Source: an uncultured Thermoplasmatales archaeon
Lineage (GTDB): Archaea > Thermoplasmatota > Thermoplasmata > Thermoplasmatales > GCA-001856825
Direction of reading: 5' to 3'
Assembly (NCBI GenBank): GCA_964391105.1
Contig: CAYMKC010000001.1
Span: 1-63,986, forward strand
DNA: 63,986 nt
Shown here piece by piece: positions 1 through 63,986 of this stretch; positions within the stretch are counted from its first letter, which is position 1, and each line of letters opens with the position of its first letter. Below the pieces are notes generated by a model. The model had not been told where the DNA came from. It saw only the letters and a list, made by a program, of their open reading frames with translations, and did no database searches. The position numbers and the translations under genes were made by a program.

Positions 1-44
1 AAAGGGGCACGTTTTTCGGCTGTATATATTCCCAGCTTTAGAAT

Positions 45-116
45 GGGCCCGACCGGATTCGAACCGGTGGTCTCCTCCGTGTCAGGGAGACGTCATAGCC
101 GCTAGACCACGAGCCC
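45..116 (-). tRNA. tRNA-Val (anticodon GAC)
   Basis: The reverse complement folds as a 72-nt cloverleaf. Acceptor stem is GGGCUCG/CGGGCCC. Anticodon stem is UCUCC/GGAGG with loop CUGACAC. T arm is ACCGG-UUCGAAU-CCGGU. No CCA is encoded. Confidence 0.9.
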
Positions 117-140
117 TAAGTCTGCAGTATTGCATTAATA

Positions 141-926
141 TTAATTTTTTCTTTGTACTTCGGCTGTGGCGAGCAACATTCCGAAGTATTCTTGCAGGTA
201 GTAATAGTGGAACTTTGGAACAAGTCCTCCTGCCTCCACATACCCTCGAAACATTAGGAGGTTCCAGTAGCTGTCGGGTTTTGCCCCATTCAGATAATCT
301 TCTCTAAGCTTGATCAAATCATCGAATCTATCATTCTTGACAGCATCTATAACCATCCCATCGTATTTCTCTGCTCTTGGATCATAACCATATGGACCGG
401 TCTTCAAATGTGCGTGAGCCTGGTCCGCACTGAAGACAACTGATATGCGCTGGTCTACATTTGAGACCACTTTAAACAACTTCCTTCCCAGTTCAATGAG
501 TTCATTTTTCCTTGACGTTCTCCACTGCCCGAGCATCGATACACGTCTCTCGCCGAAGAAGGTGAGAGGTATGAGCGTTCCAAAATCTACCGGGAATGTT
601 GACAATTTACCCTCTGTCGTTACGAAGTTGGTTTCCACAAACCGCTTGGAGGCCTTGATCAGTCGGGAATTTAGCACCCTATCCGTTTTATAATCGCCGC
701 TAATTGAACTCTTCCCTATCTTGTAACTACCAGAAAGGTACTCCGTGTTAATGACCGGAAGTCCATTTGGGATTCTTAAAGAGTGAGGACTTATGACAAG
801 GACGGTGTCAGAATTGTCCCCTCTTGTTGCGCTAGATATTGCCTGGTTCATCAATTTGCTCTCTGAGTTCGGGATGGACAGTATCTCGTCCCCGTGCGGT
901 ATTATGTATGTCCTTTCAAGAACCAT
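141..926 (-). CDS. LigB-family (class III extradiol dioxygenase subunit B-like) protein
   Basis: 261-aa ORF with LigB-like landmarks: IIPHGDE, VISPHS, FPVDFGTLIPLTFF, FSADQAHAH and C-terminal YFGM. Its start abuts the stop of the upstream Nre gene with no gap. Confidence 0.6.
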   Translation of the reverse strand: MVLERTYIIPHGDEILSIPNSESKLMNQAISSATRGDNSDTVLVISPHSLRIPNGLPVINTEYLSGSYKIGKSSISGDYKTDRVLNSRLIKASKRFVETNFVTTEGKLSTFPVDFGTLIPLTFFGERRVSMLGQWRTSRKNELIELGRKLFKVVSNVDQRISVVFSADQAHAHLKTGPYGYDPRAEKYDGMVIDAVKNDRFDDLIKLREDYLNGAKPDSYWNLLMFRGYVEAGGLVPKFHYYYLQEYFGMLLATAEVQRKN

Positions 927-2156
927 CTAATTCACGTACTCTGTGATTTTCTTTTGACGCTTAACGGTTTGGTACGTCTTGCTTTCCGGTCTGATGTCCA
1001 CCTTTCTTCTGATTCTGATTATTTCGAAAAACTGGTCGATGCTGTCAATGTAATTCATTTCCTTCATTGCCATGCCGACGTTCTCCCTCACCTGCCACAC
1101 TCCGAGGGGGATGGTATAATCGCCGTCTACGAATCTGACCACCAGTATGTTTCCCTTCCTTTCCTTCTTCTTCAGGAATTCGAGAATAGGGAGTCTGGCA
1201 GCAAAAAAAGCTCCAGCTATTTTGGGATTGACCACCATTCGGCCAGGTTTTTCATAGTCTCCCTCAGCGCTGGCCGCTCTAGGCCCGGTCCAGATGGATC
1301 CGTTGTTCCACACTTCGAGCATCTCGTAAGAGTAGTCCCCTGGCAAGATCAGAATGTAGTATTCGTTTCCAATTCTCCTGTAATGAAAATACATGTCCCC
1401 CTCTACGTCCTCGAATTTTCTGACTTGGTCTATTATCTGGTCTGAAAGTATCTTATCTACTGCCGTGATAGACCACCTTGTGGGGACTATTTTTCTGTGT
1501 CGCGTCTTCCCGAGCATGCCCGCAGAAAAGACCTTCTCGATAGTGTAGATTGAGGTCTGTGGGTAAAGCAGTTCTAGGGCTTCAACTGCTTTGAGGTCAG
1601 TGTCGTAATAGATCTTCTCCACCTTTGGGTGAGATGGAGAACTCTCGTGATAGAAATTCTTCGCATACCCTCCAGGACCAAATGGCTGGGATTCTGCTGA
1701 GAGCTCTATCCTTCTGTCCGTTGAGGAGTACTCTATCTCGCTGAAGACCGGGTTGGATGACAGAATAAGGTCGTGGAGCTCAAGAAGATAATTGTTGGGA
1801 TCGGAAGGGGAAGTAATTGGAAGAACTTTGTATCCTCTATAGAGAGAAAAGCGAAGCTTCGCGATCTCTTCCACAGACAAGTTCCCCCACTGGTCTGGTC
1901 TCTCGTAAATCTCGGTGCCCCCTCTCCCGACAGGGAGAGCCGGTCCGATCCTGACTTTTGGATATCCGTAGTGTCCCACAAAAACCGAAGGGGGGCTGTC
2001 GCCCGCAACGTCGTTTAGATTGACAGCCATCCCCTGAGTGAGATATACTTTCGTAACGATCGGGCAGGCAGACTTCCCGCAGAGGAGTTTGGCTCCCTTG
2101 CATCGAATGCAGAGGCTTACAGGTATCTTCTTGATCTCTTCGTCTAGGTTCATCAT
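927..2156 (-). CDS. Nre-family DNA repair protein (archaeal NreA/NreB-like)
   Basis: 409 aa. N-terminal Cys-rich motif CIRCKGAKLLCGKSACP is typical of the Nre family. The C-terminus carries a PIP-like box, QKKITEYV. Confidence 0.8.
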   Translation of the reverse strand: MMNLDEEIKKIPVSLCIRCKGAKLLCGKSACPIVTKVYLTQGMAVNLNDVAGDSPPSVFVGHYGYPKVRIGPALPVGRGGTEIYERPDQWGNLSVEEIAKLRFSLYRGYKVLPITSPSDPNNYLLELHDLILSSNPVFSEIEYSSTDRRIELSAESQPFGPGGYAKNFYHESSPSHPKVEKIYYDTDLKAVEALELLYPQTSIYTIEKVFSAGMLGKTRHRKIVPTRWSITAVDKILSDQIIDQVRKFEDVEGDMYFHYRRIGNEYYILILPGDYSYEMLEVWNNGSIWTGPRAASAEGDYEKPGRMVVNPKIAGAFFAARLPILEFLKKKERKGNILVVRFVDGDYTIPLGVWQVRENVGMAMKEMNYIDSIDQFFEIIRIRRKVDIRPESKTYQTVKRQKKITEYVN

Positions 2157-2326
2157 TCTGGCGGCAGGAGATTGGGTATACCTTCATCGATCGGATACTT
2201 GCTGTGGCACTTGACACACTCCAGAATACCTTCCACGATATCGTCGCCTTCCACTTTCTTGATCGTAAGAGTAAGGTCTTCCTTACAGACGGGACAGCAG
2301 ATTATGTCCAGAAGATCCTTTTTCAT
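2153..2326 (-). CDS. Trm112-like small zinc-ribbon protein (not in the ORF track, 57 aa)
   Basis: My own translation is MKKDLLDIICCPVCKEDLTLTIKKVEGDDIVEGILECVKCHSKYPIDEGIPNLLPPE. It has the CPxC...CxxC pattern and the YPIxxGIPxLL ending characteristic of Trm112/DUF343. Its stop overlaps the Nre start (ATGA). Confidence 0.75.
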   Translation of the reverse strand: MKKDLLDIICCPVCKEDLTLTIKKVEGDDIVEGILECVKCHSKYPIDEGIPNLLPPE

Positions 2327-2385
2327 GTCTGATAAACGGTTTGACCAATTAATAGGTTGCGCAAACCCGTTTTGAATGTGGCGCG

Positions 2386-3039
2386 TTACTTTATTCCGTA
2401 AACGATCGCGGCAGACGGAGAAACGAACCTCTTTATCTTGACGTCTCTGAAGCCCATCTCTTTCATCTCGTTCGCAACTATTTCCGGAGTCTTGAAATTC
2501 TTTACCGTCATCGCAAGATAGTTATAAGATTCTGAAGATGAAACGAGTCTTGCGATCCGCGGCAGGAGTCTGTAAAAGTAAAGTGAAAAGAATTGTGATA
2601 AACCCTTCCTCTTTTCGGGGAAGGCGTCAAGGTTAGCCATCATACCTCCTTCCTTTAGAGTCCTGTATCCCTCTCGAAAATAGTCCTGAGTCGATGGGAG
2701 ATTCCTGAGAACGAAAGAGGAAATCATTGCGTCGAAAACTCCCATTTTCAAAGGCATGTCGGTCGCAGATGCAAGCAAAAGTCTCCCCTTGTTCTTGTTC
2801 AGAGCTATCATCTCCCTTGTCACGTCCAACCCTATGAAATCTCCCTTGAACCCAACGAGGCTCTCGAGCTTACCCGTACCTGTACCGACGTCCAAGATCA
2901 TTCCAGTGCCCGGAACCAATCTCAAAAGGGTAAGCCGCCAGAACACGTCCATACCTAGGGACATGTAGGTATTCATCCTGTCGTATATGAAAGGAATCTC
3001 CTTGAATACCTGCTTCACTTTTTCGACTTCTGGCATCAA
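2386..3039 (-). CDS. ubiE: UbiE/MenG-family (demethyl)menaquinone C-methyltransferase
   Basis: The UbiE signature is recognisable as IYDRMNTYMSLGMDVFWR (YDxMNxxxSxGxxxxWR). The class I SAM-binding motif is ILDVGTGTG. Confidence 0.8.
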   Translation of the reverse strand: MMPEVEKVKQVFKEIPFIYDRMNTYMSLGMDVFWRLTLLRLVPGTGMILDVGTGTGKLESLVGFKGDFIGLDVTREMIALNKNKGRLLLASATDMPLKMGVFDAMISSFVLRNLPSTQDYFREGYRTLKEGGMMANLDAFPEKRKGLSQFFSLYFYRLLPRIARLVSSSESYNYLAMTVKNFKTPEIVANEMKEMGFRDVKIKRFVSPSAAIVYGIK

Positions 3040-3077
3040 TTCATGAAAGTATTTATTCTATTATACCTTGTTGAGTC

Positions 3078-3734
3078 GTGAGCGGGCCAGTAATCAGCTT
3101 AGGCGGATCCATATTTTCCAAGGCTGACGAAAAATATCTCATGGAGTTCATCGAGAGGATCAAGAAAGAGGGAGAGTATGCACTAGTTGTCGGGGGAGGA
3201 CCCATTGCGAGGGAAGAGATTTCCAAACTCAGGAACCTTGGCGCTAAGGAGTATTACTTGGATATGATGGGAATACAGGCTACACGCCTAAATGCGACAA
3301 TGGTATCGCTGGCACTTGGCAACCTGATGGAAATTCCTAGATCCATCGACGAGGCCGTCAGGCAGATGAAGCTCTACAAGAGAGTGATCATGGGAGGAAC
3401 AGAGCCAGGTCACACAACTGATGCAGTCACCCTCCTGTTGGCAGAAGCCATAAGCAGGGATACTGTGGTGAACGTAACGAACATCGATTATCTGTACGAC
3501 CGCGACCCTAAGATCAAGGGAGCTAAGAGGATCGAGAGACTGTCCTATTCTCAGGCCGTTCACCTTGCGAGTTCCGAGACGAGAGGAGCGGGGCAAAACT
3601 TCCCCCTGGATATACTGTCCCTGAACATTGCAAGAAGGAGCGGCATAAAGGTTAAGATTGTCTCTTTCCGAGATCCACAGAATGCCTTCGATGCGATCAA
3701 GGGAAAGAAGTTCAAGGGGACTACTGTTTCCTAA
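3078..3734 (+). CDS. pyrH: UMP kinase, archaeal type
   Basis: Amino-acid kinase fold with ISLGGS, VVGGGPIARE and GGTEPGHTTD. GTG start. Confidence 0.9.
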   Translation: MSGPVISLGGSIFSKADEKYLMEFIERIKKEGEYALVVGGGPIAREEISKLRNLGAKEYYLDMMGIQATRLNATMVSLALGNLMEIPRSIDEAVRQMKLYKRVIMGGTEPGHTTDAVTLLLAEAISRDTVVNVTNIDYLYDRDPKIKGAKRIERLSYSQAVHLASSETRGAGQNFPLDILSLNIARRSGIKVKIVSFRDPQNAFDAIKGKKFKGTTVS

Positions 3735-3767
3735 CAAGTTGGCTAAAAATGAGCAGAAGTCGCTCTA

Positions 3768-4601
3768 TCAACGGGCGACAAATACCGAGACAATTATTAG
3801 AACCGTGAAGAGGAAGTGTATAGCGACCGAATAATTTGTCTGCCTCGCGATCTTGAGGGGTGATCTGGGTAGATACACCACGTGAACGAGCGAGGCTATG
3901 AAGACAATTATGGCGGCAATCACCAGGTTATCGGAAACGGAAATCATGATAGATGCTGTAACTAGCATGATGGGGTAGACGGTTCTGAAGTGTCGGATCC
4001 TTCTCCCTCCTTCCCTGTCTTCAGGTAGGTGATGAAGATACCTGATCGACGAAGCTAACACTCCCAAGCTGAGGGACACAAGTACATCGGTCAGCGATAT
4101 GCTCTGATTCAATGCTATAATCGTTCCCAAGACCGGAAATGGACCAAATGAGAAGAAGGTTGAAATCTCCCCAATCCCCCTGGTACCCAGTCTTATTGGG
4201 GGCAAAACGTAGAGCAGCGATAGGAATACCGCTGTTAGTCCCAGACCCAGTAGGAGGAGACTTCCTGTCAGGTATACCACGAGGAGACCAACTACTACCG
4301 CTATGGATATCATCAAAATGAAAGTGAACCTAATCAGTTTCGGATTAACCCCCATTTTTTCTATGAAATAAGAACCGAGGGGGAAGAGGGTATCTTCGTT
4401 TCTCAGGAACCGGCCGCTCGAATGATCAAAAAAGTCCATTGCGAGATTCATCCCGGCCTGCATAGAAACTGTGACAACCAAGAGCATGAGGACGAGGTAC
4501 GAAGTCCTGAATTGCGATAATGCCCAGCCGATAAGGATCGGGCTGATGCTGGTGAAGTAGATGGGTGCCTTCAGGCCCTTTATGAGGTCACTCGCCTTCA
4601 T
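3768..4601 (-). CDS. menA: UbiA-family prenyltransferase, MenA-like (1,4-dihydroxy-2-naphthoate polyprenyltransferase)
   Basis: 277-aa polytopic membrane protein with the Asp-rich motif NLAMDFFD. It lies near the UbiE/MenG gene. Confidence 0.65.
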   Translation of the reverse strand: MKASDLIKGLKAPIYFTSISPILIGWALSQFRTSYLVLMLLVVTVSMQAGMNLAMDFFDHSSGRFLRNEDTLFPLGSYFIEKMGVNPKLIRFTFILMISIAVVVGLLVVYLTGSLLLLGLGLTAVFLSLLYVLPPIRLGTRGIGEISTFFSFGPFPVLGTIIALNQSISLTDVLVSLSLGVLASSIRYLHHLPEDREGGRRIRHFRTVYPIMLVTASIMISVSDNLVIAAIIVFIASLVHVVYLPRSPLKIARQTNYSVAIHFLFTVLIIVSVFVAR

Positions 4602-4670
4602 GTTCAGGACCTATCCCCTGACTTTATAATTAAGTTTTTATCAAAAATTAGGGTGCGGGCAATACCGGAG

Positions 4671-6353
4671 TCACTTTCTTGAAGAATGGAGGTACCTGTA
4701 TATCATGAATATGAGTTTCTTCTCGCTCATAGTTGAAGATCCCCACATAATCTGTTTTTTTAAAACGGTGTACTTGTCTCCGCAGGTTCTGATGAGAGCT
4801 TCCCCCTTGGCCATCATTCCGTAATCTCCCACCCTCGAGAGTCTCACGGCGAGCCTACTACTTTCTAGCACGTGATGCGACCTCAGATATTCTTCACCGT
4901 CTATGTAACCAAGCTCTTGCTTTTCCTTCAGGAGTGTATCGATGGCATCGTATGTGGTTTCAACTATAGTCTTCCTGTCCATCCAGTTCGTTTCGTAGTT
5001 CAAAAAGTCCTCCCATGTCCTTCCTTCGTCGAGTCCCCTGTAGTGTTCCATCATTGTCCTGAACCTCAGCTTGTATCCCATCGCTGGGTTCTCAAAAGAC
5101 TTTGAACCCGGATCAAGGAAAGGCGAAAGTGGTGAAGTGAAAACGAACAATCTCTTGTCCTTGTTGTTTGATACCATAAGGCGTTTTGCATACTTCACAT
5201 CGTCCATCACGTCGTCTCTGGTTTGTCCACTGAGCCCAACAATGAAATAGACGTCCATCTTCTTCCCGCCCAGGTCCAAGAAGTCGTGGACGAATTTCTC
5301 CAATTCCTTGTTTCCGTATGGTCTGCCATTCTTGAATCTAATGTTATCGTTGGAGGAGTCTGGAGAGATCTCCATAGAAACGTCCCAGGTTGCATCCATA
5401 AGTTTCTTCACTCGCTCCTTCGGGTGGGGGACGAAAACCTCCATCAGTAGGGGGATGTCCATTCCCTCCTTCTTCAAGTTGTCAAATATGTAGTCAATCT
5501 CCTTATCCGACCTCATTAGGAGATCTCCCGCGATGAACACCGGAATCTTCAGGTCATCGTTGATTCTCATGATGTCTTCAACAATTCTCTTTGACGATCT
5601 GTATAGCGGACCACGTCTCTGATAAAAATTCTTGAACGTAAAGTAGGAGCCGCCGCAGATTCCGCAACTGTACGCACAGCCGTGCGTAGATAGCACCATC
5701 GCGACTGGTTCCTTCATCCAGTCACAGTAGGGGAGGTGCCCAGATATGTCCATGGTCTTTATGGAGCTGCGTATTATCTGTGAATAATCAAATTCCTGGT
5801 AGTCCATATCGGGAGTGAAGGTGAAACCATTGTCCTTCACCTTTCCATCTTCTCTGTAGATCGCGTTAGGAATGTTCTCCATCTTCTTTCCTGCTAGCAC
5901 CATTTCCATCGGCTGTTCGGTGGTATCTCCCCGGATAACCAGATCGACATCTTTCACCCTGGACATTATTTCGGTTGCGTAGTACGTTGCAGAGAATCCC
6001 CCCAGCATGACCTTAATATCGGGCCTCTCCTCTTTTATTATCCTGGCGAGGTTCAAGGCGCCATGGACGTGAGGAAGCCAGTGAAGGTCTATCCCTATGT
6101 ATTCTGTGTCGAGCTTCAGCAGTTCCTCGTTGAAATTGTACCTCTTAGAGCCCAGCATTTTTAGAGCTACGTTGTCTATCCTGGCCCTATAACCCCTTGA
6201 GTTAAGGTACGAGAGGATGGCAAGAAACCCTATGGGATACATCTCAAATACGCCAGTGCTTGGGACCAGTTCAGAGATTGGACCTGCGACAATTTCCCTC
6301 TTCCTGAAATCGTATATCGAAGGAGGGTGCATCAGCACGAGGTCGTATTTCAC
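4671..6353 (-). CDS. B12-binding-domain radical SAM protein (class B), function unknown
   Basis: 560 aa. The N-terminal region looks like a cobalamin-binding domain. The CX3CX2C cluster motif is in HGCAYSCGICGG. Confidence 0.85.
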   Translation of the reverse strand: MKYDLVLMHPPSIYDFRKREIVAGPISELVPSTGVFEMYPIGFLAILSYLNSRGYRARIDNVALKMLGSKRYNFNEELLKLDTEYIGIDLHWLPHVHGALNLARIIKEERPDIKVMLGGFSATYYATEIMSRVKDVDLVIRGDTTEQPMEMVLAGKKMENIPNAIYREDGKVKDNGFTFTPDMDYQEFDYSQIIRSSIKTMDISGHLPYCDWMKEPVAMVLSTHGCAYSCGICGGSYFTFKNFYQRRGPLYRSSKRIVEDIMRINDDLKIPVFIAGDLLMRSDKEIDYIFDNLKKEGMDIPLLMEVFVPHPKERVKKLMDATWDVSMEISPDSSNDNIRFKNGRPYGNKELEKFVHDFLDLGGKKMDVYFIVGLSGQTRDDVMDDVKYAKRLMVSNNKDKRLFVFTSPLSPFLDPGSKSFENPAMGYKLRFRTMMEHYRGLDEGRTWEDFLNYETNWMDRKTIVETTYDAIDTLLKEKQELGYIDGEEYLRSHHVLESSRLAVRLSRVGDYGMMAKGEALIRTCGDKYTVLKKQIMWGSSTMSEKKLIFMIYRYLHSSRK

Positions 6354-6441
6354 AAATTGGTAAGCGCAAACGGGAATATAACTGATTTGAAATGTGCGAA
6401 AAAAGATTAATCTTCATAGTTAATCCACTATAGGTGATAAT

Positions 6442-7557
6442 GTGAGGATACTTGTTCTCGGAGGAGGGATGGTCGGCCAGGGAATTTCATACGCACTTAA
6501 AGGTGAGAACGAGGTCACGATAGCCGACTATAGCCCAGAAAAACTCCAACGACTTAAGAAGGAACTGGGAGTAAACGTTCTCAAAGTGGATGCCTTCAAA
6601 GATCCGCTAGCCCCGGTTATGAAGAATTTCGATGTGGTGTCAGGTGCACTTCCAGGCAGACTCGGGATGAAGGTCATAAAGGAAGCGTGCAAGGCGGGCG
6701 TCAACCTGGTGGACAACAGCTTCATGGAGGAGGACTTCTACGATCTCGAAAAGGACGCGCTGAATGCGGGAATAACTGTTGTTCCGGATGCTGGTATTGC
6801 ACCGGGTCTATCCAATGCGATCGTTGGAAGGATCGCTGCAGATCACGAAAGCCTAGAGAGTGTGGATATAAAGGTCGGTGGACTGCCCGAGAAGAACATA
6901 CCTCCAATAGGATACAAGGTCGTTTTCTCCGCAATCGACACGCTTGATGAATTCACGCGAAAGGTGCAGATAGTCAGGGACGGGAAACTCACTGATACCG
7001 AACCGGGCGATGGTCTGGAGTACTTCTTCGTTAATGGGATTGGTTCACTGGAAGCTTTCTACACGAACGGTTTAAGATCACTACTGCGAAACATAAAGGC
7101 CAGGAACATGGTGGAGAAAACGGTCAGGTACAGGGGACACATTGAAAAAATGAAATTTCTTAAGGACCTTGGGCTCCTCGACGAAGCAAAGATAGATCTG
7201 AACGGAAAGGGGGTAGTACCAAAGGAGGTCCTGGCATCATTGTTCCTCAAGAACCTGAGCTTCCCGGATATCCCCGACATACTCTATATGGAAATCAGGG
7301 TGCTTCCATCAAACAGCAATCAGGAGATAGTCTACACCGTTTTTGACAAACAGGACTCAAAAACTGGGTATTCCGCAATGACCAGAACCACGGGCTTCAC
7401 AAACGCTGCCTTCACCAGATTGATGACCAAGGGGCTGATAGAGGAGAAGGGTATAGTTCCACCGGAGGTCGTAGGGAAGAACAGGAAGAGTTTCGATGAA
7501 GTCGTCAACTTCCTGGGAAAGATGGGGGTACTAGTTTCGGGTCCAAAGAATCATTGA
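6442..7557 (+). CDS. Saccharopine dehydrogenase-family NAD(P)-dependent oxidoreductase
   Basis: N-terminal Rossmann motif ILVLGGGMVGQG and family-typical GIAPGLSN. GTG start. Confidence 0.75.
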   Translation: MRILVLGGGMVGQGISYALKGENEVTIADYSPEKLQRLKKELGVNVLKVDAFKDPLAPVMKNFDVVSGALPGRLGMKVIKEACKAGVNLVDNSFMEEDFYDLEKDALNAGITVVPDAGIAPGLSNAIVGRIAADHESLESVDIKVGGLPEKNIPPIGYKVVFSAIDTLDEFTRKVQIVRDGKLTDTEPGDGLEYFFVNGIGSLEAFYTNGLRSLLRNIKARNMVEKTVRYRGHIEKMKFLKDLGLLDEAKIDLNGKGVVPKEVLASLFLKNLSFPDIPDILYMEIRVLPSNSNQEIVYTVFDKQDSKTGYSAMTRTTGFTNAAFTRLMTKGLIEEKGIVPPEVVGKNRKSFDEVVNFLGKMGVLVSGPKNH

Positions 7558-8204
7558 TGAAAGCAATATCTCTCCTCTCGGGTGGGAAGGACTCCTTCCT
7601 AAGCCTGCTCATATCGCTATCCATTGGCATGGACGTGGAGCGAACGATCACAGTTAAAGCCGAACAGGACTCCTACATGTTCCACTTCCCTAATGCAGAG
7701 ATTGGAAGCAAACTGTCGGAGTCGCTAGGCATAGAAAATTCGCTGATCATGGAGTCCGAATTCACCGAAACCGTTTCTCGTTATCCTGGATACTTCCTCA
7801 TCGCTGGAGCCGTAGAATCCGAGTTCCAAAAGACCAGACTGGAGGCTCTGTGCGACGAGTTCGGGCTAAAGACATTCTTCCCGCTGTGGAGGAAGAACCA
7901 GGAGTTGATTATTCGAGACTTCATTTCGTCGGGAGCTAGGGGGATCTTTGTCGCTGTTGCAGCGGAAGGGCTCGGAGTTGAATTGTTGGGTAGGGCGATA
8001 GATGAAGAAGCTCTGGAGATCCTGAAGGAGGTACGGAAGAAGTATGGCATCTCAATTATAGGAGAAGGGGGAGAATACGAATCACTTGTGACATGCAGTC
8101 CGTATGCAAGAAAGTGCCTGAGAATAACTGAGACGGAGGTTGTCGATAGAGGAATACAGAAGAATCTGAAGATAAAGGGATATGAAATTGTCAATCCCTT
8201 ATGA
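7557..8204 (+). CDS. Diphthine-ammonia ligase-like PP-loop ATPase (Dph6/MJ0570 family)
   Basis: PP-loop SLLSGGKDS at the N-terminus and GEGGEYES near the C-terminus. The ATG at 7557 overlaps the upstream stop (TGATG). The ORF track begins at the TTG at 7554. Confidence 0.75.
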   Translation: MKAISLLSGGKDSFLSLLISLSIGMDVERTITVKAEQDSYMFHFPNAEIGSKLSESLGIENSLIMESEFTETVSRYPGYFLIAGAVESEFQKTRLEALCDEFGLKTFFPLWRKNQELIIRDFISSGARGIFVAVAAEGLGVELLGRAIDEEALEILKEVRKKYGISIIGEGGEYESLVTCSPYARKCLRITETEVVDRGIQKNLKIKGYEIVNPL

Positions 8205-8658
8205 AGTGAGAAACACCCGAAGGGTCGTCCATGGTGACAGTAAATTTTAACTTGCCCTCAATGGCGGCAGCAATCTTTTCCTCGATTTCCTTGACCTTCT
8301 CCCTGTCATCAAACAGGGGCATAAGTTTGAGGAACCTGTTCAAGAGACCCTCGACGTTCGTAACAAAAGACTCGGCCAATGGACCCGGATAGAGTTCGAG
8401 TCCAAGTTCTGGAATGAGAACGGTGCCGCCGCTACCCCTCACGATCTTTGTGTCAAGATCGTTCCTGTTTCTGATCTCTATCTTGTCCTCACGTGGATGA
8501 TCTCCCTGGAACGCAAAGTCGTTTATTCTATATCCGCACTTGTTGCATCTCATGAAATAGTGAATGACCTTTCCAAAGTGTGGAACATCCAGTTCGTCCG
8601 TTCCCCTCTCAAGATCACCCGCTGAGCAAGCGGGGCATCTCAGATCTGGTTCATCCAT
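8191..8658 (-). CDS. ZPR1-type zinc finger protein
   Basis: CPACS...CNKCGYR zinc ribbon followed by a ZPR1-like beta domain. I prefer the internal start MDEPDLRCP at 8658, because the longer ORF would overlap fni by 79 nt. Confidence 0.75.
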   Translation of the reverse strand: MDEPDLRCPACSAGDLERGTDELDVPHFGKVIHYFMRCNKCGYRINDFAFQGDHPREDKIEIRNRNDLDTKIVRGSGGTVLIPELGLELYPGPLAESFVTNVEGLLNRFLKLMPLFDDREKVKEIEEKIAAAIEGKLKFTVTMDDPSGVSHFIRD

Positions 8659-9689
8659 TCTGTCAATCTTCCTCTGTAAATTCTCTTGACCTTCTCCACG
8701 TCCTTTAAACTGGAGCACCCTGTTAGAAACATGGCAGTCTTGAGTTCGGTTTCAAGGTGCGATATCAGAACAGAAACTTCCCTATCCGAGTGGAGCGCTG
8801 CCTTCAAAAAAGTCGATGCAAGCCCGCCCAGGGAAGCACCCATCGCTAACCCCTTGAAGACATCCAAACCAGTCCGGACTCCCCCAGACGCAATCAAAGG
8901 CAATTCGACGTTTGCAAGCACGACGCTTATCGGCGAGGGGATGCCCCAGTTCCAAAACGTCTTTCCGACCCTTTCTTTTCTCTCGTCGGCCCTGTTCTTG
9001 CTCCGCATCGATTCTACTGCCGCGAAAGAAGTTCCGGACCTTCCTCCCACGTCAATGGCAGCGACTCCCAGCTGCTTGAACTCCAGAGCATCCTGCATCG
9101 AGAATCCAGCCCCGGTCTCCTTTGCAACGATCTTGTACTTACGAGAAATGGTCCCTAATCTCTTCTTGATTCCCTTGGAATTTCTATCGCCCTCTGGCTG
9201 TGACAGCTCCTGTACGAAATTGAAGTGTACTGCCAGTGCATCCGCCCCTATTAGTCCAACTGCATACTCGATCTGCTCATCAGTGAGCGCATTCTTTGAC
9301 TGTTTTACGAGCTGGGGTGCACCAACGTTCGCTATCTTGAACGGAACGTCATATTCCGAGACGATAGAGTAGGTGTCTCCCATATCCCTGTTCAGGATCG
9401 CCGCTCTCTCCGAGCCCACTCCCATTGCGATTCCTGCTTCAGCTGCGCCGATAGCTAGGTTCTCATTGATCTTCTTCGTCTCCGGATGTCCACCGGTCAT
9501 CGATGAAATCAAGATGGGCAGCTTGAGTTTCTTCCCTAGGAATGAAGTGGAGGTGTCTATCTCATCGTAGTTCACCTCTGGCATGGACTTCTGAACAATG
9601 TCAATGTCATCCCAGTAGTTGTAATCGTGAGACACATCCTGGGTAGAGATTATGTCAATGTGCTCCAGCTTTCTTCTCTCGACGGTCAC
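8640..9689 (-). CDS. fni: Type 2 (FMN-dependent) isopentenyl-diphosphate delta-isomerase
   Basis: N-terminus RKLEHIDI, then ISSMTGG, and the glycine-rich C-terminal half of an IDI-2 TIM barrel. Confidence 0.9.
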   Translation of the reverse strand: MTVERRKLEHIDIISTQDVSHDYNYWDDIDIVQKSMPEVNYDEIDTSTSFLGKKLKLPILISSMTGGHPETKKINENLAIGAAEAGIAMGVGSERAAILNRDMGDTYSIVSEYDVPFKIANVGAPQLVKQSKNALTDEQIEYAVGLIGADALAVHFNFVQELSQPEGDRNSKGIKKRLGTISRKYKIVAKETGAGFSMQDALEFKQLGVAAIDVGGRSGTSFAAVESMRSKNRADERKERVGKTFWNWGIPSPISVVLANVELPLIASGGVRTGLDVFKGLAMGASLGGLASTFLKAALHSDREVSVLISHLETELKTAMFLTGCSSLKDVEKVKRIYRGRLTEWMNQI

Positions 9690-10444
9690 GTAATCACCGT
9701 TGACCTAACTTCCTTTCCAAGAAAGAAATCTCTCACTCTCTCTGGTCTGCAGCCGTTCAGTATGACCACCCTCTTGGTATACCGTACCATTTTCTTAATC
9801 CTTTCCATCTTTCCCGCCATAGATCCTGTTGCGTCTGTGCCTGTGTCTATTACCGAAATGTCTCTCGATCTAATTGACTCGATGAATCTTGCTCTCCTGT
9901 TTACTTTTGGATCGCTGTCGTAGAGCCCGTCTACGTCGGTTAAGAACACCACACTCTCGGGTTCGAACTCGCGGGAGAGATCGAGTGCGATTTCGTCACC
10001 CGATATTATCCTGTATTTATCAACTGTTACGACTATGTCACCGAACAGCACCGGCACAAACCCCATTCTGAGCAGACCGGAAACGATTCTGAAGTCGGGT
10101 GTGTTCCCGTGGTAAATTGCGTGCGGTGGGACCGATATTGCCCTCACTCCATTTTTGTTAAGCTCTTCAATAATCATCGTGTCAAGAGAGAGAACATCGG
10201 ACATCACCTTTGATATGGCTCCTCCCTTCTCTGCTATACGACCGGGTCTATCTAGGCCGTGTTTGAGTGCCATTATGTGCCCGAAAGATCCAGCCCCATG
10301 AATCAAGATCTTTCTTTCCTTATCCACCGAAAGTATCTTGCACAATTTTCTCAGAAGAGTCATGTTCACTTCCCTGTAATTTTCTTTTTCAGTTATTATA
10401 CTTCCTCCGAGCTTTATTACGTTCACCCAGTGCAATCCAATCAA
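9686..10444 (-). CDS. Isopentenyl phosphate kinase
   Basis: Amino-acid-kinase fold with VIKLGGSIITEK and HGAGSFGH. It overlaps the fni start by 4 nt, indicating an operon. Confidence 0.9.
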   Translation of the reverse strand: MIGLHWVNVIKLGGSIITEKENYREVNMTLLRKLCKILSVDKERKILIHGAGSFGHIMALKHGLDRPGRIAEKGGAISKVMSDVLSLDTMIIEELNKNGVRAISVPPHAIYHGNTPDFRIVSGLLRMGFVPVLFGDIVVTVDKYRIISGDEIALDLSREFEPESVVFLTDVDGLYDSDPKVNRRARFIESIRSRDISVIDTGTDATGSMAGKMERIKKMVRYTKRVVILNGCRPERVRDFFLGKEVRSTVIT

Positions 10445-10494
10445 AATAAATAAAACTATGGAAGATTGTTTATTTGAGAACTAATTGTACCGTC

Positions 10495-11487
10495 ATGCCT
10501 ATGGACGTTTCAATGTTCAGATACGTTGAATCTCTTCCAGAAGAGAACATCAATCTTGCATCAAGTGCAATGAGAGGCATGAATCCCGAAGGGCTTGGCG
10601 GAGTGGAGATCGAAGAGCAGATAGCCAAACTCTATGGTGTCGAAAAGGAACAGGTTATCGTCACTCCTTCCGGCACGTTCGCGTCTTTCTTCACCCTCTA
10701 TCACCTGAGGAAGAAGATATCATCCCTCGTTACAATCACGCCAGAATATCCAGCATACTACTACCAGGCAAGGGAGATTGGCATCACTGCTACTCTGGAG
10801 AACAGGATCTCCTCCGAAGGAGTCGATCTTTCTCCTTGGGACGTAGACGAAAAGACCGCATACTTTATCAGCAACCCTAACAATCCCACTGGTCTATCGT
10901 GGAGCGACGAGAGCCTCAAGTCGATTGCGAGAGAGACGGAGGGCAACGAGTCGTACCTTGTCATAGACGACACGTTCTCATTTTTCAACGGGACTTTTCC
11001 AAAGCGGCTGGAGACGGGCAACACCATAATTCTGGGTTCTGTCTCGAAGTTCTTTGGCGAATCAGGAATCAAGATGGGATGGATAGTTGCAGGCAGACAG
11101 ACCATAGAAGAGATGAGGGAGCTCGTGGGGATAATTGTGCCAATGATATCGACGAGCGTGAAGAGGAGAGGAAGTTATCTCTTGAGCAACATCAACGTCT
11201 ACAGGGAATACAACAAGAAGAAGATAGACGAAAATTCAAAGATTTTGTTCGAACACCTGGACGAGTATCTGGTCGGATACAAGGGGACGATAGTTAACGC
11301 GATCTCTGTGGGAGGCGAATCGACTGGATTCTCCCTTTCACTTATGACAGAAGGCGTATCTACTGTTCCTGGCTATTATTTTGGTTCAGACTCACTGGTC
11401 AGAATCGGGATAGGTACGGAGGATCCTGAAAGGACAGAGAAGGGAGTCAAGACGATTGCCAACAAGGTATCCAACTGGAAGAGGTAG
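10495..11487 (+). CDS. Class I/II PLP-dependent aminotransferase
   Basis: NPNNPTG motif and the PLP-lysine motif SVSKFFGESGIKMGW. The ATG at 10495 is preferred over the TTG at 10474. Confidence 0.75.
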   Translation: MPMDVSMFRYVESLPEENINLASSAMRGMNPEGLGGVEIEEQIAKLYGVEKEQVIVTPSGTFASFFTLYHLRKKISSLVTITPEYPAYYYQAREIGITATLENRISSEGVDLSPWDVDEKTAYFISNPNNPTGLSWSDESLKSIARETEGNESYLVIDDTFSFFNGTFPKRLETGNTIILGSVSKFFGESGIKMGWIVAGRQTIEEMRELVGIIVPMISTSVKRRGSYLLSNINVYREYNKKKIDENSKILFEHLDEYLVGYKGTIVNAISVGGESTGFSLSLMTEGVSTVPGYYFGSDSLVRIGIGTEDPERTEKGVKTIANKVSNWKR

Positions 11488-12926
11488 TGATGGAGCCACT
11501 TGGAATTCTCTACGGTGACTTACACCCAACGGTCGTGAACTGCTCCGTCTCCGGTAAACTGAGGCAGGGAGATTACGTAAGACTGCAGCACCAGGAGGAT
11601 GGATGGGTTCTCGGCAAGGTCGATTCCATCGAAGCTAAGACAAATCTCTCCATAGAGAAATCGTACAAGATAATGGAAGGTAGCAACATAGAGATACAGC
11701 AGACGATTTCTGCCCAAATTGTAATAATAGGATACCTAGACCGCAAGGGGGTTTTGCAGTATCCGCGGACTCCTTTCTTGGCAGGCACCCCTGTGTATTT
11801 TGCAGACGATGAATTCATATCTGCTGTCCTTAAGGTCGGCGTGGGGAAGAAGGGACGCGCATATGTAGGCTTGATCTACGGACACAGCATTCCGTTCTCG
11901 ATCGACATCAATTCGATGGTCCAGAAACACATTTCTGTAATGGCAAAAACTGGTGGGGGAAAGAGCTACCTAACTGGCGTCATAATTGAAGAGCTTATAA
12001 AAAGCGATGTTACGGTGGTGGTCATAGACCCTCACGGCGAGTATGGCTCAATGAAGAGCAGAGCCTCAGACAACGAAGACATGAAGAGGTTCTCGATTCA
12101 CCCGGGTTCTTATGGAAGCAAAATCGTTACTTATTCACCGGAACACGGAGATGAAAAGCTCACATTCACACTTTCCCAAATCAACGTGAAGGAACTAGTG
12201 AGCATTATGAACCTCTCGGACCCAAAGTCCTATGTGCTCCCGTTGAGAAAGGCGATCGATGCGATTAGGTTGACAAGCAAGGACTATGATTTCGATGACG
12301 TCATAAAGGAGCTGAGGAGACAGGACGATTCCTCTCTCTCCCAGACGCTGGAGAAGGAATTGGTGTACCTGAAGTCACTTAACGTCCTCGGAAAGAGAGG
12401 TCTGAGGGTGGACGAACTCGTGGTCAAGGGCAAGGTATCTATAATCGAGATGAAGGGGCTGCCGCCCGACATGCAGGAACTGATAGTTCAGAGGCTCCTT
12501 TATGCCCTTTTTGAGGCAAGGAAAAAGGAGAGGATTCCCCCTCTACTCACGGTAGTCGAGGAGGCACACAATTTTGCACCGCAACAGGGCAAGGCTTTTT
12601 CATCCAAGATAATGAGAACAGTCGCATCTGAGGGCAGGAAGTTTGGATTCGGTCTACTGGTCGTATCTCAAAGACCTGCCAAGGTTGACAAGAACGTCCT
12701 GTCCCAGTGCGGAACGCAACTCATACTGAAGGTAACAAACCCCAACGATCTGAAGGCAATAGGGAACTCCGTGGAGGGACTGACCAATTCCTCGCTTGAC
12801 GAGATTCAGAGACTGCCCGTGGGGACCGCACTCGTTGCATCTCCCGAGCTGCCTATCCCATTATTCATCGAAGTACGACCCAGGGAGACGGATGACGGAG
12901 GGAAGAATGTGAGGGTGGTAAGATGA
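11487..12926 (+). CDS. HerA/FtsK-superfamily ATPase (HerA-like, DUF87-type)
   Basis: N-terminal HAS-barrel-like region. Walker A is AKTGGGKS and Walker B is VVVIDPHGEY. EEAHNF and VSQRP motifs are also present. Confidence 0.8.
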   Translation: MMEPLGILYGDLHPTVVNCSVSGKLRQGDYVRLQHQEDGWVLGKVDSIEAKTNLSIEKSYKIMEGSNIEIQQTISAQIVIIGYLDRKGVLQYPRTPFLAGTPVYFADDEFISAVLKVGVGKKGRAYVGLIYGHSIPFSIDINSMVQKHISVMAKTGGGKSYLTGVIIEELIKSDVTVVVIDPHGEYGSMKSRASDNEDMKRFSIHPGSYGSKIVTYSPEHGDEKLTFTLSQINVKELVSIMNLSDPKSYVLPLRKAIDAIRLTSKDYDFDDVIKELRRQDDSSLSQTLEKELVYLKSLNVLGKRGLRVDELVVKGKVSIIEMKGLPPDMQELIVQRLLYALFEARKKERIPPLLTVVEEAHNFAPQQGKAFSSKIMRTVASEGRKFGFGLLVVSQRPAKVDKNVLSQCGTQLILKVTNPNDLKAIGNSVEGLTNSSLDEIQRLPVGTALVASPELPIPLFIEVRPRETDDGGKNVRVVR

Positions 12927-13207
12927 CCATCCAGGAGAGGTGCAAGAGGTATCTTGATCTCACTAGAGATGCGCTTACATTGGTAAAGATCTCTCCATCG
13001 AAAGAAAGCTTCCTAAGCAGAGCGGCTACGGATTTTGTAGAGATGTGCAACAACTACCTCAAGGATGCCACTTTCTTCTACGAGAAAGGGGATTATGAAA
13101 ACTCCCTTGCGGCTAGCTCATACGCCTATGCCTGGTTAGACGCTGGTGTCAGACTAGGAATACTCAGCGCAACTGGGGATTACAAGAGATTTACTCAGTA
13201 CTCTTAG
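12923..13207 (+). CDS. Small helical protein (DUF357-like), translationally coupled to the HerA-like gene
   Basis: 94-aa ORF with an ATGA overlap onto the upstream stop. The family assignment is from memory only. Confidence 0.5.
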   Translation: MTIQERCKRYLDLTRDALTLVKISPSKESFLSRAATDFVEMCNNYLKDATFFYEKGDYENSLAASSYAYAWLDAGVRLGILSATGDYKRFTQYS

Positions 13208-13524
13208 CGGAATGTGCTATAGTCGTAGATTAGATCAATTAGCCGTTTGCTGGTCGAGTCGTCTATTATTCCCTCGTTCTTCTTGACCAGGACGAAGTCT
13301 CTCGCTTCCAATACTCCATTCTTGGCGGCCTTGGCATAAACAGATCCTATCACTCCGCCTCTCACGCTTTCCGGAAGATCCTTTAAACACTTTCCTAAAA
13401 GAAACCTAAATTCCTCGTTTTTTCTCATGTTGAGTTTTCTCAATTTCCTCTTCGTCTCAATGCCATTCTGGTTGGTAGTGGTTCTATTTACCTCCATCTG
13501 TGGTTTTGGATTAATCCGTAACAT
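13204..13524 (-). CDS. Hypothetical protein
   Basis: 106-aa ORF with a plausible shorter start at MRKNEEF. I recognise no family. Confidence 0.4.
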   Translation of the reverse strand: MLRINPKPQMEVNRTTTNQNGIETKRKLRKLNMRKNEEFRFLLGKCLKDLPESVRGGVIGSVYAKAAKNGVLEARDFVLVKKNEGIIDDSTSKRLIDLIYDYSTFR

Positions 13525-14007
13525 TTAAATATTTCGTTTGTGGAAAGGCCCAGAATATGGGCTCGGGACCGATTTCGAAGTGCCAATGCAATTTTATCAA
13601 CGATCTTACTTGACAAGTTATATATAGATTCTTCAGCTGGAGAAACAGACTTGCTAGTGAGTGTTGCAAAGAAAGTACTGGGAATTTTAGTCGCTTCGAC
13701 TGGGGGTTGTCCTTGTATTGCTTGGCATAAGACCTTCCATCTCTAACGGACCATATTTCGGTTGGGTCTATTATTATCAAGATCCTCAAGCTTGTACTGC
13801 TTGCCAAATGCAATATACATACGAAATTCTCATTCCTTTCCTGCTTGCAGGTTCCATCCTAGTGATCCTAGGACTCGCTTTCTTTCTCTCTCATTCTGGT
13901 AATACCAAGTAGTTCTTTCCCACAATCAGGTGATACCTTCAGCATTCGGTCGGAATCTCATCATCTTGGAGCGGTAAACGATTTATTGTACGTTAACTTA
14001 GGACTTC

Positions 14008-16383
14008 GTGGCTGTTGGAGTACAAATGAGACATATCTTTTACTCGAATGGGGCAGCACGTGCTTTTTCGGTTCTGAACGGAGTCCAAACGCAGAGCGTA
14101 ATGGACTTAGTTAAAGAGATGTCCTCCTCCGTAAACGTCAACATCATAACCGAAGAAGAGAGCTTCATCGCCCTACTAAAGTCCGGTGCATCGGTAGAAG
14201 ATTTAAACTCAATGAAGATCCTCCAAAATTTCCTCAAAGTCGTTGGAGAGACCTCAAAAGTCCACAAACTGGTTGCTGGAGACAGTTCGGAAAAGAAGAT
14301 CGAGAAGTACAGCGAGATCACGCTGAATTTCTATAAGATGATATCCGAGATGGGAAAGAGTGAGGCAGAAGACTTCGGTGAATTCGTTGGTTTATTCCCC
14401 CTGAAGCACGACTTGTCGGCAAATTATGTGAGCCATCTTCCATCTTTCCTTGCTCCATTCAATAAGTTGTTTACCCTATCAGAGGAATCAAGCAAAAAGG
14501 AGCCGAAAGCCCTGAAGATGAAGTTCCCTGATCTTTTTGCCGAGATAAGATGGCTATCGAGGGAAATCGCCTCGAAGAGAGGGCTAAGGGCAGTAGTCGT
14601 TCCGGACGATTACCTAGCTTCGGCGATTGCAAAGGAGCTGGAGCTGTATGGTATCAACCCGACAATTGCGTCCCCAGTATCGGAAGTGTTTATGAACGAT
14701 TCGCATCTCAATTTCGCCATATCCACTCTACGCTGCATAGATGAGGATTTCTCCTACGAAAGCGTAATCTCCATCCTTGAGAACCCATACTCCGGGATAG
14801 ATCGTTCTAGAATACGCACTATCAAGAAACAGTGCTATGAAAAGAACATAACGAGGGGAATCGGAGATTGGAAGAACCTGTTCCAGGAAATGAAGATCAA
14901 GGGGGATTTGCTACTTGACCTGGAATCTCTCTCGATCAATTTGGAACACGGGGATGGACTATCGGAACTAGTACTGTTTTTCAATAAGTACACGGGCGAA
15001 AGGAGCTTGATAGGTAAGCTGTTGGGGATTCTTGCATCATCATTTGAGGGAGAGGTCTTTGAACCTACTGAACTTATCAATGCCCTTGGCTCAATGAAGT
15101 ATCTGCCAAAGGTGAGTGTGGTAGGTGAGGCTGATGTTCTCATTGGCAAACCGCTTGACCTTCTTGGATTGCCCATTGACTTCCTCTACCTTGCTGGTCT
15201 GGATGCGGCTTCTTCGATCCGAGCCTTCCCGGAAGAGGCGAGAGACTTTCTTGAGAAAACGGGATTGGAAAATGGTTTTGAAAGACTGATGGAAAGGGCA
15301 TACAGTTCCCTCATTGAACATTCAGATGCAGTCATACTTACCTGTTCGAAGATGGACGACAAGCTTTCATACACGGAGTCAACTGCATTTTATGACGGAA
15401 TTCCAGGTGAGGAAAAGTACGTTCCAAGGGATTCGGTGTTCATACCACAGGACCCTATTGCGGAGTGGGAAACTGCGACCGAATACACAGTTTCAAATAG
15501 TTATTCACTCGAACACACCATCGTAAATGCGAGAATAGAGAAACCGATCTATCCTACGTTCATCGAAAACTATGCGGGGTGTCACTTCAAGGGTTTCGTC
15601 AACGGGATGCTCGGTGTTGATGAGATCGATCCTCCTCGGGAATTCCTCGATCCAAGAACGACCGGATCGATGACCCACAAGATACTCGAGAAGTTTTATT
15701 CAACAGACCTAACTCCTACAGGCTTCGGCAAACTTGCGGACTCTTTTGTCAGGGGTGAGATAGGCAAGGAGAGGTACGAGTCCCGGAAGGAGGCCCTGAA
15801 GTTCTACCGCGACAAGTACATACTAAACGGTAAATTGGAAAGATTCTTTAGAATGGATGTTGAACACACTCTCGAGCTTGGGAGGAAGACGATCCAAAAG
15901 GAGTTTCACTTCCCGATCTCCGACCAGCAAGTAGTGTACTATTTTGGAGACAAGAAAGTCAGCTTAGGGGGTTATGTTGATCGGGTTGATGACGAGAACG
16001 GCGGGTTGTGTGTCATTGACTACAAGAGCTCGCTCTATGGGTATCCCAAGAACGACCTGTGTGATGACAGACACTATAAGGTACAACTTTACTTTTACAA
16101 ACTTGGCGTAGAGGCTATCATGAAGAAAAAGGTCAGAGCAGCAGCTTACGTATCGTTCAGAGACATCAACGACGGCTTCAGCACGGCCGGATTCTTCAAC
16201 TCGATCCCAAACGAGGAGGCACAGGTCAAGAAGTGCAGGGAGATCATAGATCCCGTTCTCGAAGAGTTTGTGAGCGGTGACTGTGACCCGGTAGTCAAAG
16301 AGGGAGGTAGCCTGTGGAAGTGCGAGAATGAACTCTTCTGTCCTCTGCTGAGCGTGTGCAGGGTCCAGGAGAGGAGGTGGTGA
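14008..16383 (+). CDS. AddB/RexB-like protein with C-terminal Cas4/AddB-type PD-(D/E)XK nuclease and 4-Cys (Fe-S) pattern
   Basis: There is no N-terminal Walker A. AddB-like landmarks are AEIRWLSREIASKRGLRAVVVP and VLIGKPLDLLGLPIDFLYLAGLD. Nuclease motifs are YAGCHFKGF, GSMTHK, GGYVDRVD, VIDYKS, KVQLYFY and the terminal WKCENELFCPLLSVC. Confidence 0.8.
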   Translation: MAVGVQMRHIFYSNGAARAFSVLNGVQTQSVMDLVKEMSSSVNVNIITEEESFIALLKSGASVEDLNSMKILQNFLKVVGETSKVHKLVAGDSSEKKIEKYSEITLNFYKMISEMGKSEAEDFGEFVGLFPLKHDLSANYVSHLPSFLAPFNKLFTLSEESSKKEPKALKMKFPDLFAEIRWLSREIASKRGLRAVVVPDDYLASAIAKELELYGINPTIASPVSEVFMNDSHLNFAISTLRCIDEDFSYESVISILENPYSGIDRSRIRTIKKQCYEKNITRGIGDWKNLFQEMKIKGDLLLDLESLSINLEHGDGLSELVLFFNKYTGERSLIGKLLGILASSFEGEVFEPTELINALGSMKYLPKVSVVGEADVLIGKPLDLLGLPIDFLYLAGLDAASSIRAFPEEARDFLEKTGLENGFERLMERAYSSLIEHSDAVILTCSKMDDKLSYTESTAFYDGIPGEEKYVPRDSVFIPQDPIAEWETATEYTVSNSYSLEHTIVNARIEKPIYPTFIENYAGCHFKGFVNGMLGVDEIDPPREFLDPRTTGSMTHKILEKFYSTDLTPTGFGKLADSFVRGEIGKERYESRKEALKFYRDKYILNGKLERFFRMDVEHTLELGRKTIQKEFHFPISDQQVVYYFGDKKVSLGGYVDRVDDENGGLCVIDYKSSLYGYPKNDLCDDRHYKVQLYFYKLGVEAIMKKKVRAAAYVSFRDINDGFSTAGFFNSIPNEEAQVKKCREIIDPVLEEFVSGDCDPVVKEGGSLWKCENELFCPLLSVCRVQERRW

Positions 16384-16384
16384 A

Positions 16385-18724
16385 TTGACCGGTGATTTTG
16401 TGTCTGCGGTTCCTGGATCCGGGAAGACAGAAACTCTGATAAACAAGTGCTACGAGCTGTTGGAGGAACATGGGGTTGAGAACGTTGTTGCGATTACATT
16501 CACAGATAGAGCATCAGAAGAACTCATCAGCAGGCTCAAGAAAAGGGCACTCAAAGAGGGAGAGACCGATCTGATAAGACAGCTTCCGGCGTCCAACGTT
16601 GGGACCATTCACAATTTCTGTTCCAAAATAGTGAGGAAGTACGGAGCGGAGATAGGGATTCCGTGGTACTTCAGGGTAATGGATGAGCTGGAGTCATACA
16701 ACCTGCTGGAGAAAAGCATCAGGAGTTTCGTAATTAGGGTCAGAAATGAGAAGAGAGTCACCGATGCGGGGCTTATCCTCCAGAGGATCTTGGACGAATT
16801 CGAGACGGATGTCGAACAGGTAATAAAGGATTGCAGCGATATAATGGAATCTCAGAAGGGATACCTTGATTACATGATGTTTACGAACGGAAGCTTCTTC
16901 TCTAAGTATTCGGCAAAGACATTCGACGAAAGTGTAAGGAAGGAGGTCGCCTCCAGACTAAGGGTATCCATGTTACCAGGGCTCGTTTCGTTCCTTTCGT
17001 CCTTCGTAACAGAATACCAAGAAATAAAGCAGAAAGCTCGATTGATGGACTTCGACGATCTACTTCTCTATACCCTTAAGGTCATGGACGTGAAGGGAGA
17101 GGAGATTGCGAAAAAGTATAGTTACATACTGGTTGACGAGTTCCAGGACACCGACGAGTTACAGATCGCAATATTCGAAAAGTTCTGGAGGCACGGGGCA
17201 TCGTTCTTCGTGGTGGGGGACATAAATCAGAGCATTTATTCGTTCAGAGGAGCTCACCCCGGGGCACAGAAGAGATTCTCCAATCTCATCTCCAACCAGA
17301 CGACGCTAAGAGTAAACAGGAGAAGCGGAAAGAATCTCATCTCTTTCTACAACAGTTTCTTTCCTTCGCTCATGGAATACGAGACCATGGAGGCGTATTC
17401 GGATCGCGATGGTGGCGCGTACTGTCACCTTGATGAGGACAAGCTCCAGTCAGTCGCCGAAATCGCAAAGAAGAGGATACGGGAGGGGGAATTTCCAGGT
17501 AACATAGCGATTCTTAGTAGGATATCCTCGGACTTCTTCAACCTGAGGAGGTACCTCAAACAGGAGGGCGTGGAGAGCGTCTTGATATCGGGCGAATCGA
17601 TCCTGAAATCACAGGAGGGACTCGACGTCTCATCGCTTATCAGGTACCTGTCGGATCCAGGTGATCAAGTGGCACAGGTATCACTCCTATTCTCTCCCCT
17701 CTTTGGGATGAACGTGACAGATCTCGCGAAGTCTAAGGACAAGTTCGACGATATAATTGAATCTAGACTTGGCAAGTATGGGGTAGACCTGAAGAGGGAA
17801 AGGATAGACTTTCTGGTGAACAAGATCTTGCAAAGGGAGGGTTATGTCAGCAGGATCCTGGGAACGAGGGACGGAGAGGAGAGAGTGAGTAGGCTAAGCA
17901 GAGTACTGGAACTCCTCTCGGCCCACGTAACTGCTTACGGAGGAGATGGGCTCTCGCTCATAGAATGGTTAGAGAATGCAAGGGATAGCAAGGAGAGCGG
18001 ACCAATTGAGGATCTCCTAGAAGACAAACAGAGGGTAAAGATCATGACCATTCACCAGGCCAAAGGACTAGAGTTTGGAACGGTGATTGTCTATGACCTG
18101 AGGCCCGGGATGGACAGGGAAAAATACTACGCGGACGAATATGCTGGCATAGTAGCAAAACGGGACAAGGACTTTATCACTTCGCCGAGCAAGAAGATAA
18201 TTGGAAAGAGCGAAAAGCATGGATTCTCTCTGAACGAGGAGTCTAGAATAATGTACGTGGCATTCACCAGAGCGAGGGATGAACTCCACCTGGTCTTCTC
18301 GGACAGGGACTTGAAGGACGAGAGGAGCGCAAAAAAAGGAGATGACCTGATTTCGCTCTTTCAGAAAACCGTGGGGCTCTGGAGGGAGAGCAGAACGGAT
18401 GAGAGGAACGGAGCGCTTGCCAGGGTTGCAATGACCCCATCCAAATTGAGCAAATCTCCCCCCCTTGACCAAAGTAAACCAGTTCAGATTAGGACCGGTT
18501 TAACAAAAAGGGAAGAGATCAGGTTTGAGGTGCAGAGTGACGAAGACAATGAAAGGGCAATAATGCAGTTCGTCAAGGATAAGGGTGACAGGATAAAGGA
18601 GTTCAGGGTATTCTCAAACGGTTCCAGAGTTACGGTTTCTGAAAAGGGTTTAAAGATTTATGAAGATCTGCCTGCACAGAACAACTACTTCGTAAGCAAG
18701 GGCAGGATTGAATACGTACTCTAG
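16385..18724 (+). CDS. UvrD/Rep/AddA-like SF1 helicase without a nuclease domain
   Basis: Helicase motifs present: AVPGSGKTE (I), LVDEFQDTD (II), VVGDINQSIYSFRGA (III), MTIHQAKGLEFGTVIV (V) and MYVAFTRARDEL (VI). Start is TTG at 16385 or GTG at 16400. The gene begins 1 nt after the upstream stop. Confidence 0.85.
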   Translation: MTGDFVSAVPGSGKTETLINKCYELLEEHGVENVVAITFTDRASEELISRLKKRALKEGETDLIRQLPASNVGTIHNFCSKIVRKYGAEIGIPWYFRVMDELESYNLLEKSIRSFVIRVRNEKRVTDAGLILQRILDEFETDVEQVIKDCSDIMESQKGYLDYMMFTNGSFFSKYSAKTFDESVRKEVASRLRVSMLPGLVSFLSSFVTEYQEIKQKARLMDFDDLLLYTLKVMDVKGEEIAKKYSYILVDEFQDTDELQIAIFEKFWRHGASFFVVGDINQSIYSFRGAHPGAQKRFSNLISNQTTLRVNRRSGKNLISFYNSFFPSLMEYETMEAYSDRDGGAYCHLDEDKLQSVAEIAKKRIREGEFPGNIAILSRISSDFFNLRRYLKQEGVESVLISGESILKSQEGLDVSSLIRYLSDPGDQVAQVSLLFSPLFGMNVTDLAKSKDKFDDIIESRLGKYGVDLKRERIDFLVNKILQREGYVSRILGTRDGEERVSRLSRVLELLSAHVTAYGGDGLSLIEWLENARDSKESGPIEDLLEDKQRVKIMTIHQAKGLEFGTVIVYDLRPGMDREKYYADEYAGIVAKRDKDFITSPSKKIIGKSEKHGFSLNEESRIMYVAFTRARDELHLVFSDRDLKDERSAKKGDDLISLFQKTVGLWRESRTDERNGALARVAMTPSKLSKSPPLDQSKPVQIRTGLTKREEIRFEVQSDEDNERAIMQFVKDKGDRIKEFRVFSNGSRVTVSEKGLKIYEDLPAQNNYFVSKGRIEYVL

Positions 18725-18833
18725 CTGGATCTATCCTGCAAATGAACGATTCCCGAATTCATTTAACAGCGAATCTTCGGGAGATAGCGATCCAACCCAA
18801 GATGGTCAGAACCTCAACTTTCCTTGAGAGAGG

Positions 18834-18844
18834 TTTTATATTTT
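18834..18844 (+). promoter_or_regulatory. Candidate TATA box for tRNA-Glu
   Basis: The sequence ttttatatttt is centred about 23 nt upstream of the tRNA 5' end. Confidence 0.35.
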
Positions 18845-18860
18845 CATAGAATTAAGCTTA

Positions 18861-18935
18861 GCTCCGGTAGTGTAGACCGGCCAAGCATATGGGGCTCTCA
18901 ATCCCACGACCCGGGTCCAAATCCCGGCCGGAGCA
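18861..18935 (+). tRNA. tRNA-Glu (anticodon CUC)
   Basis: 75-nt cloverleaf. Acceptor stem is GCUCCGG/CCGGAGC with discriminator A. Anticodon stem is UGGGG/UCCCA with loop CUCUCAA. T arm is CCGGG-UCCAAAU-CCCGG. Confidence 0.9.
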
Positions 18936-19134
18936 CTTATTTTCATCTCGTTTCCTTTACCCGAGATTCCCGTAGCCACTTTTCTAGCGCGTTCCTTTTT
19001 GTGTTTGATTTAGGTAAATTCTTCCAAAGTACTATAAATTCTGTCCAACCGATTTACGGGTCGAAGCCATTCCGAGCGTCAACCCATTCAGTTATTTATA
19101 AGAAATCGAGTGGGAGGTATTAGATATTATCTGC

Positions 19135-19530
19135 TTGGAGAACAGCTCCGCACCTATTTCGTCAAATAGTGAGCAAATTCCGAGAAGGGTGGCTTCGCTC
19201 CTTTCAATTCCGGTAGTGATGCTGGTAGTATATGGCCCAGTTTCCTCTAGTAGTCAGAGCTCGTATTCCATCAGAGGGACCAATAAAGCTCTGTTGCCGC
19301 TGAAGGAAAACAGCGTACCTAACGGTTCGGTGCCTCCAATTTCCGTAACAATAAATGGATCCTCTACCTCCATCGTTGAGAATCAAAGTGATAATTTCAC
19401 ATCTCAGGTAGCAGGATGAGTGCCCCCGTATTCCTACCAGTGATACTGTATTGGCCGGATCGTAGCAGGTGCTACTAATTCAACCTACAACTTTACTAGG
19501 GCTTTCACAGGAAAATACGCCGTGACCTGA
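19135..19530 (+). pseudogene. Decayed ORF, probably a remnant of a secreted or surface protein
   Basis: A single reading frame stays protein-like across three in-frame stops: ...TSQVAG*VPPYSYQ*YCIGRIVAGATNSTYNFTRAFTGKYAVT*. It is rich in N-x-S/T sequons (NGS, NGSS, NST). Confidence 0.4.
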
Positions 19531-20099
19531 AAGTTGTGAACTTCCGAAGTAACTCCTATTCTCTAATTCCGTTACGATCTACTCGATGTCCCATCGCCAC
19601 AGTGCAATGACGGTCAAAAATAGAGGCGACTTCAAATAACATACTCACGAATAAGCCTTCTAAAGATTATGCCAATGTTAGTGGAGGTGAACCACCTTGC
19701 AGGTGCAAATGGTATCTTGATGAGGGGCTGGAGCCCCCCTGCAGAGAACTTGAGAGTCAAACCTTCTCTGATCGAGTACTGCCCCCCCTCGTATTAAACT
19801 GCCTTTATTATCAGGCAAGGAACAAGGCTATGGACGACGGCCACAACGGTGACAACATTCCACTGTTGATTCGGGAAATAATTGAGTCAAGTATCGAGCC
19901 ATTTTTTTACAATGGCAGACCTCGCAAAAACACAATAAATTATCAATTTCAAATCTACCATTAACTTCGCACAGAAGGAAGGCTAAATTTTGATCCTATA
20001 TGCAGGACTCCAAATGACGGTCGTGGACTATCAATCAAATTTAAGACAAGCAGCAGAACATCAATGGTTCGTTTCTCCGTAGCCTCTTGGGGCAAGCAT

Positions 20100-20834
20100 T
20101 CAAGATTTCGTCGATTCGGAGACTATGTGTTCTACTTTTCCAATGAAGGCCTCCCATCGTCTGCGGTTTTCCTTAGTCTGTTTTGTCCCTATTCTGGACA
20201 TGGCGTCTTCAAAGAGTTTATCGGAAGATTTCTTCTCTCTTAGTTTACGGGAGATAAAAGAGAGCTTTTCTTTCAGTGTTTCAGAGTGGAAACTTCGGAA
20301 TAGCGTGATGACTTCCTCGATTTCAAATGGAGCATCCCATATTGCATAAAGGTCGAGAAGATCCTGGTCTCGTCCCGCTTGAAGCTTGAGTACCCATATT
20401 GCTGAGGGTCTTGCAACATTCACTAATGAAGAAGTAGCTCCTCGCAGTGTATGGAGTTTCATTGTTCTGCTATCCTTTCTTATCCACTCTTCTGGAACAT
20501 CGATCTTGGCTTTCCTATCCCTCACAGAGCCAATCAAGAGATCGATCGTTGCCCCATCCTTCTGGTAACGAAGGGCATTAAATTCAAAGTCCGGAAGATT
20601 GGGAAGGTTCCTTCCTTCCAGCCCATATCCTTGTTCGTGAAGAAATGTTTCAAAGGTGGATTGGAGGGAGACGGGGATCACGATGTCTGCATCTTTTGAG
20701 AACCTCGGAGGTCCATAGGCGGCTATTGCATATCCACCTATCAGCGTACCTCCCGTTTTCCACGGCCAAGCATCTAGAAATTGCAGAATCTTTCTTTCCC
20801 TTTCTGTTAGTCTCTGTGTCTGATCAATACTCAA
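20100..20834 (-). CDS. AbiEii/AbiGii-like nucleotidyltransferase (type IV toxin-antitoxin / abortive-infection toxin family)
   Basis: Pol-beta-type NTase motif TLIGGYAIAAYGPPRFSKDADIVIP (GGxA...R.S.D.D). At 244 aa the size fits the family. It overlaps the upstream wHTH gene by 11 nt. Confidence 0.7.
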   Translation of the reverse strand: MSIDQTQRLTERERKILQFLDAWPWKTGGTLIGGYAIAAYGPPRFSKDADIVIPVSLQSTFETFLHEQGYGLEGRNLPNLPDFEFNALRYQKDGATIDLLIGSVRDRKAKIDVPEEWIRKDSRTMKLHTLRGATSSLVNVARPSAIWVLKLQAGRDQDLLDLYAIWDAPFEIEEVITLFRSFHSETLKEKLSFISRKLREKKSSDKLFEDAMSRIGTKQTKENRRRWEAFIGKVEHIVSESTKS

Positions 20835-21387
20835 TTAGATCCTCCGCCTCCGCATAAAGTCCTGGATGATCTCGAATGAGATTCACCACTTCGTCTCTAG
20901 GGATGACTGGTTCTCCGTTTATCAGGACATAGCTTAGATTGTCCGTTCCCCTCAGGTCAACATAACTTCCAACTCTCTTCTTCCCTATGTAAGAAACGGC
21001 GTGCTTCTTCAAGTATTCCTTCCACCTCTCCATATCTGCAATCCTGACGAGTAGGTGGTAAACCATAAGGTAGGAGCTTGGCGAAACTACGTATCCGCCA
21101 TCAGTCCACACTTCCACAGCCGTGCTGTCATTCCACGCCTTTTCGAAAGGCGCACGATCTATAACGTTTCTCACTCTCCTCCATTCTGTTGACCTTGAGT
21201 CTAATTTATTGATGGGTCGGTCAATGACGTACTTGCCCCTACCAGTCCTCCTGACCAACCCCCTCATTTTTAGCTCGGAGAGGAGTCTGTTGGGCCTGGA
21301 GTTCCCAGTGATTCTAGAGACATCACTTAAGCTGAACTCCTTCCTTCCAAATTCCATCTTAAGCACGTCAAAATATTTTGTTGACAC
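20824..21387 (-). CDS. AbiEi-like winged-helix antitoxin/regulator
   Basis: N-terminal segment FSLSDVSRITGNSRPNRLLSELKMRGLVRRTGRGKYVI resembles the AbiEi wHTH ending in the RGxY motif. It is paired with the NTase gene. Confidence 0.65.
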   Translation of the reverse strand: MSTKYFDVLKMEFGRKEFSLSDVSRITGNSRPNRLLSELKMRGLVRRTGRGKYVIDRPINKLDSRSTEWRRVRNVIDRAPFEKAWNDSTAVEVWTDGGYVVSPSSYLMVYHLLVRIADMERWKEYLKKHAVSYIGKKRVGSYVDLRGTDNLSYVLINGEPVIPRDEVVNLIRDHPGLYAEAEDLIEY

Positions 21388-22400
21388 CTATACTAATAAT
21401 CGGATATTATATTTAAATTTAACTATACCATGTGGCATACGTCTTCTATCAATTCAGCCTCTAAAAACTACATAGCACCTAATGTCTGAGCTGCGCTTAA
21501 TCCTAAACACTTCACTTTTTACGAAATATGCCGAGGTCTATCTTCAGTTTTTCCACAAAATTGCCTGCCTTCTTTGTGATTTCACTCATGATCTAGTTGT
21601 AATAACCTCACAGAACGAGTTTTAGAATGTCAGATGGATTGTATTATGACCTTACCGCTCCATCGATGAGCGTGGAATCTGTAAACCCAGATTTTCAAGA
21701 TCGAGTGAATCAACAAGTGAATCGAAGAGTCTTGAATGGTTGTATTACTTAGATGTTTCAATGAGGCTAATCGAGGAATATCTACCTCCCAAAATCCAAC
21801 TCGTTTTGAGTCCTTACCCGATAGGTTCTTGAATAATATTGAAGTCCTCCAAATATGAAGATAGAAGGCGATGCCATTCCTGACACAAGGCGCTACTTTG
21901 GGTACAAGCAGTATTACATTGTCACATCAGAAGGAAGGAGATTATACGTTATCATTCCGGACTATCTCCTCAAAGACAGGCACTGCAACCTTAGGATGGC
22001 TCTAGAATGGGAAGAGACTCCTCAGTAGTTCACCAAGCCGCTCTGTTGGCTCTACAGTCTCCACTAACAATTATGGCTATAGGTTCCTCAGGTACCCAAC
22101 CGACATCATCCACTATAATGATACAGGTCATAGAACTCTCCGGATGTAACAAAGGTGGAGGGGGATATGCGCAATACTCATTCCAGTTCTGGCCAGGTTC
22201 GTTGCAGCCACCGTGATCCTCGTGGGTATTTTCATCTTGGTCCCAGTTCTAAAGAAAAATATCAAAAGAACCACTTCATAAAGACCTCTGAAAAGCAAAG
22301 GAGACGATATTTGGATAAATGGGGGCATTAATACCAACTTACGGAAGAGGATTAAACCTGATTCGACTCCTCTTCCACGAAATACAGACAGCCACTACTT

Positions 22401-22586
22401 TCAGAAAAAGCTCTTCTTTATAGCTTTATCGACCTTCTCTTTTACGTCGGGAGGTATCTCGTTCATGTTGTGTGCGCCCTTTGCGTGATTCACTATGAGG
22501 GGCATCAGTTCCTCCTTAGTTGAGGCCTTGGTTTCAAAGCCACAGTTCATGCCAATATCAGAGCACTTGAAACTGTACTTAGCCAT
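22401..22586 (-). CDS. DUF1059-family small protein
   Basis: 61 aa. MAKYSFKCSDIGMNCGFE...HAKGAHNM matches the DUF1059 pattern. Confidence 0.8.
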   Translation of the reverse strand: MAKYSFKCSDIGMNCGFETKASTKEELMPLIVNHAKGAHNMNEIPPDVKEKVDKAIKKSFF

Positions 22587-22692
22587 GGCAATACAATTTA
22601 ACCTTCAATAAAAATGTTGCGAATTGCTAAAAAATCGAGTTACCACTCAACTTTCCCATAAATCCTTTTTACGTGGTGGGCATTAGACACCA

Positions 22693-23202
22693 ATGGAAAG
22701 ACCTTCCTGGGATGAGTATTTCATGAGAATGGCCTTTATGGCTGCCACCAGATCCAACTGTGTTAGAAGGAAAGTCGGTGCGGTGATCGTGAAGGAGAAG
22801 AGGATTATGGCGACAGGCTACAACGGTCCACCCAGAGGTGCACTCCACTGTGACGAGGTCGGTTGCCTTAGGGACCAGCTGAAGGTCAGAGCCGGTGAAA
22901 GGAGAGAACTTTGCCGGGGACTCCACGCAGAGCAGAATGCAATCATACAGGCGGCATACAACGGTACAGCAATCAATGGTAGCATCATCTACGTTACGAC
23001 ACACCCCTGCTCTGATTGTTCCAAGATGATAATCAACGCTGGAATCAGGGAAATAATATTCTCCGAGGGGTATCCAGACGAGCTCTCAGAACTCATGCTG
23101 ATAGAAAGCGACATCGAGACCAGGCAGTACGATGTTTCCTCGGATTTCAAGAACATACTGTTCGGTCCAAACGTCGAACTGATACACAAATCGAGGGACT
23201 AG
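22693..23202 (+). CDS. dCMP (deoxycytidylate) deaminase
   Basis: Cytidine/dCMP deaminase zinc motifs HAEQNAI and PCSDCSKMI. Confidence 0.85.
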
Positions 23203-23257
23203 CGACCAAGCATATTGTCCCAACCAGAACCTGCTGGAACGTCGGGAGGTTTCAAGA

Positions 23258-24190
23258 CTAGAAGGTGTCCAGTTTGTCCTTTATCTGAAGGTACCCGTCC
23301 TCTATTCTCTTTGTCTGTTCAGCAGAGAGTCTCCATCCATTCGATTGAAGGTTTATTGTTGCCTGATCCCTGTTCTTGGCGCCGGGGATCGGTATGACAT
23401 TTCCCCTCGAAATCAACCAGTTCAGTGCAAGCTGGACCACGGAGTGACCTGTCTCGAGTGAGATCTCCCTGAGCACAGAAAGGAAGGTAGCTATACTGCT
23501 GATGTTCGGTTCTGAAAACAACTTGTTGCTCTTCCTCACGTCAGTTGGTTCCAGGTTGGCGTGATCGTACTTGAAAGTCAGTAGACCCTGAGCGAGAGGT
23601 GAATAAGCGATTACGCTTATCTTCTCCTTGTTGAGGTATGGTAGCATCTCTTCCTCAATTTCCCTCTGCAGTATGTTGTATCTGACCTGGTTAGAAACTA
23701 TGTCCATGTTTGAAAGGTAAGACCTTGCCTCTTCGATCTGGCAAACGCTGAAATTAGAGAGCCCTATGTACCTTATCTTCCCGTCGTTCGCCATTTTTTC
23801 CAGAGTCTTCATGGTCTGCTTGATCGAGGTGTAAATGTCTGGCCAGTGTAGCTGATAGAGATCTACGTAGTTCGTGTTCAACCTCTTGAGGCTGCCATCA
23901 AGTGCCCTCTCTAGATATTCAGGTTTCAGGTGACCTCCTGATGCCTTGGTTGCAATGATAATCTCGTCCCTGATGTCTTTTATGACCTCGCCTATTACAG
24001 ATTCGGAGTGACCATCACCGTATACCTCAGCCGTATCAATGAAATTCAGTCCCATTTCTATAGAAGTAAGAATTGCATTCTTGACGTCGGAATCGACTAT
24101 CTTTCCCCAGCCCTTGGCACCTGCCTGCCAAGCACCGAGACCAATAACAGAAACTTTTAGATCAGATTTTCCTAGATTTGTATATTCCAT
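23258..24190 (-). CDS. Aldo/keto reductase
   Basis: AKR fold landmarks: FIDTAEVYGDGHSE, DLYQLHWPD and IGLSNF. Confidence 0.85.
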   Translation of the reverse strand: MEYTNLGKSDLKVSVIGLGAWQAGAKGWGKIVDSDVKNAILTSIEMGLNFIDTAEVYGDGHSESVIGEVIKDIRDEIIIATKASGGHLKPEYLERALDGSLKRLNTNYVDLYQLHWPDIYTSIKQTMKTLEKMANDGKIRYIGLSNFSVCQIEEARSYLSNMDIVSNQVRYNILQREIEEEMLPYLNKEKISVIAYSPLAQGLLTFKYDHANLEPTDVRKSNKLFSEPNISSIATFLSVLREISLETGHSVVQLALNWLISRGNVIPIPGAKNRDQATINLQSNGWRLSAEQTKRIEDGYLQIKDKLDTF

Positions 24191-24243
24191 GTTCCGACAT
24201 AATAGGGTTTATTATTAATTTTCGTTTTAAGGTTAAATTTCAA

Positions 24244-25335
24244 ATGAGAATCATAAAAAATTCAAGCGTCCTTTCACAGGATTACATCCCCGAAACCATC
24301 ATAGGAAGAGAGGAACAGATCGCGAGGCTCAGAGATCTGATCAGGGGCAGCGATGTCTCATCCGCTTTCATAGTGACCGGAAATCCGGGGACGGGGAAGA
24401 CGTTGATTGGGAAGTACCTGCTCAAGGAAATGAAGGAATTCAAGACCGCATATGTGAACTGTTACATCAACCAAACAGACAGGGCAATAGTCTCAACGAT
24501 TCTCAACAACCCCAACATACGGCTCCCAGAGATAGGCAGCACTAGATCCGAATCCCTCTCGAGTCTCCTGTTCAGGGAGTTGCCAGAGCGGAACAACCTG
24601 ATAGTGCTTGACGAGACTCAATCCCTTAAGAGGACTCATCCCCAGATAGTTTATGCTCTTTCAAGAAGCAAGGAGCTTGGTGGCCCCGAGGTGAAACTTG
24701 TAATGTTCTCGATGGAAGAACCGGAAGTGTATCTTGACAAGAGCACTCTGTCGGGATTGGGAAGATACAACAGATTCGCCCTGAAGGAGTACGACGCGGA
24801 AGAGCTCTACAGGATCATATCTGCTAGAGCGGAAGGGGCCTTCTATGAAGGCTCATACTCCGAATTGGCCCTCCACAGAATATCAGAGCTTGTCGAGGAG
24901 AATGGAAGTGCCAGGATTGCCCTGGAGTTGTTGAAAAATTCCGCACTCTTCGCGGAATCTGGGAATGTGTTCCTGGACGAGGAAGCCGTACTGGAAGCGT
25001 ACAGGGACTTCTCGCCTCCGTTGGAGGAGAGTTCTCTCATAAGCATGGAAGATGAAGAGATCGAGTTACTCAAGTCCCTGCTGGAAGGAGTCAAAGAAAG
25101 GCGCAGTTTCAGAACTTCAGATCTAAGGAGCATCGAGAGCGGTATTAGCGATTCGAAGATTTACAAATTCCTCAAAACGATGGAGACATCGGGCCTCGTA
25201 AAGAAGAGCAAGATAGGAAAGGGATATTCCGGAGGTGTCGAGAACGAATACATCCTCAGAGTGTCGCCACAGATTCTTCTCAGCAAGTTAGAGCTGATGG
25301 AGAAAACACAAGAGTCCTATAGAAAGGAGACGTGA
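24244..25335 (+). CDS. cdc6: Orc1/Cdc6 replication initiator paralogue 1
   Basis: LSQDYIPETIIGREEQI, Walker A GNPGTGKT, Walker B IVLDETQ, and a C-terminal winged helix. The start is set at MRIIKNS; the ORF-track start at 24178 would overlap the divergent AKR gene. Confidence 0.85.
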   Translation: MRIIKNSSVLSQDYIPETIIGREEQIARLRDLIRGSDVSSAFIVTGNPGTGKTLIGKYLLKEMKEFKTAYVNCYINQTDRAIVSTILNNPNIRLPEIGSTRSESLSSLLFRELPERNNLIVLDETQSLKRTHPQIVYALSRSKELGGPEVKLVMFSMEEPEVYLDKSTLSGLGRYNRFALKEYDAEELYRIISARAEGAFYEGSYSELALHRISELVEENGSARIALELLKNSALFAESGNVFLDEEAVLEAYRDFSPPLEESSLISMEDEEIELLKSLLEGVKERRSFRTSDLRSIESGISDSKIYKFLKTMETSGLVKKSKIGKGYSGGVENEYILRVSPQILLSKLELMEKTQESYRKET

Positions 25336-25402
25336 GCAGAACCGAGCTGTTATACGTTGAAAGTTCGAAAAGCTTATATATTGTCATATTAATGTCATTT
25401 AT

Positions 25403-25954
25403 ATGTCAGACAATTTCAGAGTTCTCGGTATTGGAGGTGCCGGTGTCAACGTGGTAAGGGAGCTTGGGTATAGAAATTCCGCTTACATAGATTCTTCGAG
25501 TTTTGAGACCCTACAAGGGGTAGAGGAATTCATTAAAGGACAGGGGAGGAACGAGAAGGTTGTAATAGTATCGTCTCCGGCAGGAGGATTCTCTTCTATG
25601 GTCCTGAGAACTGTCTGCAATGCGCTAAATTCTAACGGAAATAGAGTATACCTCATCGGCATTCTGCCGTTTCATAGCGAGTCCCCTGAGAGAAAAAAGA
25701 GGGGAGAGGTAGTACTGAGGGAGCTAGGAAATTCAGTAGAGACAACGGAGATCGTGGACAACGAGAACTTTGCATCATCTATGAGGGAATACGGGTGGAC
25801 ATTTGCGATGTCAAAGATCAACGAGTACGTCGGTGGTCTGGTCAGGGATCTCGTGATTCAAGGTGATGAGAGAGAAACCATCAAGGCGAAAGAAGTACCC
25901 ATTGAGCGCGGGCAGGGAATGTTTGTCCCAAACCAGAGTGTGTCGATGAACTAG
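25403..25954 (+). CDS. FtsZ/tubulin-superfamily protein with the N-terminal domain only and a degenerate tubulin signature
   Basis: 183 aa. It aligns by eye to the N-domain of the bona fide FtsZ in this window: FRVLGIGGAGVNVV vs [29 protein letters not shown] vs [31 protein letters not shown] vs [15 protein letters not shown], and TTEIVDNENF vs [10 protein letters not shown]. Confidence 0.7.
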   Translation: MSDNFRVLGIGGAGVNVVRELGYRNSAYIDSSSFETLQGVEEFIKGQGRNEKVVIVSSPAGGFSSMVLRTVCNALNSNGNRVYLIGILPFHSESPERKKRGEVVLRELGNSVETTEIVDNENFASSMREYGWTFAMSKINEYVGGLVRDLVIQGDERETIKAKEVPIERGQGMFVPNQSVSMN

Positions 25955-26038
25955 AGATAAAACTCTAACAGTCGCATAGGATCAAGACCAGATGGTCAGC
26001 AAGAGATATAAGTCACGATTGCATCCATCGCTCTGTAA

Positions 26039-26974
26039 ATGCTAGTAAAGCAGACGGCATTTGGAAATACTCCGCTATTGTTTGCAAAGAATCTTGGAAA
26101 GTCCATCAACGTGGCTGGGTTATACCTCAAGTGTGAGGGCTCAAACCCCACAAAAACACAGAAGGACCGTCCCGCATCCCTCCACGTCAGGAGGGCAATA
26201 GAGAGGGGACACGATACGATAGTAGTGGGCAGCTGCGGAAACTATGGAGCGGCAATAGCATATTATGCACTCTTGAGCCACATCAAGGCACGCATCTACA
26301 TTCCAAAAGGGTTCCACTCTCCCAGGTTGAGGGAGATAGAAGAGAAGTATGGCGCGAAGTTGATCTTGGTAGAGGGGATGTACGAGGATGCAGTGGAGGC
26401 AAGCAAGCGGGATTCAGAATCCAACGGATGGTTTGACGCGAATGCAGGCGCTTATCCAGAACTCGGCCTGGAAGCCTACGCTGAAATTGCGTACGAGATC
26501 ATGGGTTCAACGAGAAAGGTTCCAGCGACCGTATCCGTTCCTGTTGGAAACGGGACGACGGTTGCAGGCATCTATCACGGTTTTGCAAAACTGAAAAGGG
26601 ATGGGATCATCGACAAAGTACCCAGGATGATCGCGGCCAGTACAGATGGCGGCAATCCAGTAGTTGAGAGTTTCAGGAACGGGAATGATTCGATCAGAGA
26701 TTTCCCCAGGGAGAGGATACACGAAACGGACATAAACGAAGCTCTCGTTAACTATCATTCATACGATGGAGAGCTGGCTTTCAAGGCGCTCGTAGACTCG
26801 TATGGGTACGCGGAGTATGTGACAGATAGAGAGTTGATGGAGTTTGTAGAATCGCTCAGGGTTCAGGAAGGAATAGAGTCTATACCACCAGCCGTCTCAT
26901 CCATAGCAGCGCTCTCTCACATCGCTAGAAGAAATACTGTCGCCGGAATAAACGTTGCAGTCCTGACGGGCTGA
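26039..26974 (+). CDS. Fold-type II PLP-dependent enzyme (threonine synthase / Trp-synthase-beta-like)
   Basis: PLP-lysine motif NPTKTQKDR and glycine-rich SVPVGNGTTVAG. Confidence 0.7.
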   Translation: MLVKQTAFGNTPLLFAKNLGKSINVAGLYLKCEGSNPTKTQKDRPASLHVRRAIERGHDTIVVGSCGNYGAAIAYYALLSHIKARIYIPKGFHSPRLREIEEKYGAKLILVEGMYEDAVEASKRDSESNGWFDANAGAYPELGLEAYAEIAYEIMGSTRKVPATVSVPVGNGTTVAGIYHGFAKLKRDGIIDKVPRMIAASTDGGNPVVESFRNGNDSIRDFPRERIHETDINEALVNYHSYDGELAFKALVDSYGYAEYVTDRELMEFVESLRVQEGIESIPPAVSSIAALSHIARRNTVAGINVAVLTG

Positions 26975-26998
26975 TTTGCCAGCTTAGATTCCAGTAGC

Positions 26999-27694
26999 TT
27001 ATTCTTTCCCTGGTCTCTCCTTGCAGCCTATCGCTCCCATCAGTATCCTGTATTCGTACGGCGAGAGTATTGCTCTTGAAATCACTCGCCTGAAGAGCAA
27101 CGTCGTCTTGTATACCCTGTGCTCTGGGTAATTGTTCTCAATCAGGCTTGTCCTGAACCTTTCTATCAGTCGGTCGCTCTCCTCCCTTGCGATAGTTTCC
27201 CTTTTTGTGGACTTCTTCCCTCCAAAGATCTCGTAGAACAATATGGCCGCAGCGCTCGAGACGTTGAGAATCGGGTACCTTTCATCGGCAGGTACGTGTA
27301 TGAAGAAATCGCACATAGCGAGCTCCTTGTTGACGAGACCGATATCCTCCCGTCCCAAGACGATCCCAACCTTTCCGCTTATTTTCTTTGCAAGTTCCGC
27401 GAAATCGTTAGGGTTCAAGTAGTTCCGGAGGACATCCCTCGGCGACTCGCTCTTCACTCCCGACGTACCGACCACGTAATCGAGTCCCTTAATCGCATCC
27501 TCGAGTGAATCTACCATCTTACACTTCGAAAGAATCTCGTTTCCTTTCATCGACCTGAAATTGTCTTCGCTAGGGATTCTGTGGACGTTTACAACGGTCA
27601 GATCCTTAAGTCCAAAGTTCTTCATGAGCCTGGCAATTGCTCCAAGATTTCCTGGGTTTTTTGGTTCTACAACTATGATCCTGACAGACCGCAC
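26999..27694 (-). CDS. SpoU/TrmH-family RNA 2'-O-methyltransferase (TrmJ-like)
   Basis: EPKNPGNLGAIARLMKNFG at the N-terminus and the SPOUT-knot region LNVSSAAAILFYE. Confidence 0.8.
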   Translation of the reverse strand: MRSVRIIVVEPKNPGNLGAIARLMKNFGLKDLTVVNVHRIPSEDNFRSMKGNEILSKCKMVDSLEDAIKGLDYVVGTSGVKSESPRDVLRNYLNPNDFAELAKKISGKVGIVLGREDIGLVNKELAMCDFFIHVPADERYPILNVSSAAAILFYEIFGGKKSTKRETIAREESDRLIERFRTSLIENNYPEHRVYKTTLLFRRVISRAILSPYEYRILMGAIGCKERPGKE

Positions 27695-27749
27695 GATCTT
27701 AATTTTGAACGCAAATAAACCTTTTTACTCTCCACGCCTTTCAGGACAG

Positions 27750-29063
27750 ATGGACGGGGAGAAATTCCTGTTTTCACTTTCGAGGTTTGGAATAAAGCTG
27801 GGTCTGGGGCCAACAATAGCATTCGCGAACTCTCTCGGTGATCCGCAGAACGCCTTCAGGACGATTCATATAGCCGGATCCAACGGAAAGGGTTCCACTT
27901 CGACCTTCGTATACAGAATCATCAAGAGACAGGCAACGGCCGGGCTGTACACGTCGCCTCACCTGAGAAGGTTTACTGAAAGAATCGTGGTGGACGATAA
28001 AGAGATCACACCAGAATCCATCGACGATTTTGTTTCTAACCATATGTCAACAGTACTCTTCAATGGAGAGGAAACTCAGTTGACATTCTTCGAATACACA
28101 ACGATGATGGCATTCGATTATTTCAGACGACAGCGAGTACAGTTTGTGGTAGTGGAGGTTGGACTCGGAGGAAGATTGGACTCCACAAACATAGTGGATC
28201 CGGAAGTCTCGGTAATTACAAGCCTTTCGCTTGAGCACGCGGACAAGCTGGGTGGAAGCATAGAATATATTGCGCGAGAGAAGGGTGGAATCATCAAGAG
28301 GAATAAGCCTCTCGTTCTGGGCAGGGTACCTGAAATGGCTCGGAATGTACTTCATCAGGTTGCGAGTCAGAACGGGTCTGAGGTAAAGGAAGTGAGGGAT
28401 TGCAAGGTAAGCAATCTCGAATTATCACTTTCGGAGACGAAGTTTGAGGTTGCCACGCCTTTGAGAAATTACAAGGTGAGGCTGAAGGCGCTTGGCGAAC
28501 ATCAGGTAGACAACTCGATTGCCTCGATACTTGCAAGCGAGTCGCTGAAAGAACCAATAGATGAGAATAAAGTGCTTGAGGGACTTGAAGAGGACCAGAT
28601 TCCAGGAAGATTCGAAGTCAGAAGGAAAGACCCGTTGCTCATACTAGATGGTGCTCACAATTCAGAGGCATCAAGACTACTCGGCTCAAACATCAGGAGA
28701 TACGGAATTAAGAATCCGTTGATAGTGCTGGGCGTCCTGAAAGACAAGAACAGCTATAACATCCTTCAGAACCTGTCTGAAGTCTCGGATACCGTTCTGA
28801 TAACAGAGCCAAACGAGCCTGAAAGACGGAAGGATGGCAACGAGCTGAAGAGGGAAGCGAGACTCTTCTTCAAGGAAGTCGAAGTCAAGAGACAGCCATC
28901 GAAGGCTCTCGAGACGGCGCTGGCTGCCAACAGAAACACAGTGATTACCGGTTCGCTATACCTAGTCGGAGAGATGGAACTTCTGCTGGATGCAAAGAAA
29001 AAAACTGAAAGTGTTCCAGTGGAAGTGGAGGGCGGACTGAAGCAGGCAGAATCCACCAGGTAG
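27750..29063 (+). CDS. folC: Folylpolyglutamate synthase / dihydrofolate synthase (Mur ligase family)
   Basis: P-loop HIAGSNGKGST and Mur-ligase middle and C-terminal domains. The start is set at MDGEKFLF; the ORF-track start at 27561 overlaps the convergent TrmJ-like gene. Confidence 0.8.
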   Translation: MDGEKFLFSLSRFGIKLGLGPTIAFANSLGDPQNAFRTIHIAGSNGKGSTSTFVYRIIKRQATAGLYTSPHLRRFTERIVVDDKEITPESIDDFVSNHMSTVLFNGEETQLTFFEYTTMMAFDYFRRQRVQFVVVEVGLGGRLDSTNIVDPEVSVITSLSLEHADKLGGSIEYIAREKGGIIKRNKPLVLGRVPEMARNVLHQVASQNGSEVKEVRDCKVSNLELSLSETKFEVATPLRNYKVRLKALGEHQVDNSIASILASESLKEPIDENKVLEGLEEDQIPGRFEVRRKDPLLILDGAHNSEASRLLGSNIRRYGIKNPLIVLGVLKDKNSYNILQNLSEVSDTVLITEPNEPERRKDGNELKREARLFFKEVEVKRQPSKALETALAANRNTVITGSLYLVGEMELLLDAKKKTESVPVEVEGGLKQAESTR

Positions 29064-29080
29064 AAATCAAAACACGCTAT

Positions 29081-29103
29081 TCTCCAGTCGAAGCAAAGGG
29101 GCC
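29081..29103. promoter_or_regulatory. Single ORB-like (origin recognition box-like) element upstream of cdc6 paralogue 2
   Basis: tCTCCAGTcGAAgCAAAGGGGcc resembles the archaeal ORB pattern TCCAGTGGAAAC...GGGG. I found only one copy and no flanking inverted partner. Confidence 0.25.
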
Positions 29104-29189
29104 TACATGAGGCGTGGGATATTTATCCGTTTTGGTAAAAGACTTGATAAGAAACGGTTTTAATAAGGTAACTTTTCTGTTATTATATC

Positions 29190-30446
29190 ATGGTAAATTC
29201 ATCCAAAAACTTGTTTGAAAAATTCACTAGTACATCTCTGATAGTTAAAGGGCAGAGACAAGCACTCGAGCCTGGTTTCATTCCGGACAGGTTGCCACAC
29301 CGCGAGGAGGAAGCGGAACAGCTTGCAGAAATACTGTCCCCATCCCTGAGGAATTTCAAGCCTTCTAATGTTATTATCTTTGGCAAACCAGGAGTAGGTA
29401 AGACTAGCGTCGTCAAGTTTGTCGAGAGCGAAATTTCCAAAGCGATCCAATCTAGACTGGATACAAAGATCAAGATCATAGACGTGAACTGCGGCGTTGT
29501 AGACAGCCCGTACGGAGTACTCTTGTCGGTGGGAGATGGGTTGCTTGAATCGTGGGAAGAAAAGCTCCCTTTTACGGGCTGGCCGCTGGATAAACTGTAC
29601 AACACCGTTCTGGAGAAGATAAAGTCCTTCGCGGGCATCGCAATAATAGTCCTGGACGAGATAGACAAGCTGGTGAAAAAGAGTGGTGACTCCGTCCTGT
29701 ACCAGCTTCTCAGGATAAACGAGGTAACGAATGAGGGAAGGGTCAGCATACTCGGAATAAGCAACGATCTGCGGTTCACAGAATACCTAGACCCGAGGGT
29801 CAAGAGCAGGTTGATCGAGGAGACTATGGTCTACAACCCGTACAACGCATCTCAGATCTATGACATTCTGAGAGACAGATCACTATATGCTGGGATAGCC
29901 GACTCAATTGACGAGTCCGCAATGAAGACGTGCGCCGCTCTTGCTGCTCAAGAGCATGGAGACGCCAGGAGAGCGATCGACATGCTCAGGATAGCTGTGG
30001 AGATTACGGAGAAAGACAAAGAAAAGAGGATAGTGGACGACACGATTTACGAGGCGAAGAAGAAGCTGGAGAGAGATGTTGTGGTGGAAACGGTATCAAC
30101 CCTCCCGCTTCACAGCAAACTCGTCCTGTTTTCCATATCTCTCATAGACGAGATCAAGAACGGTGGGAGCTCCACGATGGGCGAATTCTACGACCTCTAC
30201 GAAAAGATCGCGGACAGGATGAGCATGACCGGGCTCACGCAGAGGAGAGTAGCCGACATCATAGGTGAACTGACGAACCTCGGACTGATAGACTCCAGGG
30301 TCCAGAGTTTCGGTAGGTACGGAAGGACAACGACCGCATCTCTAAACTACGGTTCGTCCAAGATAAAGGATATACTTCTCAGCGATGAGATTCTGGCACA
30401 GCTCAGGGACGTTAAACCACTTCAGAAGTCGTTGCCGGATTCATAA
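29190..30446 (+). CDS. cdc6: Orc1/Cdc6 replication initiator paralogue 2
   Basis: FIPDRLPHREEE, Walker A GKPGVGKTS, Walker B IVLDEIDKL, GDARRAIDMLR, and a C-terminal winged helix. Confidence 0.9.
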   Translation: MVNSSKNLFEKFTSTSLIVKGQRQALEPGFIPDRLPHREEEAEQLAEILSPSLRNFKPSNVIIFGKPGVGKTSVVKFVESEISKAIQSRLDTKIKIIDVNCGVVDSPYGVLLSVGDGLLESWEEKLPFTGWPLDKLYNTVLEKIKSFAGIAIIVLDEIDKLVKKSGDSVLYQLLRINEVTNEGRVSILGISNDLRFTEYLDPRVKSRLIEETMVYNPYNASQIYDILRDRSLYAGIADSIDESAMKTCAALAAQEHGDARRAIDMLRIAVEITEKDKEKRIVDDTIYEAKKKLERDVVVETVSTLPLHSKLVLFSISLIDEIKNGGSSTMGEFYDLYEKIADRMSMTGLTQRRVADIIGELTNLGLIDSRVQSFGRYGRTTTASLNYGSSKIKDILLSDEILAQLRDVKPLQKSLPDS

Positions 30447-30473
30447 ATTTATATATCTCTGGCCCAATCGGGT

Positions 30474-31022
30474 ATGGTGAAGGCAAAGGCAATTCTTATC
30501 ATCGGCATGCCCGGCTCAGGCAAGGACGAGTTTGCGATGGTAGCGCGTGAGATGGGAATCGAAGTCCTGAACATGGGAGACATCGTTAGGGAGTTTACCA
30601 ACAGCATCGGTGTGAGCATCTCGATGAGCGGAGAGATTGCTTCAAGGGAGAGAAGGGACAACGGGATGGACGTATGGGCAAAGAGGACCATAGAGAGGGT
30701 AAAGAGCAACTTCGTCGTAGTTGAGGGAATAAGAAACGTGGAGGAGATTGTCAGGTTTAGGAAGGACATGGAGATAGGGCTTGTTGTGGGTATCGCCTCG
30801 GGGAGAGACAATAGGTACGACAGGCTACTGAAGAGGGGGAGGGAAGACGATCCCCGCAACATCGAGGAATTCGGTGTGAGGGAGAAGCGGGAACTTAACT
30901 GGGGAATTGGAGAGGTCCTTGCTACTGCCGACCGCTATCTCTGCAACGATTCCACGATAGAACACTTCAGGGAAAAGGTCAACGGATTCCTCAAGGAACA
31001 CATAATTCAAGAAAGTTCTTGA
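30474..31022 (+). CDS. P-loop nucleotide kinase-like protein (archaeal UPF0200-type)
   Basis: P-loop IIGMPGSGKDE. The size and layout resemble small nucleotide kinases. Confidence 0.6.
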   Translation: MVKAKAILIIGMPGSGKDEFAMVAREMGIEVLNMGDIVREFTNSIGVSISMSGEIASRERRDNGMDVWAKRTIERVKSNFVVVEGIRNVEEIVRFRKDMEIGLVVGIASGRDNRYDRLLKRGREDDPRNIEEFGVREKRELNWGIGEVLATADRYLCNDSTIEHFREKVNGFLKEHIIQESS

Positions 31023-31557
31023 AGATGTTGCGTCCGAACTGTGTGTGCTCAACCTCCGGGTGAAACTGTAGTGCATATCTCTTGTCCTTTGCATTGACCA
31101 TCGCCTGTACCTTGCAGGTTTCCGATGAGGCGAGAAGTTCGAATCCTAGCGGGGTATCCTTGATCTCGTCGTTGTGGCTCTCCCAAGCGTAAAACTTCTT
31201 AGAAACGCCTCTGAGGATCGAATCTTCATCTCTGATAGAAATCTCAACCCTGCCAAACTCCGGATGAATCGCAGGGGAGACCTTTGATCCGTAGTGCATG
31301 CCCATGAACTGTGCACCCGCGCAAATTCCGAGGATCGGTATCCTCATCCTATCCAGGATCTCGGCGGTGTTTCCCAACCTGAAGCTCTCGTAGGCTATGG
31401 ACGGCGCTCCCCCTGAAAGAACGAGGCCATCTGCGTCGCCTATCTGTTCTGTGCTCGATTCGTTGGATCTTATCTCACAGCTGACGTCAAGATCTCTGAG
31501 GACCCGCCACTCTCTGTGAGTCCACTGCCCCCCATTGTCGATGACGTAGATCTTCAA
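30991..31557 (-). CDS. guaA: GMP synthase, glutamine amidotransferase subunit A
   Basis: KIYVIDNGGQW, catalytic GICAGAQ and QFHPEV. I place the start at the TTG at 31557 (preceded by gaggcgagaggg), because the ORF-track N-terminal extension has no homology-like content. Confidence 0.8.
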   Translation of the reverse strand: MKIYVIDNGGQWTHREWRVLRDLDVSCEIRSNESSTEQIGDADGLVLSGGAPSIAYESFRLGNTAEILDRMRIPILGICAGAQFMGMHYGSKVSPAIHPEFGRVEISIRDEDSILRGVSKKFYAWESHNDEIKDTPLGFELLASSETCKVQAMVNAKDKRYALQFHPEVEHTQFGRNIFKNFLELCVP

Positions 31558-31570
31558 ACGCCCTCTCGCC

Positions 31571-32278
31571 TCACACCTTTCTGCTCGTAAGCATGTCAAT
31601 GTAGCTATTAATGTGCTCTGCGAGAAGGGGGTTGTCCGTGAACCCGCAGGCTGAGAGATCCGGTGCTGCAATGAGAGCCCTGGAACCGTCAGAGACCATA
31701 TCGGTCGCTATCAGCGAGTTGTTCCTGAATACCCTGGTGCCCTGCGGGACGCGCTGATTATCCGGAGCCACGATTGAGACAGTAACGTTTCTGGTGATAG
31801 CAGATTCTATTTCCTTTCCGAGCTCTTGCCTGAGCTCCCTGAGCTTTGGGGTCGAGATCGATGCGAATCTCTCGGCAGAGTTTAAGACCTCCTTCATCTT
31901 CTCGAGGACCCTTTCCCTGCCGTAGATAGTGTAGATGAGTTGAGGAAGACCCTGTTGTGTCAGGAGCTCATTCATATCTGTGAGTTTCTCGAACAGTACG
32001 TCCAGGTTCTTTGAGAAATTTTTTCGTATCTCGTAGATGTTCTTCGCCTTGAACACCTTGGGCCTCCCCTCCAGCGAAGTTATGAATCCTCTCTCTTCCA
32101 GTTTCTCCAGAACTTTGTAAGTGGAAGTTCTGGGGATTTTAGCGGTCATTGCTATAGTATCTGGTGTACTTGCTCCCAGTAATACGAGCGCTAAGAACCC
32201 CCTCAGTTCGTAGTCTGTCATTGCGAAACTCTCGAAGTATTTCGATACCTCCGCAAGCTCTTTTTCAAAATCTTCCAT
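31571..32278 (-). CDS. TrmB-family transcriptional regulator
   Basis: N-terminal wHTH MTDYELRGFLALVLLGASTPDTIAMTAKIPRTSTYKVLEKLEERGF. Confidence 0.75.
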   Translation of the reverse strand: MEDFEKELAEVSKYFESFAMTDYELRGFLALVLLGASTPDTIAMTAKIPRTSTYKVLEKLEERGFITSLEGRPKVFKAKNIYEIRKNFSKNLDVLFEKLTDMNELLTQQGLPQLIYTIYGRERVLEKMKEVLNSAERFASISTPKLRELRQELGKEIESAITRNVTVSIVAPDNQRVPQGTRVFRNNSLIATDMVSDGSRALIAAPDLSACGFTDNPLLAEHINSYIDMLTSRKV

Positions 32279-32325
32279 AGGTAATAATAAAAAAGACTTT
32301 TATAATTTTTTGCACTACAAGCACG

Positions 32326-33237
32326 ATGAAATGTTCACAGTGCAACGGTGAGTCGGTGGCGTACCTGAAATACAGCGGGAGCCATCTCTGTGACAAGCAC
32401 TTCATCAAGTTCTTTCAGAAGAGGGTGAATCTGGAGTTCAGGAGCGAACTGAAGTTCGAGGGGAACGTTAGGATAGGGGTAGCTCTTTCTGGCGGCAAGG
32501 ACAGCTCTGTTGCGCTTTACGAGACCAATCGCGTCTTTGGGAAGCGGAGGGATGTGAGCATCATTGCGATCACGATCGATGAAGGGATAAATTCGTACAG
32601 GCCAGAGACGATCAAGACCGCCGAGTCTCTGACAAGGAAACTGGGAATAGAGCACAGGATATTGAGGATAGAGGACAGTTTCGGGACACCAATGGATTCG
32701 ATTTCGGAAGGCGGAAGGCTCGCGCCGTGCAGCTATTGTGGCGTATTCAGAAGGAAACTGATGAACTCGTCTGGAATCGATGAGGACGTCGATTACATGG
32801 TCACAGGTCTCAATCTTGACGACACGGCCCAATCGGCGATGATGAACATCGTGAGGGGAGACATTGCCAGGTTAGGAAGGATGGGGCCACATTCCGTTTC
32901 AAAAGACGGACTAGTCCCAAGACTTCAGCCACTGAGGAAGATACCGGAAAAGGAAGTCATGCTTTACGCCATTCTCCTCGGCATAGATTTCTCACATTCG
33001 GTGTGTCCGTACGCTGAAAGGGCCATCAGAAACGAATTCCGTGAAGCCATCGACAGATGGGAGGAGAGGTCCCCAGGGACCAAGCATTCCATAGTAAACT
33101 CCCTGGACAAACTGAAAGCACTTATACCAAGCGAGAGTGACGTTAAAATGGGAAGATGCAAAGTGTGCGGTTCGCCCACCCCGGGAGACGTTTGTCAGAG
33201 CTGTTCATTTCAAAAGGAGCTGGGAACTTGGACGTGA
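32326..33237 (+). CDS. TtuA/NcsA-type tRNA 2-thiolation PP-loop ATPase
   Basis: N-terminal zinc finger CSQCN...CDKHF, PP-loop SGGKDSS, and C-terminal CKVCGSPTPGDVCQSC. Confidence 0.8.
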   Translation: MKCSQCNGESVAYLKYSGSHLCDKHFIKFFQKRVNLEFRSELKFEGNVRIGVALSGGKDSSVALYETNRVFGKRRDVSIIAITIDEGINSYRPETIKTAESLTRKLGIEHRILRIEDSFGTPMDSISEGGRLAPCSYCGVFRRKLMNSSGIDEDVDYMVTGLNLDDTAQSAMMNIVRGDIARLGRMGPHSVSKDGLVPRLQPLRKIPEKEVMLYAILLGIDFSHSVCPYAERAIRNEFREAIDRWEERSPGTKHSIVNSLDKLKALIPSESDVKMGRCKVCGSPTPGDVCQSCSFQKELGTWT

Positions 33238-33713
33238 TCTACGGAATACTTGCACTCTTCGTTTCGATGATCGCCTTCATAGTTCTCAGGGGCTATGCAC
33301 TTAGATCTAAAAAGACGGGTTCGAACTTCGTTTACCGGGACCTTAGGGTGATAACGTCCGAGGGTAGCAACCCCGGAGTGATGGTTTATGCCATATCCAT
33401 ACTCACCGCAATAATTGGCCCCTTCTCTTACAGGTTGTATCCGTTGAATGACCTCGGATACGTTGTTATGAACGTTGTGGCAGCACTCTTCTTCGTACTC
33501 ATATATCCACAGTACGCTCCAGTAACAGGTTTTGCCACCGTAGACGTTATAGAGGTGTCAGGAACGAGATACTGTATAGTCGGCAAGGTGATGAACAGGC
33601 GATTCAAGGTCGCAACGATTACGGAGAGGCCAAAGTTTGAGATAATTGCAGAAACTGGGCGGGGAAGGCGTTTGATATTCGAGGTCACTGATCGGTCTTC
33701 TTCCCCGATGTGA
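33228..33713 (+). CDS. Hypothetical membrane protein
   Basis: Several hydrophobic helices. The TTG at 33228 is preceded by aaaggag. The ORF-track start at 33156 lies inside the upstream gene. Confidence 0.5.
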   Translation: MDVIYGILALFVSMIAFIVLRGYALRSKKTGSNFVYRDLRVITSEGSNPGVMVYAISILTAIIGPFSYRLYPLNDLGYVVMNVVAALFFVLIYPQYAPVTGFATVDVIEVSGTRYCIVGKVMNRRFKVATITERPKFEIIAETGRGRRLIFEVTDRSSSPM

Positions 33714-34335
33714 GCTTTGTCATAACTCCAACGGCCGAATTCATTAGTTTCTCGTCCATGATGAAAGTAATATCGTTGTAGAATGCGGCTACCTGGTAGA
33801 CGTTTATCCCGTTGATTGCGAGGATCGTCGAAATGTATGCGACATATCCCCGTAACTTCTCAATTATAAGTGGCGAGATTACCACCAGTTCTCCGAGGTT
33901 GTCCCTGAATGAAAGTATGTCTTCGGAAGGGAAATGTTTCCTCACGTCTGGCGCATTCTTCTTGTCTATGACCATGACTATCCCCTGGCTTCCCTGAACG
34001 ACCCTTATCCTCCCGCCTGAGCCAAAAATTTCGGTATAAATCCTTGACGCCCTGATGAAATTCTCCGAGGAGTTTCTGACCGTTAGATTGGTGATGGAAT
34101 AGTATGCCTCAATCCTGGATTCACTAAGTGCAGACTTGTACGCCGACTCTAGGGTCGGATTCCTCTCTGGGTAGCGTTTTATCGCTGCCAGGACTGCATT
34201 GAAGTTCTGCGTCTTCAGCTCCTTCATCACGTATCTCGCGAGTGAGGAGTAGTTGACTATACCAGACTTGAGAGATTCCATGGCCCAGGGGTTGGACGAA
34301 AGGTATTCAGAGACTCGCCTGCTGATCCTCTCCAT
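33685..34335 (-). CDS. Hypothetical protein with an ACT-like C-terminal region
   Basis: 216-aa ORF. The C-terminal segment GYVAYISTILAINGINVYQVAAFYNDITFIM resembles ACT domains. This assignment is weak. Confidence 0.45.
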   Translation of the reverse strand: MERISRRVSEYLSSNPWAMESLKSGIVNYSSLARYVMKELKTQNFNAVLAAIKRYPERNPTLESAYKSALSESRIEAYYSITNLTVRNSSENFIRASRIYTEIFGSGGRIRVVQGSQGIVMVIDKKNAPDVRKHFPSEDILSFRDNLGELVVISPLIIEKLRGYVAYISTILAINGINVYQVAAFYNDITFIMDEKLMNSAVGVMTKLTSGKKTDQ

Positions 34336-34478
34336 GAGTGCACATAATTTACAACTTTAAAAATTAGCACTCCGATTTTTCGCCCCAAAAACAGAGCCTT
34401 ACCGATACGACTAACAGGATCCGCACGCGGTAGATTAAACGACAAAACAATAAAAAGTCACGCGCAATAACCTACCGT

Positions 34479-34691
34479 ATGACCGATTCAAGTGACAAGA
34501 AGATCATCTTGCTCCACAACTTCGACAGGACTGAGTACAAGAAGCTACTCAATTTTCTTTCTACCATTGGTATTTCGGGCAAGACAATAGTTGCAGTGAC
34601 GACTCCAGTCACGCTTGGATGGAAGGTAGGTGACTTATTGAACGAGCTACTTCTAGAAGACGAGACCCTGAAGGGCGAATCAAAGAGTTAG
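34479..34691 (+). CDS. Small hypothetical protein
   Basis: 70-aa ORF in an otherwise empty gap. I cannot assign a family with confidence. Confidence 0.4.
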   Translation: MTDSSDKKIILLHNFDRTEYKKLLNFLSTIGISGKTIVAVTTPVTLGWKVGDLLNELLLEDETLKGESKS

Positions 34692-35159
34692 CTAGAACTT
34701 CTCAAACTTCGCCCCTTGAGCGCCGCACACCGGGCACTTCTCCGGAGTTTTTCCCACTGCGGTGTAACCACACACCGGACAGATGAAGATGTCTACCTCT
34801 TCGATGTCCTTCTTCCTATCGACTGATTCGAGAGCGTCCTTGAACAGCACCTCGTGTATCTTCTCCGCCTCAAGTGCGTACTTAGTCGAAACTTCCGCCC
34901 CTTTCTCATTCTGGAACTTTGCAACCTCGTTAAACACTGGGTACATCTGGTTCACTTCGTAGTGCTCTCCCGCTATGGAATCTTCTAGATTCTCTGACGT
35001 ACTCTTGATCATTCCAAGATTCCTGTAGTGATTGGTCGCATGCACTGTCTCCGCATACGAGATTGCTTTGAACAGCCTGGACACATTTAGGAATCCGTTC
35101 CTGCTAGCCACTTCGGAGTAGATAGAATATTTCAGTGCTGCCTTGCTCTCTCCACACAA
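34692..35159 (-). CDS. Rubrerythrin (N-terminus apparently disrupted by a 1-nt frame change)
   Basis: Diiron four-helix region (GES..., ETVHATNH, GEHYE, EAEKIHE) plus a C-terminal rubredoxin-like CPVCGY...CPVCGA. The expected N-terminus MTKKNLEEV lies in another frame at 35161-35187. Confidence 0.8.
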   Translation of the reverse strand: MCGESKAALKYSIYSEVASRNGFLNVSRLFKAISYAETVHATNHYRNLGMIKSTSENLEDSIAGEHYEVNQMYPVFNEVAKFQNEKGAEVSTKYALEAEKIHEVLFKDALESVDRKKDIEEVDIFICPVCGYTAVGKTPEKCPVCGAQGAKFEKF

Positions 35160-35388
35160 TGACTTCTTCCAGGTTTTTCTTTGTCATAGACCTCATTTTG
35201 ATCGTTTTGGTAATACCACTCGACTAATTAGACCTACTAGAGAAGAGTCAGTCTATGCGCTAGAAAATGCTCTTATTCCAATAAGAATTTCAGGCTATGA
35301 GTTTTTTTGGTGATATCTGCTCGACGAACTCTCCCGGACGCGATCTCGCATCTGATTTGTACTTGAATAACACTGGACTCTATCTCCT

Positions 35389-36585
35389 TTGTTAGGAGGA
35401 AAAAGGTTGGGGTATCTGTTCAAGGCGTCTTCGATTAACCTTGCAAGGGCAATCTATGCTCTCAACTGGTTTGACATAGCTCCGGGACTTTCATACATCT
35501 CAACCGATCTTGGCCTCAAAATCGTACAGCTTGGGATAGCCACTACATTTTTCTACGTGGGACTTGCCCCCTTTCAGTTGGTTGGTGGAGCACTAGCGTC
35601 AAGGATCGGATCGAGGAAGGTCGCGTTCATAGGACTGGTTATGCTGGGACTTGGGGCGATCGCCTCTGGCTTTTCCAAAAATCTGTTGGATCTTTCGGCG
35701 TCGAGGTTCATTGCCGGTTGGGGGTCGGCATTCTTCTTCTCTCCCGGACTCGCAATACTGCGTGACATCTCTCCTCCTGATTCGTACCCTCTTCAGGTAG
35801 GCATATACAACGGAGTGTTTGGGTTGGGTGCAGGAATCGGGGCGCTAGGATGGGTCTTTGTAGACAAAGCGATAGGATGGCAGTTGGGTTTGATCGCCGG
35901 TGGCCTCTTGATAATCGCAGTCGCAATGGAAAATTTCATCGTGCTGAGAGGAGATGAGGAAGCAAAGGCTGAGTCCATTGGCTTGAGCTCAAAGATATTC
36001 ACAATTGTTAGGAACAAGTATCTCTGGTTCATTGCAATCGGAACGCTTGCAGCTACCTTTGTGGAGACTATCGGCGGGCAATTCCTTGTCCTCTTTGGCG
36101 AGAAATACATGGGAATCAACAGGATCGATTCCGGATTCATCGATGGCCTGTTCCTCATGATTGGTTTCTTGGGGGGAGTGGTCGGGGGTCATTTACTTTC
36201 CAAGGCTAAAATAAGGATGCCCTTCGTATACACAATCCTGATAGTTGCAAGCATCACATTCATGGCAGTTCCATTCGCCAGGAATCTAGTATTGCTCACG
36301 GCAATAGTCGCGGTGTGTGGATTCTCCGTGCAATCCGGATTCTCCGCACTCTATGTTCTTGCCGTGCCACGCATCAAAGATAACGCTATGATTCCCTTTG
36401 CGCTCTCCTTTGTTAACTTCATCGGTATTGCTGTGGGTTCTGTATCTCCATTTGCCTTTACGCTTATAGTCAACGGGATTGGTCCAGCGTACGGATGGAT
36501 CATTCTAGGGATAGTTGGTATGCTCCTGATACCGTTTCTGTTCCTGTCGACAAGGAACGAAGAATTCGCTCAGCCTACAGCTTAA
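35389..36585 (+). CDS. MFS transporter
   Basis: 398 aa with about 12 predicted hydrophobic helices. An MFS-like loop SRIGSRKV follows TM2. Confidence 0.8.
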   Translation: MLGGKRLGYLFKASSINLARAIYALNWFDIAPGLSYISTDLGLKIVQLGIATTFFYVGLAPFQLVGGALASRIGSRKVAFIGLVMLGLGAIASGFSKNLLDLSASRFIAGWGSAFFFSPGLAILRDISPPDSYPLQVGIYNGVFGLGAGIGALGWVFVDKAIGWQLGLIAGGLLIIAVAMENFIVLRGDEEAKAESIGLSSKIFTIVRNKYLWFIAIGTLAATFVETIGGQFLVLFGEKYMGINRIDSGFIDGLFLMIGFLGGVVGGHLLSKAKIRMPFVYTILIVASITFMAVPFARNLVLLTAIVAVCGFSVQSGFSALYVLAVPRIKDNAMIPFALSFVNFIGIAVGSVSPFAFTLIVNGIGPAYGWIILGIVGMLLIPFLFLSTRNEEFAQPTA

Positions 36586-36599
36586 CTGTCGTGGTATAA

Positions 36600-37070
36600 G
36601 TGATGGAGGAATTCCAATGGTTTTATCCCAGATGGAAATTGGGGTCTATGGAAGATTGTCTGTTTTGCGGGATTGCGAAGCACTCCGTGGAAGCAGAAAT
36701 ACTGTACGAGTCAGATTCAACTGTCTGTTTCCTGGATCATCGTCCGCTCTCCAGGGGCCATTCAGTCATAATCTCCAAGGATCACTTCGAAAACGTCTAT
36801 GACATCGACAATGAGACCCTCAGCGAGGTGATAAGGATCGCAAAGGCAATGGCAGCAGCCATAAATAAAAGATACCGACCCTTGGGTATCAATCTGCTTC
36901 AGAACAACGGGGTGCATGCAGGTCAAACGATCTTTCACTTCCACCTCCAGGTAATTCCAAGATATGACGACGAGTATCTGAAGATGATCGTGAACGTTGC
37001 CTCCAGTAGAAAGCTAGTGGGAAAAGAAGTGCTGGAATCCGTCGCTTCCGAAATAAGGACTGCACTTTAA
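36600..37070 (+). CDS. HIT-family (histidine triad) protein
   Basis: CLFCGI and the histidine triad HFHLQVIPR. The real start is possibly MEDCLFC at 36648. Confidence 0.85.
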   Translation: MMEEFQWFYPRWKLGSMEDCLFCGIAKHSVEAEILYESDSTVCFLDHRPLSRGHSVIISKDHFENVYDIDNETLSEVIRIAKAMAAAINKRYRPLGINLLQNNGVHAGQTIFHFHLQVIPRYDDEYLKMIVNVASSRKLVGKEVLESVASEIRTAL

Positions 37071-37229
37071 TGCTAGGGACAGACAATTATTATGATGGAC
37101 ATTTTGTGTTATTCATGATTAACGCATTAAATCGAATCAGACCGCAACCTACCGTCCAGAATTCGTAGCACTGTAAAGTGCCAGACAGTTGACAAGGTTT
37201 TATTACTCCCAATTTATAAGGTTAAGCAA

Positions 37230-38243
37230 ATGTATAGGTTTGGAATCGCTGGAATTCCTCTTGGTTCCAAGGGGAGAACGGTAAAGGATGCTGTTGAAAA
37301 CACGTTCCAGCTTGGGTTGAATTATCTTGAAATTCAACTGTTCAGAATCAGTACTCAAGAGCGAGAGATGCGTGACTATGTTGGTATGAAACCAAAAGAG
37401 CTCGACGAGATGCTCCTGGTAGACCTGCTAAGAAGTGATGAGGAAGGGAAGTACAAGTCGGTTGGGCTCAATACCGAAATCGAGGAGGACGACATCGGCA
37501 CAGAACTCTTTTGGAGCATGGCCAGGGACTACAAGGAACTGAACCTCGCAAGGGATGTAGCGAGGGAGCTGGATGTTAAGATATCTCTTCACACCCCCTA
37601 CTACGTCGATTTCTCCAATGAGGAGAGAATGATCGTGGACTCAATTCAGCACACCATTTGGGGAGGCGTCATCGCTGACGCACTGGACTCACAGTATCTA
37701 ATCACTCACTTGGGTCTGTCTCCCGGGACTAGAAAGAAGAACCTGGAGAAAACTGCGGCTTCCCTGAAGCAGATTGCAGACAAGCTCTCGTCTCTCAAGA
37801 TAAGACCCAAACTCTGTATAGAGAACTCCGGAAAATCAGAGGTGTTCGGAGGAGAAGACGAGATAGATTTCCTGCTGAGCAAGGTCAAGAATATTTCTTC
37901 AATCACAAACATTTCACATATCTACTCTTCCAAAAAAAATACACCAACAGAACAGGACGAGTTTGCTGAGATAATTGAAACGACGAAGAAGAAGAAAAGG
38001 CCCCTCTATTTTGAGTTTTCTGGTGTGGAGTTCCTGGACCAGAACGAGTACAGAATAACGCCCATCAAGAAAGGCAATCTGAAGTTCGAACCGTTTGCAG
38101 ATGCCCTGGCAGATTTTGATGACGAAATTACGCTGATTTCATTCTCACCACTCCTGGAGCACGATGCGCTCTATATGAAAGTCATCTTTGAGAGAAGCAT
38201 ACTGAAGAAGATTGGAAAGACGGTCAAACCCCTGGCACAGTGA
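37230..38243 (+). CDS. Xylose-isomerase-like TIM-barrel protein (endonuclease IV-like / AP endonuclease 2 family)
   Basis: N-terminus FGIAGIPLGSKG...GLNYLEIQ is typical of archaeal endonuclease IV-related TIM barrels. It contains an acidic insertion. Confidence 0.5.
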   Translation: MYRFGIAGIPLGSKGRTVKDAVENTFQLGLNYLEIQLFRISTQEREMRDYVGMKPKELDEMLLVDLLRSDEEGKYKSVGLNTEIEEDDIGTELFWSMARDYKELNLARDVARELDVKISLHTPYYVDFSNEERMIVDSIQHTIWGGVIADALDSQYLITHLGLSPGTRKKNLEKTAASLKQIADKLSSLKIRPKLCIENSGKSEVFGGEDEIDFLLSKVKNISSITNISHIYSSKKNTPTEQDEFAEIIETTKKKKRPLYFEFSGVEFLDQNEYRITPIKKGNLKFEPFADALADFDDEITLISFSPLLEHDALYMKVIFERSILKKIGKTVKPLAQ

Positions 38244-38298
38244 TTAATCCTTTATTCCGTGTTCACATCTCCATCCTTTTTGGAACGGATCTAGTTGC

Positions 38299-38829
38299 TT
38301 AGGATCTCACCAGTATCTGTCTATAGGTGTGCTTTATTTTGTCAACCTTGGGTCTGATGACGGCATTGCAGTAAGCGGCTCTAGGGTTTTTCTCAAAGTA
38401 ATTCTTGTGATAATCTTCAGCGGGATAAAAGTTCCTCAAACGTTCAACCGCAGTCACAATCTTTTTTGAGTACTTTTTTTGAACATCGTCAACCGCTCTT
38501 CTCACTACCTTTTCGTCTTGCTCATTGTCGTAGAATATTACCGATCTGTACTGTTCGCCCTCGTCTCCCCCTTGCCTATTTAGGGAGGTTGGATCGTGCA
38601 TCGTGAAAAAAATGTCAAGCAACGCCTGCAGGGATATCACCTCAGGGTCGTACTCCACATCCGTAACTTCAGCGTGGCCAGTAGTGCCTTCACACACCAT
38701 TTCGTACGTCGGATTTTCGACAGTTCCACCAGAGTACCCAGGTTGGGTTGATTGTACCCCTTCAATTACAGAAAAAACCGCTTCTGTGCACCAGAAACAA
38801 CCGCCACCTAAGACAATGTGTTTGGTCAC
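38299..38829 (-). CDS. msrA: Peptide-methionine (S)-S-oxide reductase
   Basis: Active-site motif GGGCFWCTEAVF. Confidence 0.9.
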   Translation of the reverse strand: MTKHIVLGGGCFWCTEAVFSVIEGVQSTQPGYSGGTVENPTYEMVCEGTTGHAEVTDVEYDPEVISLQALLDIFFTMHDPTSLNRQGGDEGEQYRSVIFYDNEQDEKVVRRAVDDVQKKYSKKIVTAVERLRNFYPAEDYHKNYFEKNPRAAYCNAVIRPKVDKIKHTYRQILVRS

Positions 38830-38833
38830 TTCG

Positions 38834-39217
38834 TCACTCCCCGTCAGGCACGAATTTCATCGAGATAGAGTTTACACAGTGCCTGGTGTTTTTCGGAGTG
38901 AATTGTTCTCCATAGAAGACGTGGCCAAGATGAGCGTCGCAGTTTGCGCACCTTATCTCAGTTCTGCTACCATCCCTGTCTAACAATTTCCTTACCGCTC
39001 CCTCGATCTCGTTGTCGAAGCTCGGCCACCCGCAATCGGATTCAAACTTATCGCTAGACTTGTACAGCGGAGAGTTGCACCTTCTGCAGACGTACGTACC
39101 TTTCTTGAAAAAGTCGTGGTATTCACCCGTGAATGGAAACTCCGTATCGCCGTACAGAATCACCCTCTCTTCCTCATTAGTGAGTTTATTGTAGGCCTCA
39201 TTTCTGTTCATTGTCAA
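38834..39217 (-). CDS. msrB: Peptide-methionine (R)-S-oxide reductase
   Basis: CRRCNSPL...CGWPSF...RCANCDAHLGHVF. It begins 4 nt upstream of msrA. Confidence 0.9.
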   Translation of the reverse strand: MTMNRNEAYNKLTNEEERVILYGDTEFPFTGEYHDFFKKGTYVCRRCNSPLYKSSDKFESDCGWPSFDNEIEGAVRKLLDRDGSRTEIRCANCDAHLGHVFYGEQFTPKNTRHCVNSISMKFVPDGE

Positions 39218-39364
39218 ACAAGCATTTGTTCAAATAAAAATATATTGTCAGTCCGTTAATTACTCATCCGGTATTCCGTGGAGTTCTGATTCTGTCCATG
39301 AGAGCAAAACGTCTGATGTGATAAAAGCAAAAAGACTTTAAATGCTGCGAAAATAAGTATTATA

Positions 39365-39805
39365 TTGAACGACCTAGTTGGGCACCCAGATAACTGCATT
39401 TTTTGCAGGATCCTCGATGGCAAAGAGGAAGCCACTTTTTTGTACAGGAACAGCAAAGTGTCTGCATTTCTTGACATACATCCGTTATTCCACGGGCACA
39501 CTCTAGTGATACCCAACGAACATTATGTTGATATCTCAGATGTGTCGGAAGAATCGCTAAGTGAAGTTATGAAAGTCGCAAGGATGGTCAGCAACCTTAT
39601 GATGAGTAATCTGGGGGCGGAAGGCATAAACATAATGCATTCCACCGGAAGACCTGCGGGACAGACAATTTATCATTTTCACGTCCACATCCTCCCAAGG
39701 AAAGCCGGGGATGACACGGAATTTCAAAGATGGTGGTTTTCCAGAACCCACAAGGCTTCGCGACAGGAACTGGAACTACTTGCGAAGAGGTTACTCAAAG
39801 AATAA
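39365..39805 (+). CDS. HIT-family protein (second paralogue)
   Basis: CIFCRI and the triad HFHVHILPR. Non-ATG (TTG) start as given in the ORF track. Confidence 0.85.
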   Translation: MNDLVGHPDNCIFCRILDGKEEATFLYRNSKVSAFLDIHPLFHGHTLVIPNEHYVDISDVSEESLSEVMKVARMVSNLMMSNLGAEGINIMHSTGRPAGQTIYHFHVHILPRKAGDDTEFQRWWFSRTHKASRQELELLAKRLLKE

Positions 39806-40109
39806 TCTCCTAGATACATTATCCAACTCCGATTGGGCAAGAACAACATAGGGTTTCAGGTGAAACCTCGAACTTCCCTTTTAAAATCAAAGATACAAAT
39901 ATAGCCTTTAGAGGATTGATGATCTTTTAACCAACTCATATTTAGATGGCTACCTGCTCCACCCAGCCTGGCCAATATAATCATATTCTACCCCCGGTGA
40001 AACTCTTTTTGAGAGTGGCCGTGGTAAATTTAGAATCGAGACACATAGTAGGAGGTTAGGTCTGGCCGATCAATCTTCACTTGATCGCAAGATTTCCCGG
40101 GGTGAGCAC

Positions 40110-40715
40110 TCAGTCATATGACCCTGTTTTTACTTCGCCTGCCTTCTCATAGTTGGCGAGGATGACTCCACTGGGACCGATAATATTCTTGACTAACCTG
40201 AATGTCCTGGGTATAGTACCTTCAGCAAACAATTTCTTTCCAGGGCCGATAACTACAGGAAAAATTTTGAGCCACAGTTCGTCGATTAAGTCGAGCTTCA
40301 GGAGCGTTTGTACGAGATTGCCACTTCCCCAAACGTGAAGATCAGGGCCATCACCTTTCTTGAGTTTCTTCACCTTTTCAGCAACATTTCCGACGAGAGG
40401 TACAGAATTTTGCCAATCAAACTTGAGTGATGAGTTATTAGACACAACGTACTTCTTTACTTCATTTATGCCTGGCCAACCAGCAGCGTGGTGGGGCCAA
40501 TACGAGGCGAAAATTTCGTACGTCTTTCGGCCAAGAAGCAACTCGGATCGTTCCAACGACATCTGTTCTACCAGCGCTTTGTCGATTAGCTCATCAGTGT
40601 AGGGGACTGTCCACCCACCGTAGTTGAAGCCGCCTGAAGTATCTTCCTCGGGGCCACCGGGCGCCTGCATCACGCCATCGAGTGTTATAAACTCTATCAC
40701 AATTATTTTTCTCAC
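40110..40715 (-). CDS. Dihydrofolate reductase-family protein (RibD C-terminal domain type)
   Basis: N-terminus MRKIIVIEFITLDGVMQAPGGPEED is characteristic of this family. Confidence 0.75.
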   Translation of the reverse strand: MRKIIVIEFITLDGVMQAPGGPEEDTSGGFNYGGWTVPYTDELIDKALVEQMSLERSELLLGRKTYEIFASYWPHHAAGWPGINEVKKYVVSNNSSLKFDWQNSVPLVGNVAEKVKKLKKGDGPDLHVWGSGNLVQTLLKLDLIDELWLKIFPVVIGPGKKLFAEGTIPRTFRLVKNIIGPSGVILANYEKAGEVKTGSYD

Positions 40716-40839
40716 AGAGTCACTAAGTTCGCCATGGAGCTTTCTTATAAAAATATGATGGGGGCGAGAGTATTCCTTGCTTTAATGAATAATTCAAGTC
40801 TTAAAGTATCTGTTAAATATTCATAGATCATGCTGAATC

Positions 40840-42216
40840 ATGGTCAGGAAGGAGAGAGATTCACTCGGTGAAGTGGAGATTCCCGATGGACGACTTTATG
40901 GACCGGAAACTGTCCGGGCGCTCTCTAATTTCCCCTATCTTAGATTTATGGATAGGCGAATTATTGACACTTTGATCGTAATAAAGCGGTCTTACGTCAG
41001 GGCATTTACGACCAAGGGGAAGATACCTAGTGAGATTGGTGATGTAATTACAAGGGCGGCGGATGAATTGTTAAGGAGCAAGAACGAGCTAGATTTCCCT
41101 CTAAAGTATATACAGGCCGGTGCAGGTACTTCCACTAACATGAATGTAAACGAAGTTATTGCAAATAAGGCACTCGAGTTGTTGGGAAGACCCCTCGGGA
41201 GCCACGACTTGATAAGTCCTCACAACCAGGTGAACATCGGGCAATCCACTAACGACACGATACCGGCAGCCATCAGAATAACTGCATATTTTGCACTTAG
41301 AGAGTTATCCAAATATGTCGAGAAAGTCGTTGAGAGACTGGACGGGCTCTCGGAGGAGAATTCTAACAAGATAAAGACGGGAAGGACACACATTCAAGAT
41401 GCCTCTGCAGTCACCTTCGGTGGTGAATTCAAGGCGTATGCAGCTCAACTCAGGTCGTTCCTCGATGAGAAGGATTATATCCTCACTCGACTGAAGAGGC
41501 TCAACCTTGGCGGTACGGCGGTGGGAACGGGTGCAAACCTTCCTCCCGATGTAAGGGATCTCGTATACAAGAACATCAATGAGTACTACAACGAGACCTT
41601 CGTCCCTGCCGAGAATCTTATGATGGTCATGCAGTTTGCCTCCGATTTCAACCTTCTTGCTTCGTGGTTCAGCAATCTATCAGCGACCCTCATTAAGATT
41701 TCGAGGGATCTGAGAATGATGAATTCCGGACCAGTAGCGGGCTTCAACGAAATAGTGCTTCCGGCCGTCCAACCCGGTTCGTCTATCATGCCCGGGAAAG
41801 TGAATCCGAGCATCCTCGAGGCAGTGACCATGAGCGCTCTGTTCGTAAGGGGGCTTGCACAGACAGTAAACGATGCGTCAACTCAGGGTGAGATGGAGAT
41901 CAATGTCTTCACTCCAATCATCTACACTGCATTAATGGAAGCATTCGACATCCTCACTGTAACGCTCACAATCATGGAAGAGAAGACGCTCAAGGGAATC
42001 AAGATCAACTCGGACTATGCCTACCAGATGCTGCTTAACTCTCCAGGAACTGCGTTGCTATTGAACCCAGTAATCGGATACGAGAGAACCGCAGAGATTG
42101 TCAAGGAGGCGAGGGAAAAGAATGTGCCGTTCTTGAAACTTCTAAGGGAGAGGAAGATCCTAACGGAAGATCAGATAAACAAGATATTCAGCCCCGAGAA
42201 TATGCTGAACAAGTGA
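40840..42216 (+). CDS. Class II fumarate hydratase / aspartate ammonia-lyase family enzyme
   Basis: Family signature GSSIMPGKVNPS, plus TNMNVNEV and QSTNDT. Confidence 0.85.
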   Translation: MVRKERDSLGEVEIPDGRLYGPETVRALSNFPYLRFMDRRIIDTLIVIKRSYVRAFTTKGKIPSEIGDVITRAADELLRSKNELDFPLKYIQAGAGTSTNMNVNEVIANKALELLGRPLGSHDLISPHNQVNIGQSTNDTIPAAIRITAYFALRELSKYVEKVVERLDGLSEENSNKIKTGRTHIQDASAVTFGGEFKAYAAQLRSFLDEKDYILTRLKRLNLGGTAVGTGANLPPDVRDLVYKNINEYYNETFVPAENLMMVMQFASDFNLLASWFSNLSATLIKISRDLRMMNSGPVAGFNEIVLPAVQPGSSIMPGKVNPSILEAVTMSALFVRGLAQTVNDASTQGEMEINVFTPIIYTALMEAFDILTVTLTIMEEKTLKGIKINSDYAYQMLLNSPGTALLLNPVIGYERTAEIVKEAREKNVPFLKLLRERKILTEDQINKIFSPENMLNK

Positions 42217-42323
42217 CGCTTTCACTCCTAACAGCACTAAGATACCAAATGTATCATTTCGGGCGTAAACCCTTGAAAAAAATAAATACTCCGGACAAAT
42301 TCGGTGGTATATAAGAGGATTAC

Positions 42324-42902
42324 ATGTATTTCATAATTGAGACGAATGAGACTGTCAGGGTGCCCCCCGAACATCTGGGAGAGGAGTACGAAGTTACAGC
42401 CAAGTCTATTGCGATAAAGAACGTAGAAGGGAAAATAGGTGTTCTTGACCGCGATATGGTCAGGGATCCGAACGATCGCAAGTTCATCAATCTGCTCGTC
42501 CTCGAGTCTGACCTCGACGGAGAGGGAAGGATAGTCCACGGTGATGGTGGCGTGTATCAGGAAGTAAAGATGAAGATACTCGCCTTCCAACCTATGATGC
42601 AAGAGATCGTAGAAGGAGACGTTGCCGATGTCAAGAAATTCGGCGCATTCGTGAGCATTGGACCTCTAGAAGGGCTCCTTCACGTGAGCCAGGTGATGGA
42701 CGACAGGATCGAGGTCGACGAAGAGAACAAGAAGATGACGGGTAAGGACACCAAGAGAGACCTAAAGATGGGCGATCAGGTGAGGGCTAGGATTGTTGCC
42801 CTTTCACTGTCGGATTCGAAGATCGAAGAGAGCAAAATAGGACTAACCATGAGACAGAATTTCTTGGGAAAGCTCCAGTGGTTGAAGGGTGAGGCGAAGT
42901 GA
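42324..42902 (+). CDS. rpo7: DNA-directed RNA polymerase subunit E' (Rpo7)
   Basis: N-terminal Rpo7 fold followed by an S1 domain (GDVADVKKFGAFVSIGP...GLLHVSQ). Confidence 0.9.
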   Translation: MYFIIETNETVRVPPEHLGEEYEVTAKSIAIKNVEGKIGVLDRDMVRDPNDRKFINLLVLESDLDGEGRIVHGDGGVYQEVKMKILAFQPMMQEIVEGDVADVKKFGAFVSIGPLEGLLHVSQVMDDRIEVDEENKKMTGKDTKRDLKMGDQVRARIVALSLSDSKIEESKIGLTMRQNFLGKLQWLKGEAK

Positions 42903-43084
42903 TAAAACTCAGGGCTTGCAGGAACTGTAAGAATGTTACGGAAGAAACAAAGTGCGAGAGATGCGGCGGAGACACGGTTATGGAATGGAAGGGCTACCTT
43001 TTCGTACTGGAGCCAAACCGTTCTCTGATAGGTAAGAAAGCCGGAGTAGCGACACCCGGTGAGTATGCAATTAAAGTTAGATAA
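42899..43084 (+). CDS. spt4: Transcription elongation factor Spt4 / RNAP subunit E''
   Basis: 61-aa zinc ribbon CRNC...CERCGG. 4-nt overlap with rpo7. Confidence 0.85.
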   Translation: MIKLRACRNCKNVTEETKCERCGGDTVMEWKGYLFVLEPNRSLIGKKAGVATPGEYAIKVR

Positions 43085-43574
43085 GGACTTAGTCATTCCA
43101 ACCGAATACAGGCAGGTCTTCTCCAGGCTGCCGGAAGTGTTGATAACTAAGGAGTCTCAGATAGAATTCTTCTCGTCTAAGACCCTAATCACAGTTGGGG
43201 ACGTTGTAACAGCCACTGCCCTGCGCTTCAGCATAGTCCCTAAACTTTCCATAATCGATTTCAAAACCAAGAGAGACGAAACGATCTCTGCACCATCAAA
43301 CAGGTGGGAACGCACTTTGAACGTGAAAAATGTACCGGGGTCGATTTCGGTGGGGCTCTGGAACGCAATAGAACTAGCGCTCAAGTCGAAAGGCAACACG
43401 CTTATAGAGGTCGAGGGGGAGGAGGACCTCGCCTCGATTCCTGCCATCCTTATGGCACCGGATGGTGCGATAGTTATTTATGGCGTTCCCGATAAGGGGA
43501 TAGCCGTATATGAGGTCGGGGACCACCTTAGACAGCTGGTCTCGAAAGACTTGGAAAAGATAAGGGGAATATGA
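43059..43574 (+). CDS. DUF359-family protein (GTP-dependent dephospho-CoA kinase type)
   Basis: TVGDVVTATAL and IDFKTKRD motifs. It occupies the conserved position between spt4 and rps24e. Confidence 0.7.
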   Translation: MSMQLKLDKDLVIPTEYRQVFSRLPEVLITKESQIEFFSSKTLITVGDVVTATALRFSIVPKLSIIDFKTKRDETISAPSNRWERTLNVKNVPGSISVGLWNAIELALKSKGNTLIEVEGEEDLASIPAILMAPDGAIVIYGVPDKGIAVYEVGDHLRQLVSKDLEKIRGI

Positions 43575-43901
43575 ATGAAGATTGAGATTGAGAGCAGAGA
43601 AGAGAACAAGCTGCTTAACAGGATAGAGGTAAGGTACAGGGCAGTCCATTCAAAAGAAAAGACGCCTAGCAGGCTGGACGTGAAGAATCAGATCGCTGCG
43701 AACCTGCAGGTATCGAAAGAACTCGTTATAATCGACAACCAGGAGTCAAAATTTGGCAAGAACTACACAGTTGGTTATGCCAAAGTTTACAGGTCCAAGG
43801 AAGAGGCGATGGCTCTGGAACCAGATTACTTGCTCATCAGAAACGGACTGAAGTCAAAGGGAGGAGATCAGGATGCAAAAGAGGGAAATGTACAAAGTTG
43901 A
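43575..43901 (+). CDS. rps24e: 30S ribosomal protein S24e
   Basis: [21 protein letters not shown]...[12 protein letters not shown]. Confidence 0.9.
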
Positions 43902-44028
43902 GAACGGGAAGATCGTGCGGAAGGGAAAGTTCTGTCCGAAGTGCGGACCAGGTATATTCCTGGCTCAACACGAAGACAGACTTACCTGCGGTAGATGCGG
44001 ATACTCGGAACTGACCACAAAAGAGTAA
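43873..44028 (+). CDS. rps27ae: 30S ribosomal protein S27ae (not in the ORF track, 51 aa)
   Basis: My own translation is [51 protein letters not shown], a CxxC...CxxC zinc ribbon. It overlaps the end of rps24e. Confidence 0.85.
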
Positions 44029-44173
44029 ACTTCCACTGAATCATTTAGAATAGCTCGTAAGTTTATCGCCGAAATTCTACAATAGCTCTGGCTGTAGAAA
44101 TGAGCAGTTTTCCAATAAGAAAAGTATCCTAGGAAAAGCTTAAAAACACGTAATTTTTTAACTCAAGAGAATT

Positions 44174-44914
44174 ATGATTCAGATTAAGGTCGATGCTAAA
44201 ACTATAAGAGAATTTTCGAATATCATTCTGACGCTGGTTCAAGAAGCCAGGGTCGATTTTAAACCAGACGGTATTTCTTCCAAGGTCATGGACCCCGCAA
44301 GGGTAGCAATGATCTCCGTCGAAGTCAAGAGGGAAGCATTCCAGGAGTTCGAGGTAAACGGGGAAGATAGCCTGGGTCTAGACATTGAGAAGATGAGAAA
44401 CTTTCTCAAACTGACGGGTCCTACTGACATAATAGATTTCAAATACGACGGGAAGAAGATATCGATGAAGAAAGAGAATCTCTCCGCTGGAATACCTATA
44501 ATTGACCCCTCTGCACTGACCACTCCCAAGATCCCAACCATAGAGCCGCAAGACAAGGTGGTCACCGACCTCAATCTTCTTTCTACAGGGATAAAGGCCG
44601 CAGAAGGAATATCGGAGGTTGTGACATTCGCAATAAAGAGCGACGAACTGAAAGTCTATGCGAGGGGAGAGACAGATTCGGAAACCATAGAGATGACTAT
44701 TCCTAAGAGCCTTGCCAAGGAGTTCATATTCAGTTCGGATTCGAAGAGCTCATTTGCCCTGGAGTATCTCACTAAATTCTTGAGGGCACTCGAGAGCACA
44801 GAAGAGGTCTCAATCGCTATAGGTAATGACTATCCTCTTAGAATGGAGGCACCGATAATGAACGGAAAGGGGAAGGTCACTTTTCTGATAGCTCCGAGGA
44901 TCGAGAACATCTGA
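44174..44914 (+). CDS. pcn: DNA polymerase sliding clamp (PCNA)
   Basis: 246 aa with an archaeal PCNA N-terminus (...AKTIREFSNIILTLVQEARVDFKPDGI...MDPARVAM). Confidence 0.9.
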   Translation: MIQIKVDAKTIREFSNIILTLVQEARVDFKPDGISSKVMDPARVAMISVEVKREAFQEFEVNGEDSLGLDIEKMRNFLKLTGPTDIIDFKYDGKKISMKKENLSAGIPIIDPSALTTPKIPTIEPQDKVVTDLNLLSTGIKAAEGISEVVTFAIKSDELKVYARGETDSETIEMTIPKSLAKEFIFSSDSKSSFALEYLTKFLRALESTEEVSIAIGNDYPLRMEAPIMNGKGKVTFLIAPRIENI

Positions 44915-45587
44915 AGTGTTTTGTCCTAAGACCGCACCTTAGTCTGAGCCTAACAAGGAAGAGCAGATTACTAACTCCATCCTTCCACGGACGCAGTTTC
45001 TTCTCTCCCATTCTCCTCTCGTACCTTATCGAAACTTCCTTGTAACAATAATTTGTAGCAGCTCTCACCTTTATCTCTTCGGAGAATTCCATTCCAGTTC
45101 CCCTCGGCAGTATCGCCTCCATTATCTCCTTCCTGAAGAGCCACATTCCTGACTGGCTGTCCCCTATGTCTACCATATAGAGCACCCTTGTGAATATGTT
45201 CAGTATCCTGTTACCAATCAGGTGCTGAAGGCTCATCGCATCCCTCGATGACAGCGAGAGCCGCTCCCCGGATACAAAGTCGTACCCCAGCTTAAGGGAC
45301 GCCATCATCTTGGATATCTCACCTGGCGGATAGGTACCGTCAGCATCTAGTGTGGCTATGATATCTCCCTTCGCGACCGAAAAACCCTTCTTATAGGCGT
45401 ATCCATATCCCAGCCTATCCTCGTTCACAACCACAGCCCCCAATGACCTACTTATCTCTGCAGTCTTGTCATCGGAGTTGGAATCAACGACAATAATTTC
45501 CCCTTCCTTGTCCATTTCTCTTATCTTCCTGATGACACCGCCTATACTGCCCTCTTCGTTGAGGGCTGGGATGATGTACGATATCAA
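44877..45587 (-). CDS. Family 2 glycosyltransferase (dolichyl-phosphate sugar synthase-like)
   Basis: IIPALNEE, VVDSNSDDKT and LDADGTYP (the DxD region). Confidence 0.8.
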   Translation of the reverse strand: MISYIIPALNEEGSIGGVIRKIREMDKEGEIIVVDSNSDDKTAEISRSLGAVVVNEDRLGYGYAYKKGFSVAKGDIIATLDADGTYPPGEISKMMASLKLGYDFVSGERLSLSSRDAMSLQHLIGNRILNIFTRVLYMVDIGDSQSGMWLFRKEIMEAILPRGTGMEFSEEIKVRAATNYCYKEVSIRYERRMGEKKLRPWKDGVSNLLFLVRLRLRCGLRTKHFRCSRSSELSEK

Positions 45588-46333
45588 CTTGAGCCCCCAA
45601 ACAGGTATCCCAGCATCCCGAACGCAAGTCTGGAAGATTCGATGAACGGATGTTTTTTCAAATTTGATCTGTTGAACCTACTCTTCAATCCGTGCTTCTT
45701 CAATATCAGTTTCCTACCGATTCCATCGCTGTAGCTTTGCAAGAGCAAAGACCTGTAGGTCTGACGCGGATGATGCACGACTGTCACGTTTTCGTCGTAG
45801 AAAATCTCGTAACCTTGGTTTACAGCCCTTATGTTTAGATCAATGTCCTCTGCAGTGTTAAACTCCTCGTCGAACGTTCCGATCTCGTCTATCACACTTC
45901 GGCTGTACATCAGATTGTTGGACGGGAAGGTCACGTCCTTTCCCTTGTAGATCATAGGGACGCGGTCTAAATCTGACCACCTGGACCTAGATTCCTGTAT
46001 GACTTTCCCAGCTAAAATATCGTGATAAATGCTCTTCTTAAGTGAAGACAGCCAGTTAGTTGAGATCTCTGTGTCGGCATCAAGGAAAACGAGTTTCTTC
46101 CCCCTCGACAGTCTAATGCACTCGTTTCTTCCCACCGAACGATTCCCCTTCTTCTGTGCTAGTTTGATCCTTCCGTTTTGTTCCTCGGATCGAAGATACT
46201 CGTACGTTCCATCGATGGAAAAGGCGTCGACGACCACAATCTCGGAATCGTCGTCTAGAACACCGAGTGAGGAGATGAGTGATTTGACATTGTTTAGATC
46301 ATTCTTCACGGTCACGAGGACTGATATATCCAT
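45584..46333 (-). CDS. Family 2 glycosyltransferase
   Basis: VLVTVKND, VVVDAFSIDGT and FLDADT. 4-nt overlap with the downstream GT2 gene. Confidence 0.8.
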   Translation of the reverse strand: MDISVLVTVKNDLNNVKSLISSLGVLDDDSEIVVVDAFSIDGTYEYLRSEEQNGRIKLAQKKGNRSVGRNECIRLSRGKKLVFLDADTEISTNWLSSLKKSIYHDILAGKVIQESRSRWSDLDRVPMIYKGKDVTFPSNNLMYSRSVIDEIGTFDEEFNTAEDIDLNIRAVNQGYEIFYDENVTVVHHPRQTYRSLLLQSYSDGIGRKLILKKHGLKSRFNRSNLKKHPFIESSRLAFGMLGYLFGGSS

Positions 46334-46407
46334 TCAATCCTAAATATAATAACTAATAAAAGTTTGCTTTTTGTAGCAGCTTAATTACTATTGCACAATT
46401 AGGAACG

Positions 46408-47280
46408 GTGGGAAATATACTTGACGACGAATTTGTAATCCAGATGGATGAAGCTCCTCCTTTCAGTTGGATACGTCAGAGTCCCAATAGGTTCATGAAC
46501 TGCGAAAGTCGACATGAGATCGATAAACTCACAGTGCATGCTCGCGGGAATTCTCTTGCGATGGCAGAAATGGTAGGGGACTTGGTTGGCTCTGAAAAGG
46601 TCCGTGTTAGCGAGTCGTTTGAAGCATCGGCAGACTCTACCGACTGCATCATTAGTTACTCCGGGCAGCTGAAAGAAGCTATCAGTGCAGTCGAAACGTC
46701 GACCAAGCCCGGTATTGTATTGTCTTCTGGCGGGGTAATCAAGAACAGTGCTAGGAGCAAAGGGTGGAGTTACATCCCATTGCCTAAGGGCTATCCAACA
46801 CGCTTCCTCTTCCCCGAGGTGTTTGGTTGTCTCTTCTCACTTCTAGGCAGGAGGGTAGACGGTTCCAGATTTGAGAAAATACTCGAAGACAACGCGCCAT
46901 CCGAACTAACGGCTGAGAATGAAGCCAAAAGGATAGCAATAGAATTGAAGGGTAGACCTGTACTATTATTGAATGATGAAAGTTCGATAGGTCTGGCAAA
47001 TGAACTCGCTATCCATTTCGCCTCCAATTCTGGAGTTAAAGTGCAGATCGAGAGTACAAGAAGCACTCCGTATACCGAAAAGCTCCGAGGAGGTTCGTCT
47101 AGAATTTCGTTCAACAGCGATCATCAGGACGATGGGGAACTGAGAGTAGGGGGGTTCCCTTATAGTCTTTCCACACCGGAAGGATACATTAAGAACGTAC
47201 TCATCGGTGAACTCTCATCATTATATCTCGGCATACTGAACTCGCACGACATAGAACTTTTGGATCGGGACATAGAATAG
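46408..47280 (+). CDS. SIS-domain protein, phosphoglucose/phosphomannose isomerase-like with degenerate motifs
   Basis: The layout resembles archaeal PGI/PMI: ...ISYSGQLKEA..., LSSGGVI and IPLPKGYPTRF. The usual GGS motif is replaced by ARGNS. GTG start. Confidence 0.5.
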   Translation: MGNILDDEFVIQMDEAPPFSWIRQSPNRFMNCESRHEIDKLTVHARGNSLAMAEMVGDLVGSEKVRVSESFEASADSTDCIISYSGQLKEAISAVETSTKPGIVLSSGGVIKNSARSKGWSYIPLPKGYPTRFLFPEVFGCLFSLLGRRVDGSRFEKILEDNAPSELTAENEAKRIAIELKGRPVLLLNDESSIGLANELAIHFASNSGVKVQIESTRSTPYTEKLRGGSSRISFNSDHQDDGELRVGGFPYSLSTPEGYIKNVLIGELSSLYLGILNSHDIELLDRDIE

Positions 47281-47347
47281 TGAATATTTTTTACAGTACT
47301 TCTTAAAGATTTAAGTTTTATATTAGGGCAAGATATACAGAGTAGTT

Positions 47348-47710
47348 ATGTCAACTGTCACGGTTGATGAAATTCTGGAAGAATATTCCAAAAGACCGTA
47401 CGTCGAAAGCACGGTACTTTTATCAACGGTCGGTGTCCCAATCGCAAGCAACGAACCAAAACTGACTGAACTTGATGTATATGCACCTCTAGTCAGTATA
47501 ACTTACGAAGGTGCTCACGAACTAGCCAACAACACGGGTCAAAGTTTCAAGCAACTCAACGTCGAACTGAGCAATGGTAGCAGGATAATCGTCAAGCCCT
47601 TAAGGGAAAAGTTCCTGCTGGCAGTGACCGTTGATAGGTACGACGACTCAGTAAGGGATGAGATCGAACACCTTGGTGAGAAGGTATCTGAACAAATAAG
47701 CAACCAGTGA
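47348..47710 (+). CDS. Roadblock/LC7 (MglB-like) domain protein
   Basis: 120 aa with the Roadblock pattern (...VESTVLLSTVGVPIAS...). Confidence 0.7.
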   Translation: MSTVTVDEILEEYSKRPYVESTVLLSTVGVPIASNEPKLTELDVYAPLVSITYEGAHELANNTGQSFKQLNVELSNGSRIIVKPLREKFLLAVTVDRYDDSVRDEIEHLGEKVSEQISNQ

Positions 47711-47744
47711 AGTTAGAGCATACCTTTGAAAGAGCAATATTCAA

Positions 47745-47778
47745 ATATCTATTATAGATATCTAAAACAGATATCTAG
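47745..47778. promoter_or_regulatory. Palindromic candidate operator upstream of the PadR gene
   Basis: ATATCTA-tta-TAGATAT inverted repeat. The 8-bp palindrome AGATATCT also occurs twice, starting at 47756 and 47769. The element lies 21-54 nt upstream of the PadR ATG. Confidence 0.4.
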
Positions 47779-47798
47779 TAAAGGTATGGTGATATGAG

Positions 47799-48284
47799 AT
47801 GAGAAATTACGAAGACGAACACGATTGGTCTCACGGGCGCAGGGGCTTTATGGGACATGATATTGGTGGGTTCAGAGGATTCGGCTTGAAGTACTGGGTG
47901 TTGAGCATTGTTTCCGGTGAAAGGTCAACCGGATCTATGATAATGGATAAGATTGAGAGAATGTCAATGGGTCACTGGAGGCCGTCTCCTGGGCATATTT
48001 ATCCTCTCCTCGAGAGACTTGCTACCGAAGGTTATCTGAGTGTGGAGAGCAAGGAAGGGAAAAAGTACTACTCGGTCACAGACAAGGGTAAAGAAGTTCT
48101 TGAGGGGAGCTGGTTTCCATGGAGAACTATGGGTGGCCTCACTGGATTTAGTGGAATCGATGACGCACTGAGGAACGTGGAGATACTTACGGACTACATA
48201 ATGGACAATAGAGAGAAACTCGATGGCAACGAGGATTACAGGACTAGAATCAAGAATATTGTAGATCGACTAGGCTCACTATAG
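47799..48284 (+). CDS. PadR-family transcriptional regulator
   Basis: wHTH recognition region GHIYPLLERLATEGYLSVESKEGKKYYSVTDKGKEVL. Confidence 0.8.
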   Translation: MRNYEDEHDWSHGRRGFMGHDIGGFRGFGLKYWVLSIVSGERSTGSMIMDKIERMSMGHWRPSPGHIYPLLERLATEGYLSVESKEGKKYYSVTDKGKEVLEGSWFPWRTMGGLTGFSGIDDALRNVEILTDYIMDNREKLDGNEDYRTRIKNIVDRLGSL

Positions 48285-48451
48285 TCTTTTTTCACCATTT
48301 CCATTTTTAATACCGAAGCCCTTGATCGTAAACGTTCCTGTAACGGCAGCATTCATTCTCCAGACCTCTTTGGAGGAGTCTATCGTGAAGTTAATGCATC
48401 TCTGCTATAGTTCAGCAAATACCTTTGGACAGCCAGGCTCTCTTATAACTA

Positions 48452-49081
48452 TTAAATCCTCTTGAATCCTCTTGCTGTATAGTCTTTCCCTAACTTCAAG
48501 TAGAGTTTTACTTGGCCCATGGCGGTTAGGTCATAACCCCCGGTTCTGGTGTTTCCTGAAATTATTGCCTTTCTTATGGACTCTTCGTCGGTTGCCTCCA
48601 CTTCCAAGTAAACTCTTCCAACTTCGTCATAGAAATGGGAGTCACTTCCTGCGGTAATGGGTCTTTTCAAGTCTGTAGCCAACATCTGTCCCCTAATGTT
48701 GCACTCCTCCCTGCATCTACCGTTCTTGCCTTCTATCGCGTCGTAAACGTTCTTGAACTTGGATCCGATGCCATTCACGCTTCTGAACGGGTGCGCACAG
48801 ATTGCAATCCCGTTCTTGTTGTGAATTGCTTCGACAGTCTCCTCCTGGCTCAGACCGGACGGTATTTCTCCGTTGATGAAGACTGCAAGAACGTGACCGT
48901 CAACCGTCGATACTTCCTCCCCGTTGATGACCAAGAAATCAAGCTCATGTTGCACGAATCTGTTGTGATCGGAGATCGCAATGAAGTCCAATCCCTTGGC
49001 TTTTGCCATCCTCACTATCTGTTCAGGCTCCGACCTCGAATCGGGTGAATACCTAGAGTGGATGTGCAAATCTCCCTTCAT
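48452..49081 (-). CDS. PHP-domain metal-dependent phosphoesterase
   Basis: GDLHIHSRYSPDS, ISDHN, AHP and GSDSH motifs. Confidence 0.8.
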   Translation of the reverse strand: MKGDLHIHSRYSPDSRSEPEQIVRMAKAKGLDFIAISDHNRFVQHELDFLVINGEEVSTVDGHVLAVFINGEIPSGLSQEETVEAIHNKNGIAICAHPFRSVNGIGSKFKNVYDAIEGKNGRCREECNIRGQMLATDLKRPITAGSDSHFYDEVGRVYLEVEATDEESIRKAIISGNTRTGGYDLTAMGQVKLYLKLGKDYTARGFKRI

Positions 49082-51180
49082 TTTATCCTCAGACCCTCAC
49101 TCGGTGCCCCATCCAGGATTAGTCTTCCCTTCTCGATTTCAAGGAAAATAGGGCTGTTATCCAGAAATATCGCAGGAACAGTGTCGGAGTCTCTTTTTAC
49201 GGTCTTGATCGAGAATTTCCTGAACTCTTCGATCGAGATTTCCGACGAATCGATACTATATTCCTTGATTCCTATCACTTCCCCTGGGGTCGCTGTTTCC
49301 GGTGCAAAGACTAGATGAATTCCCTTTTCGTCCTCTGCTGCAAGCAACATGCCATTCGATCTCTCCCCTCGTATTTCTGCGGGTTTCAGATTCGATACAA
49401 TAACAATCCTTTTTCCTATCAGTGAGTCCTTGGTGTAACTGTTCTTGATCCCGCTCACGATCCTTCTCTTACTGTCTCCGAGATCAAGGTCTAGAAGGTA
49501 CAACCTCTCGGCATTTGGATGATCTTGAACGTCTTCGATTAAAGCTACACGAAGCTCTACATTCAATGTCTTATTTACAATCTTCTCGAACAATTTTTCC
49601 GGTTTCTTTGCAATCCTTGCGACTGGATATTTTAGGTCCTCCTTCAGTTCGATGGGTCCATCATACCCCAGCCAGGAAAGTATCCTCTTCGATGTCTCTG
49701 GAAGAAAAATCTGTCCGCTTACTGCAAGCGCAAATACCAGTTTTGCTCCGGTGTAAATCGCGGCATTGCAGTTTGCATCTTCTTTCTTGCAAGCTTCCCA
49801 TGTCTTCCTGTTAGTAATGTAACTGTTGCCATAGTGTGCAAGGTCCAGCCACTTCCTGAAGGCGTTCCTGATGTGAATCCCTTTCATCTCTTCAATTATC
49901 GAAGAGATAGAATCACGGATGATCCTCTCTGCCTCCTGGTCAAGATCGTTTTGAGCAATTTGGTCGGCGTGCACAATGCCCTTCTTAGATGCAAGAGTGA
50001 GGGCCCTGTTGACAAAGTTCCCAAACTTATCGATCAGTTCAGTGTTGACCCTGTTTTCAAATTCATCGATGGAAAAATCCGAATCGTGTTCCTCCGGAAG
50101 GTTGTACAGGACTCCGAACCTTATGAATTCTGGGTTGTATCGCTCGAGCAGTTGTGGCATGGAAAACCCAGTTCCCTTGCTCTTAGAGAATTTTGCCCCC
50201 TGATAATTCAGAAATTCGTTGGCGACCACCTCTTGAGGTAACGCCATATCTCCATGTGCTATTAGCATTCCTGGCCATATTATTGAATGAAATGCGATAT
50301 TATCCTTACCGATGAAGTGGTAATACTTCAGGTCCTTGTTGTTCCACGATGAAAACGCGGCTTCTTCGCTACCTAGAACAGATGCAATTCCAGTAATGTA
50401 ACCAATGAGCGCCTCAAACCACACATATATCCTCTTGTCCTCATAACCATCAAACGGCACCTCCACCCCCCATTTTAGGTCCCTGGTAAGTGGTCTGTCC
50501 TTCAGTCCCTTCGAAATGAAATTTCTCGAAAACCTAAGAACGTTCTGTCTCCATCCCTCTCTCGATTCTATGTACTTGAGAAGCTCTTCCTGAACTGACG
50601 ATAGCCTGAAGAATAGGTGCTTAGTCTTTTTGAATTCTGGCGTGGTCTTGTCGAATATGCACAACGGATCTATTAGTTCATTGGGTTCGAGCGTTTGTCC
50701 GCAGTTCTCGCACTGATCTCCGGTTGCTTCTTCATATCCGCAATTGGGGCATTTACCCATGACGTACCTGTCGGCAAGGAAAATGTTCTCCTGCAGGCAG
50801 AACGGTTGTGTCATCTCTGACTCGTAAATGTAACCCTTATCCATCAACCGTTTCAGGAATCTTGAGGTAATCTCCTTGTGAAGCTTGGATGAAGTCTCTA
50901 TGTAGGCGTCAAACTCGATACCCATTTTTCTAAAGATTTCTACGTCTATCTTGTGGTACTTCTCCGCAATTTCATTTGGAGGTATCCCCGTTCTGATAGA
51001 TTGGATCGTGATTGGTGTGCCGTGCTCATCGCTGCCAGAAGATGCGATGACCTCAAAACCTCTCAGCTTCATGAATCGCCTAAAGACGTCATACGGGAGA
51101 TAAGCGCCCGCTATGTGCCCTAGGTGTAATGGGTTGTTGGCATAGGGGAGTGCAGCGAAAATGTATACTCTCTCTTTCAC
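49078..51180 (-). CDS. metG: Methionyl-tRNA synthetase with C-terminal tRNA-binding (Trbp111-like) domain
   Basis: HIGH-type motif PYANNPLHLGHIAG, zinc knuckles CPNCGY...CENCG, and the KMSKS-type motif KFSKSKG. Confidence 0.95.
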   Translation of the reverse strand: MKERVYIFAALPYANNPLHLGHIAGAYLPYDVFRRFMKLRGFEVIASSGSDEHGTPITIQSIRTGIPPNEIAEKYHKIDVEIFRKMGIEFDAYIETSSKLHKEITSRFLKRLMDKGYIYESEMTQPFCLQENIFLADRYVMGKCPNCGYEEATGDQCENCGQTLEPNELIDPLCIFDKTTPEFKKTKHLFFRLSSVQEELLKYIESREGWRQNVLRFSRNFISKGLKDRPLTRDLKWGVEVPFDGYEDKRIYVWFEALIGYITGIASVLGSEEAAFSSWNNKDLKYYHFIGKDNIAFHSIIWPGMLIAHGDMALPQEVVANEFLNYQGAKFSKSKGTGFSMPQLLERYNPEFIRFGVLYNLPEEHDSDFSIDEFENRVNTELIDKFGNFVNRALTLASKKGIVHADQIAQNDLDQEAERIIRDSISSIIEEMKGIHIRNAFRKWLDLAHYGNSYITNRKTWEACKKEDANCNAAIYTGAKLVFALAVSGQIFLPETSKRILSWLGYDGPIELKEDLKYPVARIAKKPEKLFEKIVNKTLNVELRVALIEDVQDHPNAERLYLLDLDLGDSKRRIVSGIKNSYTKDSLIGKRIVIVSNLKPAEIRGERSNGMLLAAEDEKGIHLVFAPETATPGEVIGIKEYSIDSSEISIEEFRKFSIKTVKRDSDTVPAIFLDNSPIFLEIEKGRLILDGAPSEGLRIK

Positions 51181-51297
51181 TGCTGATGATAAATAGATGG
51201 TATATTGATTTTATCGGATTCCCACCGCGTGCAAACAACAGCGCCATCTTACTAAAGGGACAATTGAGAATTATGGTGGAAAAATAAAAATAAAAAA

Positions 51298-51678
51298 TTA
51301 GTGGGTCTTCAGACCCAGCTTGCTTACGTTTCTATGGTAGCCACTCGCATATGCTGCGTACAAGTAACTTATTGCCGCTATCACGCCGGTCGTTACTGCA
51401 AGATACAGGAACATGTTGTGTCCGCCGGCAAGTACTACAACAGTGTAGACCATTGCCAATCCAGCACCAAGATAGACGAAGGGGATTGCCCTTACCATCT
51501 TGTTTGCCGAGTTGGATAGCAGTAGATACGAAGCCAGCGAGTACGCCAGTAGAGCGAAGGACGTGTAGAGCACTGCCTGCAGTATTCCATGCGCTGTCTG
51601 AGAGATATAGACCACCAGTAGTAACGAAGCAAGTAATCCAAACAGACCGGAAGCCAGTCTGAACACTTTATTCTCCAT
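51298..51678 (-). CDS. Small 4-TM membrane protein, immediately downstream of ftsZ
   Basis: 126 aa with four hydrophobic helices. Its start lies 2 nt after the ftsZ stop. Confidence 0.6.
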   Translation of the reverse strand: MENKVFRLASGLFGLLASLLLVVYISQTAHGILQAVLYTSFALLAYSLASYLLLSNSANKMVRAIPFVYLGAGLAMVYTVVVLAGGHNMFLYLAVTTGVIAAISYLYAAYASGYHRNVSKLGLKTH

Positions 51679-51680
51679 TT

Positions 51681-52772
51681 CTACATCACCGAGTCAATTT
51701 CTGCGTCTAACCCCTTAGCACCCTTTATCGAAACTCCCTTTGAGGAGTTGAGGAAGTAAGGAGAGTTAACACCCGTAAGAACTACGAGCACTTTGAATTC
51801 TCCAACCAGAGTTGGATCTACCGATGCACCCCAGACTATTCTTGCCATGGGGTTCACCTTTTCTTGTACCATTCTAACAGCAGTCTCAGCCTGAGATACT
51901 GTCATGTCCTCTCCACCAACTATTCTGACCAGTGCACCCTTTGTGGTAGAGATGTCTGCCTCTATAAGCGGAGACGTAATCGCCTCAGTAACAGCCTCTT
52001 CTACTGACGCCTTTCCTCCCGTACTCTCACCAATTCCAATCATTGCGACACCTCCCTCTTTCATTACCGTCTGAATGTCCGAATAGTCTAGATTGACGAG
52101 TCCCGGTCTAGTTATGATTTCGGTAAGTCCTTTCAGGGACTCCATAAGAATTTCATCCGCAACCTTGAATGCCTGGTCCAGAGGCAGCCTTGGTACAAGC
52201 TCCAAGAGCTTGTCGTTTGGTATCACAATCGTAGTATCTGAATTTTTTCTGAGTCTGTCTATTCCGTAGACGGCGTTGTCCATTCTGACTCTCCCCTCTG
52301 CGGAGAATGGAAGCGTTACTATGCTGATCACGAGTGATTTCTGACGTTTTGCTACTTCGGCAACCACCGGTGCCACTCCCGTTCCTGTTCCTCCACCCAT
52401 ACCGGAAGTTATGAAGACTATCTCCGAGTTTCCTAGAGTTGATTGTATATCGTCTAGGTCTTCACGCGCGGCCTCTTCTCCTACCTGTGGAATGGCTCCC
52501 GCTCCGAGCCCCCTGGTTGTTCGTTTACCGACCAGTATCTTTCTGTTGGCCTGTACTGTTAGGAGGTGTGGGGCATCGGTATTCATTGCAATGAGTTCAG
52601 CACCGAATATGCCAGATTTGGCACAGCGGTTGATTGTGTTAGTTCCCGCTCCACCGCATCCAACAATTCGGATATTCACTTTCATGGACTCTACTAGCTT
52701 GGCTAGTTCTTCGTCATCCGGAGAAATATAATTCCTCTGGCCTTGAACTGGATAATTGTCTGGCATAATCAT
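51681..52772 (-). CDS. ftsZ: Cell division protein FtsZ
   Basis: GCGGAGTNT, tubulin signature GMGGGTGTG, and NDKL. The C-terminal domain is present. Confidence 0.95.
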
Positions 52773-52819
52773 ACGTATGTCTGACGGCGTATTTATATTT
52801 TTCTCAATTATCCTTGAAT

Positions 52820-53587
52820 TTAACGCTTTTCTAGGTCGTCTGACCCATAGAATAATTTTTGAAGATGGGAGTAAATGTCTTCCAGTCCGTCCTCTGACTC
52901 CGAAGATGAAAAGACGCTCTCTCCTAGAATGTTCAGGCTATGGCTTCCTCCAAGTATAGCCTCGGAGAGCTGCACATTCAGTGTCGCTGACTCGGCTCTT
53001 AGGTCTCCAAGAAGCTCGTCCTTGTTCTTGTCCCATTTCTTGATTCTCTCCACTTCCTTTGGTTCAAGAAGATCTGACTTTGAAACGACGCTTAGGAAGG
53101 GTATGTAGAACCTAGTCATCACGCTCATAGCAAGGAACCTCGAGGAAACGTAGGACTCTGGATTCTTCATTAGGACAGAATCGAACAGGTAGATGAGGGC
53201 ATTGGCATCTTCCCCTAGGGAAGTGATCAGCTGTGAAGAGGAACCCCTGAAGGCGAAGAGTTCTAGTTGACCAGGGGTATCTATCAGAGTGTAGTCAGAA
53301 TCGTATGAATCTATGAGCTCTCGTATCCTATCCCCTTCCTGAACCATCAAGTCTGCAGCCACTATCTGTGCCCCATTCGGGCCCAAATTGTAATTCTGCA
53401 TGACGCTCTCCAGCGACACGTTCTCGCGTATGTCGATGTCTGGCGTGTACGGCAGGAATTCGGCACCTGGATCAAGGTTGACTGTTATTGCATCGTAACT
53501 CATGTTCTCCATCCATTCTTTGAATGATTTTACAAGGGTCGACTTTCCCGACCCAGCAGTCCCTACAAAGTATACCCTAGGTATCAT
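52820..53587 (-). CDS. GPN-loop GTPase
   Basis: P-loop GTAGSGKST, NLDPGAE, the GPNG loop and DTPGQLE. Confidence 0.85.
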   Translation of the reverse strand: MIPRVYFVGTAGSGKSTLVKSFKEWMENMSYDAITVNLDPGAEFLPYTPDIDIRENVSLESVMQNYNLGPNGAQIVAADLMVQEGDRIRELIDSYDSDYTLIDTPGQLELFAFRGSSSQLITSLGEDANALIYLFDSVLMKNPESYVSSRFLAMSVMTRFYIPFLSVVSKSDLLEPKEVERIKKWDKNKDELLGDLRAESATLNVQLSEAILGGSHSLNILGESVFSSSESEDGLEDIYSHLQKLFYGSDDLEKR

Positions 53588-56500
53588 CGAAATCCTCCAG
53601 CGTTTTTATGTTGATGTCCCTTGCATCAAATATGGAATTTACAGACTCCCTCATTATCTTAATCCTCTGCCTCACGTAGTTGCTGACATCGTACTGGTTC
53701 GTGATGTTGAAACTTGTGTCCAGGTACTTAGTTATGTTTCCGCGGTGAACCGTGCCAACCAAGGTAGTTCCGCATTTCCTGCACTTGCCGGTTATTGGAA
53801 GTCTCCTGTAGATCTGGTTACAGCTAGTGCACCTGAAAGTCTGTGAACCGAACTTGTTCAGGTTGCCCATAATGTCTGGTATGAAGTGTGACTTTAGTAT
53901 TCTTTCTGCCATGTCGGATACATCCACAGCCCTGATCTTCTTCGCCAGCTCCAACGTCATGTCCAGCTTCTGCTCCATGCTCTGTATGCTCTTGTAGCTC
54001 GAGCTCATCGTCCCCAGGTTGATGGAGGACGTGTCGTCGGTGAACTCGCACTTTGGAAAGAACTCCCCCTTTTTCACGCGCATTCCTGCCGTAACAACGT
54101 ACTTCGTTATCTCGGACGGATCCGGAAACTTCATGGTCATTTCAAGGAGCTCCGAAGGGTATTCCCCAGTTATGTCCAGGTTGAGAGCCTCCTTGTCAAT
54201 CTCGTTTGGGTTTATTCTCAAGGAGAGTACCAGAGGGGCATCCATGAGGCTCCCTCTTGAGTTTGGGAGGTAATCGAGTGAGAAGTTCAGAAGTCCGTCG
54301 AGAAGGAGCATTATAGAGTCTTCGTCGCCATCGCAGTTCCTTCTCTTCGCCGCGTGAAAGAATGGGTGGGCATAGCAGACGTCCCCATCTGTATAACCGA
54401 TGATCCTTCCGAGGATACCACCGGAAGTGTGCGGTGCCAGGCCTATAACTAGCGAACCGATCAGGTGTTCCCTGTCTTTGGCTCCGTAGAACCCCTCAAT
54501 GTTGTAGAATTTCTGTAAGAGGGTGTCGATGTAATTTGACACCCTGAGCAAGTACTCCCCAGCCTTCTTGCTAGGTACTATGTCCTGCGGGAACATTTCA
54601 ATCATCTGGGAAGCATCTGTAAGTTTCTTGCCTCTGTAGTCCTTTGTGTATCCGAGTTCTATTGCCCTGCCTGGTGTGAGTCCTATCTCGTCGAGTCTGG
54701 CGTGAGTTAGTGGAACGTCTGACATGTCAAACCTGCACGTTCCATCCTTGAACGGGTACACAGAGTTTGCGGCCCTAAGCAGACCCTTTTCAATGGGTTC
54801 GGGGGTCTTGTGGGTAGACGTCAGTCCCCTGACTCCGTTCACTTTCTTGGGAAGCGAGATCTCGAGGGCGTTCCCTTTTTCCCTCAGTATTTCAGAAATG
54901 CTAACATCAAACTCCCTCGTCCTATCTGTTGGTGTTGTGTGCGTTCCACACTTTTCACACAGATTCCTGAATGTAACGTCTCCGCACCCTGGGCATTGTC
55001 TGACCTGCATCTCAGGTCCAAGGAGTTCCGAGTATTGATTCAAGTCTCTTCTGTTTTTCTGCACGTTACCTATAGGGAACAGAACGTGGACAGGAGGGTT
55101 CATCTTTCTCTCCTCTGCCTTTTCAGGTCTACCCATCCTCGCACCGATCCTCGTGAGTCCCTTGGGGTAAACAGGGAAACCAGCAAGGTCATTGACAGAC
55201 TTCATAACATCATTGCCGACCACCCTCTTGGAAGAGACGAGCTTGTTGTTCTTGATCTGGAACCCTAGGGGAACGATAAGACTTCTGAATTTTTTCACCT
55301 TTATCCTGTCCTTTGTCTCGTATTCACATAGAAGGTTGATCAGGATCCGTTTGTTGAATTCTGTAACCGGGAGCGAGAGATGGCCATCTTCGATTCTCGC
55401 GTCGTTCTCGAGTATCTCTATAAAGAGTTGAATGTCCTCCACACTCACGTCGTGCCATAGGTAAGTATACGATGGGTGCAGGGGTATCTTGTGAACCAAC
55501 GACGCCTCAATGGCCTTTTCTTCATCGGTGACATCAGGTATGAACCCTATCTTCTTTATGCAAACCTGTTTCCACCATGATTCTGTGAATGCCCCGGGGA
55601 AAACCACCTTATTGTTCTCTATGAATTCACCGAAAGAAATCATAATCTCGCCAAGATCAACGATCTCGCTTACCCTTTCCTTGATAGAAGCATATTCGCT
55701 CTCGCTCTTGAGGATGACGAGGGTTCCCGTTTCCAGAAGGACCGCAGGGCCCTCCAAATTGGAGTTCGCCACTACAGCTCCGGCCTTCCCTGGTCTCTCC
55801 ATTTTTATCTGTGTCCCCAGGGCTATGAAGTCATCAAGAACCCTCATCGTGATCGGGTTGATCGCAACCGCCGCGAGACCAGTATTCCTTGACCTTCCAT
55901 ACCTCAATCTGAATCCCCCCTTTCTTGAAGGGTACGAAAGAGCGGGTCTCCCCGCCAGCATTTCCTTGAGATAGTTCGAGTTTGGATAGACGTTCTTTTC
56001 TTCCTTTTTCTCCGACGAGAAGGACCAGCCTTCGAGTCCAAAGGTGGTAACGTACTTCTTCAACTTCGGTCCCTTAAGTATGAGCCCCTCTGCTATTACG
56101 AGTGCCATTCCTCCCCTCAGCCTGTTGGTCTCTATGTCCGGGAGATTCCTGTGGCCCGTGATCTCTGCTTCTTCGGTACCTTCTCCTGTTATGCACACCG
56201 GAGATCCATTAACAGCGGTCTCGATTTCTTCAGTCGTTGGAACGTATTGCAGGTGCTGAACCCTTGCATACAGGGGTATCTCCTCCTTTGTTCTTTCTAT
56301 CTCTTCTTCGCTGGCAACGTACTTACCAATCTTGAATTTTCGCCTGAGTAGATCGCCAACAAAAACGCTCAGTGCCTGTGCAGTTCCACCGGCACTTCTT
56401 ATCGGTCCGGAATAGTAGATGGCAAGATAGCTATCTCCTCTCCTCTGCTTTATCTTGACCCCAGTTATTCCCTCGAGGGGTGCAACGAGAATCCCCTCTG

Positions 56501-56849
56501 TAAGAATCGCAAGCGCTACCCTGATCCCTTTCTCTATCTTGACTTCGTCCGGTCCTTCGAACTTTTCGGACACTTTGAGCGCTGCCTCTATTGCGACCCT
56601 CTCCCTGTCAAACTTCTTCGAGAGTTCCTTTATGGTCTCCGAGGCCTCGATACCGGTGAGTGCTTGGACTCTACCAGCGAGATCCTCAGCCTGGGGAATC
56701 TCGACGGTAGTTTTGCAGTCCTTTCCCTGGGCCCTGGCCCTCGAGGCAATTTCGTACTGAAGGCTCGAACCATTCTTCAGAATCTGGAAATAGTTCTCGA
56801 GCTCATCAGTCATTGGCTGCCAATCAAGTTTTGGAATAAATATTTTCAA
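53577..56849 (-). CDS. polC: DNA polymerase II (PolD) large subunit DP2
   Basis: 1090-aa archaeal DP2, with Zn modules CPGCGD...CEKCG and CTSCNQ...CRKCG and no intein. The start may instead be at MTDELENYF. Confidence 0.9.
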   Translation of the reverse strand: MKIFIPKLDWQPMTDELENYFQILKNGSSLQYEIASRARAQGKDCKTTVEIPQAEDLAGRVQALTGIEASETIKELSKKFDRERVAIEAALKVSEKFEGPDEVKIEKGIRVALAILTEGILVAPLEGITGVKIKQRRGDSYLAIYYSGPIRSAGGTAQALSVFVGDLLRRKFKIGKYVASEEEIERTKEEIPLYARVQHLQYVPTTEEIETAVNGSPVCITGEGTEEAEITGHRNLPDIETNRLRGGMALVIAEGLILKGPKLKKYVTTFGLEGWSFSSEKKEEKNVYPNSNYLKEMLAGRPALSYPSRKGGFRLRYGRSRNTGLAAVAINPITMRVLDDFIALGTQIKMERPGKAGAVVANSNLEGPAVLLETGTLVILKSESEYASIKERVSEIVDLGEIMISFGEFIENNKVVFPGAFTESWWKQVCIKKIGFIPDVTDEEKAIEASLVHKIPLHPSYTYLWHDVSVEDIQLFIEILENDARIEDGHLSLPVTEFNKRILINLLCEYETKDRIKVKKFRSLIVPLGFQIKNNKLVSSKRVVGNDVMKSVNDLAGFPVYPKGLTRIGARMGRPEKAEERKMNPPVHVLFPIGNVQKNRRDLNQYSELLGPEMQVRQCPGCGDVTFRNLCEKCGTHTTPTDRTREFDVSISEILREKGNALEISLPKKVNGVRGLTSTHKTPEPIEKGLLRAANSVYPFKDGTCRFDMSDVPLTHARLDEIGLTPGRAIELGYTKDYRGKKLTDASQMIEMFPQDIVPSKKAGEYLLRVSNYIDTLLQKFYNIEGFYGAKDREHLIGSLVIGLAPHTSGGILGRIIGYTDGDVCYAHPFFHAAKRRNCDGDEDSIMLLLDGLLNFSLDYLPNSRGSLMDAPLVLSLRINPNEIDKEALNLDITGEYPSELLEMTMKFPDPSEITKYVVTAGMRVKKGEFFPKCEFTDDTSSINLGTMSSSYKSIQSMEQKLDMTLELAKKIRAVDVSDMAERILKSHFIPDIMGNLNKFGSQTFRCTSCNQIYRRLPITGKCRKCGTTLVGTVHRGNITKYLDTSFNITNQYDVSNYVRQRIKIMRESVNSIFDARDINIKTLEDFDDT

Positions 56850-57460
56850 TACTCGAAAAGGTCTTTTGTAATGGTGTTAACGGTTTTCCATGACTTCCTA
56901 ACGTGTGGCGGTAGTTTTCTGTTCTTCCTGAAATAATCCTTGAGAAAGGAGATAGTCTTCTCATCAGAGGGATATCCAGAACCAAAGTCACCTATCTCTT
57001 TCTTTATCCTTGAGATCTCTCGTTCGCGGGTCACTTTGGCTATGATTGAGGCTGCTGACACTAAGGGGAAGTTGACGTCCGCCTTGTGCTTTGAAGTTAT
57101 TTTGCTATTTCCAGTCAGTTCTGTCAGTAATCTGGAGAATCTCTCTTCGTTTACGTCGGGGCAGTCTATCGTGTAATCGTTTCCGGGTTTGATCAGCCTC
57201 GAGATGACCTTTGCCTCCAAAAAATTCAGTTCGTTCTTGAATGTAGAATCGTCTATTTCTTCTTCTCCTACTATTATAAATTCTACGTGATCAGCAGATT
57301 TAACGATCGCGTCAAACATTTTCTCCCGTGTGGGCTCAGAGAGTGCCTTCGAGTCCTTGACACCGATCTTTTTTATTGAATCCGGATCGCTGCACACAAC
57401 GGCAATGACCATCGGTCCTATTACCGGTCCCCTTCCCGCCTCATCGATTCCGCAATACAT
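56846..57460 (-). CDS. rnhB: Ribonuclease HII
   Basis: GIDEAGRGPVIGPMV and DSKALS. 4-nt overlap with the polC start. Confidence 0.9.
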   Translation of the reverse strand: MYCGIDEAGRGPVIGPMVIAVVCSDPDSIKKIGVKDSKALSEPTREKMFDAIVKSADHVEFIIVGEEEIDDSTFKNELNFLEAKVISRLIKPGNDYTIDCPDVNEERFSRLLTELTGNSKITSKHKADVNFPLVSAASIIAKVTREREISRIKKEIGDFGSGYPSDEKTISFLKDYFRKNRKLPPHVRKSWKTVNTITKDLFEY

Positions 57461-57534
57461 CCTTAGTCGTATCGGTTTCCACTCTATTATATTAATCTGA
57501 ACTCACTGTTCAAACACGCAGCATCAGAGGGTGT

Positions 57535-58473
57535 TCAAGAAAGAAGTATCGAATTTTCTAGAGAGATTCCATCTGCTTCCCTGAGCTCGAGGTCGCTAGT
57601 GATACTGATTCTTCCGAACTCCGTGTCTACCAGGTAGTAATGTTTCACTCCACTCTCCGCAAATTTGATCTTGATCTTGGTTCCCCCTCCAATCGTTACC
57701 CTCGAAGGATGGATCGCGTAGGTACGTCCCGCCGACTCAAAGATATTGTAACCGAGTATCCTTGCTATCTGGACAGTCTTAGGATGGTTCAGCACTTTCT
57801 CTTTTTCACCATCATCAAGTATCCTACCTTCGTCGAGTATTGCAATGCTGTCTCCCAGTATCTCGGCGTCAGCGAGATCGTGGGTCACATATATGATTGA
57901 AACTCCGAATCGCTCCCTTATGTCTCTCAGGTACCATCGCATACTGCTCCTCAGGAAGGAGTCTAGGGACGACAGAGGTTCATCCATCAGAATCAAATCC
58001 GGTCCTATGACAAGTGTCCTTGCCAGGGCGACCAGTTGCTTTTCGCCACCGCTCAGCTGTGATGGATACTTGAGGAGGTGATCCTGGAGGGAAAGGGATC
58101 TGGCGATCTCAACCACTTTGTCGTTGATTTCCTTAACGTCATTACTCCTGATTCTGAGTCCGTATGCTATGTTTTCCGCAACGCTCATCGAATAGAACAG
58201 TCCGAGGTCCTGGAACACGAATCCTATGTTCCTCTTCTCGATCTCCAGATCCGTTATGTCCTTACCATCCTTCGTGATCGATCCGCTATCCGGTATCGTG
58301 ATTCCTGCGATCGAGTTCAGTATGCTCGTCTTCCCGCTTCCCGATGCACCAAGGATCACCTTGATCTCTTTGTCTCTCAGAGTAAAACTGACGTCTTTCA
58401 GTATCACCTCTTTCCCTATATTTTTGGATATGTTCTCCACCCTAAGTTTGTCCAGCAGCACCACCCTTTCCAA
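57535..58473 (-). CDS. ABC transporter ATP-binding protein (ThiQ/PotA-like)
   Basis: Walker A GASGSGKTS, signature LSGGEKQ, and Walker B LILMDEP. Confidence 0.85.
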   Translation of the reverse strand: MERVVLLDKLRVENISKNIGKEVILKDVSFTLRDKEIKVILGASGSGKTSILNSIAGITIPDSGSITKDGKDITDLEIEKRNIGFVFQDLGLFYSMSVAENIAYGLRIRSNDVKEINDKVVEIARSLSLQDHLLKYPSQLSGGEKQLVALARTLVIGPDLILMDEPLSSLDSFLRSSMRWYLRDIRERFGVSIIYVTHDLADAEILGDSIAILDEGRILDDGEKEKVLNHPKTVQIARILGYNIFESAGRTYAIHPSRVTIGGGTKIKIKFAESGVKHYYLVDTEFGRISITSDLELREADGISLENSILLS

Positions 58474-59950
58474 TCTGGTTAATGACGAACGAGGAGACGA
58501 ATATTACGATCAGAAATATTTCAGTCAGGTAGTAGGTATCTCTTAAGTCTCTCAGGAGCAGCAACTTGTATATTCCCACGGTTATCGTTTCGGTCGAAGC
58601 GGTATAGACGGTGATGATGGAAGAGAACTCACCCATCACGGTGATGAACATTAGGGCCAATATTGTAGAGACCTCCCGCTTTATCCTCGGGAGCTGGACC
58701 CTGAAGAAAGTTGAAAATGCAGAGTCTCCCATCGACTTGGAAGAGTTGGTCTCAGACACTGGAATGGTGTCTATGGATTGTATCATCATTCTCAGGTTCA
58801 GAGGTACGACAGTCACGGTGAAAATCAGAACGATTAAGATGCCTGTTGGGACGTATTCCCCAAAGACCAGAAAATACGAAAGTGCGAGGGTGACCGGTGA
58901 AAAGATAATGGGTAGAAGTACGACGAATTGATTCCTGAACGATGAGCGGTAGACTGTAACTGCTATAGAGATCAGCAGAGCAAAGAAGGTGCTGACAAAA
59001 GAGAAAAGAATGGTGTTGGTCAGAAGCATCGGTATAGATATCTGAAGCCGTCTGGTCACCTCAGCTAAACTTATTTGCCACAGAGGGAAGCGAAGGAACA
59101 TCTCGAATAGGGGGGTTAAAACAAAGACAACGAAGATTAGGAGACCCGCTAGAGCGATCCCGTTGTAGCGTCTGAGCGGTAGGGGGAGGTTCGAATCGTT
59201 TCTTCTGGAATTTGACCGTACCGACAGATACGCGTAAAGGGGGACTATCAGAATGCCAAGCTGTAGGAGTCCTAGGAGGGAAGCTGTGGAGAACGGAAAC
59301 TGACCGAAAGAAGGGAAGACGTTCTTGAATTCGTATATCATCACTTCAACCGTGGAATATGATGGGCCGCCTATTATAAGCGGGAGACTGAAACCCTCGA
59401 ACGACAGTATGAAAGTCAGAATCCCTCCCAAGAGTCCACCTCTCATGGAGTTCGGAAGATAGAACTTCGAAACGACCTGGGAATCGCTAGCCCCTAGAAT
59501 CTTTGCAGAATATACCTCACGGATGCTCGTTGCGTTTCCTGTGGAAAATGCAAGGACGGCTATCATCGGAGAGTTGTATATGACGTTTCCATATACGATT
59601 TCCCAGAATCTCGAGGAGAAACCAAAGATCGAAATTATGCCGAGGGCCATTATGAGACCCGGCAACACATATGTTACGAGCAGGATGGATATAATGACCC
59701 CCTTCATCCTGCCATTGTAGACGATCAAGAGAATGCCGAAAAGAAGACCCAGTCCCAGGGAGATCCCAGTTGAAACTGTGGCCTGAAGGAACGATTGCTT
59801 GATGGCAGATGAAAGAACTTCAATGAGCAGTTTTGATAGAGATGCGTGAATTGAGTAGTAAGAGAGGAAGAGAAGGGGTACTACCACTACAATGACCGAG
59901 TAGAGGGATATGTAGATCAGCGACAACCTGAATCTAGGACTCAATTGCAC
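58442..59950 (-). CDS. ABC transporter permease with two fused domains (ThiP-like)
   Basis: 502 aa with about 12 TM helices in duplicated halves. Confidence 0.8.
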   Translation of the reverse strand: MQLSPRFRLSLIYISLYSVIVVVVPLLFLSYYSIHASLSKLLIEVLSSAIKQSFLQATVSTGISLGLGLLFGILLIVYNGRMKGVIISILLVTYVLPGLIMALGIISIFGFSSRFWEIVYGNVIYNSPMIAVLAFSTGNATSIREVYSAKILGASDSQVVSKFYLPNSMRGGLLGGILTFILSFEGFSLPLIIGGPSYSTVEVMIYEFKNVFPSFGQFPFSTASLLGLLQLGILIVPLYAYLSVRSNSRRNDSNLPLPLRRYNGIALAGLLIFVVFVLTPLFEMFLRFPLWQISLAEVTRRLQISIPMLLTNTILFSFVSTFFALLISIAVTVYRSSFRNQFVVLLPIIFSPVTLALSYFLVFGEYVPTGILIVLIFTVTVVPLNLRMMIQSIDTIPVSETNSSKSMGDSAFSTFFRVQLPRIKREVSTILALMFITVMGEFSSIITVYTASTETITVGIYKLLLLRDLRDTYYLTEIFLIVIFVSSFVINQIGKGGAAGQT

Positions 59951-61034
59951 TCCATTCCAGTGACCAGGCTCCGATGCTCCTTGCAGCTACAGTCATGTTC
60001 ATGTAATAGTTCAACGGAGTGATAGAGGTGATCGGAGGGTTTACCGAATATGCTGATGGGAGCGCAACTTCAGAATTGGCGGGATACGTCCATTCATTAA
60101 GAGGTATCAGATTCTGAACATTCTTGCCTAAGAGCCAGTTAACAAATGCTTCGTCTATGGTTTTGTGCTTAGAGGAGTTCAGTATACCGGCCCCAAGTAC
60201 TTCCATCCAGGCGTAACTCTTACCACCGTAGTGGAACGGTGTTGTACCTATCTTGGAATAGTTGAAGTACTGGTTGTAAGCGGGATCAGTTGCGTAGGAA
60301 TAGAACATCTGCTCGGAACCGCCTTCAAACTGAGAAAAGCCGGAACTCCAGTCTTGGGTCACCTGTATGCCCCTCGAATTGTTCCAGAAGGATGTCCAAT
60401 TTTTTCCAAGTATCCCCGAGTAGAAGGCGATCTGTCCAAGCAGAAACTCCTCTCCATTTATGCTGCTGGTTGGGTTTTCAACGATGTACTGCTTGGCGAT
60501 TGTGGAGTTGTAGAGATCCATGTATGAAAGGTTCTGGACAATTGACAAGGGTAGGGGTCCCGAGAGATTGTAGTCTGAGGTGAGGGGGGAATACTCGTAA
60601 GGGACGACGTACCCTGAAGATTGGAGGAACGAAAACAATGAATCGTTGATGCTTGACTCATTGCTGACATGGAATTTGTAGAGGAGTCCACTATCTGCCG
60701 CAAGGTAGGAGTCTAAGTTGTTTAGCCCAATGACTATATCATACCCCTTGCCTTTTGTCTGTACAATCTGGTTGTAGAGGTCTCCGGACGAATTCTCCAC
60801 GTTCACCTTAACGTGATACCAGTTCTCAAAACCGTTGATAATGTAGCTAAGCGTCTGGTTTGGGTTTGCACCATACTGGAAAAAAGATCCGTAGGTCAAT
60901 ATGTCTATCGTTGGTTCACTCGATGGTAGAACACTAGGATAGACGACATAAACAAGCGCGGCTGCAACTATTACAATCCCCACTACAACGTAAACGGTGT
61001 AGTTTGTTTTTTTCTTTATTACTTCATTGCTCAT
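59934..61034 (-). CDS. Membrane-anchored extracellular solute-binding protein (ThiB-like; thiamine specificity inferred from the riboswitch)
   Basis: N-terminal TM anchor YTVYVVVGIVIVAAALVYVVY. It is the first gene of the ABC operon, directly behind the TPP riboswitch. Confidence 0.7.
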   Translation of the reverse strand: MSNEVIKKKTNYTVYVVVGIVIVAAALVYVVYPSVLPSSEPTIDILTYGSFFQYGANPNQTLSYIINGFENWYHVKVNVENSSGDLYNQIVQTKGKGYDIVIGLNNLDSYLAADSGLLYKFHVSNESSINDSLFSFLQSSGYVVPYEYSPLTSDYNLSGPLPLSIVQNLSYMDLYNSTIAKQYIVENPTSSINGEEFLLGQIAFYSGILGKNWTSFWNNSRGIQVTQDWSSGFSQFEGGSEQMFYSYATDPAYNQYFNYSKIGTTPFHYGGKSYAWMEVLGAGILNSSKHKTIDEAFVNWLLGKNVQNLIPLNEWTYPANSEVALPSAYSVNPPITSITPLNYYMNMTVAARSIGAWSLEWSAIES

Positions 61035-61035
61035 C

Positions 61036-61122
61036 TCTTTCCCTCCGCCAGTATTATCTGGGTCAGGTTCGACGGGTCGATCTGCTCGATCCTCTCAGCC
61101 CGCGTATGCGAGCTCCCCTGTG
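61036..61122 (-). promoter_or_regulatory. TPP (THI-box) riboswitch
   Basis: Minus-strand RNA: CAGGGGAGCUCGCAUACGCGGGCUGAGAGGAUCGAGCAGAUCGACCCGUCGAACCUGACCCAGAUAAUACUGGCGGAGGGAAAGAGAUG. All conserved blocks are present: GGGG.GC, CUGAGA, ACCC, ACCUGA, the CCAG-AUAAUA-CUGG hairpin and GCG.AGGGAA. Confidence 0.85.
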
Positions 61123-61605
61123 AATCTAGATTAAGACTGGCTATAAAAACCGTTGTCTGAGATGATGGTTGAATATTGCCTGCCGTTAACAGTTGATCTT
61201 CTTTGGATTACTCGATGGTTCAAGCTATGAGTACGGTCATAGGATGCTTAGACCGTTACTCTGTCTGTATCTGAGATGTCGTATCTTGGGCGCCTATCAG
61301 GACTGGCACTTTACAGAAAATGCATTGGAATCGTGCCCGTATACTAGTTAACATCCTCCACCCAGCGTTCCCCTTCCTTGAGACCATTCATAGTCGAACC
61401 TGAAATAGTAGCCACACAGGGGGCATTTCAATTGACAGAGCAACACGTCCTCAAATTCCCCCCGACCATGAGTCAAAAGGAACGAGCGAATTCCTAATTT
61501 GTGCATTAGGGTCGTTACGAGAACAAATATTCAAACACAGGTGACTAATGTCAACTGAAGTGACGGAGTCGGATAACATTTTATTACCTCACACATTATG
61601 GTTAT

Positions 61606-63063
61606 ATGTTTATATCAAAACTCGAAGAAGCCAAGATGGGTTATACCTACGACGATGTTCTTCTAGTACCGGGTCCTAGCAGAGTTGAGCCCGTTGGTGT
61701 AAGCGTCGAATCTTCGCTGACTAGGCACATCAAACTCAACATTCCGATCGTTTCATCCCCCATGGACACTGTGTCGGAAGCAGAAATGGCAATAGCCCTA
61801 GCGAGGCTTGGTGGAATTGGAATAATTCACAGAAACAACAGGAGAGAAATACAGGCAGAAATGGTACGGAAGGTGAAGAGGGAAGAGTCACTCATAATAA
61901 GGGACCTCTATACCGTGAGCCCCGATACATCGGTGCAGGACGCGATAGGAGTCATGTCGGGAAAGAAGATAGCAGGACTGCCGGTGATACTGAACAACAA
62001 GTTGGTTGGCATCCTGACCAACAGGGACATAAGATTTCTTAAGGGCAGTACACAGAGAGTGCAGGACGTAATGACAAAGGACGTAGTAACCGGAAATGTG
62101 AACCTCTCAATGGAGGAAGCACTGAGGATAATGAACCAGAGAAAGATAGAGAAACTCCCGCTGGTAGACGATTCCGGGAACCTTGTTGGTCTCATAACTG
62201 CAAAGGACATTTTGAAGAGAGAACAGGACCCTCTTGCAGTAAGGGATGAGGAAGGAAAATTGCTCGTCGGGGGGGCAGTTGGAGCATTCGATCTCGAAAG
62301 GGCAAGAATTCTGCAAGAAGCAGGAGCAGACGTCATCGTCGTCGATAGTGCTCACGGGCACAATCTGGACCTGATTGATTCCATAAAGAAGATGAGGAAG
62401 GAAATAGACATCGACATAATTGCAGGAAACATTGCTACTTCTCAGGCTGCAGAAGATCTCATTGTAGCGGGAGTGGACGGTCTAAGGACAGGTGTTGGTC
62501 CAGGCTCAATCTGTACGACAAGAATTGTTGCAGGAATAGGCGTCCCACAGTTGACGGCCGTCGCACAGGCCTCAGAAACTGCCGAGAGGCATGGAATTCC
62601 TGTTATTGCTGACGGGGGAATCAGGTACTCCGGGGACATCGTGAAGGCCATAGCTGCCGGAGCGAGCACAGTAATGCTGGGATCACTTTTGGCAGGAACA
62701 GATGAAGCTCCCGGGACCGAAATCAACATTTCGGGAAGGAGATACAAGACCTACAGGGGAATGGGGTCTCTTGGCGCGGTCATGGGAGGGGACAATGACA
62801 GGTACGGAAAACTCGGGACGGGGAAATTCGTTCCGGAAGGTGTAGAGGGTGCCGTCCCTTACAAGGGAAAAGTTGCCGATACCATATTCCAGCTGATAGG
62901 TGGTCTGAAATCTGGAATGGGCTATACGGGTTCTCCCACAATAGCCAAACTGAGAGAGGGCGGAAAATTCGTTGTTGTAACTCAGGCCGGAATCACGGAG
63001 AGCCATCCGCACAACGTGATGCTACTTACTGAGCCTCCCAACTATACAAACAGGACATTCTGA
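61606..63063 (+). CDS. guaB: IMP dehydrogenase
   Basis: [12 protein letters not shown], tandem CBS domains, catalytic [11 protein letters not shown], and GGIRYSGD. Confidence 0.95.
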
Positions 63064-63198
63064 TGAATTTGGAAGTACTTTAGTCGGTCCGATTAGGGAA
63101 CAAGACAGCACATTGCCTGAGCATAAGGGCCCTGACCAGAACACACAAAAAGCTGGAGGCAAGTAATATATTTGAAGTATCGTTGTGCCTTCGCAAGA

Positions 63199-63986
63199 AT
63201 GATTGGACCAAGGATAGCTAACAGTGCAATTTTTACTCTTATTATCGTAGCGATAGTATTACTTTCATCGTTCTCAATTACTGTCTCAATTCAAGGTTAC
63301 GGGAACACAATTGTTCCCTCTCATCATCCATACAACCCCGGTACAGCCGATCCTGCCCAATCCACCAGCTTTCAGATCTTCCCGCCGTACGGTACTGAAC
63401 CTGCACCGATAGGAATCGCGGACTATGGGTTGGGACTAAATGGTGTTCCCTATACCTACAATACATCCTCTTTCCAAGGGGTGATCGGGATCAAGGCTCT
63501 TAGCACCTACAACTCCTCCACACAGGTTCTCCAGAACATGACTTTCCAGATGAACCTCAACCTTGTCTTCATTTACAAAGGAACCGTGTATGATTACTGG
63601 GTACAGGATGTTGCGTACCTTGACACGACGAACAATTCAGTAACGTTTCTTGATAACATATGGAACCTTACAAACGCAAACGCCCCGCTGTTCAATTCCA
63701 GTGTCGTTGGTAATGGGACGGTCACGTCATTCGGAAGTATAGGTTTTTACTACTCGGTTGCTGCTAACTCGTCACCCGGCAACAATATATCCCTGAAATA
63801 TCCTTCTACGATCTACCTCAGGATGGATGCCGCACTGAATTCAAGAGGGTCTCCAGAGGTCTACTTTCTCTACAACGACGGCAGGGGTTGGACTATCTTT
63901 GATACGGCAGCCTTCATCTTTGCCTCTGGACTAAAAAATGCTCCCGTGTTCGTCGTAAACGGATTCAATTACAACCCGGCAGGGAC
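63199..63986 (+). CDS. Thermopsin-family (peptidase A5) secreted protease, 5' partial that runs off the window end
   Basis: It is absent from the ORF track because it has no stop in the window. My own translation is open from the ATG at 63199 to the window end. It shows a signal/TM segment AIFTLIIVAIVLL, then EPAPIGIADYG, FQMNLNLV, YWVQDVAY and FLDNIWN, which are typical thermopsin blocks, plus many N-x-S/T sequons. Confidence 0.8.
   Translation, partial: MIGPRIANSAIFTLIIVAIVLLSSFSITVSIQGYGNTIVPSHHPYNPGTADPAQSTSFQIFPPYGTEPAPIGIADYGLGLNGVPYTYNTSSFQGVIGIKALSTYNSSTQVLQNMTFQMNLNLVFIYKGTVYDYWVQDVAYLDTTNNSVTFLDNIWNLTNANAPLFNSSVVGNGTVTSFGSIGFYYSVAANSSPGNNISLKYPSTIYLRMDAALNSRGSPEVYFLYNDGRGWTIFDTAAFIFASGLKNAPVFVVNGFNYNPAG

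Follow-up and report, generated by a model that had tools for sequence, protein, structure and literature searches.

An AddAB-like gene pair encoding an Fe-S-type nuclease protein and a nuclease-less helicase in Thermoplasmatales archaea

Two large co-directional genes, ORF1 and ORF2, lie 1 nt apart on the plus strand in the DNA of an uncultured, acid-environment Thermoplasmatales archaeon. This arrangement, proposed in an original prediction made from the letters of the window (the whole stretch of DNA analyzed, 63,986 nucleotides), was confirmed from the sequence, and the gap of about 480 bp reported upstream of the pair was measured as 483 nt. The window also codes for PolD DP2, two Orc1/Cdc6 proteins, diphthamide synthase, and Nre, and the contigs of related loci are all titled Thermoplasmata or Thermoplasmatales archaeon, which points to an archaeal origin of the window. 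The features of the locus are as follows.

13525-14007, +, upstream intergenic region of 483 nt, read from the sequence
14008-16383, +, ORF1, AddB-like subunit (GTG start, 791 aa)
14008-14436, +, lineage-specific N-terminal region of ORF1, aa 1-143 (hhalign, Pfam, model)
14437-15522, +, inactivated SF1-helicase-like scaffold of ORF1, aa 144-505 (hhalign, Foldseek)
15556-16362, +, RecB/AddB/Cas4-type PD-(D/E)XK nuclease domain, ORF1 aa 517-785 (Pfam PDDEXK_1, E 4e-21)
15580-15582, +, codon of C525, upstream cysteine of a putative 4Fe-4S staple (ENYAGCHFKGF), invariant
16321-16359, +, cysteine triad C772-X5-C778-X5-C784, three downstream putative cluster ligands, invariant
16373-16377, +, Shine-Dalgarno (SD)-like GGAGG within the final ORF1 codons, 7 nt ahead of the ORF2 TTG, read from the sequence
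16385-18724, +, ORF2, AddA/RecB-type SF1A helicase subunit without a nuclease domain (TTG start, 779 aa)
16391-18373, +, helicase core of ORF2, aa 3-663 (hhalign, motif conservation, Foldseek)
18539-18721, +, small alpha+beta orphan domain of ORF2, about 60 aa, aa 719-779 (AF2 model)
18861-18936, +, tRNA-Glu(CTC), conserved downstream boundary of the pair, outside the system

An in-frame ATG at position 14026 gives a 785-aa form of ORF1 (P0001). The junction between the two genes reads TGA-A-TTG, and the SD-like GGAGG inside the end of ORF1 suggests that translation of ORF1 and ORF2 is coupled. A TATA-like TTTATT was found at 13982-13987, 21-26 nt ahead of the GTG start of ORF1, and the 483-nt region presumably holds the promoter of the pair. 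This region matched no Rfam family and is weakly conserved (69-74% identical to L001); the corresponding gap is shorter in most relatives, about 160-215 nt.

On the other side, variable DNA starts 3' of tRNA-Glu(CTC), and here it includes an AbiE pair at 20100-21387 (Pfam: AbiEii, E 2.1e-5, and, weakly, AbiEi, E 0.002). The original prediction had placed the genes in the neighborhood of an AbiE island. A tRNA followed by AbiE is indeed present, but a link between the pair and the island or a mobile context did not hold, the pair being fixed in a slot 5' of tRNA-Glu. The AbiE segment, past the conserved tRNA, is missing from the closest relative.

A Cas4/AddB-type nuclease had been proposed for ORF1, and each of the motifs quoted was present in the translation: YAGCHFKGF (aa 522), GSMTHK (aa 553), GGYVDRVD (aa 654), VIDYKS (aa 669), QLYFY (aa 693), and CENELFCPLLSVC (aa 772). 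The residues G553/H557, E632, D658, D671/K673, and Q693/Y697 were invariant down to 27% identity and line up with invariant columns of AddB-type proteins. The cysteines were conserved to the same depth, and C525 aligns with the AddB-type motif 'Y..C..F'; the conservation of catalytic and cysteine residues, on which the prediction hung, was thus complete. The 1+3 cysteine pattern (C525 plus C772/C778/C784, hence CX5CX5C) was also as described, and its spacing proved to be part of a graded series. Among relatives, CX2CX5C was found 90 times, CX3CX5C 35 times, and CX4CX5C three times, one of the three being the family member P0137. The first spacer therefore ranges from X2 to X5 and the second is nearly always X5, so that the CX5CX5C of the ORF1 family falls inside the natural range.

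Standard Pfam and NCBIfam models see only the nuclease domain in ORF1. The protein scored below the curated AddB cut-offs (TIGR02773, TIGR02786, and TIGR02774), its best value being 24 bits on addB_alphas against 486.5, and it reached 36 bits on TIGR03623 against a cut-off of 299.6.

No [AG]x4GK[ST] motif was found in ORF1, in agreement with the predicted lack of a Walker A, and none of the helicase motifs is present in its sequence. The family profile of ORF1 matched AddB-type proteins in hhalign over 609 columns (aa 144-789, probability 99.93%, E 1.7e-35). With the nuclease removed (aa 1-505), the scaffold still matched the AddB profile (probability 95.5%, E 1.6e-8, aligned aa 144-467), and more weakly the AddA 2A region (E 2.9e-5). 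NCBIfam scores as AddB those proteins whose alignment covers the N-terminal part of ORF1; P0275, for example, reaches 849 bits on addB_Gpos. The AF2 model of ORF1 (pLDDT 80.9) was compared with the PDB by Foldseek, and the best five matches were all chain B of B. subtilis AddB (E 6.5e-21 to 7.4e-19); AddB ranked above AddA, AdnA, UvrD, and RecC. These profile and fold matches bear out the AddB/RexB-like scaffold that had been claimed. The segment aa 144-505 corresponds to the AddB Chi-scanning/3'-channel region, and ORF1 is a genuine, though very remote, homologue of AddB.

The N-terminal part of ORF1 (aa 1-165), taken alone, showed no similarity to the AddB profile in hhalign (E 0.19), and neither an ADDB_N nor a P-loop Pfam match was obtained for ORF1. 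In the AF2 model, aa 8-24 (HIFYSxGAAR) form a beta-loop-helix in which H9, F11, and S13 are invariant, and this element may be a degenerate P-loop remnant.

ORF2 possesses the SF1A UvrD motifs attributed to it. Its Walker A, AVPGSGKT, spans aa 8-15 (nt 16406-16429), matching the predicted distance of about 10 residues from the N-terminus, and is followed by DEFQDTD (aa 251-257, nt 17135-17155), motif III (aa 277-290), and motif VI (aa 624-630). Motifs Ia, II, III, IV, and VI are present and unchanged in 20 relatives. Pfam reported UvrD-helicase (E 1.1e-50) and UvrD_C (E 2.2e-23) and no nuclease domain. The match to the AddA-type profile was very strong (hhalign, probability 100%, E 1e-95); it stops near aa 663, before the nuclease, so that about 330 columns of the AddA profile have no counterpart, and the N-terminal Q-motif segment of AddA relatives is missing from ORF2. 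In Foldseek, ORF2 resembled RecB (TMq 0.60-0.66) and AddA (0.59) more than UvrD/PcrA (0.44-0.48). Among the 82 non-family matches listed for ORF2, 68 combine UvrD with PDDEXK_1 and many bear the name helicase/nuclease subunit A. As for ORF1, curated AddA cut-offs were not reached (176 bits against 707.65 on addA_Gpos, TIGR02785; 124 against 860.75 on TIGR02784), and PcrA, UvrD, and Rep models also score on ORF2. By profile and fold, ORF2 is an AddA/RecB-type SF1A helicase.

The place of the AddA/RecB nuclease is occupied in ORF2 by the orphan domain, which is preceded by a disordered linker (aa about 687-718) and forms a block with pLDDT of about 80-90 in the AF2 model. A profile of this tail found no relative and no PD-(D/E)XK match among Pfam and PDB sequences, and its invariant residues (N722, I726, R741, T750, G755, E760, and G773) contain no D...(D/E)xK motif. 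The predicted absence of a C-terminal RecB-type nuclease from ORF2 therefore stands at the level of Pfam, profile, and motif, and with it the single nuclease of the module, the PDDEXK_1 domain of ORF1.

In each of the 15 GTDB species loci, and also in three lineages that are more divergent, ORF1 and ORF2 are neighbors with a spacing of 0-1 nt, and this adjacency holds down to 27-34% identity; the co-occurrence implied by the original prediction was thus observed at every related locus. The pair occupies the same chromosomal slot in 18 of the 18 related Thermoplasmatales genomes or contigs examined, in the order aminotransferase-HerA-DUF357-orf106-pair-tRNA-Glu. Both genes are intact and of near-constant length across genomes (783-799 aa for ORF1 and 769-800 aa for ORF2), and they diverge in parallel across loci. 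The pair is the fastest-diverging part of the gene block, with 29-38% identity against 72-76% for HerA. With respect to the closest relative, dN/dS was 0.067 for ORF1 and 0.064 for ORF2, values (~0.065) equal to those of the neighboring Cdc6, DUF357, and orf106. Both genes are under purifying selection and, being intact and adjacent at every related locus with such a low dN/dS, they are not chance ORFs.

Among 1.84 billion representatives, the family amounts to three clusters at 50% identity, all from MAGs or metagenomes, and it was limited in this search to Thermoplasmatales. Searches of IMG/VR viral contigs and PLSDB plasmids returned no relatives. The nearest outgroups are bacterial addB-addA operons; in one of them P0057, the outgroup counterpart of ORF2, directly follows a 1008-aa AddB (ADDB_N + PDDEXK_1), matching the gene order seen here. 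The original prediction had also considered an already characterized core operon, vertically inherited in all related archaea. Vertical inheritance was found, but with three clusters only, neither prior characterization nor presence in all related archaea was. The pair was probably taken up from Bacteria in ancient times; its fixed position in the whole lineage implies that any horizontal acquisition was ancient.

AddAB-like DNA-break-processing machines are normally regarded as bacterial. AddAB (RexAB) of Firmicutes and Proteobacteria, exemplified by the B. subtilis enzyme (PDB 3U44/4CEI), was listed as the best profile and structural match for both archaeal proteins and has the same two-gene addB-addA order. 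The B subunit of AddAB likewise joins an inactivated SF1-helicase-like scaffold to a C-terminal RecB-family nuclease that has 1+3 cysteines around it, and the A subunit is likewise an SF1A helicase with the RecB/AddA-type fold. However, AddAB has two nucleases and the archaeal pair one, its A subunit being devoid of a nuclease, so that the Chi-regulated dual-nuclease mechanism of AddAB is not matched. The archaeal B subunit is also about 350 aa shorter, with an unrecognizable N-terminal stretch of 143 aa, no ADDB_N, and no Walker A, and its cysteine triad is spaced CX5CX5C, against CX2CX5C in AddAB. In the A subunit the Q-motif segment is absent, and an orphan domain stands at the C-terminus. 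Finally, the host is an archaeon and the scores lie far under the curated family cut-offs.

Other helicase-nucleases were compared as well. RecBCD of E. coli likewise works with one nuclease active site per complex. The RecB helicase core ranked first among the fold matches of ORF2, and RecC is, as ORF1, an inactivated helicase scaffold (Foldseek TMq 0.36-0.40). The arrangement is nevertheless mirrored: RecBCD has its nuclease on the motor RecB, with RecC catalytically dead, whereas the archaeal scaffold bears the nuclease and the motor none. RecB is also without an Fe-S staple, as is established for the family (PMC3321194). An identity with RecBCD was rejected because ORF2 lacks a nuclease, that of ORF1 is intact, and the genes adjacent to the pair encode no RecD-like second motor. 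The mycobacterial dual-motor, dual-nuclease AdnAB, a heterodimer, also has two subunits of UvrD-like fold with RecB-type nucleases, and AdnA/AdnB were among the fold matches; it was discarded since each Adn subunit is motor-like and carries a nuclease, whereas ORF1 has no helicase motifs and ORF2 no nuclease.

Operons or fusions of UvrD with a Cas4-like (pfam12705) protein, found in bacteria and, as fusions, in mesophilic archaea, likewise combine a UvrD-family helicase with an Fe-S-type nuclease (Hudaiberdiev et al. 2017, PMC5704561). Their nuclease is Cas4-sized, fused to or beside UvrD, and the fusions occur mostly in restriction-modification/defense contexts (PMC5704561), whereas the archaeal nuclease sits on a 791-aa AddB-type scaffold at a fixed, housekeeping-like locus. 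Dna2 and Cas4, Fe-S-stapled RecB-family 5'-strand nucleases, share the nuclease layout in which the catalytic core is preceded by one cysteine and followed by three (PMC3378879). Unlike the archaeal pair, Dna2 has its nuclease fused to an SF1B 5'->3' helicase, and Cas4 is a ~200-aa protein of CRISPR adaptation modules, unlike the 791-aa ORF1. A Cas4 identity of ORF1 was rejected: it scored 19.8 bits against the TIGR00372 cut-off of 65, over the domain only, and the flanks examined showed no cas genes. Gabija (GajA-GajB) was also set aside, as the GajB matches are to generic UvrD and the neighbors are aminotransferase, HerA, DUF357, and tRNA genes, with no GajA.

Profiles, folds, and operon order thus support the core claim of the original prediction, that an AddAB-like module of an Fe-S-type nuclease protein and a nuclease-less helicase exists in an archaeon. 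We consider it fairly probable that the pair is a minimal AddAB-type helicase-nuclease, anciently acquired from Bacteria and fixed in I-plasma-related Thermoplasmatales. What would be new, on our best reading, is a single-motor, single-nuclease AddAB variant in archaea, predicted to degrade only the 5' strand at DNA ends.

From homology with B. subtilis AddAB, we infer complex formation, an Fe-S cluster, strand polarity, a 3'-tail product, and a physiological role. AddA holds a single 3'->5' motor, and a Walker A is present in only a subset of AddB proteins (PMC3064778). The AddA nuclease cleaves the 3' strand and the AddB nuclease the 5' strand, the DNA end is bound by the AddB nuclease and Fe-S region, and the inactivated helicase scaffold of AddB is known to pair with AddA (PMC3321194). 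By analogy, an ORF1-ORF2 heterodimer would grip a duplex DNA end through the nuclease domain of ORF1, steadied by a 4Fe-4S cluster on C525, C772, C778, and C784. ORF2, as the sole motor, would run 3'->5' along the 3'-ended strand and open the duplex; the 5'-ended strand would be cleaved by the ORF1 nuclease on emergence, and the 3' strand would travel over the inactivated helicase-like scaffold of ORF1. Because the AddA-type nuclease is missing, the 3' strand would be spared, giving a constitutive 3' single-stranded tail with no Chi-type switch required. RadA would then use this tail for recombinational repair. Like RecBCD and AddAB, the pair could have a second role in degrading linear foreign DNA.

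It appears unlikely, yet deserves consideration, that the pair is mainly an anti-virus/anti-plasmid helicase-nuclease that loads at free ends or nicks of invader DNA and shreds it, repair being at most a by-product, in the manner of UvrD-Cas4-like proteins in defense contexts or of the anti-phage side of RecBCD. Many PADLOC models of GajB, the Gabija helicase, match ORF2 and Cas4 models match ORF1, UvrD + pfam12705 nuclease combinations are tied to defense islands (PMC5704561), and an AbiE toxin-antitoxin pair lies ~1.4 kb downstream. An arms-race role would also predict that the pair diverges more than all flanking genes, as it does. However, the PADLOC matches reflect generic UvrD and Cas4 domains, with no GajA or other partner gene, and the pair is fixed at one housekeeping locus in every member of the lineage, whereas AbiE lies beyond tRNA-Glu and is absent from the closest relative. 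The lack of relatives among the viral contigs and plasmids searched, a dN/dS like that of the neighbors with no gene-level diversifying selection, and the canonical addB-addA repair operons as closest homologues also speak against it. The defense alternative raised in the original prediction therefore found no specific support.

There is a still smaller chance that the two proteins are mere neighbors, ORF2 being a UvrD/PcrA-like repair or replication-accessory helicase and ORF1 a Cas4/RecB-type exonuclease that works alone and has a large N-terminal part without catalytic function. The scores of ORF2 on PcrA, UvrD, and Rep models, and the sole detection of the ORF1 nuclease domain by standard Pfam and NCBIfam models, are compatible with separate action. 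Against this, the spacing of 0-1 nt is kept in all loci and an SD-like sequence lies in the tail of ORF1, the ORF1 scaffold has the AddB-type inactivated helicase fold known to pair with AddA (PMC3321194), the fold and best matches of ORF2 are RecB/AddA and not UvrD/PcrA, and the gene order is that of real addB-addA operons.

It is scarcely credible that the pair is a functionless remnant of a bacterial addAB operon that was transferred and is now decaying toward pseudogenization after loss of one nuclease: the AddA nuclease, Q-motif segment, and recognizable AddB N-terminal domain are lost and divergence is high, but the ORFs are intact and of near-constant length in all genomes, dN/dS is ~0.065, and the catalytic, cysteine, and helicase motifs are all invariant.

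If the pair is an AddAB-type machine, a normally bacterial system is vertically inherited in one small archaeal lineage. Canonical archaeal end resection by HerA-NurA and Mre11-Rad50 has the same predicted outcome, 5'-strand resection yielding a 3' tail for RadA, but HerA-NurA joins a hexameric FtsK/HerA translocase to a NurA dimer, unrelated in folds and mechanism to an SF1A motor with a RecB-type nuclease. Many archaea keep mre11-rad50-nurA beside herA; no NurA, Mre11, or Rad50 was found among the scanned window ORFs. We speculate, while regarding it as rather improbable, that this lineage remodeled a bacterial addBA operon into a Chi-independent machine for resection, built of a single motor and a single 5'-strand nuclease, placed beside herA and feeding RadA rather than RecA, in which the orphan domain of ORF2 would act as an adaptor to archaeal partners (RadA, SSB/RPA, or PCNA). 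If so, a bacterial-type machine would work alongside the canonical archaeal end-resection nuclease or take its place. In every genome of the lineage, a gene for a HerA-like ATPase is located 1 kb upstream of the pair, and the lineage may therefore already possess a resection system.

Direct reading of the window sequence confirmed both ORFs as described in the original prediction, which proposed an AddAB-like nuclease-helicase pair, and all of its motif strings were found in the order it gave. The features of the locus are:

10474-13207, an aminotransferase gene, a HerA-like ATPase gene (479 aa; domains DUF87, HerA_C, and HAS-barrel), and a DUF357 gene, overlapping and co-directional
13204-13524, reverse strand, orf106, a small basic ORF of 106 aa, divergent to ORF1
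13525-14007, intergenic region of 483 nt before ORF1
14008-16383, forward strand, ORF1, GTG start, 791 aa; an ATG inside, at 14026, gives the 785-aa form (record P0001)
16385-18724, forward strand, ORF2, TTG start, 779 aa
18861-18936, tRNA-Glu(CTC), the element directly downstream of the pair
20100-21387, AbiEii/AbiEi-like pair

The surroundings also agreed with what had been claimed, with a 483-nt gap upstream, a tRNA gene downstream, and an AbiE-like pair beyond. PolD DP2, two Orc1/Cdc6 proteins, diphthamide synthase, Nre, and FtsZ are all encoded within the window, as expected of an archaeal host, and the related contigs are all labelled Thermoplasmata or Thermoplasmatales archaeon, acid-mine-drainage 'I-plasma' among them. 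The junction between the ORFs reads ...AGGAGGTGG-TGA-A-TTG. An SD-like GGAGG lies inside the invariant ...QERRW terminus of ORF1, 7 nt ahead of the ORF2 start, and its position in the end of ORF1 indicates that the two genes are probably translationally coupled. The spacing is 0-1 nt in every related locus (15 GTDB species-level genomes and the more divergent loci L016/L017, L019, and L020).

In ORF1, residues 517-785 match PDDEXK_1 (Pfam, E 4e-21), and NCBIfam matches to addB_alphas, TIGR03623, cas4, and addA cover residues ~520-785 with scores far under the cut-offs. No PDB match was obtained by direct sequence search (phmmer, E<=1), and thus homology to AddB had to be addressed by profile-profile and fold comparison. 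An exhaustive hmmsearch of 1.84 billion representative proteins with the ORF1 family profile showed the full-length family to be limited to three clusters at 50% identity (that of the query, P0136, and P0137), in whose source records the named members are all Thermoplasmatales or Thermoplasmata MAGs and the remainder metagenomic. The next-best match outside the family (E 1.5e-14) covered the nuclease portion only. A minority of the matches, 900-1100 aa long and of AddB type according to NCBIfam, also align with ORF1 residues ~150-500; protein P0275 scored 849 bits on addB_Gpos. The nearest named relatives outside the family are bacterial 'ATP-dependent helicase/DNAse subunit B' proteins. A repeat word-index homologue search with the widened family alignment A2 returned the same 15 proteins and nothing further.

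When A2 was compared with a profile of 15 AddB-type proteins, they aligned over 609 columns and ORF1 residues 144-789 (probability 99.93%, E 1.7e-35). The scaffold without the nuclease domain still matched the AddB profile over residues 144-467 (probability 95.5%, E 1.6e-8), with a weaker similarity to the AddA 2A domain (E 2.9e-5), and the first 165 residues had no match in the profile-profile comparison with AddB. The five best PDB fold matches of the AlphaFold2 model (pLDDT 80.9, pTM 0.62) were all B. subtilis AddB chain B (E 6.5e-21 to 7.4e-19, TMq 0.45), followed by AddA, AdnA, UvrD, and RecC. Conservation of the catalytic D/E/K residues and cysteine ligands, on which the original prediction depended, was found in the alignment: G553/H557, E632, D658, D671/K673, and Q693/Y697 do not vary within the family, nor do C525, C772, C778, and C784, and these positions fall on columns that are invariant in the AddB-type set too. 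The full-length and scaffold matches, the fold ranking, and the conserved residues thus argue that ORF1 is a distant, shortened AddB homologue with a predicted inactivated helicase-like scaffold. Judged by its residues, its RecB-type nuclease is catalytically intact, and a putative Fe-S staple is plausible. Although unusual, the CX5CX5C spacing falls at the end of a gradual progression, as the 149 relatives include 90 with CX2CX5C, 35 with CX3CX5C, and 3 with CX4CX5C, one of the last being the family member P0137. ORF1 has no recognisable AddB N-terminal domain and, as predicted, no Walker A (no [AG]x4GK[ST] motif was found), a motif that is optional in AddB (PMC3064778).

ORF2 has a complete set of SF1A motifs, its Walker A sequence AVPGSGKT lying at residues 8-15, and its Pfam content is UvrD-helicase and UvrD_C with nothing nuclease-like, which bears out the claim that a C-terminal nuclease is missing. 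Its relatives fall into two groups separated by a drop in search score from 449 to 179 bits: a Thermoplasmatales family (down to 36% identity) and long outgroup proteins of 1000-1350 aa with UvrD and PDDEXK_1 domains. PF12705 was present in 68 of the 82 outgroup matches listed, many of which are annotated as helicase/nuclease subunit A. The family profile matched AddA-type proteins with an E-value of 1e-95, ORF2 residues 3 to ~663 corresponding to AddA columns 22-805 of 1133. From these limits, two parts of AddA are absent, namely a ~20-residue N-terminal Q-motif segment and ~330 columns of linker and nuclease. In the AF2 model (pLDDT 78.5), the helicase core is followed by a disordered linker (residues ~687-718) and a small, confidently modelled alpha+beta domain (residues 719-779), and the fold of the core was closer to RecB (TMq 0.60-0.66) and AddA (0.59) than to UvrD, PcrA, and Rep (0.44-0.48). 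The profile of the tail (residues 645-779) gave nothing credible against PDB and Pfam, the best match (E 0.015) being an unrelated coiled coil. The tail was also considered as a degenerate nuclease remnant, which was rejected since the D...(D/E)xK residues are not conserved.

P0057, among the nearest ORF2 outgroup proteins, is encoded on a 2.4-Mb contig directly after, and overlapping, a 1008-aa AddB (ADDB_N and PDDEXK_1), in the same B-then-A order as the window pair. Among five AddA-like matches (~1000-1050 aa) without a precomputed PF12705, four had a sub-threshold PDDEXK_1; P0054 and P0134 had none at E<=0.01. Since the outgroup proteins mostly keep their nuclease domain, the nuclease-less architecture of ORF2 remains unusual. 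Bacterial short AddB-like proteins (~800 aa) have long partners downstream (>846 and >1116 aa), and the feature that sets the window pair apart is its nuclease-less A subunit.

Two such bacterial loci, L021 (874-6586) and L022 (2971-7919), encode AddB-like proteins of 790 and 804 aa, each without the N-terminal ~300 residues of canonical AddB and each with a long AddA-like partner. These N-terminally truncated variants seem to be undescribed so far and may represent intermediate steps in the evolution of the archaeal form.

The pair lies in a conserved block in the order aminotransferase, HerA-like ATPase, DUF357, small reverse-strand ORF, ORF1, ORF2, and tRNA-Glu, an order shared without exception by the 15 GTDB species-level genomes that were found, and also by three lineages of greater divergence (L016/L017, L019, and the Yellowstone contig L020). 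The GTDB scan used two peptide patterns that detect the close clade only, and so says nothing on absence from other Thermoplasmatales. In all related genomes, including those across the deepest split, the aminotransferase-HerA-DUF357 trio is next to the pair. No NurA, Mre11, or Rad50 gene adjoins the trio. orf106, present in all relatives (54-94% identity) and without a Pfam family, may act as a regulator or simply be an unrelated gene that is conserved. At 483 nt, the intergenic region is long in the window, as it is in locus L001 (CAYMEF010000007.1), whereas most relatives have only ~160-215 nt here. Sequence conservation is poor, with 69-74% identity to L001, and the only ORFs in the region are short and unconserved. 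Between 12800 and 22800, Rfam matched the tRNA alone and nothing in this gap, and a sigma-70 promoter and intrinsic-terminator scan gave 11 sites versus 6.3 expected with a bacterial model that is uninformative for an archaeon.

Variable DNA in the block was confined to the 3' side of the tRNA-Glu gene, where, depending on the relative, between 0.67 and 3.8 kb separate the tRNA from the next conserved gene, and this region (18937-22692) is a variable integration hot spot. In L020 (12793-13707), the tRNA-Glu gene is duplicated, with a second copy ~0.8 kb downstream, as expected for an integrated element. The closest relative lacks the 2.4-kb segment with the AbiE pair (19734-22101). The fixed block, the variability restricted to the DNA 3' of the tRNA, and the absence of the AbiE segment in the closest relative thus show that the pair is a vertically inherited core feature of the lineage, outside the AbiE island.

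A ~1.1-kb patch over the aminotransferase gene (10474-11487; patch 10450-11550) is 100% identical in nucleotide sequence to L001, whereas identity drops to ~82-93% in the DNA on either side. Either recombination or gene conversion between lineages took place very recently, or the patch is a chimera of the MAG or assembly.

The pair is the fastest-diverging element of the block: at the deepest split, ORF1 and ORF2 retain 29% and 34% identity, HerA 72%, and the aminotransferase 50%. Even so, purifying selection on both genes of the pair is strong, as dN/dS against the closest relative was 0.067 for ORF1 and 0.064 for ORF2, compared with 0.060 for Cdc6, 0.068 for DUF357, and 0.066 for orf106. The rapid evolution, together with the fact that RecBCD and AddAB destroy linear foreign DNA too, makes it possible that the pair is primarily a defence machine against foreign DNA. 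However, the locus is fixed and housekeeping-like, PADLOC returned generic domain matches without partner genes, and a search for mobile-element association found no relatives among IMG/VR viral contigs or PLSDB plasmids, so that a defence role is without specific support. Independent action of ORF1 and ORF2 is unlikely in view of their coupling and of the AddB-type scaffold of ORF1, and the reading as a decaying relic is excluded, since both ORFs are intact, their motifs do not vary, and dN/dS is low.

A mode of action can be proposed for an AddAB-type complex of the two proteins, in which the complex itself, its Fe-S cluster, its polarity, and its product are predicted from homology. [quoted passage not shown] By analogy, the single motor of the pair would unwind from a DNA end and its one nuclease would degrade the 5' strand only. 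As a 3'-strand nuclease is missing, a 3' tail would be made constitutively, and no Chi would be needed to switch such a nuclease off.

The pair is likened to AddAB in its predicted way of working, but differs from it in several respects: it scores under the curated cut-offs, ADDB_N is absent from ORF1, and the AddA nuclease, and hence the dual-nuclease, Chi-regulated logic, is missing. RecBC is the mirror image of its single-nuclease layout, the nuclease of the pair being on the scaffold subunit. Assignment of the pair as Gabija, Cas4, RecBCD, or AdnAB was rejected in each case on membership criteria. Hudaiberdiev et al. (PMC5704561) reported UvrD-Cas4-like fusions from bacteria and from mesophilic archaea, together with operons of unfused UvrD and Cas4-like genes from Clostridiales, but an AddB-type scaffold protein in archaea is not among the systems described there. 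No description of an archaeal AddAB-like pair was found in an open-access subset of the literature, and the source annotations read only 'PD-(D/E)XK nuclease family protein' and 'UvrD-helicase domain-containing protein'.

In double-strand break processing, AddAB, RecBCD, and AdnAB are described as the machines of bacteria, and archaeal resection is credited to Mre11-Rad50 and HerA-NurA (PMC6452273, PMC9960219, PMC12977600). An AddAB-type pair that is vertically fixed and under purifying selection in archaea is an exception to this division, and a natural experiment in a minimal AddAB layout with one motor and one nuclease. Given the strand assignment of AddA and AddB, the predicted 3' tails without a Chi switch put to the test ideas on the need for dual nucleases and Chi control in bacteria, and the pair prompts the further question of how a resection enzyme of bacterial type passes its DNA on to RadA. 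Gene transfer from bacteria to Thermoplasmatales is common, the lineage is narrow and uncultured, and the function of the pair is assigned by homology; we therefore regard the finding as solid but moderate.

Two further observations concern the wider window. A gene for the archaeal Nre protein (Nre_N and Nre_C, E 6e-86), a little-studied protein associated with DNA repair, lies on the reverse strand at 927-2156, 12 kb upstream of the pair. Two Orc1/Cdc6-family genes (24178-25335 and 29190-30446) are located within 6 kb of each other, 5-10 kb downstream of the pair, and a replication origin may be near them; the product of the first is a divergent paralogue that has a TrmB-like winged helix and is 51-76% identical among relatives.

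Follow-up and report, generated by a model that had tools for sequence, protein, structure and literature searches.

A strongly reduced, lineage-specific FtsZ family member encoded beside an Orc1/Cdc6 paralogue in uncultured Thermoplasmatales

The open reading frame at positions 25403–25954 (plus strand, stop codon included) of a 63,986-nucleotide stretch of DNA from an uncultured Thermoplasmatales archaeon (the whole stretch analysed here, hereafter the window) is a genuine gene and evolves under purifying selection. From its ATG start it encodes a protein of 183 residues, mini-FtsZ, which profile comparison shows to be an FtsZ family member that is strongly reduced and specific to its lineage. 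We describe its predicted fold, the loops that it has kept and lost, its relatives, promoter and neighbours, and weigh what such a protein may do.

Results

Profile and fold comparisons point to FtsZ

By family profile and predicted structure, mini-FtsZ is an FtsZ/tubulin-fold protein in which a Rossmann-like N-domain is followed by the core helix H7. The original prediction had described an FtsZ/tubulin protein reduced to its N-domain and carrying a degenerate nucleotide signature, and profile and structure comparison agree on that description. Pfam PF00091 matches residues 38–125 only (E 3.3e-7, 31.2 bits; gathering score 33), and plain BLASTP against the FtsZ1 encoded in the same window returns the T1 block alone (E 0.002). 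Of the block-by-block match to the FtsZ N-domain that had been proposed, the profile alignment reproduces T1, T4, T5 and T6. Alignment of the family alignment with an FtsZ alignment by hhalign spans residues 4–162 with a probability of 99.3% (E 1e-20), and FtsZ accounts for 47 of the 48 chains listed when the family profile is run against PDB sequences (best 1w5f, E 6e-6). One of the listed chains is a CetZ that was deposited with FtsZ as its name. The AlphaFold2 (AF2) model has a pLDDT of 78.6, and its best 50 Foldseek matches in the PDB are all FtsZ (E 3.5e-7, TMq 0.54–0.69). Searches against tubulin/FtsZ profile families and a structure prediction, both suggested as checks alongside the original prediction, therefore lead to FtsZ. 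Other Rossmann-like families gave no competitor in the profile or fold searches, and the same searches found no similarity to enzyme families. Membership of CetZ was also rejected: 4b45 is matched weakly (E 0.17–0.3), behind many FtsZ chains, and the best 50 Foldseek matches contain no CetZ structure.

The distance from canonical FtsZ is nevertheless large. TIGR00065 scores 18.5 bits on mini-FtsZ against a cut-off of 295.2, compared with 388.5 bits, over the cut-off, on the FtsZ1 of the window. In the reverse direction the mini-FtsZ family HMM gives FtsZ1 only 23 bits, which argues against a recent ftsZ duplicate and offers no sign of co-evolution or of a recent common origin of the two proteins.

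Nucleotide-face loops are kept, T3 and the C-terminal domain are lost

Mini-FtsZ has the N-domain order of canonical FtsZ (TIGR00065; PDB 1w5f, 1fsz, 3voa), S1-T1-H1 ... S4-T4-H4-S5-T5-H5-S6-T6-H6-H7, and shares with it an intact T1, the Pro-Phe and Glu of T5 and the Asn of T6. It differs in having lost about 36 residues together with T3, in its G-x-F-S-S-x-V signature and in lacking the T7 domain. In what follows, invariance was judged in an alignment of 25 sequences and the register was taken from hhalign.

The T1 loop, G9-I-G-G-A-G-V-N16 (25427–25450, plus strand), is an intact phosphate-binding glycine loop that aligns with GCGGAGTN of FtsZ1, and G9, G11, G12, A13, G14 and N16 are invariant. 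The strand AYIDSS can be assigned either to S2, with the invariant Asp30 as a T2-like residue, or to S3. The deletion relative to FtsZ, about 36 residues in the H2/S3/T3 region including the neighbouring strand and helix, is split by hhalign into 23 residues (S2/T2/H2) and 13 residues containing the GLGAG of T3, and bears out the predicted loss of the T2/T3 segment. The T3 loop itself (GxGxG, the γ-phosphate sensor) is missing.

Strand S4 and a degenerate T4 loop, V56-S-S-P-A-G-G-F-S-S-M-V67 (25568–25603, plus strand), take the place of the tubulin signature GGGTGTG. That this signature is absent had been correctly predicted, but the register proposed for its replacement, PAGGFSS, was wrong: G61-G-F-S-S-M-V lies opposite the signature, and P59-A60 lies opposite G-M. 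The GGGTG[ST]G signature thus has no counterpart in a family whose consensus here is G-x-F-S-S-x-V; S58, P59, G61, F63 and S64 are invariant, and A60 and S65 nearly so. The T5 loop and the start of H5, I87-L-P-F-H-S-E-S-P-E-R-K-K-R-G101 (25661–25705, plus strand, aligned to FtsZ1), form one of the family's two most conserved segments, with P89, F90, E93, S94, P95, E96, R97, R100 and G101 invariant. In the T6 loop and H6, V118-D-N-E-N-F-A-S-S-M127 (25754–25783, plus strand), N120, which lies opposite the T6 Asn of FtsZ (IPND), is invariant, as are E121, N122, F123, A124, S125 and M127.

The folded part ends with the core helix H7, residues 132–155 (25796–25867, plus strand; residues 132–162 are helical in the AF2 model), in which the nearly invariant N140 aligns with the H7 Asp of FtsZ. 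Residues 156–183 (25868–25951, plus strand) form a fast-evolving tail that is predicted to be disordered (pLDDT <50), in keeping with the original proposal that the protein stops short of the C-terminal domain; this domain and its T7 loop, NxDxxD, are missing from the 183-residue protein. The terminal Asn of the tail is conserved, since 20 of the 21 full-length sequences (181–183 or 175 residues) end in N. Its overall plan, in which a disordered linker joins a globular part to a short conserved motif at the C-terminus, is reminiscent of FtsZ; the GID motif of archaeal FtsZ tails is missing.

The invariant blocks all lie in nucleotide-face loops, and the remainder of the protein is its fast-evolving part. 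Within the pocket, T1 (GxGGAGxN), the ribose-binding Glu E93, R97, N120 and N140 are invariant or nearly so. Because of this conservation some ligand binding is possible and the pocket is not simply dead. Binding of GTP in particular is uncertain, since an invariant Phe occupies a position in T4 where FtsZ has Gly.

Orthologues suggest stepwise reduction of an FtsZ paralogue

About 30 orthologues were found, all from metagenome-assembled genomes of uncultured Thermoplasmatales-related archaea such as I-plasma. The frame is intact at 173–183 residues in more than 25 species, and 36 alignment columns are invariant. Between the window copy and that of locus L001, dN/dS is 0.145 overall; for the core it is 0.09 (dN 0.066, dS 0.748), and for the C-terminal tail dN is 0.356 and dS 0.575. 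Mini-FtsZ is the fastest-evolving gene of its block, with a mean distance of 0.83 against 0.18–0.66 in its neighbours, and its GC content (0.464 against about 0.47) shows no compositional anomaly. The possibility, raised with the original prediction, of a truncated pseudogene of an ftsZ duplicate fails on the roughly 30 orthologues, the dN/dS of 0.15 and the 23-bit score of the family HMM on FtsZ1. NCBI labels the protein "hypothetical protein" and JGI names it automatically "cell division GTPase FtsZ"; a literature search found no published account of the family.

Deeper-branching orthologues of about 250 residues still carry a miniature FtsZ C-domain. The AF2 model of a 252-residue representative shows this domain as β-α-β-α-β-β, and in Foldseek the model matches FtsZ chains along their whole length (E 7e-14, about 303 columns). 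The stretch corresponding to T7 was read by eye as GL[YF][HT]S[ES]G, an alignment that is not robust, and in this unreliable stretch the T7 acidic residues look mostly lost. The existence of these long forms suggests that an FtsZ paralogue was reduced stepwise to mini-FtsZ. An NJ tree hints at a single loss of the C-domain, with a bootstrap of only 42/100, and tblastn detected no C-domain relics downstream of the short genes (best E 0.46). A scan of genome contigs with the canonical Orc1, meant to find this slot in cultured relatives or with an ancestral full-length gene in it, returned the same clade only; the next matches are Methanoregula and Thermococcus, a jump down to about 44% identity, and no cultured Thermoplasmatales locus was recovered.

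A near-invariant promoter contains three phased repeats

The region upstream of mini-FtsZ was compared in 22 copies, the window and 21 further loci, whose proteins fall to 33% identity. An upstream box, GTTATACGTT (25349–25358, plus strand), keeps a fixed distance to the ATG in all 22 copies; six of them carry one-base variants (GTTATACATT, GTTATACGCT, GTTATACGTC or GTTATACGTA). A BRE-like purine run and TATA box, GAAAAGC TTATATAT, can be read from the sequence at 25367–25381 (plus strand). The TATA box, TTATATAT at 25374–25381, about 26 nt before the ATG, is the TATA-like element that the original prediction had assigned to this gene, and it is conserved in the orthologous loci as TTTAAATA or TTATATA. 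Its spacing to the ATG implies that the mini-FtsZ mRNA would be leaderless.

The TATA box is followed by three direct TGTCA repeats that recur every 11 nt (25382–25408, plus strand; repeats at 25382–86, 25393–97 and 25404–08), the third of which overlaps the start codon (ATGTCAGAC, encoding M-S-D). They are near-invariant in the 22 copies and form a candidate operator that may bind a factor. The mini-FtsZ promoter holds the sole exact copy of GTTATACGTT in the window, no exact TGTCA-N6-TGTCA occurs elsewhere in the 64 kb, and outside this promoter the frequencies of both motifs are those expected by chance. A search of the window turned up no further copy of the candidate operator in front of ftsZ1 or another gene, and in a collection-wide scan five of the 80 matches listed belong to taxa whose names begin with Thermoplasmat, all on mini-FtsZ contigs. 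Anchored promoter identity is highest for mini-FtsZ, at 0.76 against 0.44–0.65. The idea that such conservation is unique to mini-FtsZ was rejected in part, as both orc1 promoters hold long conserved blocks. An Rfam search of the conserved upstream region gave no match.

Mini-FtsZ occupies a fixed slot behind a clade-restricted Orc1/Cdc6 paralogue

The gene immediately upstream, separated by the predicted 67-nt gap, encodes a divergent Orc1/Cdc6 paralogue of 363 residues from a conserved ATG (24244–25335, plus strand; the mechanically called frame begins at TTG 24178). It carries the Pfam Cdc6_lid and AAA domains, and TIGR02928 gives it 140 bits, under the 181-bit cut-off. Its family is as narrowly distributed as mini-FtsZ, with 35 matches below E 1e-79 followed by a jump to 5e-19. 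A survey for orthologues and for synteny with cdc6, as had been suggested, found the paralogue upstream of mini-FtsZ in 22 of 22 loci with readable flanks; in 21 of these it is directly adjacent on the same strand with a gap of 23–94 nt, and in the other, L013, three unrelated genes intervene. This adjacency is weak evidence alone, because the whole 10-kb neighbourhood is collinear across the carrier genomes. A mirror-tree comparison of mini-FtsZ and the paralogue (partial r 0.545) was rejected as evidence of co-evolution, since the unrelated SpoU scores equally high (0.548).

The same conserved block contains a canonical Orc1/Cdc6 of 418 residues 3.2 kb downstream (29190–30446, plus strand; TIGR02928 370 bits; 65–95% identity across loci), and nothing convincing in the way of replication-origin repeats or a skew switch was found near the two orc1 genes. 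A PALP gene downstream of mini-FtsZ is missing in the deeper-branching loci. The genuine FtsZ that had been recognised at 51681–52772 is confirmed by TIGR00065 and Pfam (Tubulin 161 bits, FtsZ_C 92 bits), and lies on the minus strand; this FtsZ1-like protein is the putative target of mini-FtsZ. The longer orthologues with a mini C-domain, the operator-like promoter and the Orc1 paralogue as a clade-specific partner go beyond the original prediction.

Discussion

The C-terminal domain of FtsZ provides the catalytic T7 loop together with the greater part of the "bottom" polymerisation face, and the T3 loop belongs to the longitudinal interface of the filament. The reading that we tentatively prefer, as a possibility and no firmer, is that mini-FtsZ is a GTPase-dead, non-polymerising FtsZ derivative that caps or sequesters FtsZ1 under tight transcriptional control. 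It would be unable to activate GTP hydrolysis in a neighbouring subunit or to extend a filament, while retaining the loops of the nucleotide-side ("top") face, namely T1, T4, T5, T6 and the start of H7. Through this face it might dock on an exposed T7 face of FtsZ1, at the growing filament end or on a free monomer; docking by the top face is the most likely mode because its loops are very strongly conserved. Such docking would cap or sequester FtsZ1 and act as a sub-stoichiometric brake on, or modulator of, Z-ring assembly, and the short conserved motif that ends the disordered tail could tether mini-FtsZ to another partner. A factor bound to the three TGTCA repeats may gate expression; the Orc1/Cdc6 paralogue is a candidate, either as that factor or as a signal further upstream, and such control would tie DNA replication or damage status to division. 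The FtsZ identity and fold, purifying selection, the loss of the C-domain, the presence of a canonical FtsZ1 in the same window, the conservation of the nucleotide face and the operator-like promoter speak for capping. Against it count the missing T3, which leaves the top face not intact, the invariant Phe in T4, the low score of the family HMM on FtsZ1, the lack of the operator motif at ftsZ1 within the window, the unspecific mirror-tree result and the genes inserted in L013.

Published work offers parallels for several of these steps. FtsZ mutated at the bottom interface acts as a toxic capper, filaments grow at the bottom (T7) end, and a subunit with a working top face only caps this growing end (PMC8936486); the end-cappers MciZ and MipZ are reported to block filament ends sub-stoichiometrically (PMC9897490). 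The bottom-interface mutants were made in the laboratory, and MciZ and MipZ are unrelated proteins; capping by mini-FtsZ would have to use a top face without T3. The archaeal Orc1/Cdc6 paralogue Orc1-2 is a transcription regulator and not an initiator (PMC6061795). A more far-reaching proposal, which we consider rather unlikely, is that an archaeal division checkpoint was built from FtsZ itself: a GTPase-dead, filament-terminating fragment, silenced by an operator that covers its transcription start, would be released by a non-initiator Orc1/Cdc6 paralogue, or along with it, once replication or the integrity of the DNA is impaired, making mini-FtsZ an analogue of SulA or ARC3 that arose by stepwise amputation of T3, T7 catalysis and the C-domain.

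The main rival to capping turns on the neighbouring gene. Mini-FtsZ and the Orc1/Cdc6 paralogue could constitute a two-gene DNA module for replication initiation, segregation or transcription control, with mini-FtsZ as a nucleotide-dependent cofactor of the AAA+ protein rather than a partner of FtsZ1. We hold this to be a doubtful but serious alternative. The two genes stay directly adjacent on one strand in 21 of 22 loci, down to 33% protein identity; both families are equally narrow, clade-restricted and fast-evolving, and a canonical orc1/cdc6 lies 3.2 kb away. Yet the whole 10-kb block is collinear in any case, mini-FtsZ owns a conserved promoter, L013 has three unrelated genes inserted, the mirror-tree value does not exceed that of SpoU, and origin-type repeats and a skew switch are lacking nearby. 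It is distinctly improbable that mini-FtsZ is instead a highly derived FtsZ2, serving as a non-catalytic co-subunit or modulator of the ring and not as an inhibitor. In its favour, the long orthologues have a compact FtsZ fold of two domains, and in Ca. Methanarcanum hacksteinii (class Thermoplasmata) the gene immediately after an RHH gene encodes a 206-residue FtsZ-like protein consisting of the N-domain alone; the family HMM gives this protein 31.5 bits compared with 23 bits for FtsZ1. The arrangement of the RHH and FtsZ-like genes recalls cdrS-ftsZ2 (PMC7439475). No RHH gene adjoins mini-FtsZ, however, the 183-residue form could only terminate a co-polymer because the whole bottom face is lost, and the best non-family HMM matches are short FtsZ-like proteins in unknown or mobile-element contexts, not archaeal FtsZ2.

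There are two further readings, and we regard each as very improbable. Mini-FtsZ may be the domesticated remnant of a mobile-element maintenance system, an Orc1-type initiator with a tubulin-like partition protein and the TGTCA iterons as its former centromere, whose function is now different or residual. Direct repeats upstream of a tubulin-like gene do recall tubC iterons, as a lead only. The top non-family profile match, P0030 (199 residues, N-domain only), sits beside a phage-type integrase and XRE regulators on a contig that also holds an ORC-CDC6-like gene, and P0031 adjoins an XRE gene; but mini-FtsZ has no relative in viral contigs, BFVD, or phage or plasmid collections, no PHROG or PADLOC match and no integrase, and it has normal GC and a fixed slot among housekeeping genes in all genomes. 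The searches likewise gave no support for an origin in a defence system, phage or plasmid. Alternatively, the protein could be a repurposed small-molecule sensor or enzyme, unconnected with the cytoskeleton, whose remodelled pocket takes a ligand other than GTP. Its pocket loops are the most conserved and at the same time fixedly unlike FtsZ (P59, F63 and S64-S65 in T4; H-S-E-S-P-E-R in T5), and several short, unrelated FtsZ-like proteins have a comparable T4 variant, GGxF[GS][ST]. Similarity to an enzyme family was not found, though, and no metabolic gene travels only with mini-FtsZ, PALP being absent in the deeper-branching loci. A functionless ftsZ duplicate in decay is scarcely credible: the truncated architecture and degenerate motifs would fit, but the frame intact in more than 25 species, the 36 invariant columns, the core dN/dS of 0.09 and the conserved promoter contradict it.

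Under the capping reading, the closest functional precedent is ARC3 of plant chloroplasts, which combines an FtsZ-like domain with a middle domain and MORN and is reported not to form the ring itself but to bind FtsZ and inhibit Z-ring assembly directly (bioRxiv 10.1101/2024.01.08.574726). Both proteins carry an incomplete FtsZ-derived domain, and the likeness is one of analogy only: ARC3 is a eukaryotic, multi-domain component of the chloroplast Min system, whereas mini-FtsZ is a single domain with a tail. FtsZl1 also has a divergent FtsZ-like N-domain without the canonical C-domain, and its polymerisation was doubted by Makarova and Koonin (2010); it lacks T6-H7 and possesses a coiled coil and an α-helical C-domain (PMC2875224). 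Mini-FtsZ, by contrast, keeps a conserved T6-H7, lacks T3 and has neither coiled coil nor helical domain; the presence of T6 and H7 sets it apart from FtsZl1. TubZ and PhuZ are two-domain tubulins borne by plasmids or phages and work with an adaptor and a centromere, while mini-FtsZ is chromosomal and syntenic; membership of that group was rejected as there is no plasmid, phage or viral match, the best BFVD match being a phage FtsZ at E 1.5e-3. Nearer in outline are short FtsZ-like proteins from metagenomes (P0031, P0041, P0048; also WP_400152262.1 of Ca. Methanarcanum hacksteinii), which have 146–220 residues, end after H7 and lack GLGAG, and several of which share the T4 form GGxF[GS][ST]. 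They are 17–27% identical to mini-FtsZ, retain the canonical T5 PFxFEG and vary in host and genomic setting (mobile elements, a position behind an RHH gene, an unknown operon). Among such short, N-domain-only, T3-less FtsZ-like proteins we found no characterised member.

To our knowledge, little has been established about negative regulators of FtsZ in archaea, or about how FtsZ-using archaea link division to replication. Mini-FtsZ is a candidate division regulator in wall-less acidophiles, and the three phased TGTCA repeats in its almost invariant promoter provide a testable regulatory handle. Even if neither FtsZ nor the Orc1 paralogue proved to be a binding partner, mini-FtsZ would still be an unannotated, clade-defining gene. 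The graded series from two-domain, T3-less forms to the N-domain alone may record how a cytoskeletal GTPase was whittled down to a non-polymerising module, and the outline of mini-FtsZ recurs among many uncharacterised short FtsZ-like proteins in metagenomes. A conserved, natural "top-face-only" FtsZ would be a ready probe of filament polarity and capping.

A reduced FtsZ paralogue that ends at helix H7

The 183-residue mini-FtsZ (25403-25954, + strand), which starts MSDNF, lies 67 nt downstream of an Orc1/Cdc6-like gene ending at 25335, the gap originally predicted, and is followed by a gene for a PLP-dependent enzyme (26039-26974). Pfam Tubulin matches residues 38-125 only (E 3.3e-7; 31.2 bits, gathering score 33), and NCBIfam ftsZ scores 18.5 bits against a cut-off of 295. 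We aligned the family, comprising mini-FtsZ and its orthologues, with full-length FtsZ by hhalign, which matched residues 4-162 with a probability of 99.3% and E 1e-20. A profile of 25 members run against PDB sequences returned exclusively FtsZ-superfamily chains among the 48 listed (47 are FtsZ and one is a CetZ entered as FtsZ; the top match is 1w5f, E 6e-6). The AF2 model (pLDDT 78.6, pTM 0.74) is disordered at residues 156-183, and its 50 best PDB matches are all FtsZ (E 3.5e-7, TMq up to 0.69). No rival Rossmann-like family competed in the profile or model searches. By predicted fold and profile, mini-FtsZ is a member of the FtsZ/tubulin superfamily, as its proposed similarity to the FtsZ N-domain had suggested. 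A CetZ identity is rejected by the dominance of FtsZ chains in both searches, a TubZ/PhuZ-like one by searches of plasmid, phage and viral collections and BFVD, and an FtsZl1-like one by the presence of T6 and H7.

Element correspondences were taken from the hhalign comparison, with residues numbered in the window protein. The T1 loop (G9-x-G-G-A-G-x-N16) is intact and invariant, T5 (P89-F-H-S-E93-S-P-E-R97-K-K-R-G) retains the Glu and Arg of FtsZ, T6 carries N120-E-N-F opposite N-D-K-L, and N140 lies opposite the H7 Asp. The T2/T3 segment is missing, as first proposed; about 36 residues are deleted in two pieces, 23 spanning S2/T2/H2 and 13 containing the GLGAG T3 loop. The sole strand left here, A26-Y-I-D30, had been read as S2, which is ambiguous: hhalign makes it S3, and the invariant Asp30 would be T2-like if it is S2. 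The signature GGGTGTG (T4) is degenerate as predicted, its replacement being not PAGGFSS but G61-x-F63-S64-S65-x-V, with P59-A60 opposite G-M. The fold stops at H7, before the T7 loop and C-terminal domain, as anticipated; it is followed by a disordered 28-residue tail under nearly neutral evolution. Asn is the last residue in 20 of the 21 full-length sequences of 181-183 or 175 aa.

The window’s canonical FtsZ1, correctly identified and located in the original prediction, is encoded on the minus strand (51681-52772; Pfam Tubulin and FtsZ_C; TIGR00065, 388 bits). Compared with canonical FtsZ, mini-FtsZ fails on the signature motif, T3, T7/C-domain and curated score. The ftsZ1 locus (51681-53587, - strand) has a GPN-loop GTPase gene (PF03029) before ftsZ1, across a 47-nt gap, and methionyl-tRNA synthetase after it; with no RHH (cdrS-like) gene alongside, it fits an FtsZ1-type locus.

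Long orthologues and the likely course of reduction

Six deeper-branch orthologues have 245-260 aa (long forms at L016, L018, L019, L020 and L021, gene at 6001 or 8001; proteins P0025, P0027, P0028 and P0174-P0177). The AF2 model of P0025 (pLDDT 77.6) places a compact β-α-β-α-β-β domain after H7 (residues 165-229), and Foldseek aligned entire FtsZ chains with the model (about 303 columns, E 7e-14, TMq 0.70). T3 is already gone from the long forms and T4 is already G-x-F-S-S; an alignment by eye, which is not robust, puts GL[YF][HT]S[ES]G at T7 where FtsZ has GLxNxDFxD. They also share a conserved P-S-E motif close to the C-terminus. A neighbour-joining tree places the long forms at the base, as a paraphyletic set from which the short forms derive, with bootstrap values of 100/100 for the family and only 42/100 for short-form monophyly. 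No C-domain relic was found downstream of the short genes. The long forms, with their miniature FtsZ C-domain, appear to represent the condition from which the 183-aa form arose, and the order of events was likely loss of T3, then of the catalytic T7 residues, then of the C-domain.

A nearly invariant promoter

Across all 22 copies compared (the window and 21 other loci), the 55 nt leading up to the ATG hardly vary and contain no indels. On the + strand, a GTTATACGTT box (25349-58) is followed, after about 8 nt, by a purine run (BRE) and TATA (25367-81), then by TGTCA repeats at 25382, 25393 and 25404, spaced by 11 nt, the third lying inside ATGTCAGAC (M-S-D) in start-codon context. The TATA element, predicted at about 27 nt, sits about 26 nt before the ATG, a spacing that implies a leaderless transcript. 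Judged from sequence, the repeats are probably an operator across the transcription start, and constraint on the DNA itself may account in part for the invariant N-terminal MSD. Elsewhere in the window there is no exact match to TGTCA-N6-TGTCA. Anchored promoter identity is highest for mini-FtsZ (0.76; others in the block 0.44-0.65), and the promoters of both orc1 genes are also notably conserved. The most divergent orthologue, P0177 (L021, 8001-8771), has a start annotated 11 codons too early; the extra residues, MFKYCHNNVIF, come from translating the conserved TATA box and TGTCA repeats.

Upstream of the canonical orc1/cdc6 gene (29190), the 36-nt block TTTTGGTAAAAGACTTGATAAGAAACGGTTTTAATA (about 29110-29150), with the inverted pair CCGTTT...AAACGG, barely changes across 20 loci and might serve as a promoter, an operator or an Orc-binding element; nothing resembling a larger set of origin repeats was seen near it.

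Distribution and neighbourhood of the family

Searching 5.8 billion proteins gave 25 homologues (E below 1e-39), almost all 173-183 aa long, and among 1.84 billion representatives, searched exhaustively by HMM, six family clusters stood out (E below 1e-26) before a gap to E 1e-11. The family HMM gives FtsZ1 only 23 bits, so mini-FtsZ is not a recent duplicate of it. With 36 invariant alignment columns and a dN/dS of 0.145 to the closest orthologue (core 0.066/0.748, tail 0.356/0.575), mini-FtsZ is conserved in relatives and a decaying pseudogene is excluded. Two peptide-pattern scans of one-genome-per-species GTDB contigs found it in 23 species, none of a cultured genus, the scans being pattern-dependent and not proof of absence elsewhere. 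All are uncultured Thermoplasmatales/Thermoplasmata MAGs, among them ‘I-plasma’ from acid mine drainage and one entered as ‘Methanobacteriota archaeon’. Public annotations read ‘hypothetical protein’ (NCBI) or, automatically, ‘cell division GTPase FtsZ’ (JGI), and a literature search found no paper describing the protein.

Synteny with cdc6 extends beyond the window: all 22 loci with flanks keep the order dCMP deaminase, aldo-keto reductase (-), divergent Orc1-Cdc6, mini-FtsZ, SpoU methylase (-), FolC-type ligase and canonical Orc1-Cdc6. The PLP enzyme gene between mini-FtsZ and the methylase is present only in the window’s subclade (L001-L013) and absent from L014-L021, and is therefore a later insertion. 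In one MAG (L013, 3337-5815), three unrelated genes separate the Orc1 paralogue from mini-FtsZ, with which the conserved promoter stays; one is an ORF of 359 aa, one resembles short-chain dehydrogenases and one contains an HTH.

The Orc1 paralogue was called mechanically at 24178-25335 from a TTG, overlapping the divergent reductase gene; its conserved start is ATG 24244. Both its Walker motifs, A (GNPGTGKT) and B (LDE), are intact; it scores 140 bits with TIGR02928 (cut-off 181) and has no Pfam WHD_Cdc6 match. The paralogue is confined to the mini-FtsZ clade (35 matches at E 6e-80 or better, next 5e-19) and evolves second fastest in the block, after mini-FtsZ.

Possible roles of mini-FtsZ

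The descriptive findings are solid, bearing out the original observation and part of its interpretation; the mechanism that follows is a reasoned hypothesis. The active site of FtsZ is completed by the T7 of the next subunit. Family conservation is concentrated in the nucleotide-face loops, mini-FtsZ is under selection, and FtsZ1 is encoded on the same genome fragment. We tentatively favour a reading in which mini-FtsZ, presumably unable to polymerise or stimulate hydrolysis, would sit as a terminal subunit on the T7 face of FtsZ1, acting as capper or sequestrator, and would be expressed only once the putative operator is relieved. FtsZ filaments elongate from the end at which the bottom (T7) face is exposed, and subunits whose bottom face is defective act as toxic cappers (PMC8936486); plant ARC3, which has an FtsZ-like domain, directly inhibits Z-ring assembly (bioRxiv 10.1101/2024.01.08.574726), and an archaeal Orc1 paralogue can act as a transcription regulator (PMC6061795). 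Against capping, the missing T3 loop is part of the interface, and F63 in T4 makes GTP binding uncertain. A role as a new ligand sensor is quite improbable.

The main rival, that mini-FtsZ works with the Orc1 paralogue on DNA, is somewhat less probable than capping. The two genes share a clade; their adjacency is weak evidence, because the entire block is collinear. Descent from FtsZ2 is unlikely. Ca. Methanarcanum hacksteinii, a Methanomassiliicoccales-type methanogen of class Thermoplasmata, encodes a 206-aa N-domain-only FtsZ-like protein (P0181, WP_400152262.1; L132/L133, 4486-5621) directly 3′ of a small RHH-type gene. This pair recalls cdrS-ftsZ2 and hints at recurrent FtsZ2 truncation within the class. 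As improbable as a ligand sensor is a domesticated mobile-element module: the block order is fixed.

Many unrelated FtsZ-like proteins of 146-220 aa from the exhaustive search end after H7 and lack T3 (examples P0030, P0031, P0041, P0048 and P0058; loci L131 and L254-L257), several with T4 as GGxF[GS][ST]. Their contexts vary: P0030 is encoded beside integrase and XRE genes and P0031 beside an XRE gene, both pointing to mobile elements, and P0041 in an operon of unknown genes. Given this variety, FtsZ derivatives made of the N-domain alone seem to be a recurring and so far unstudied type.
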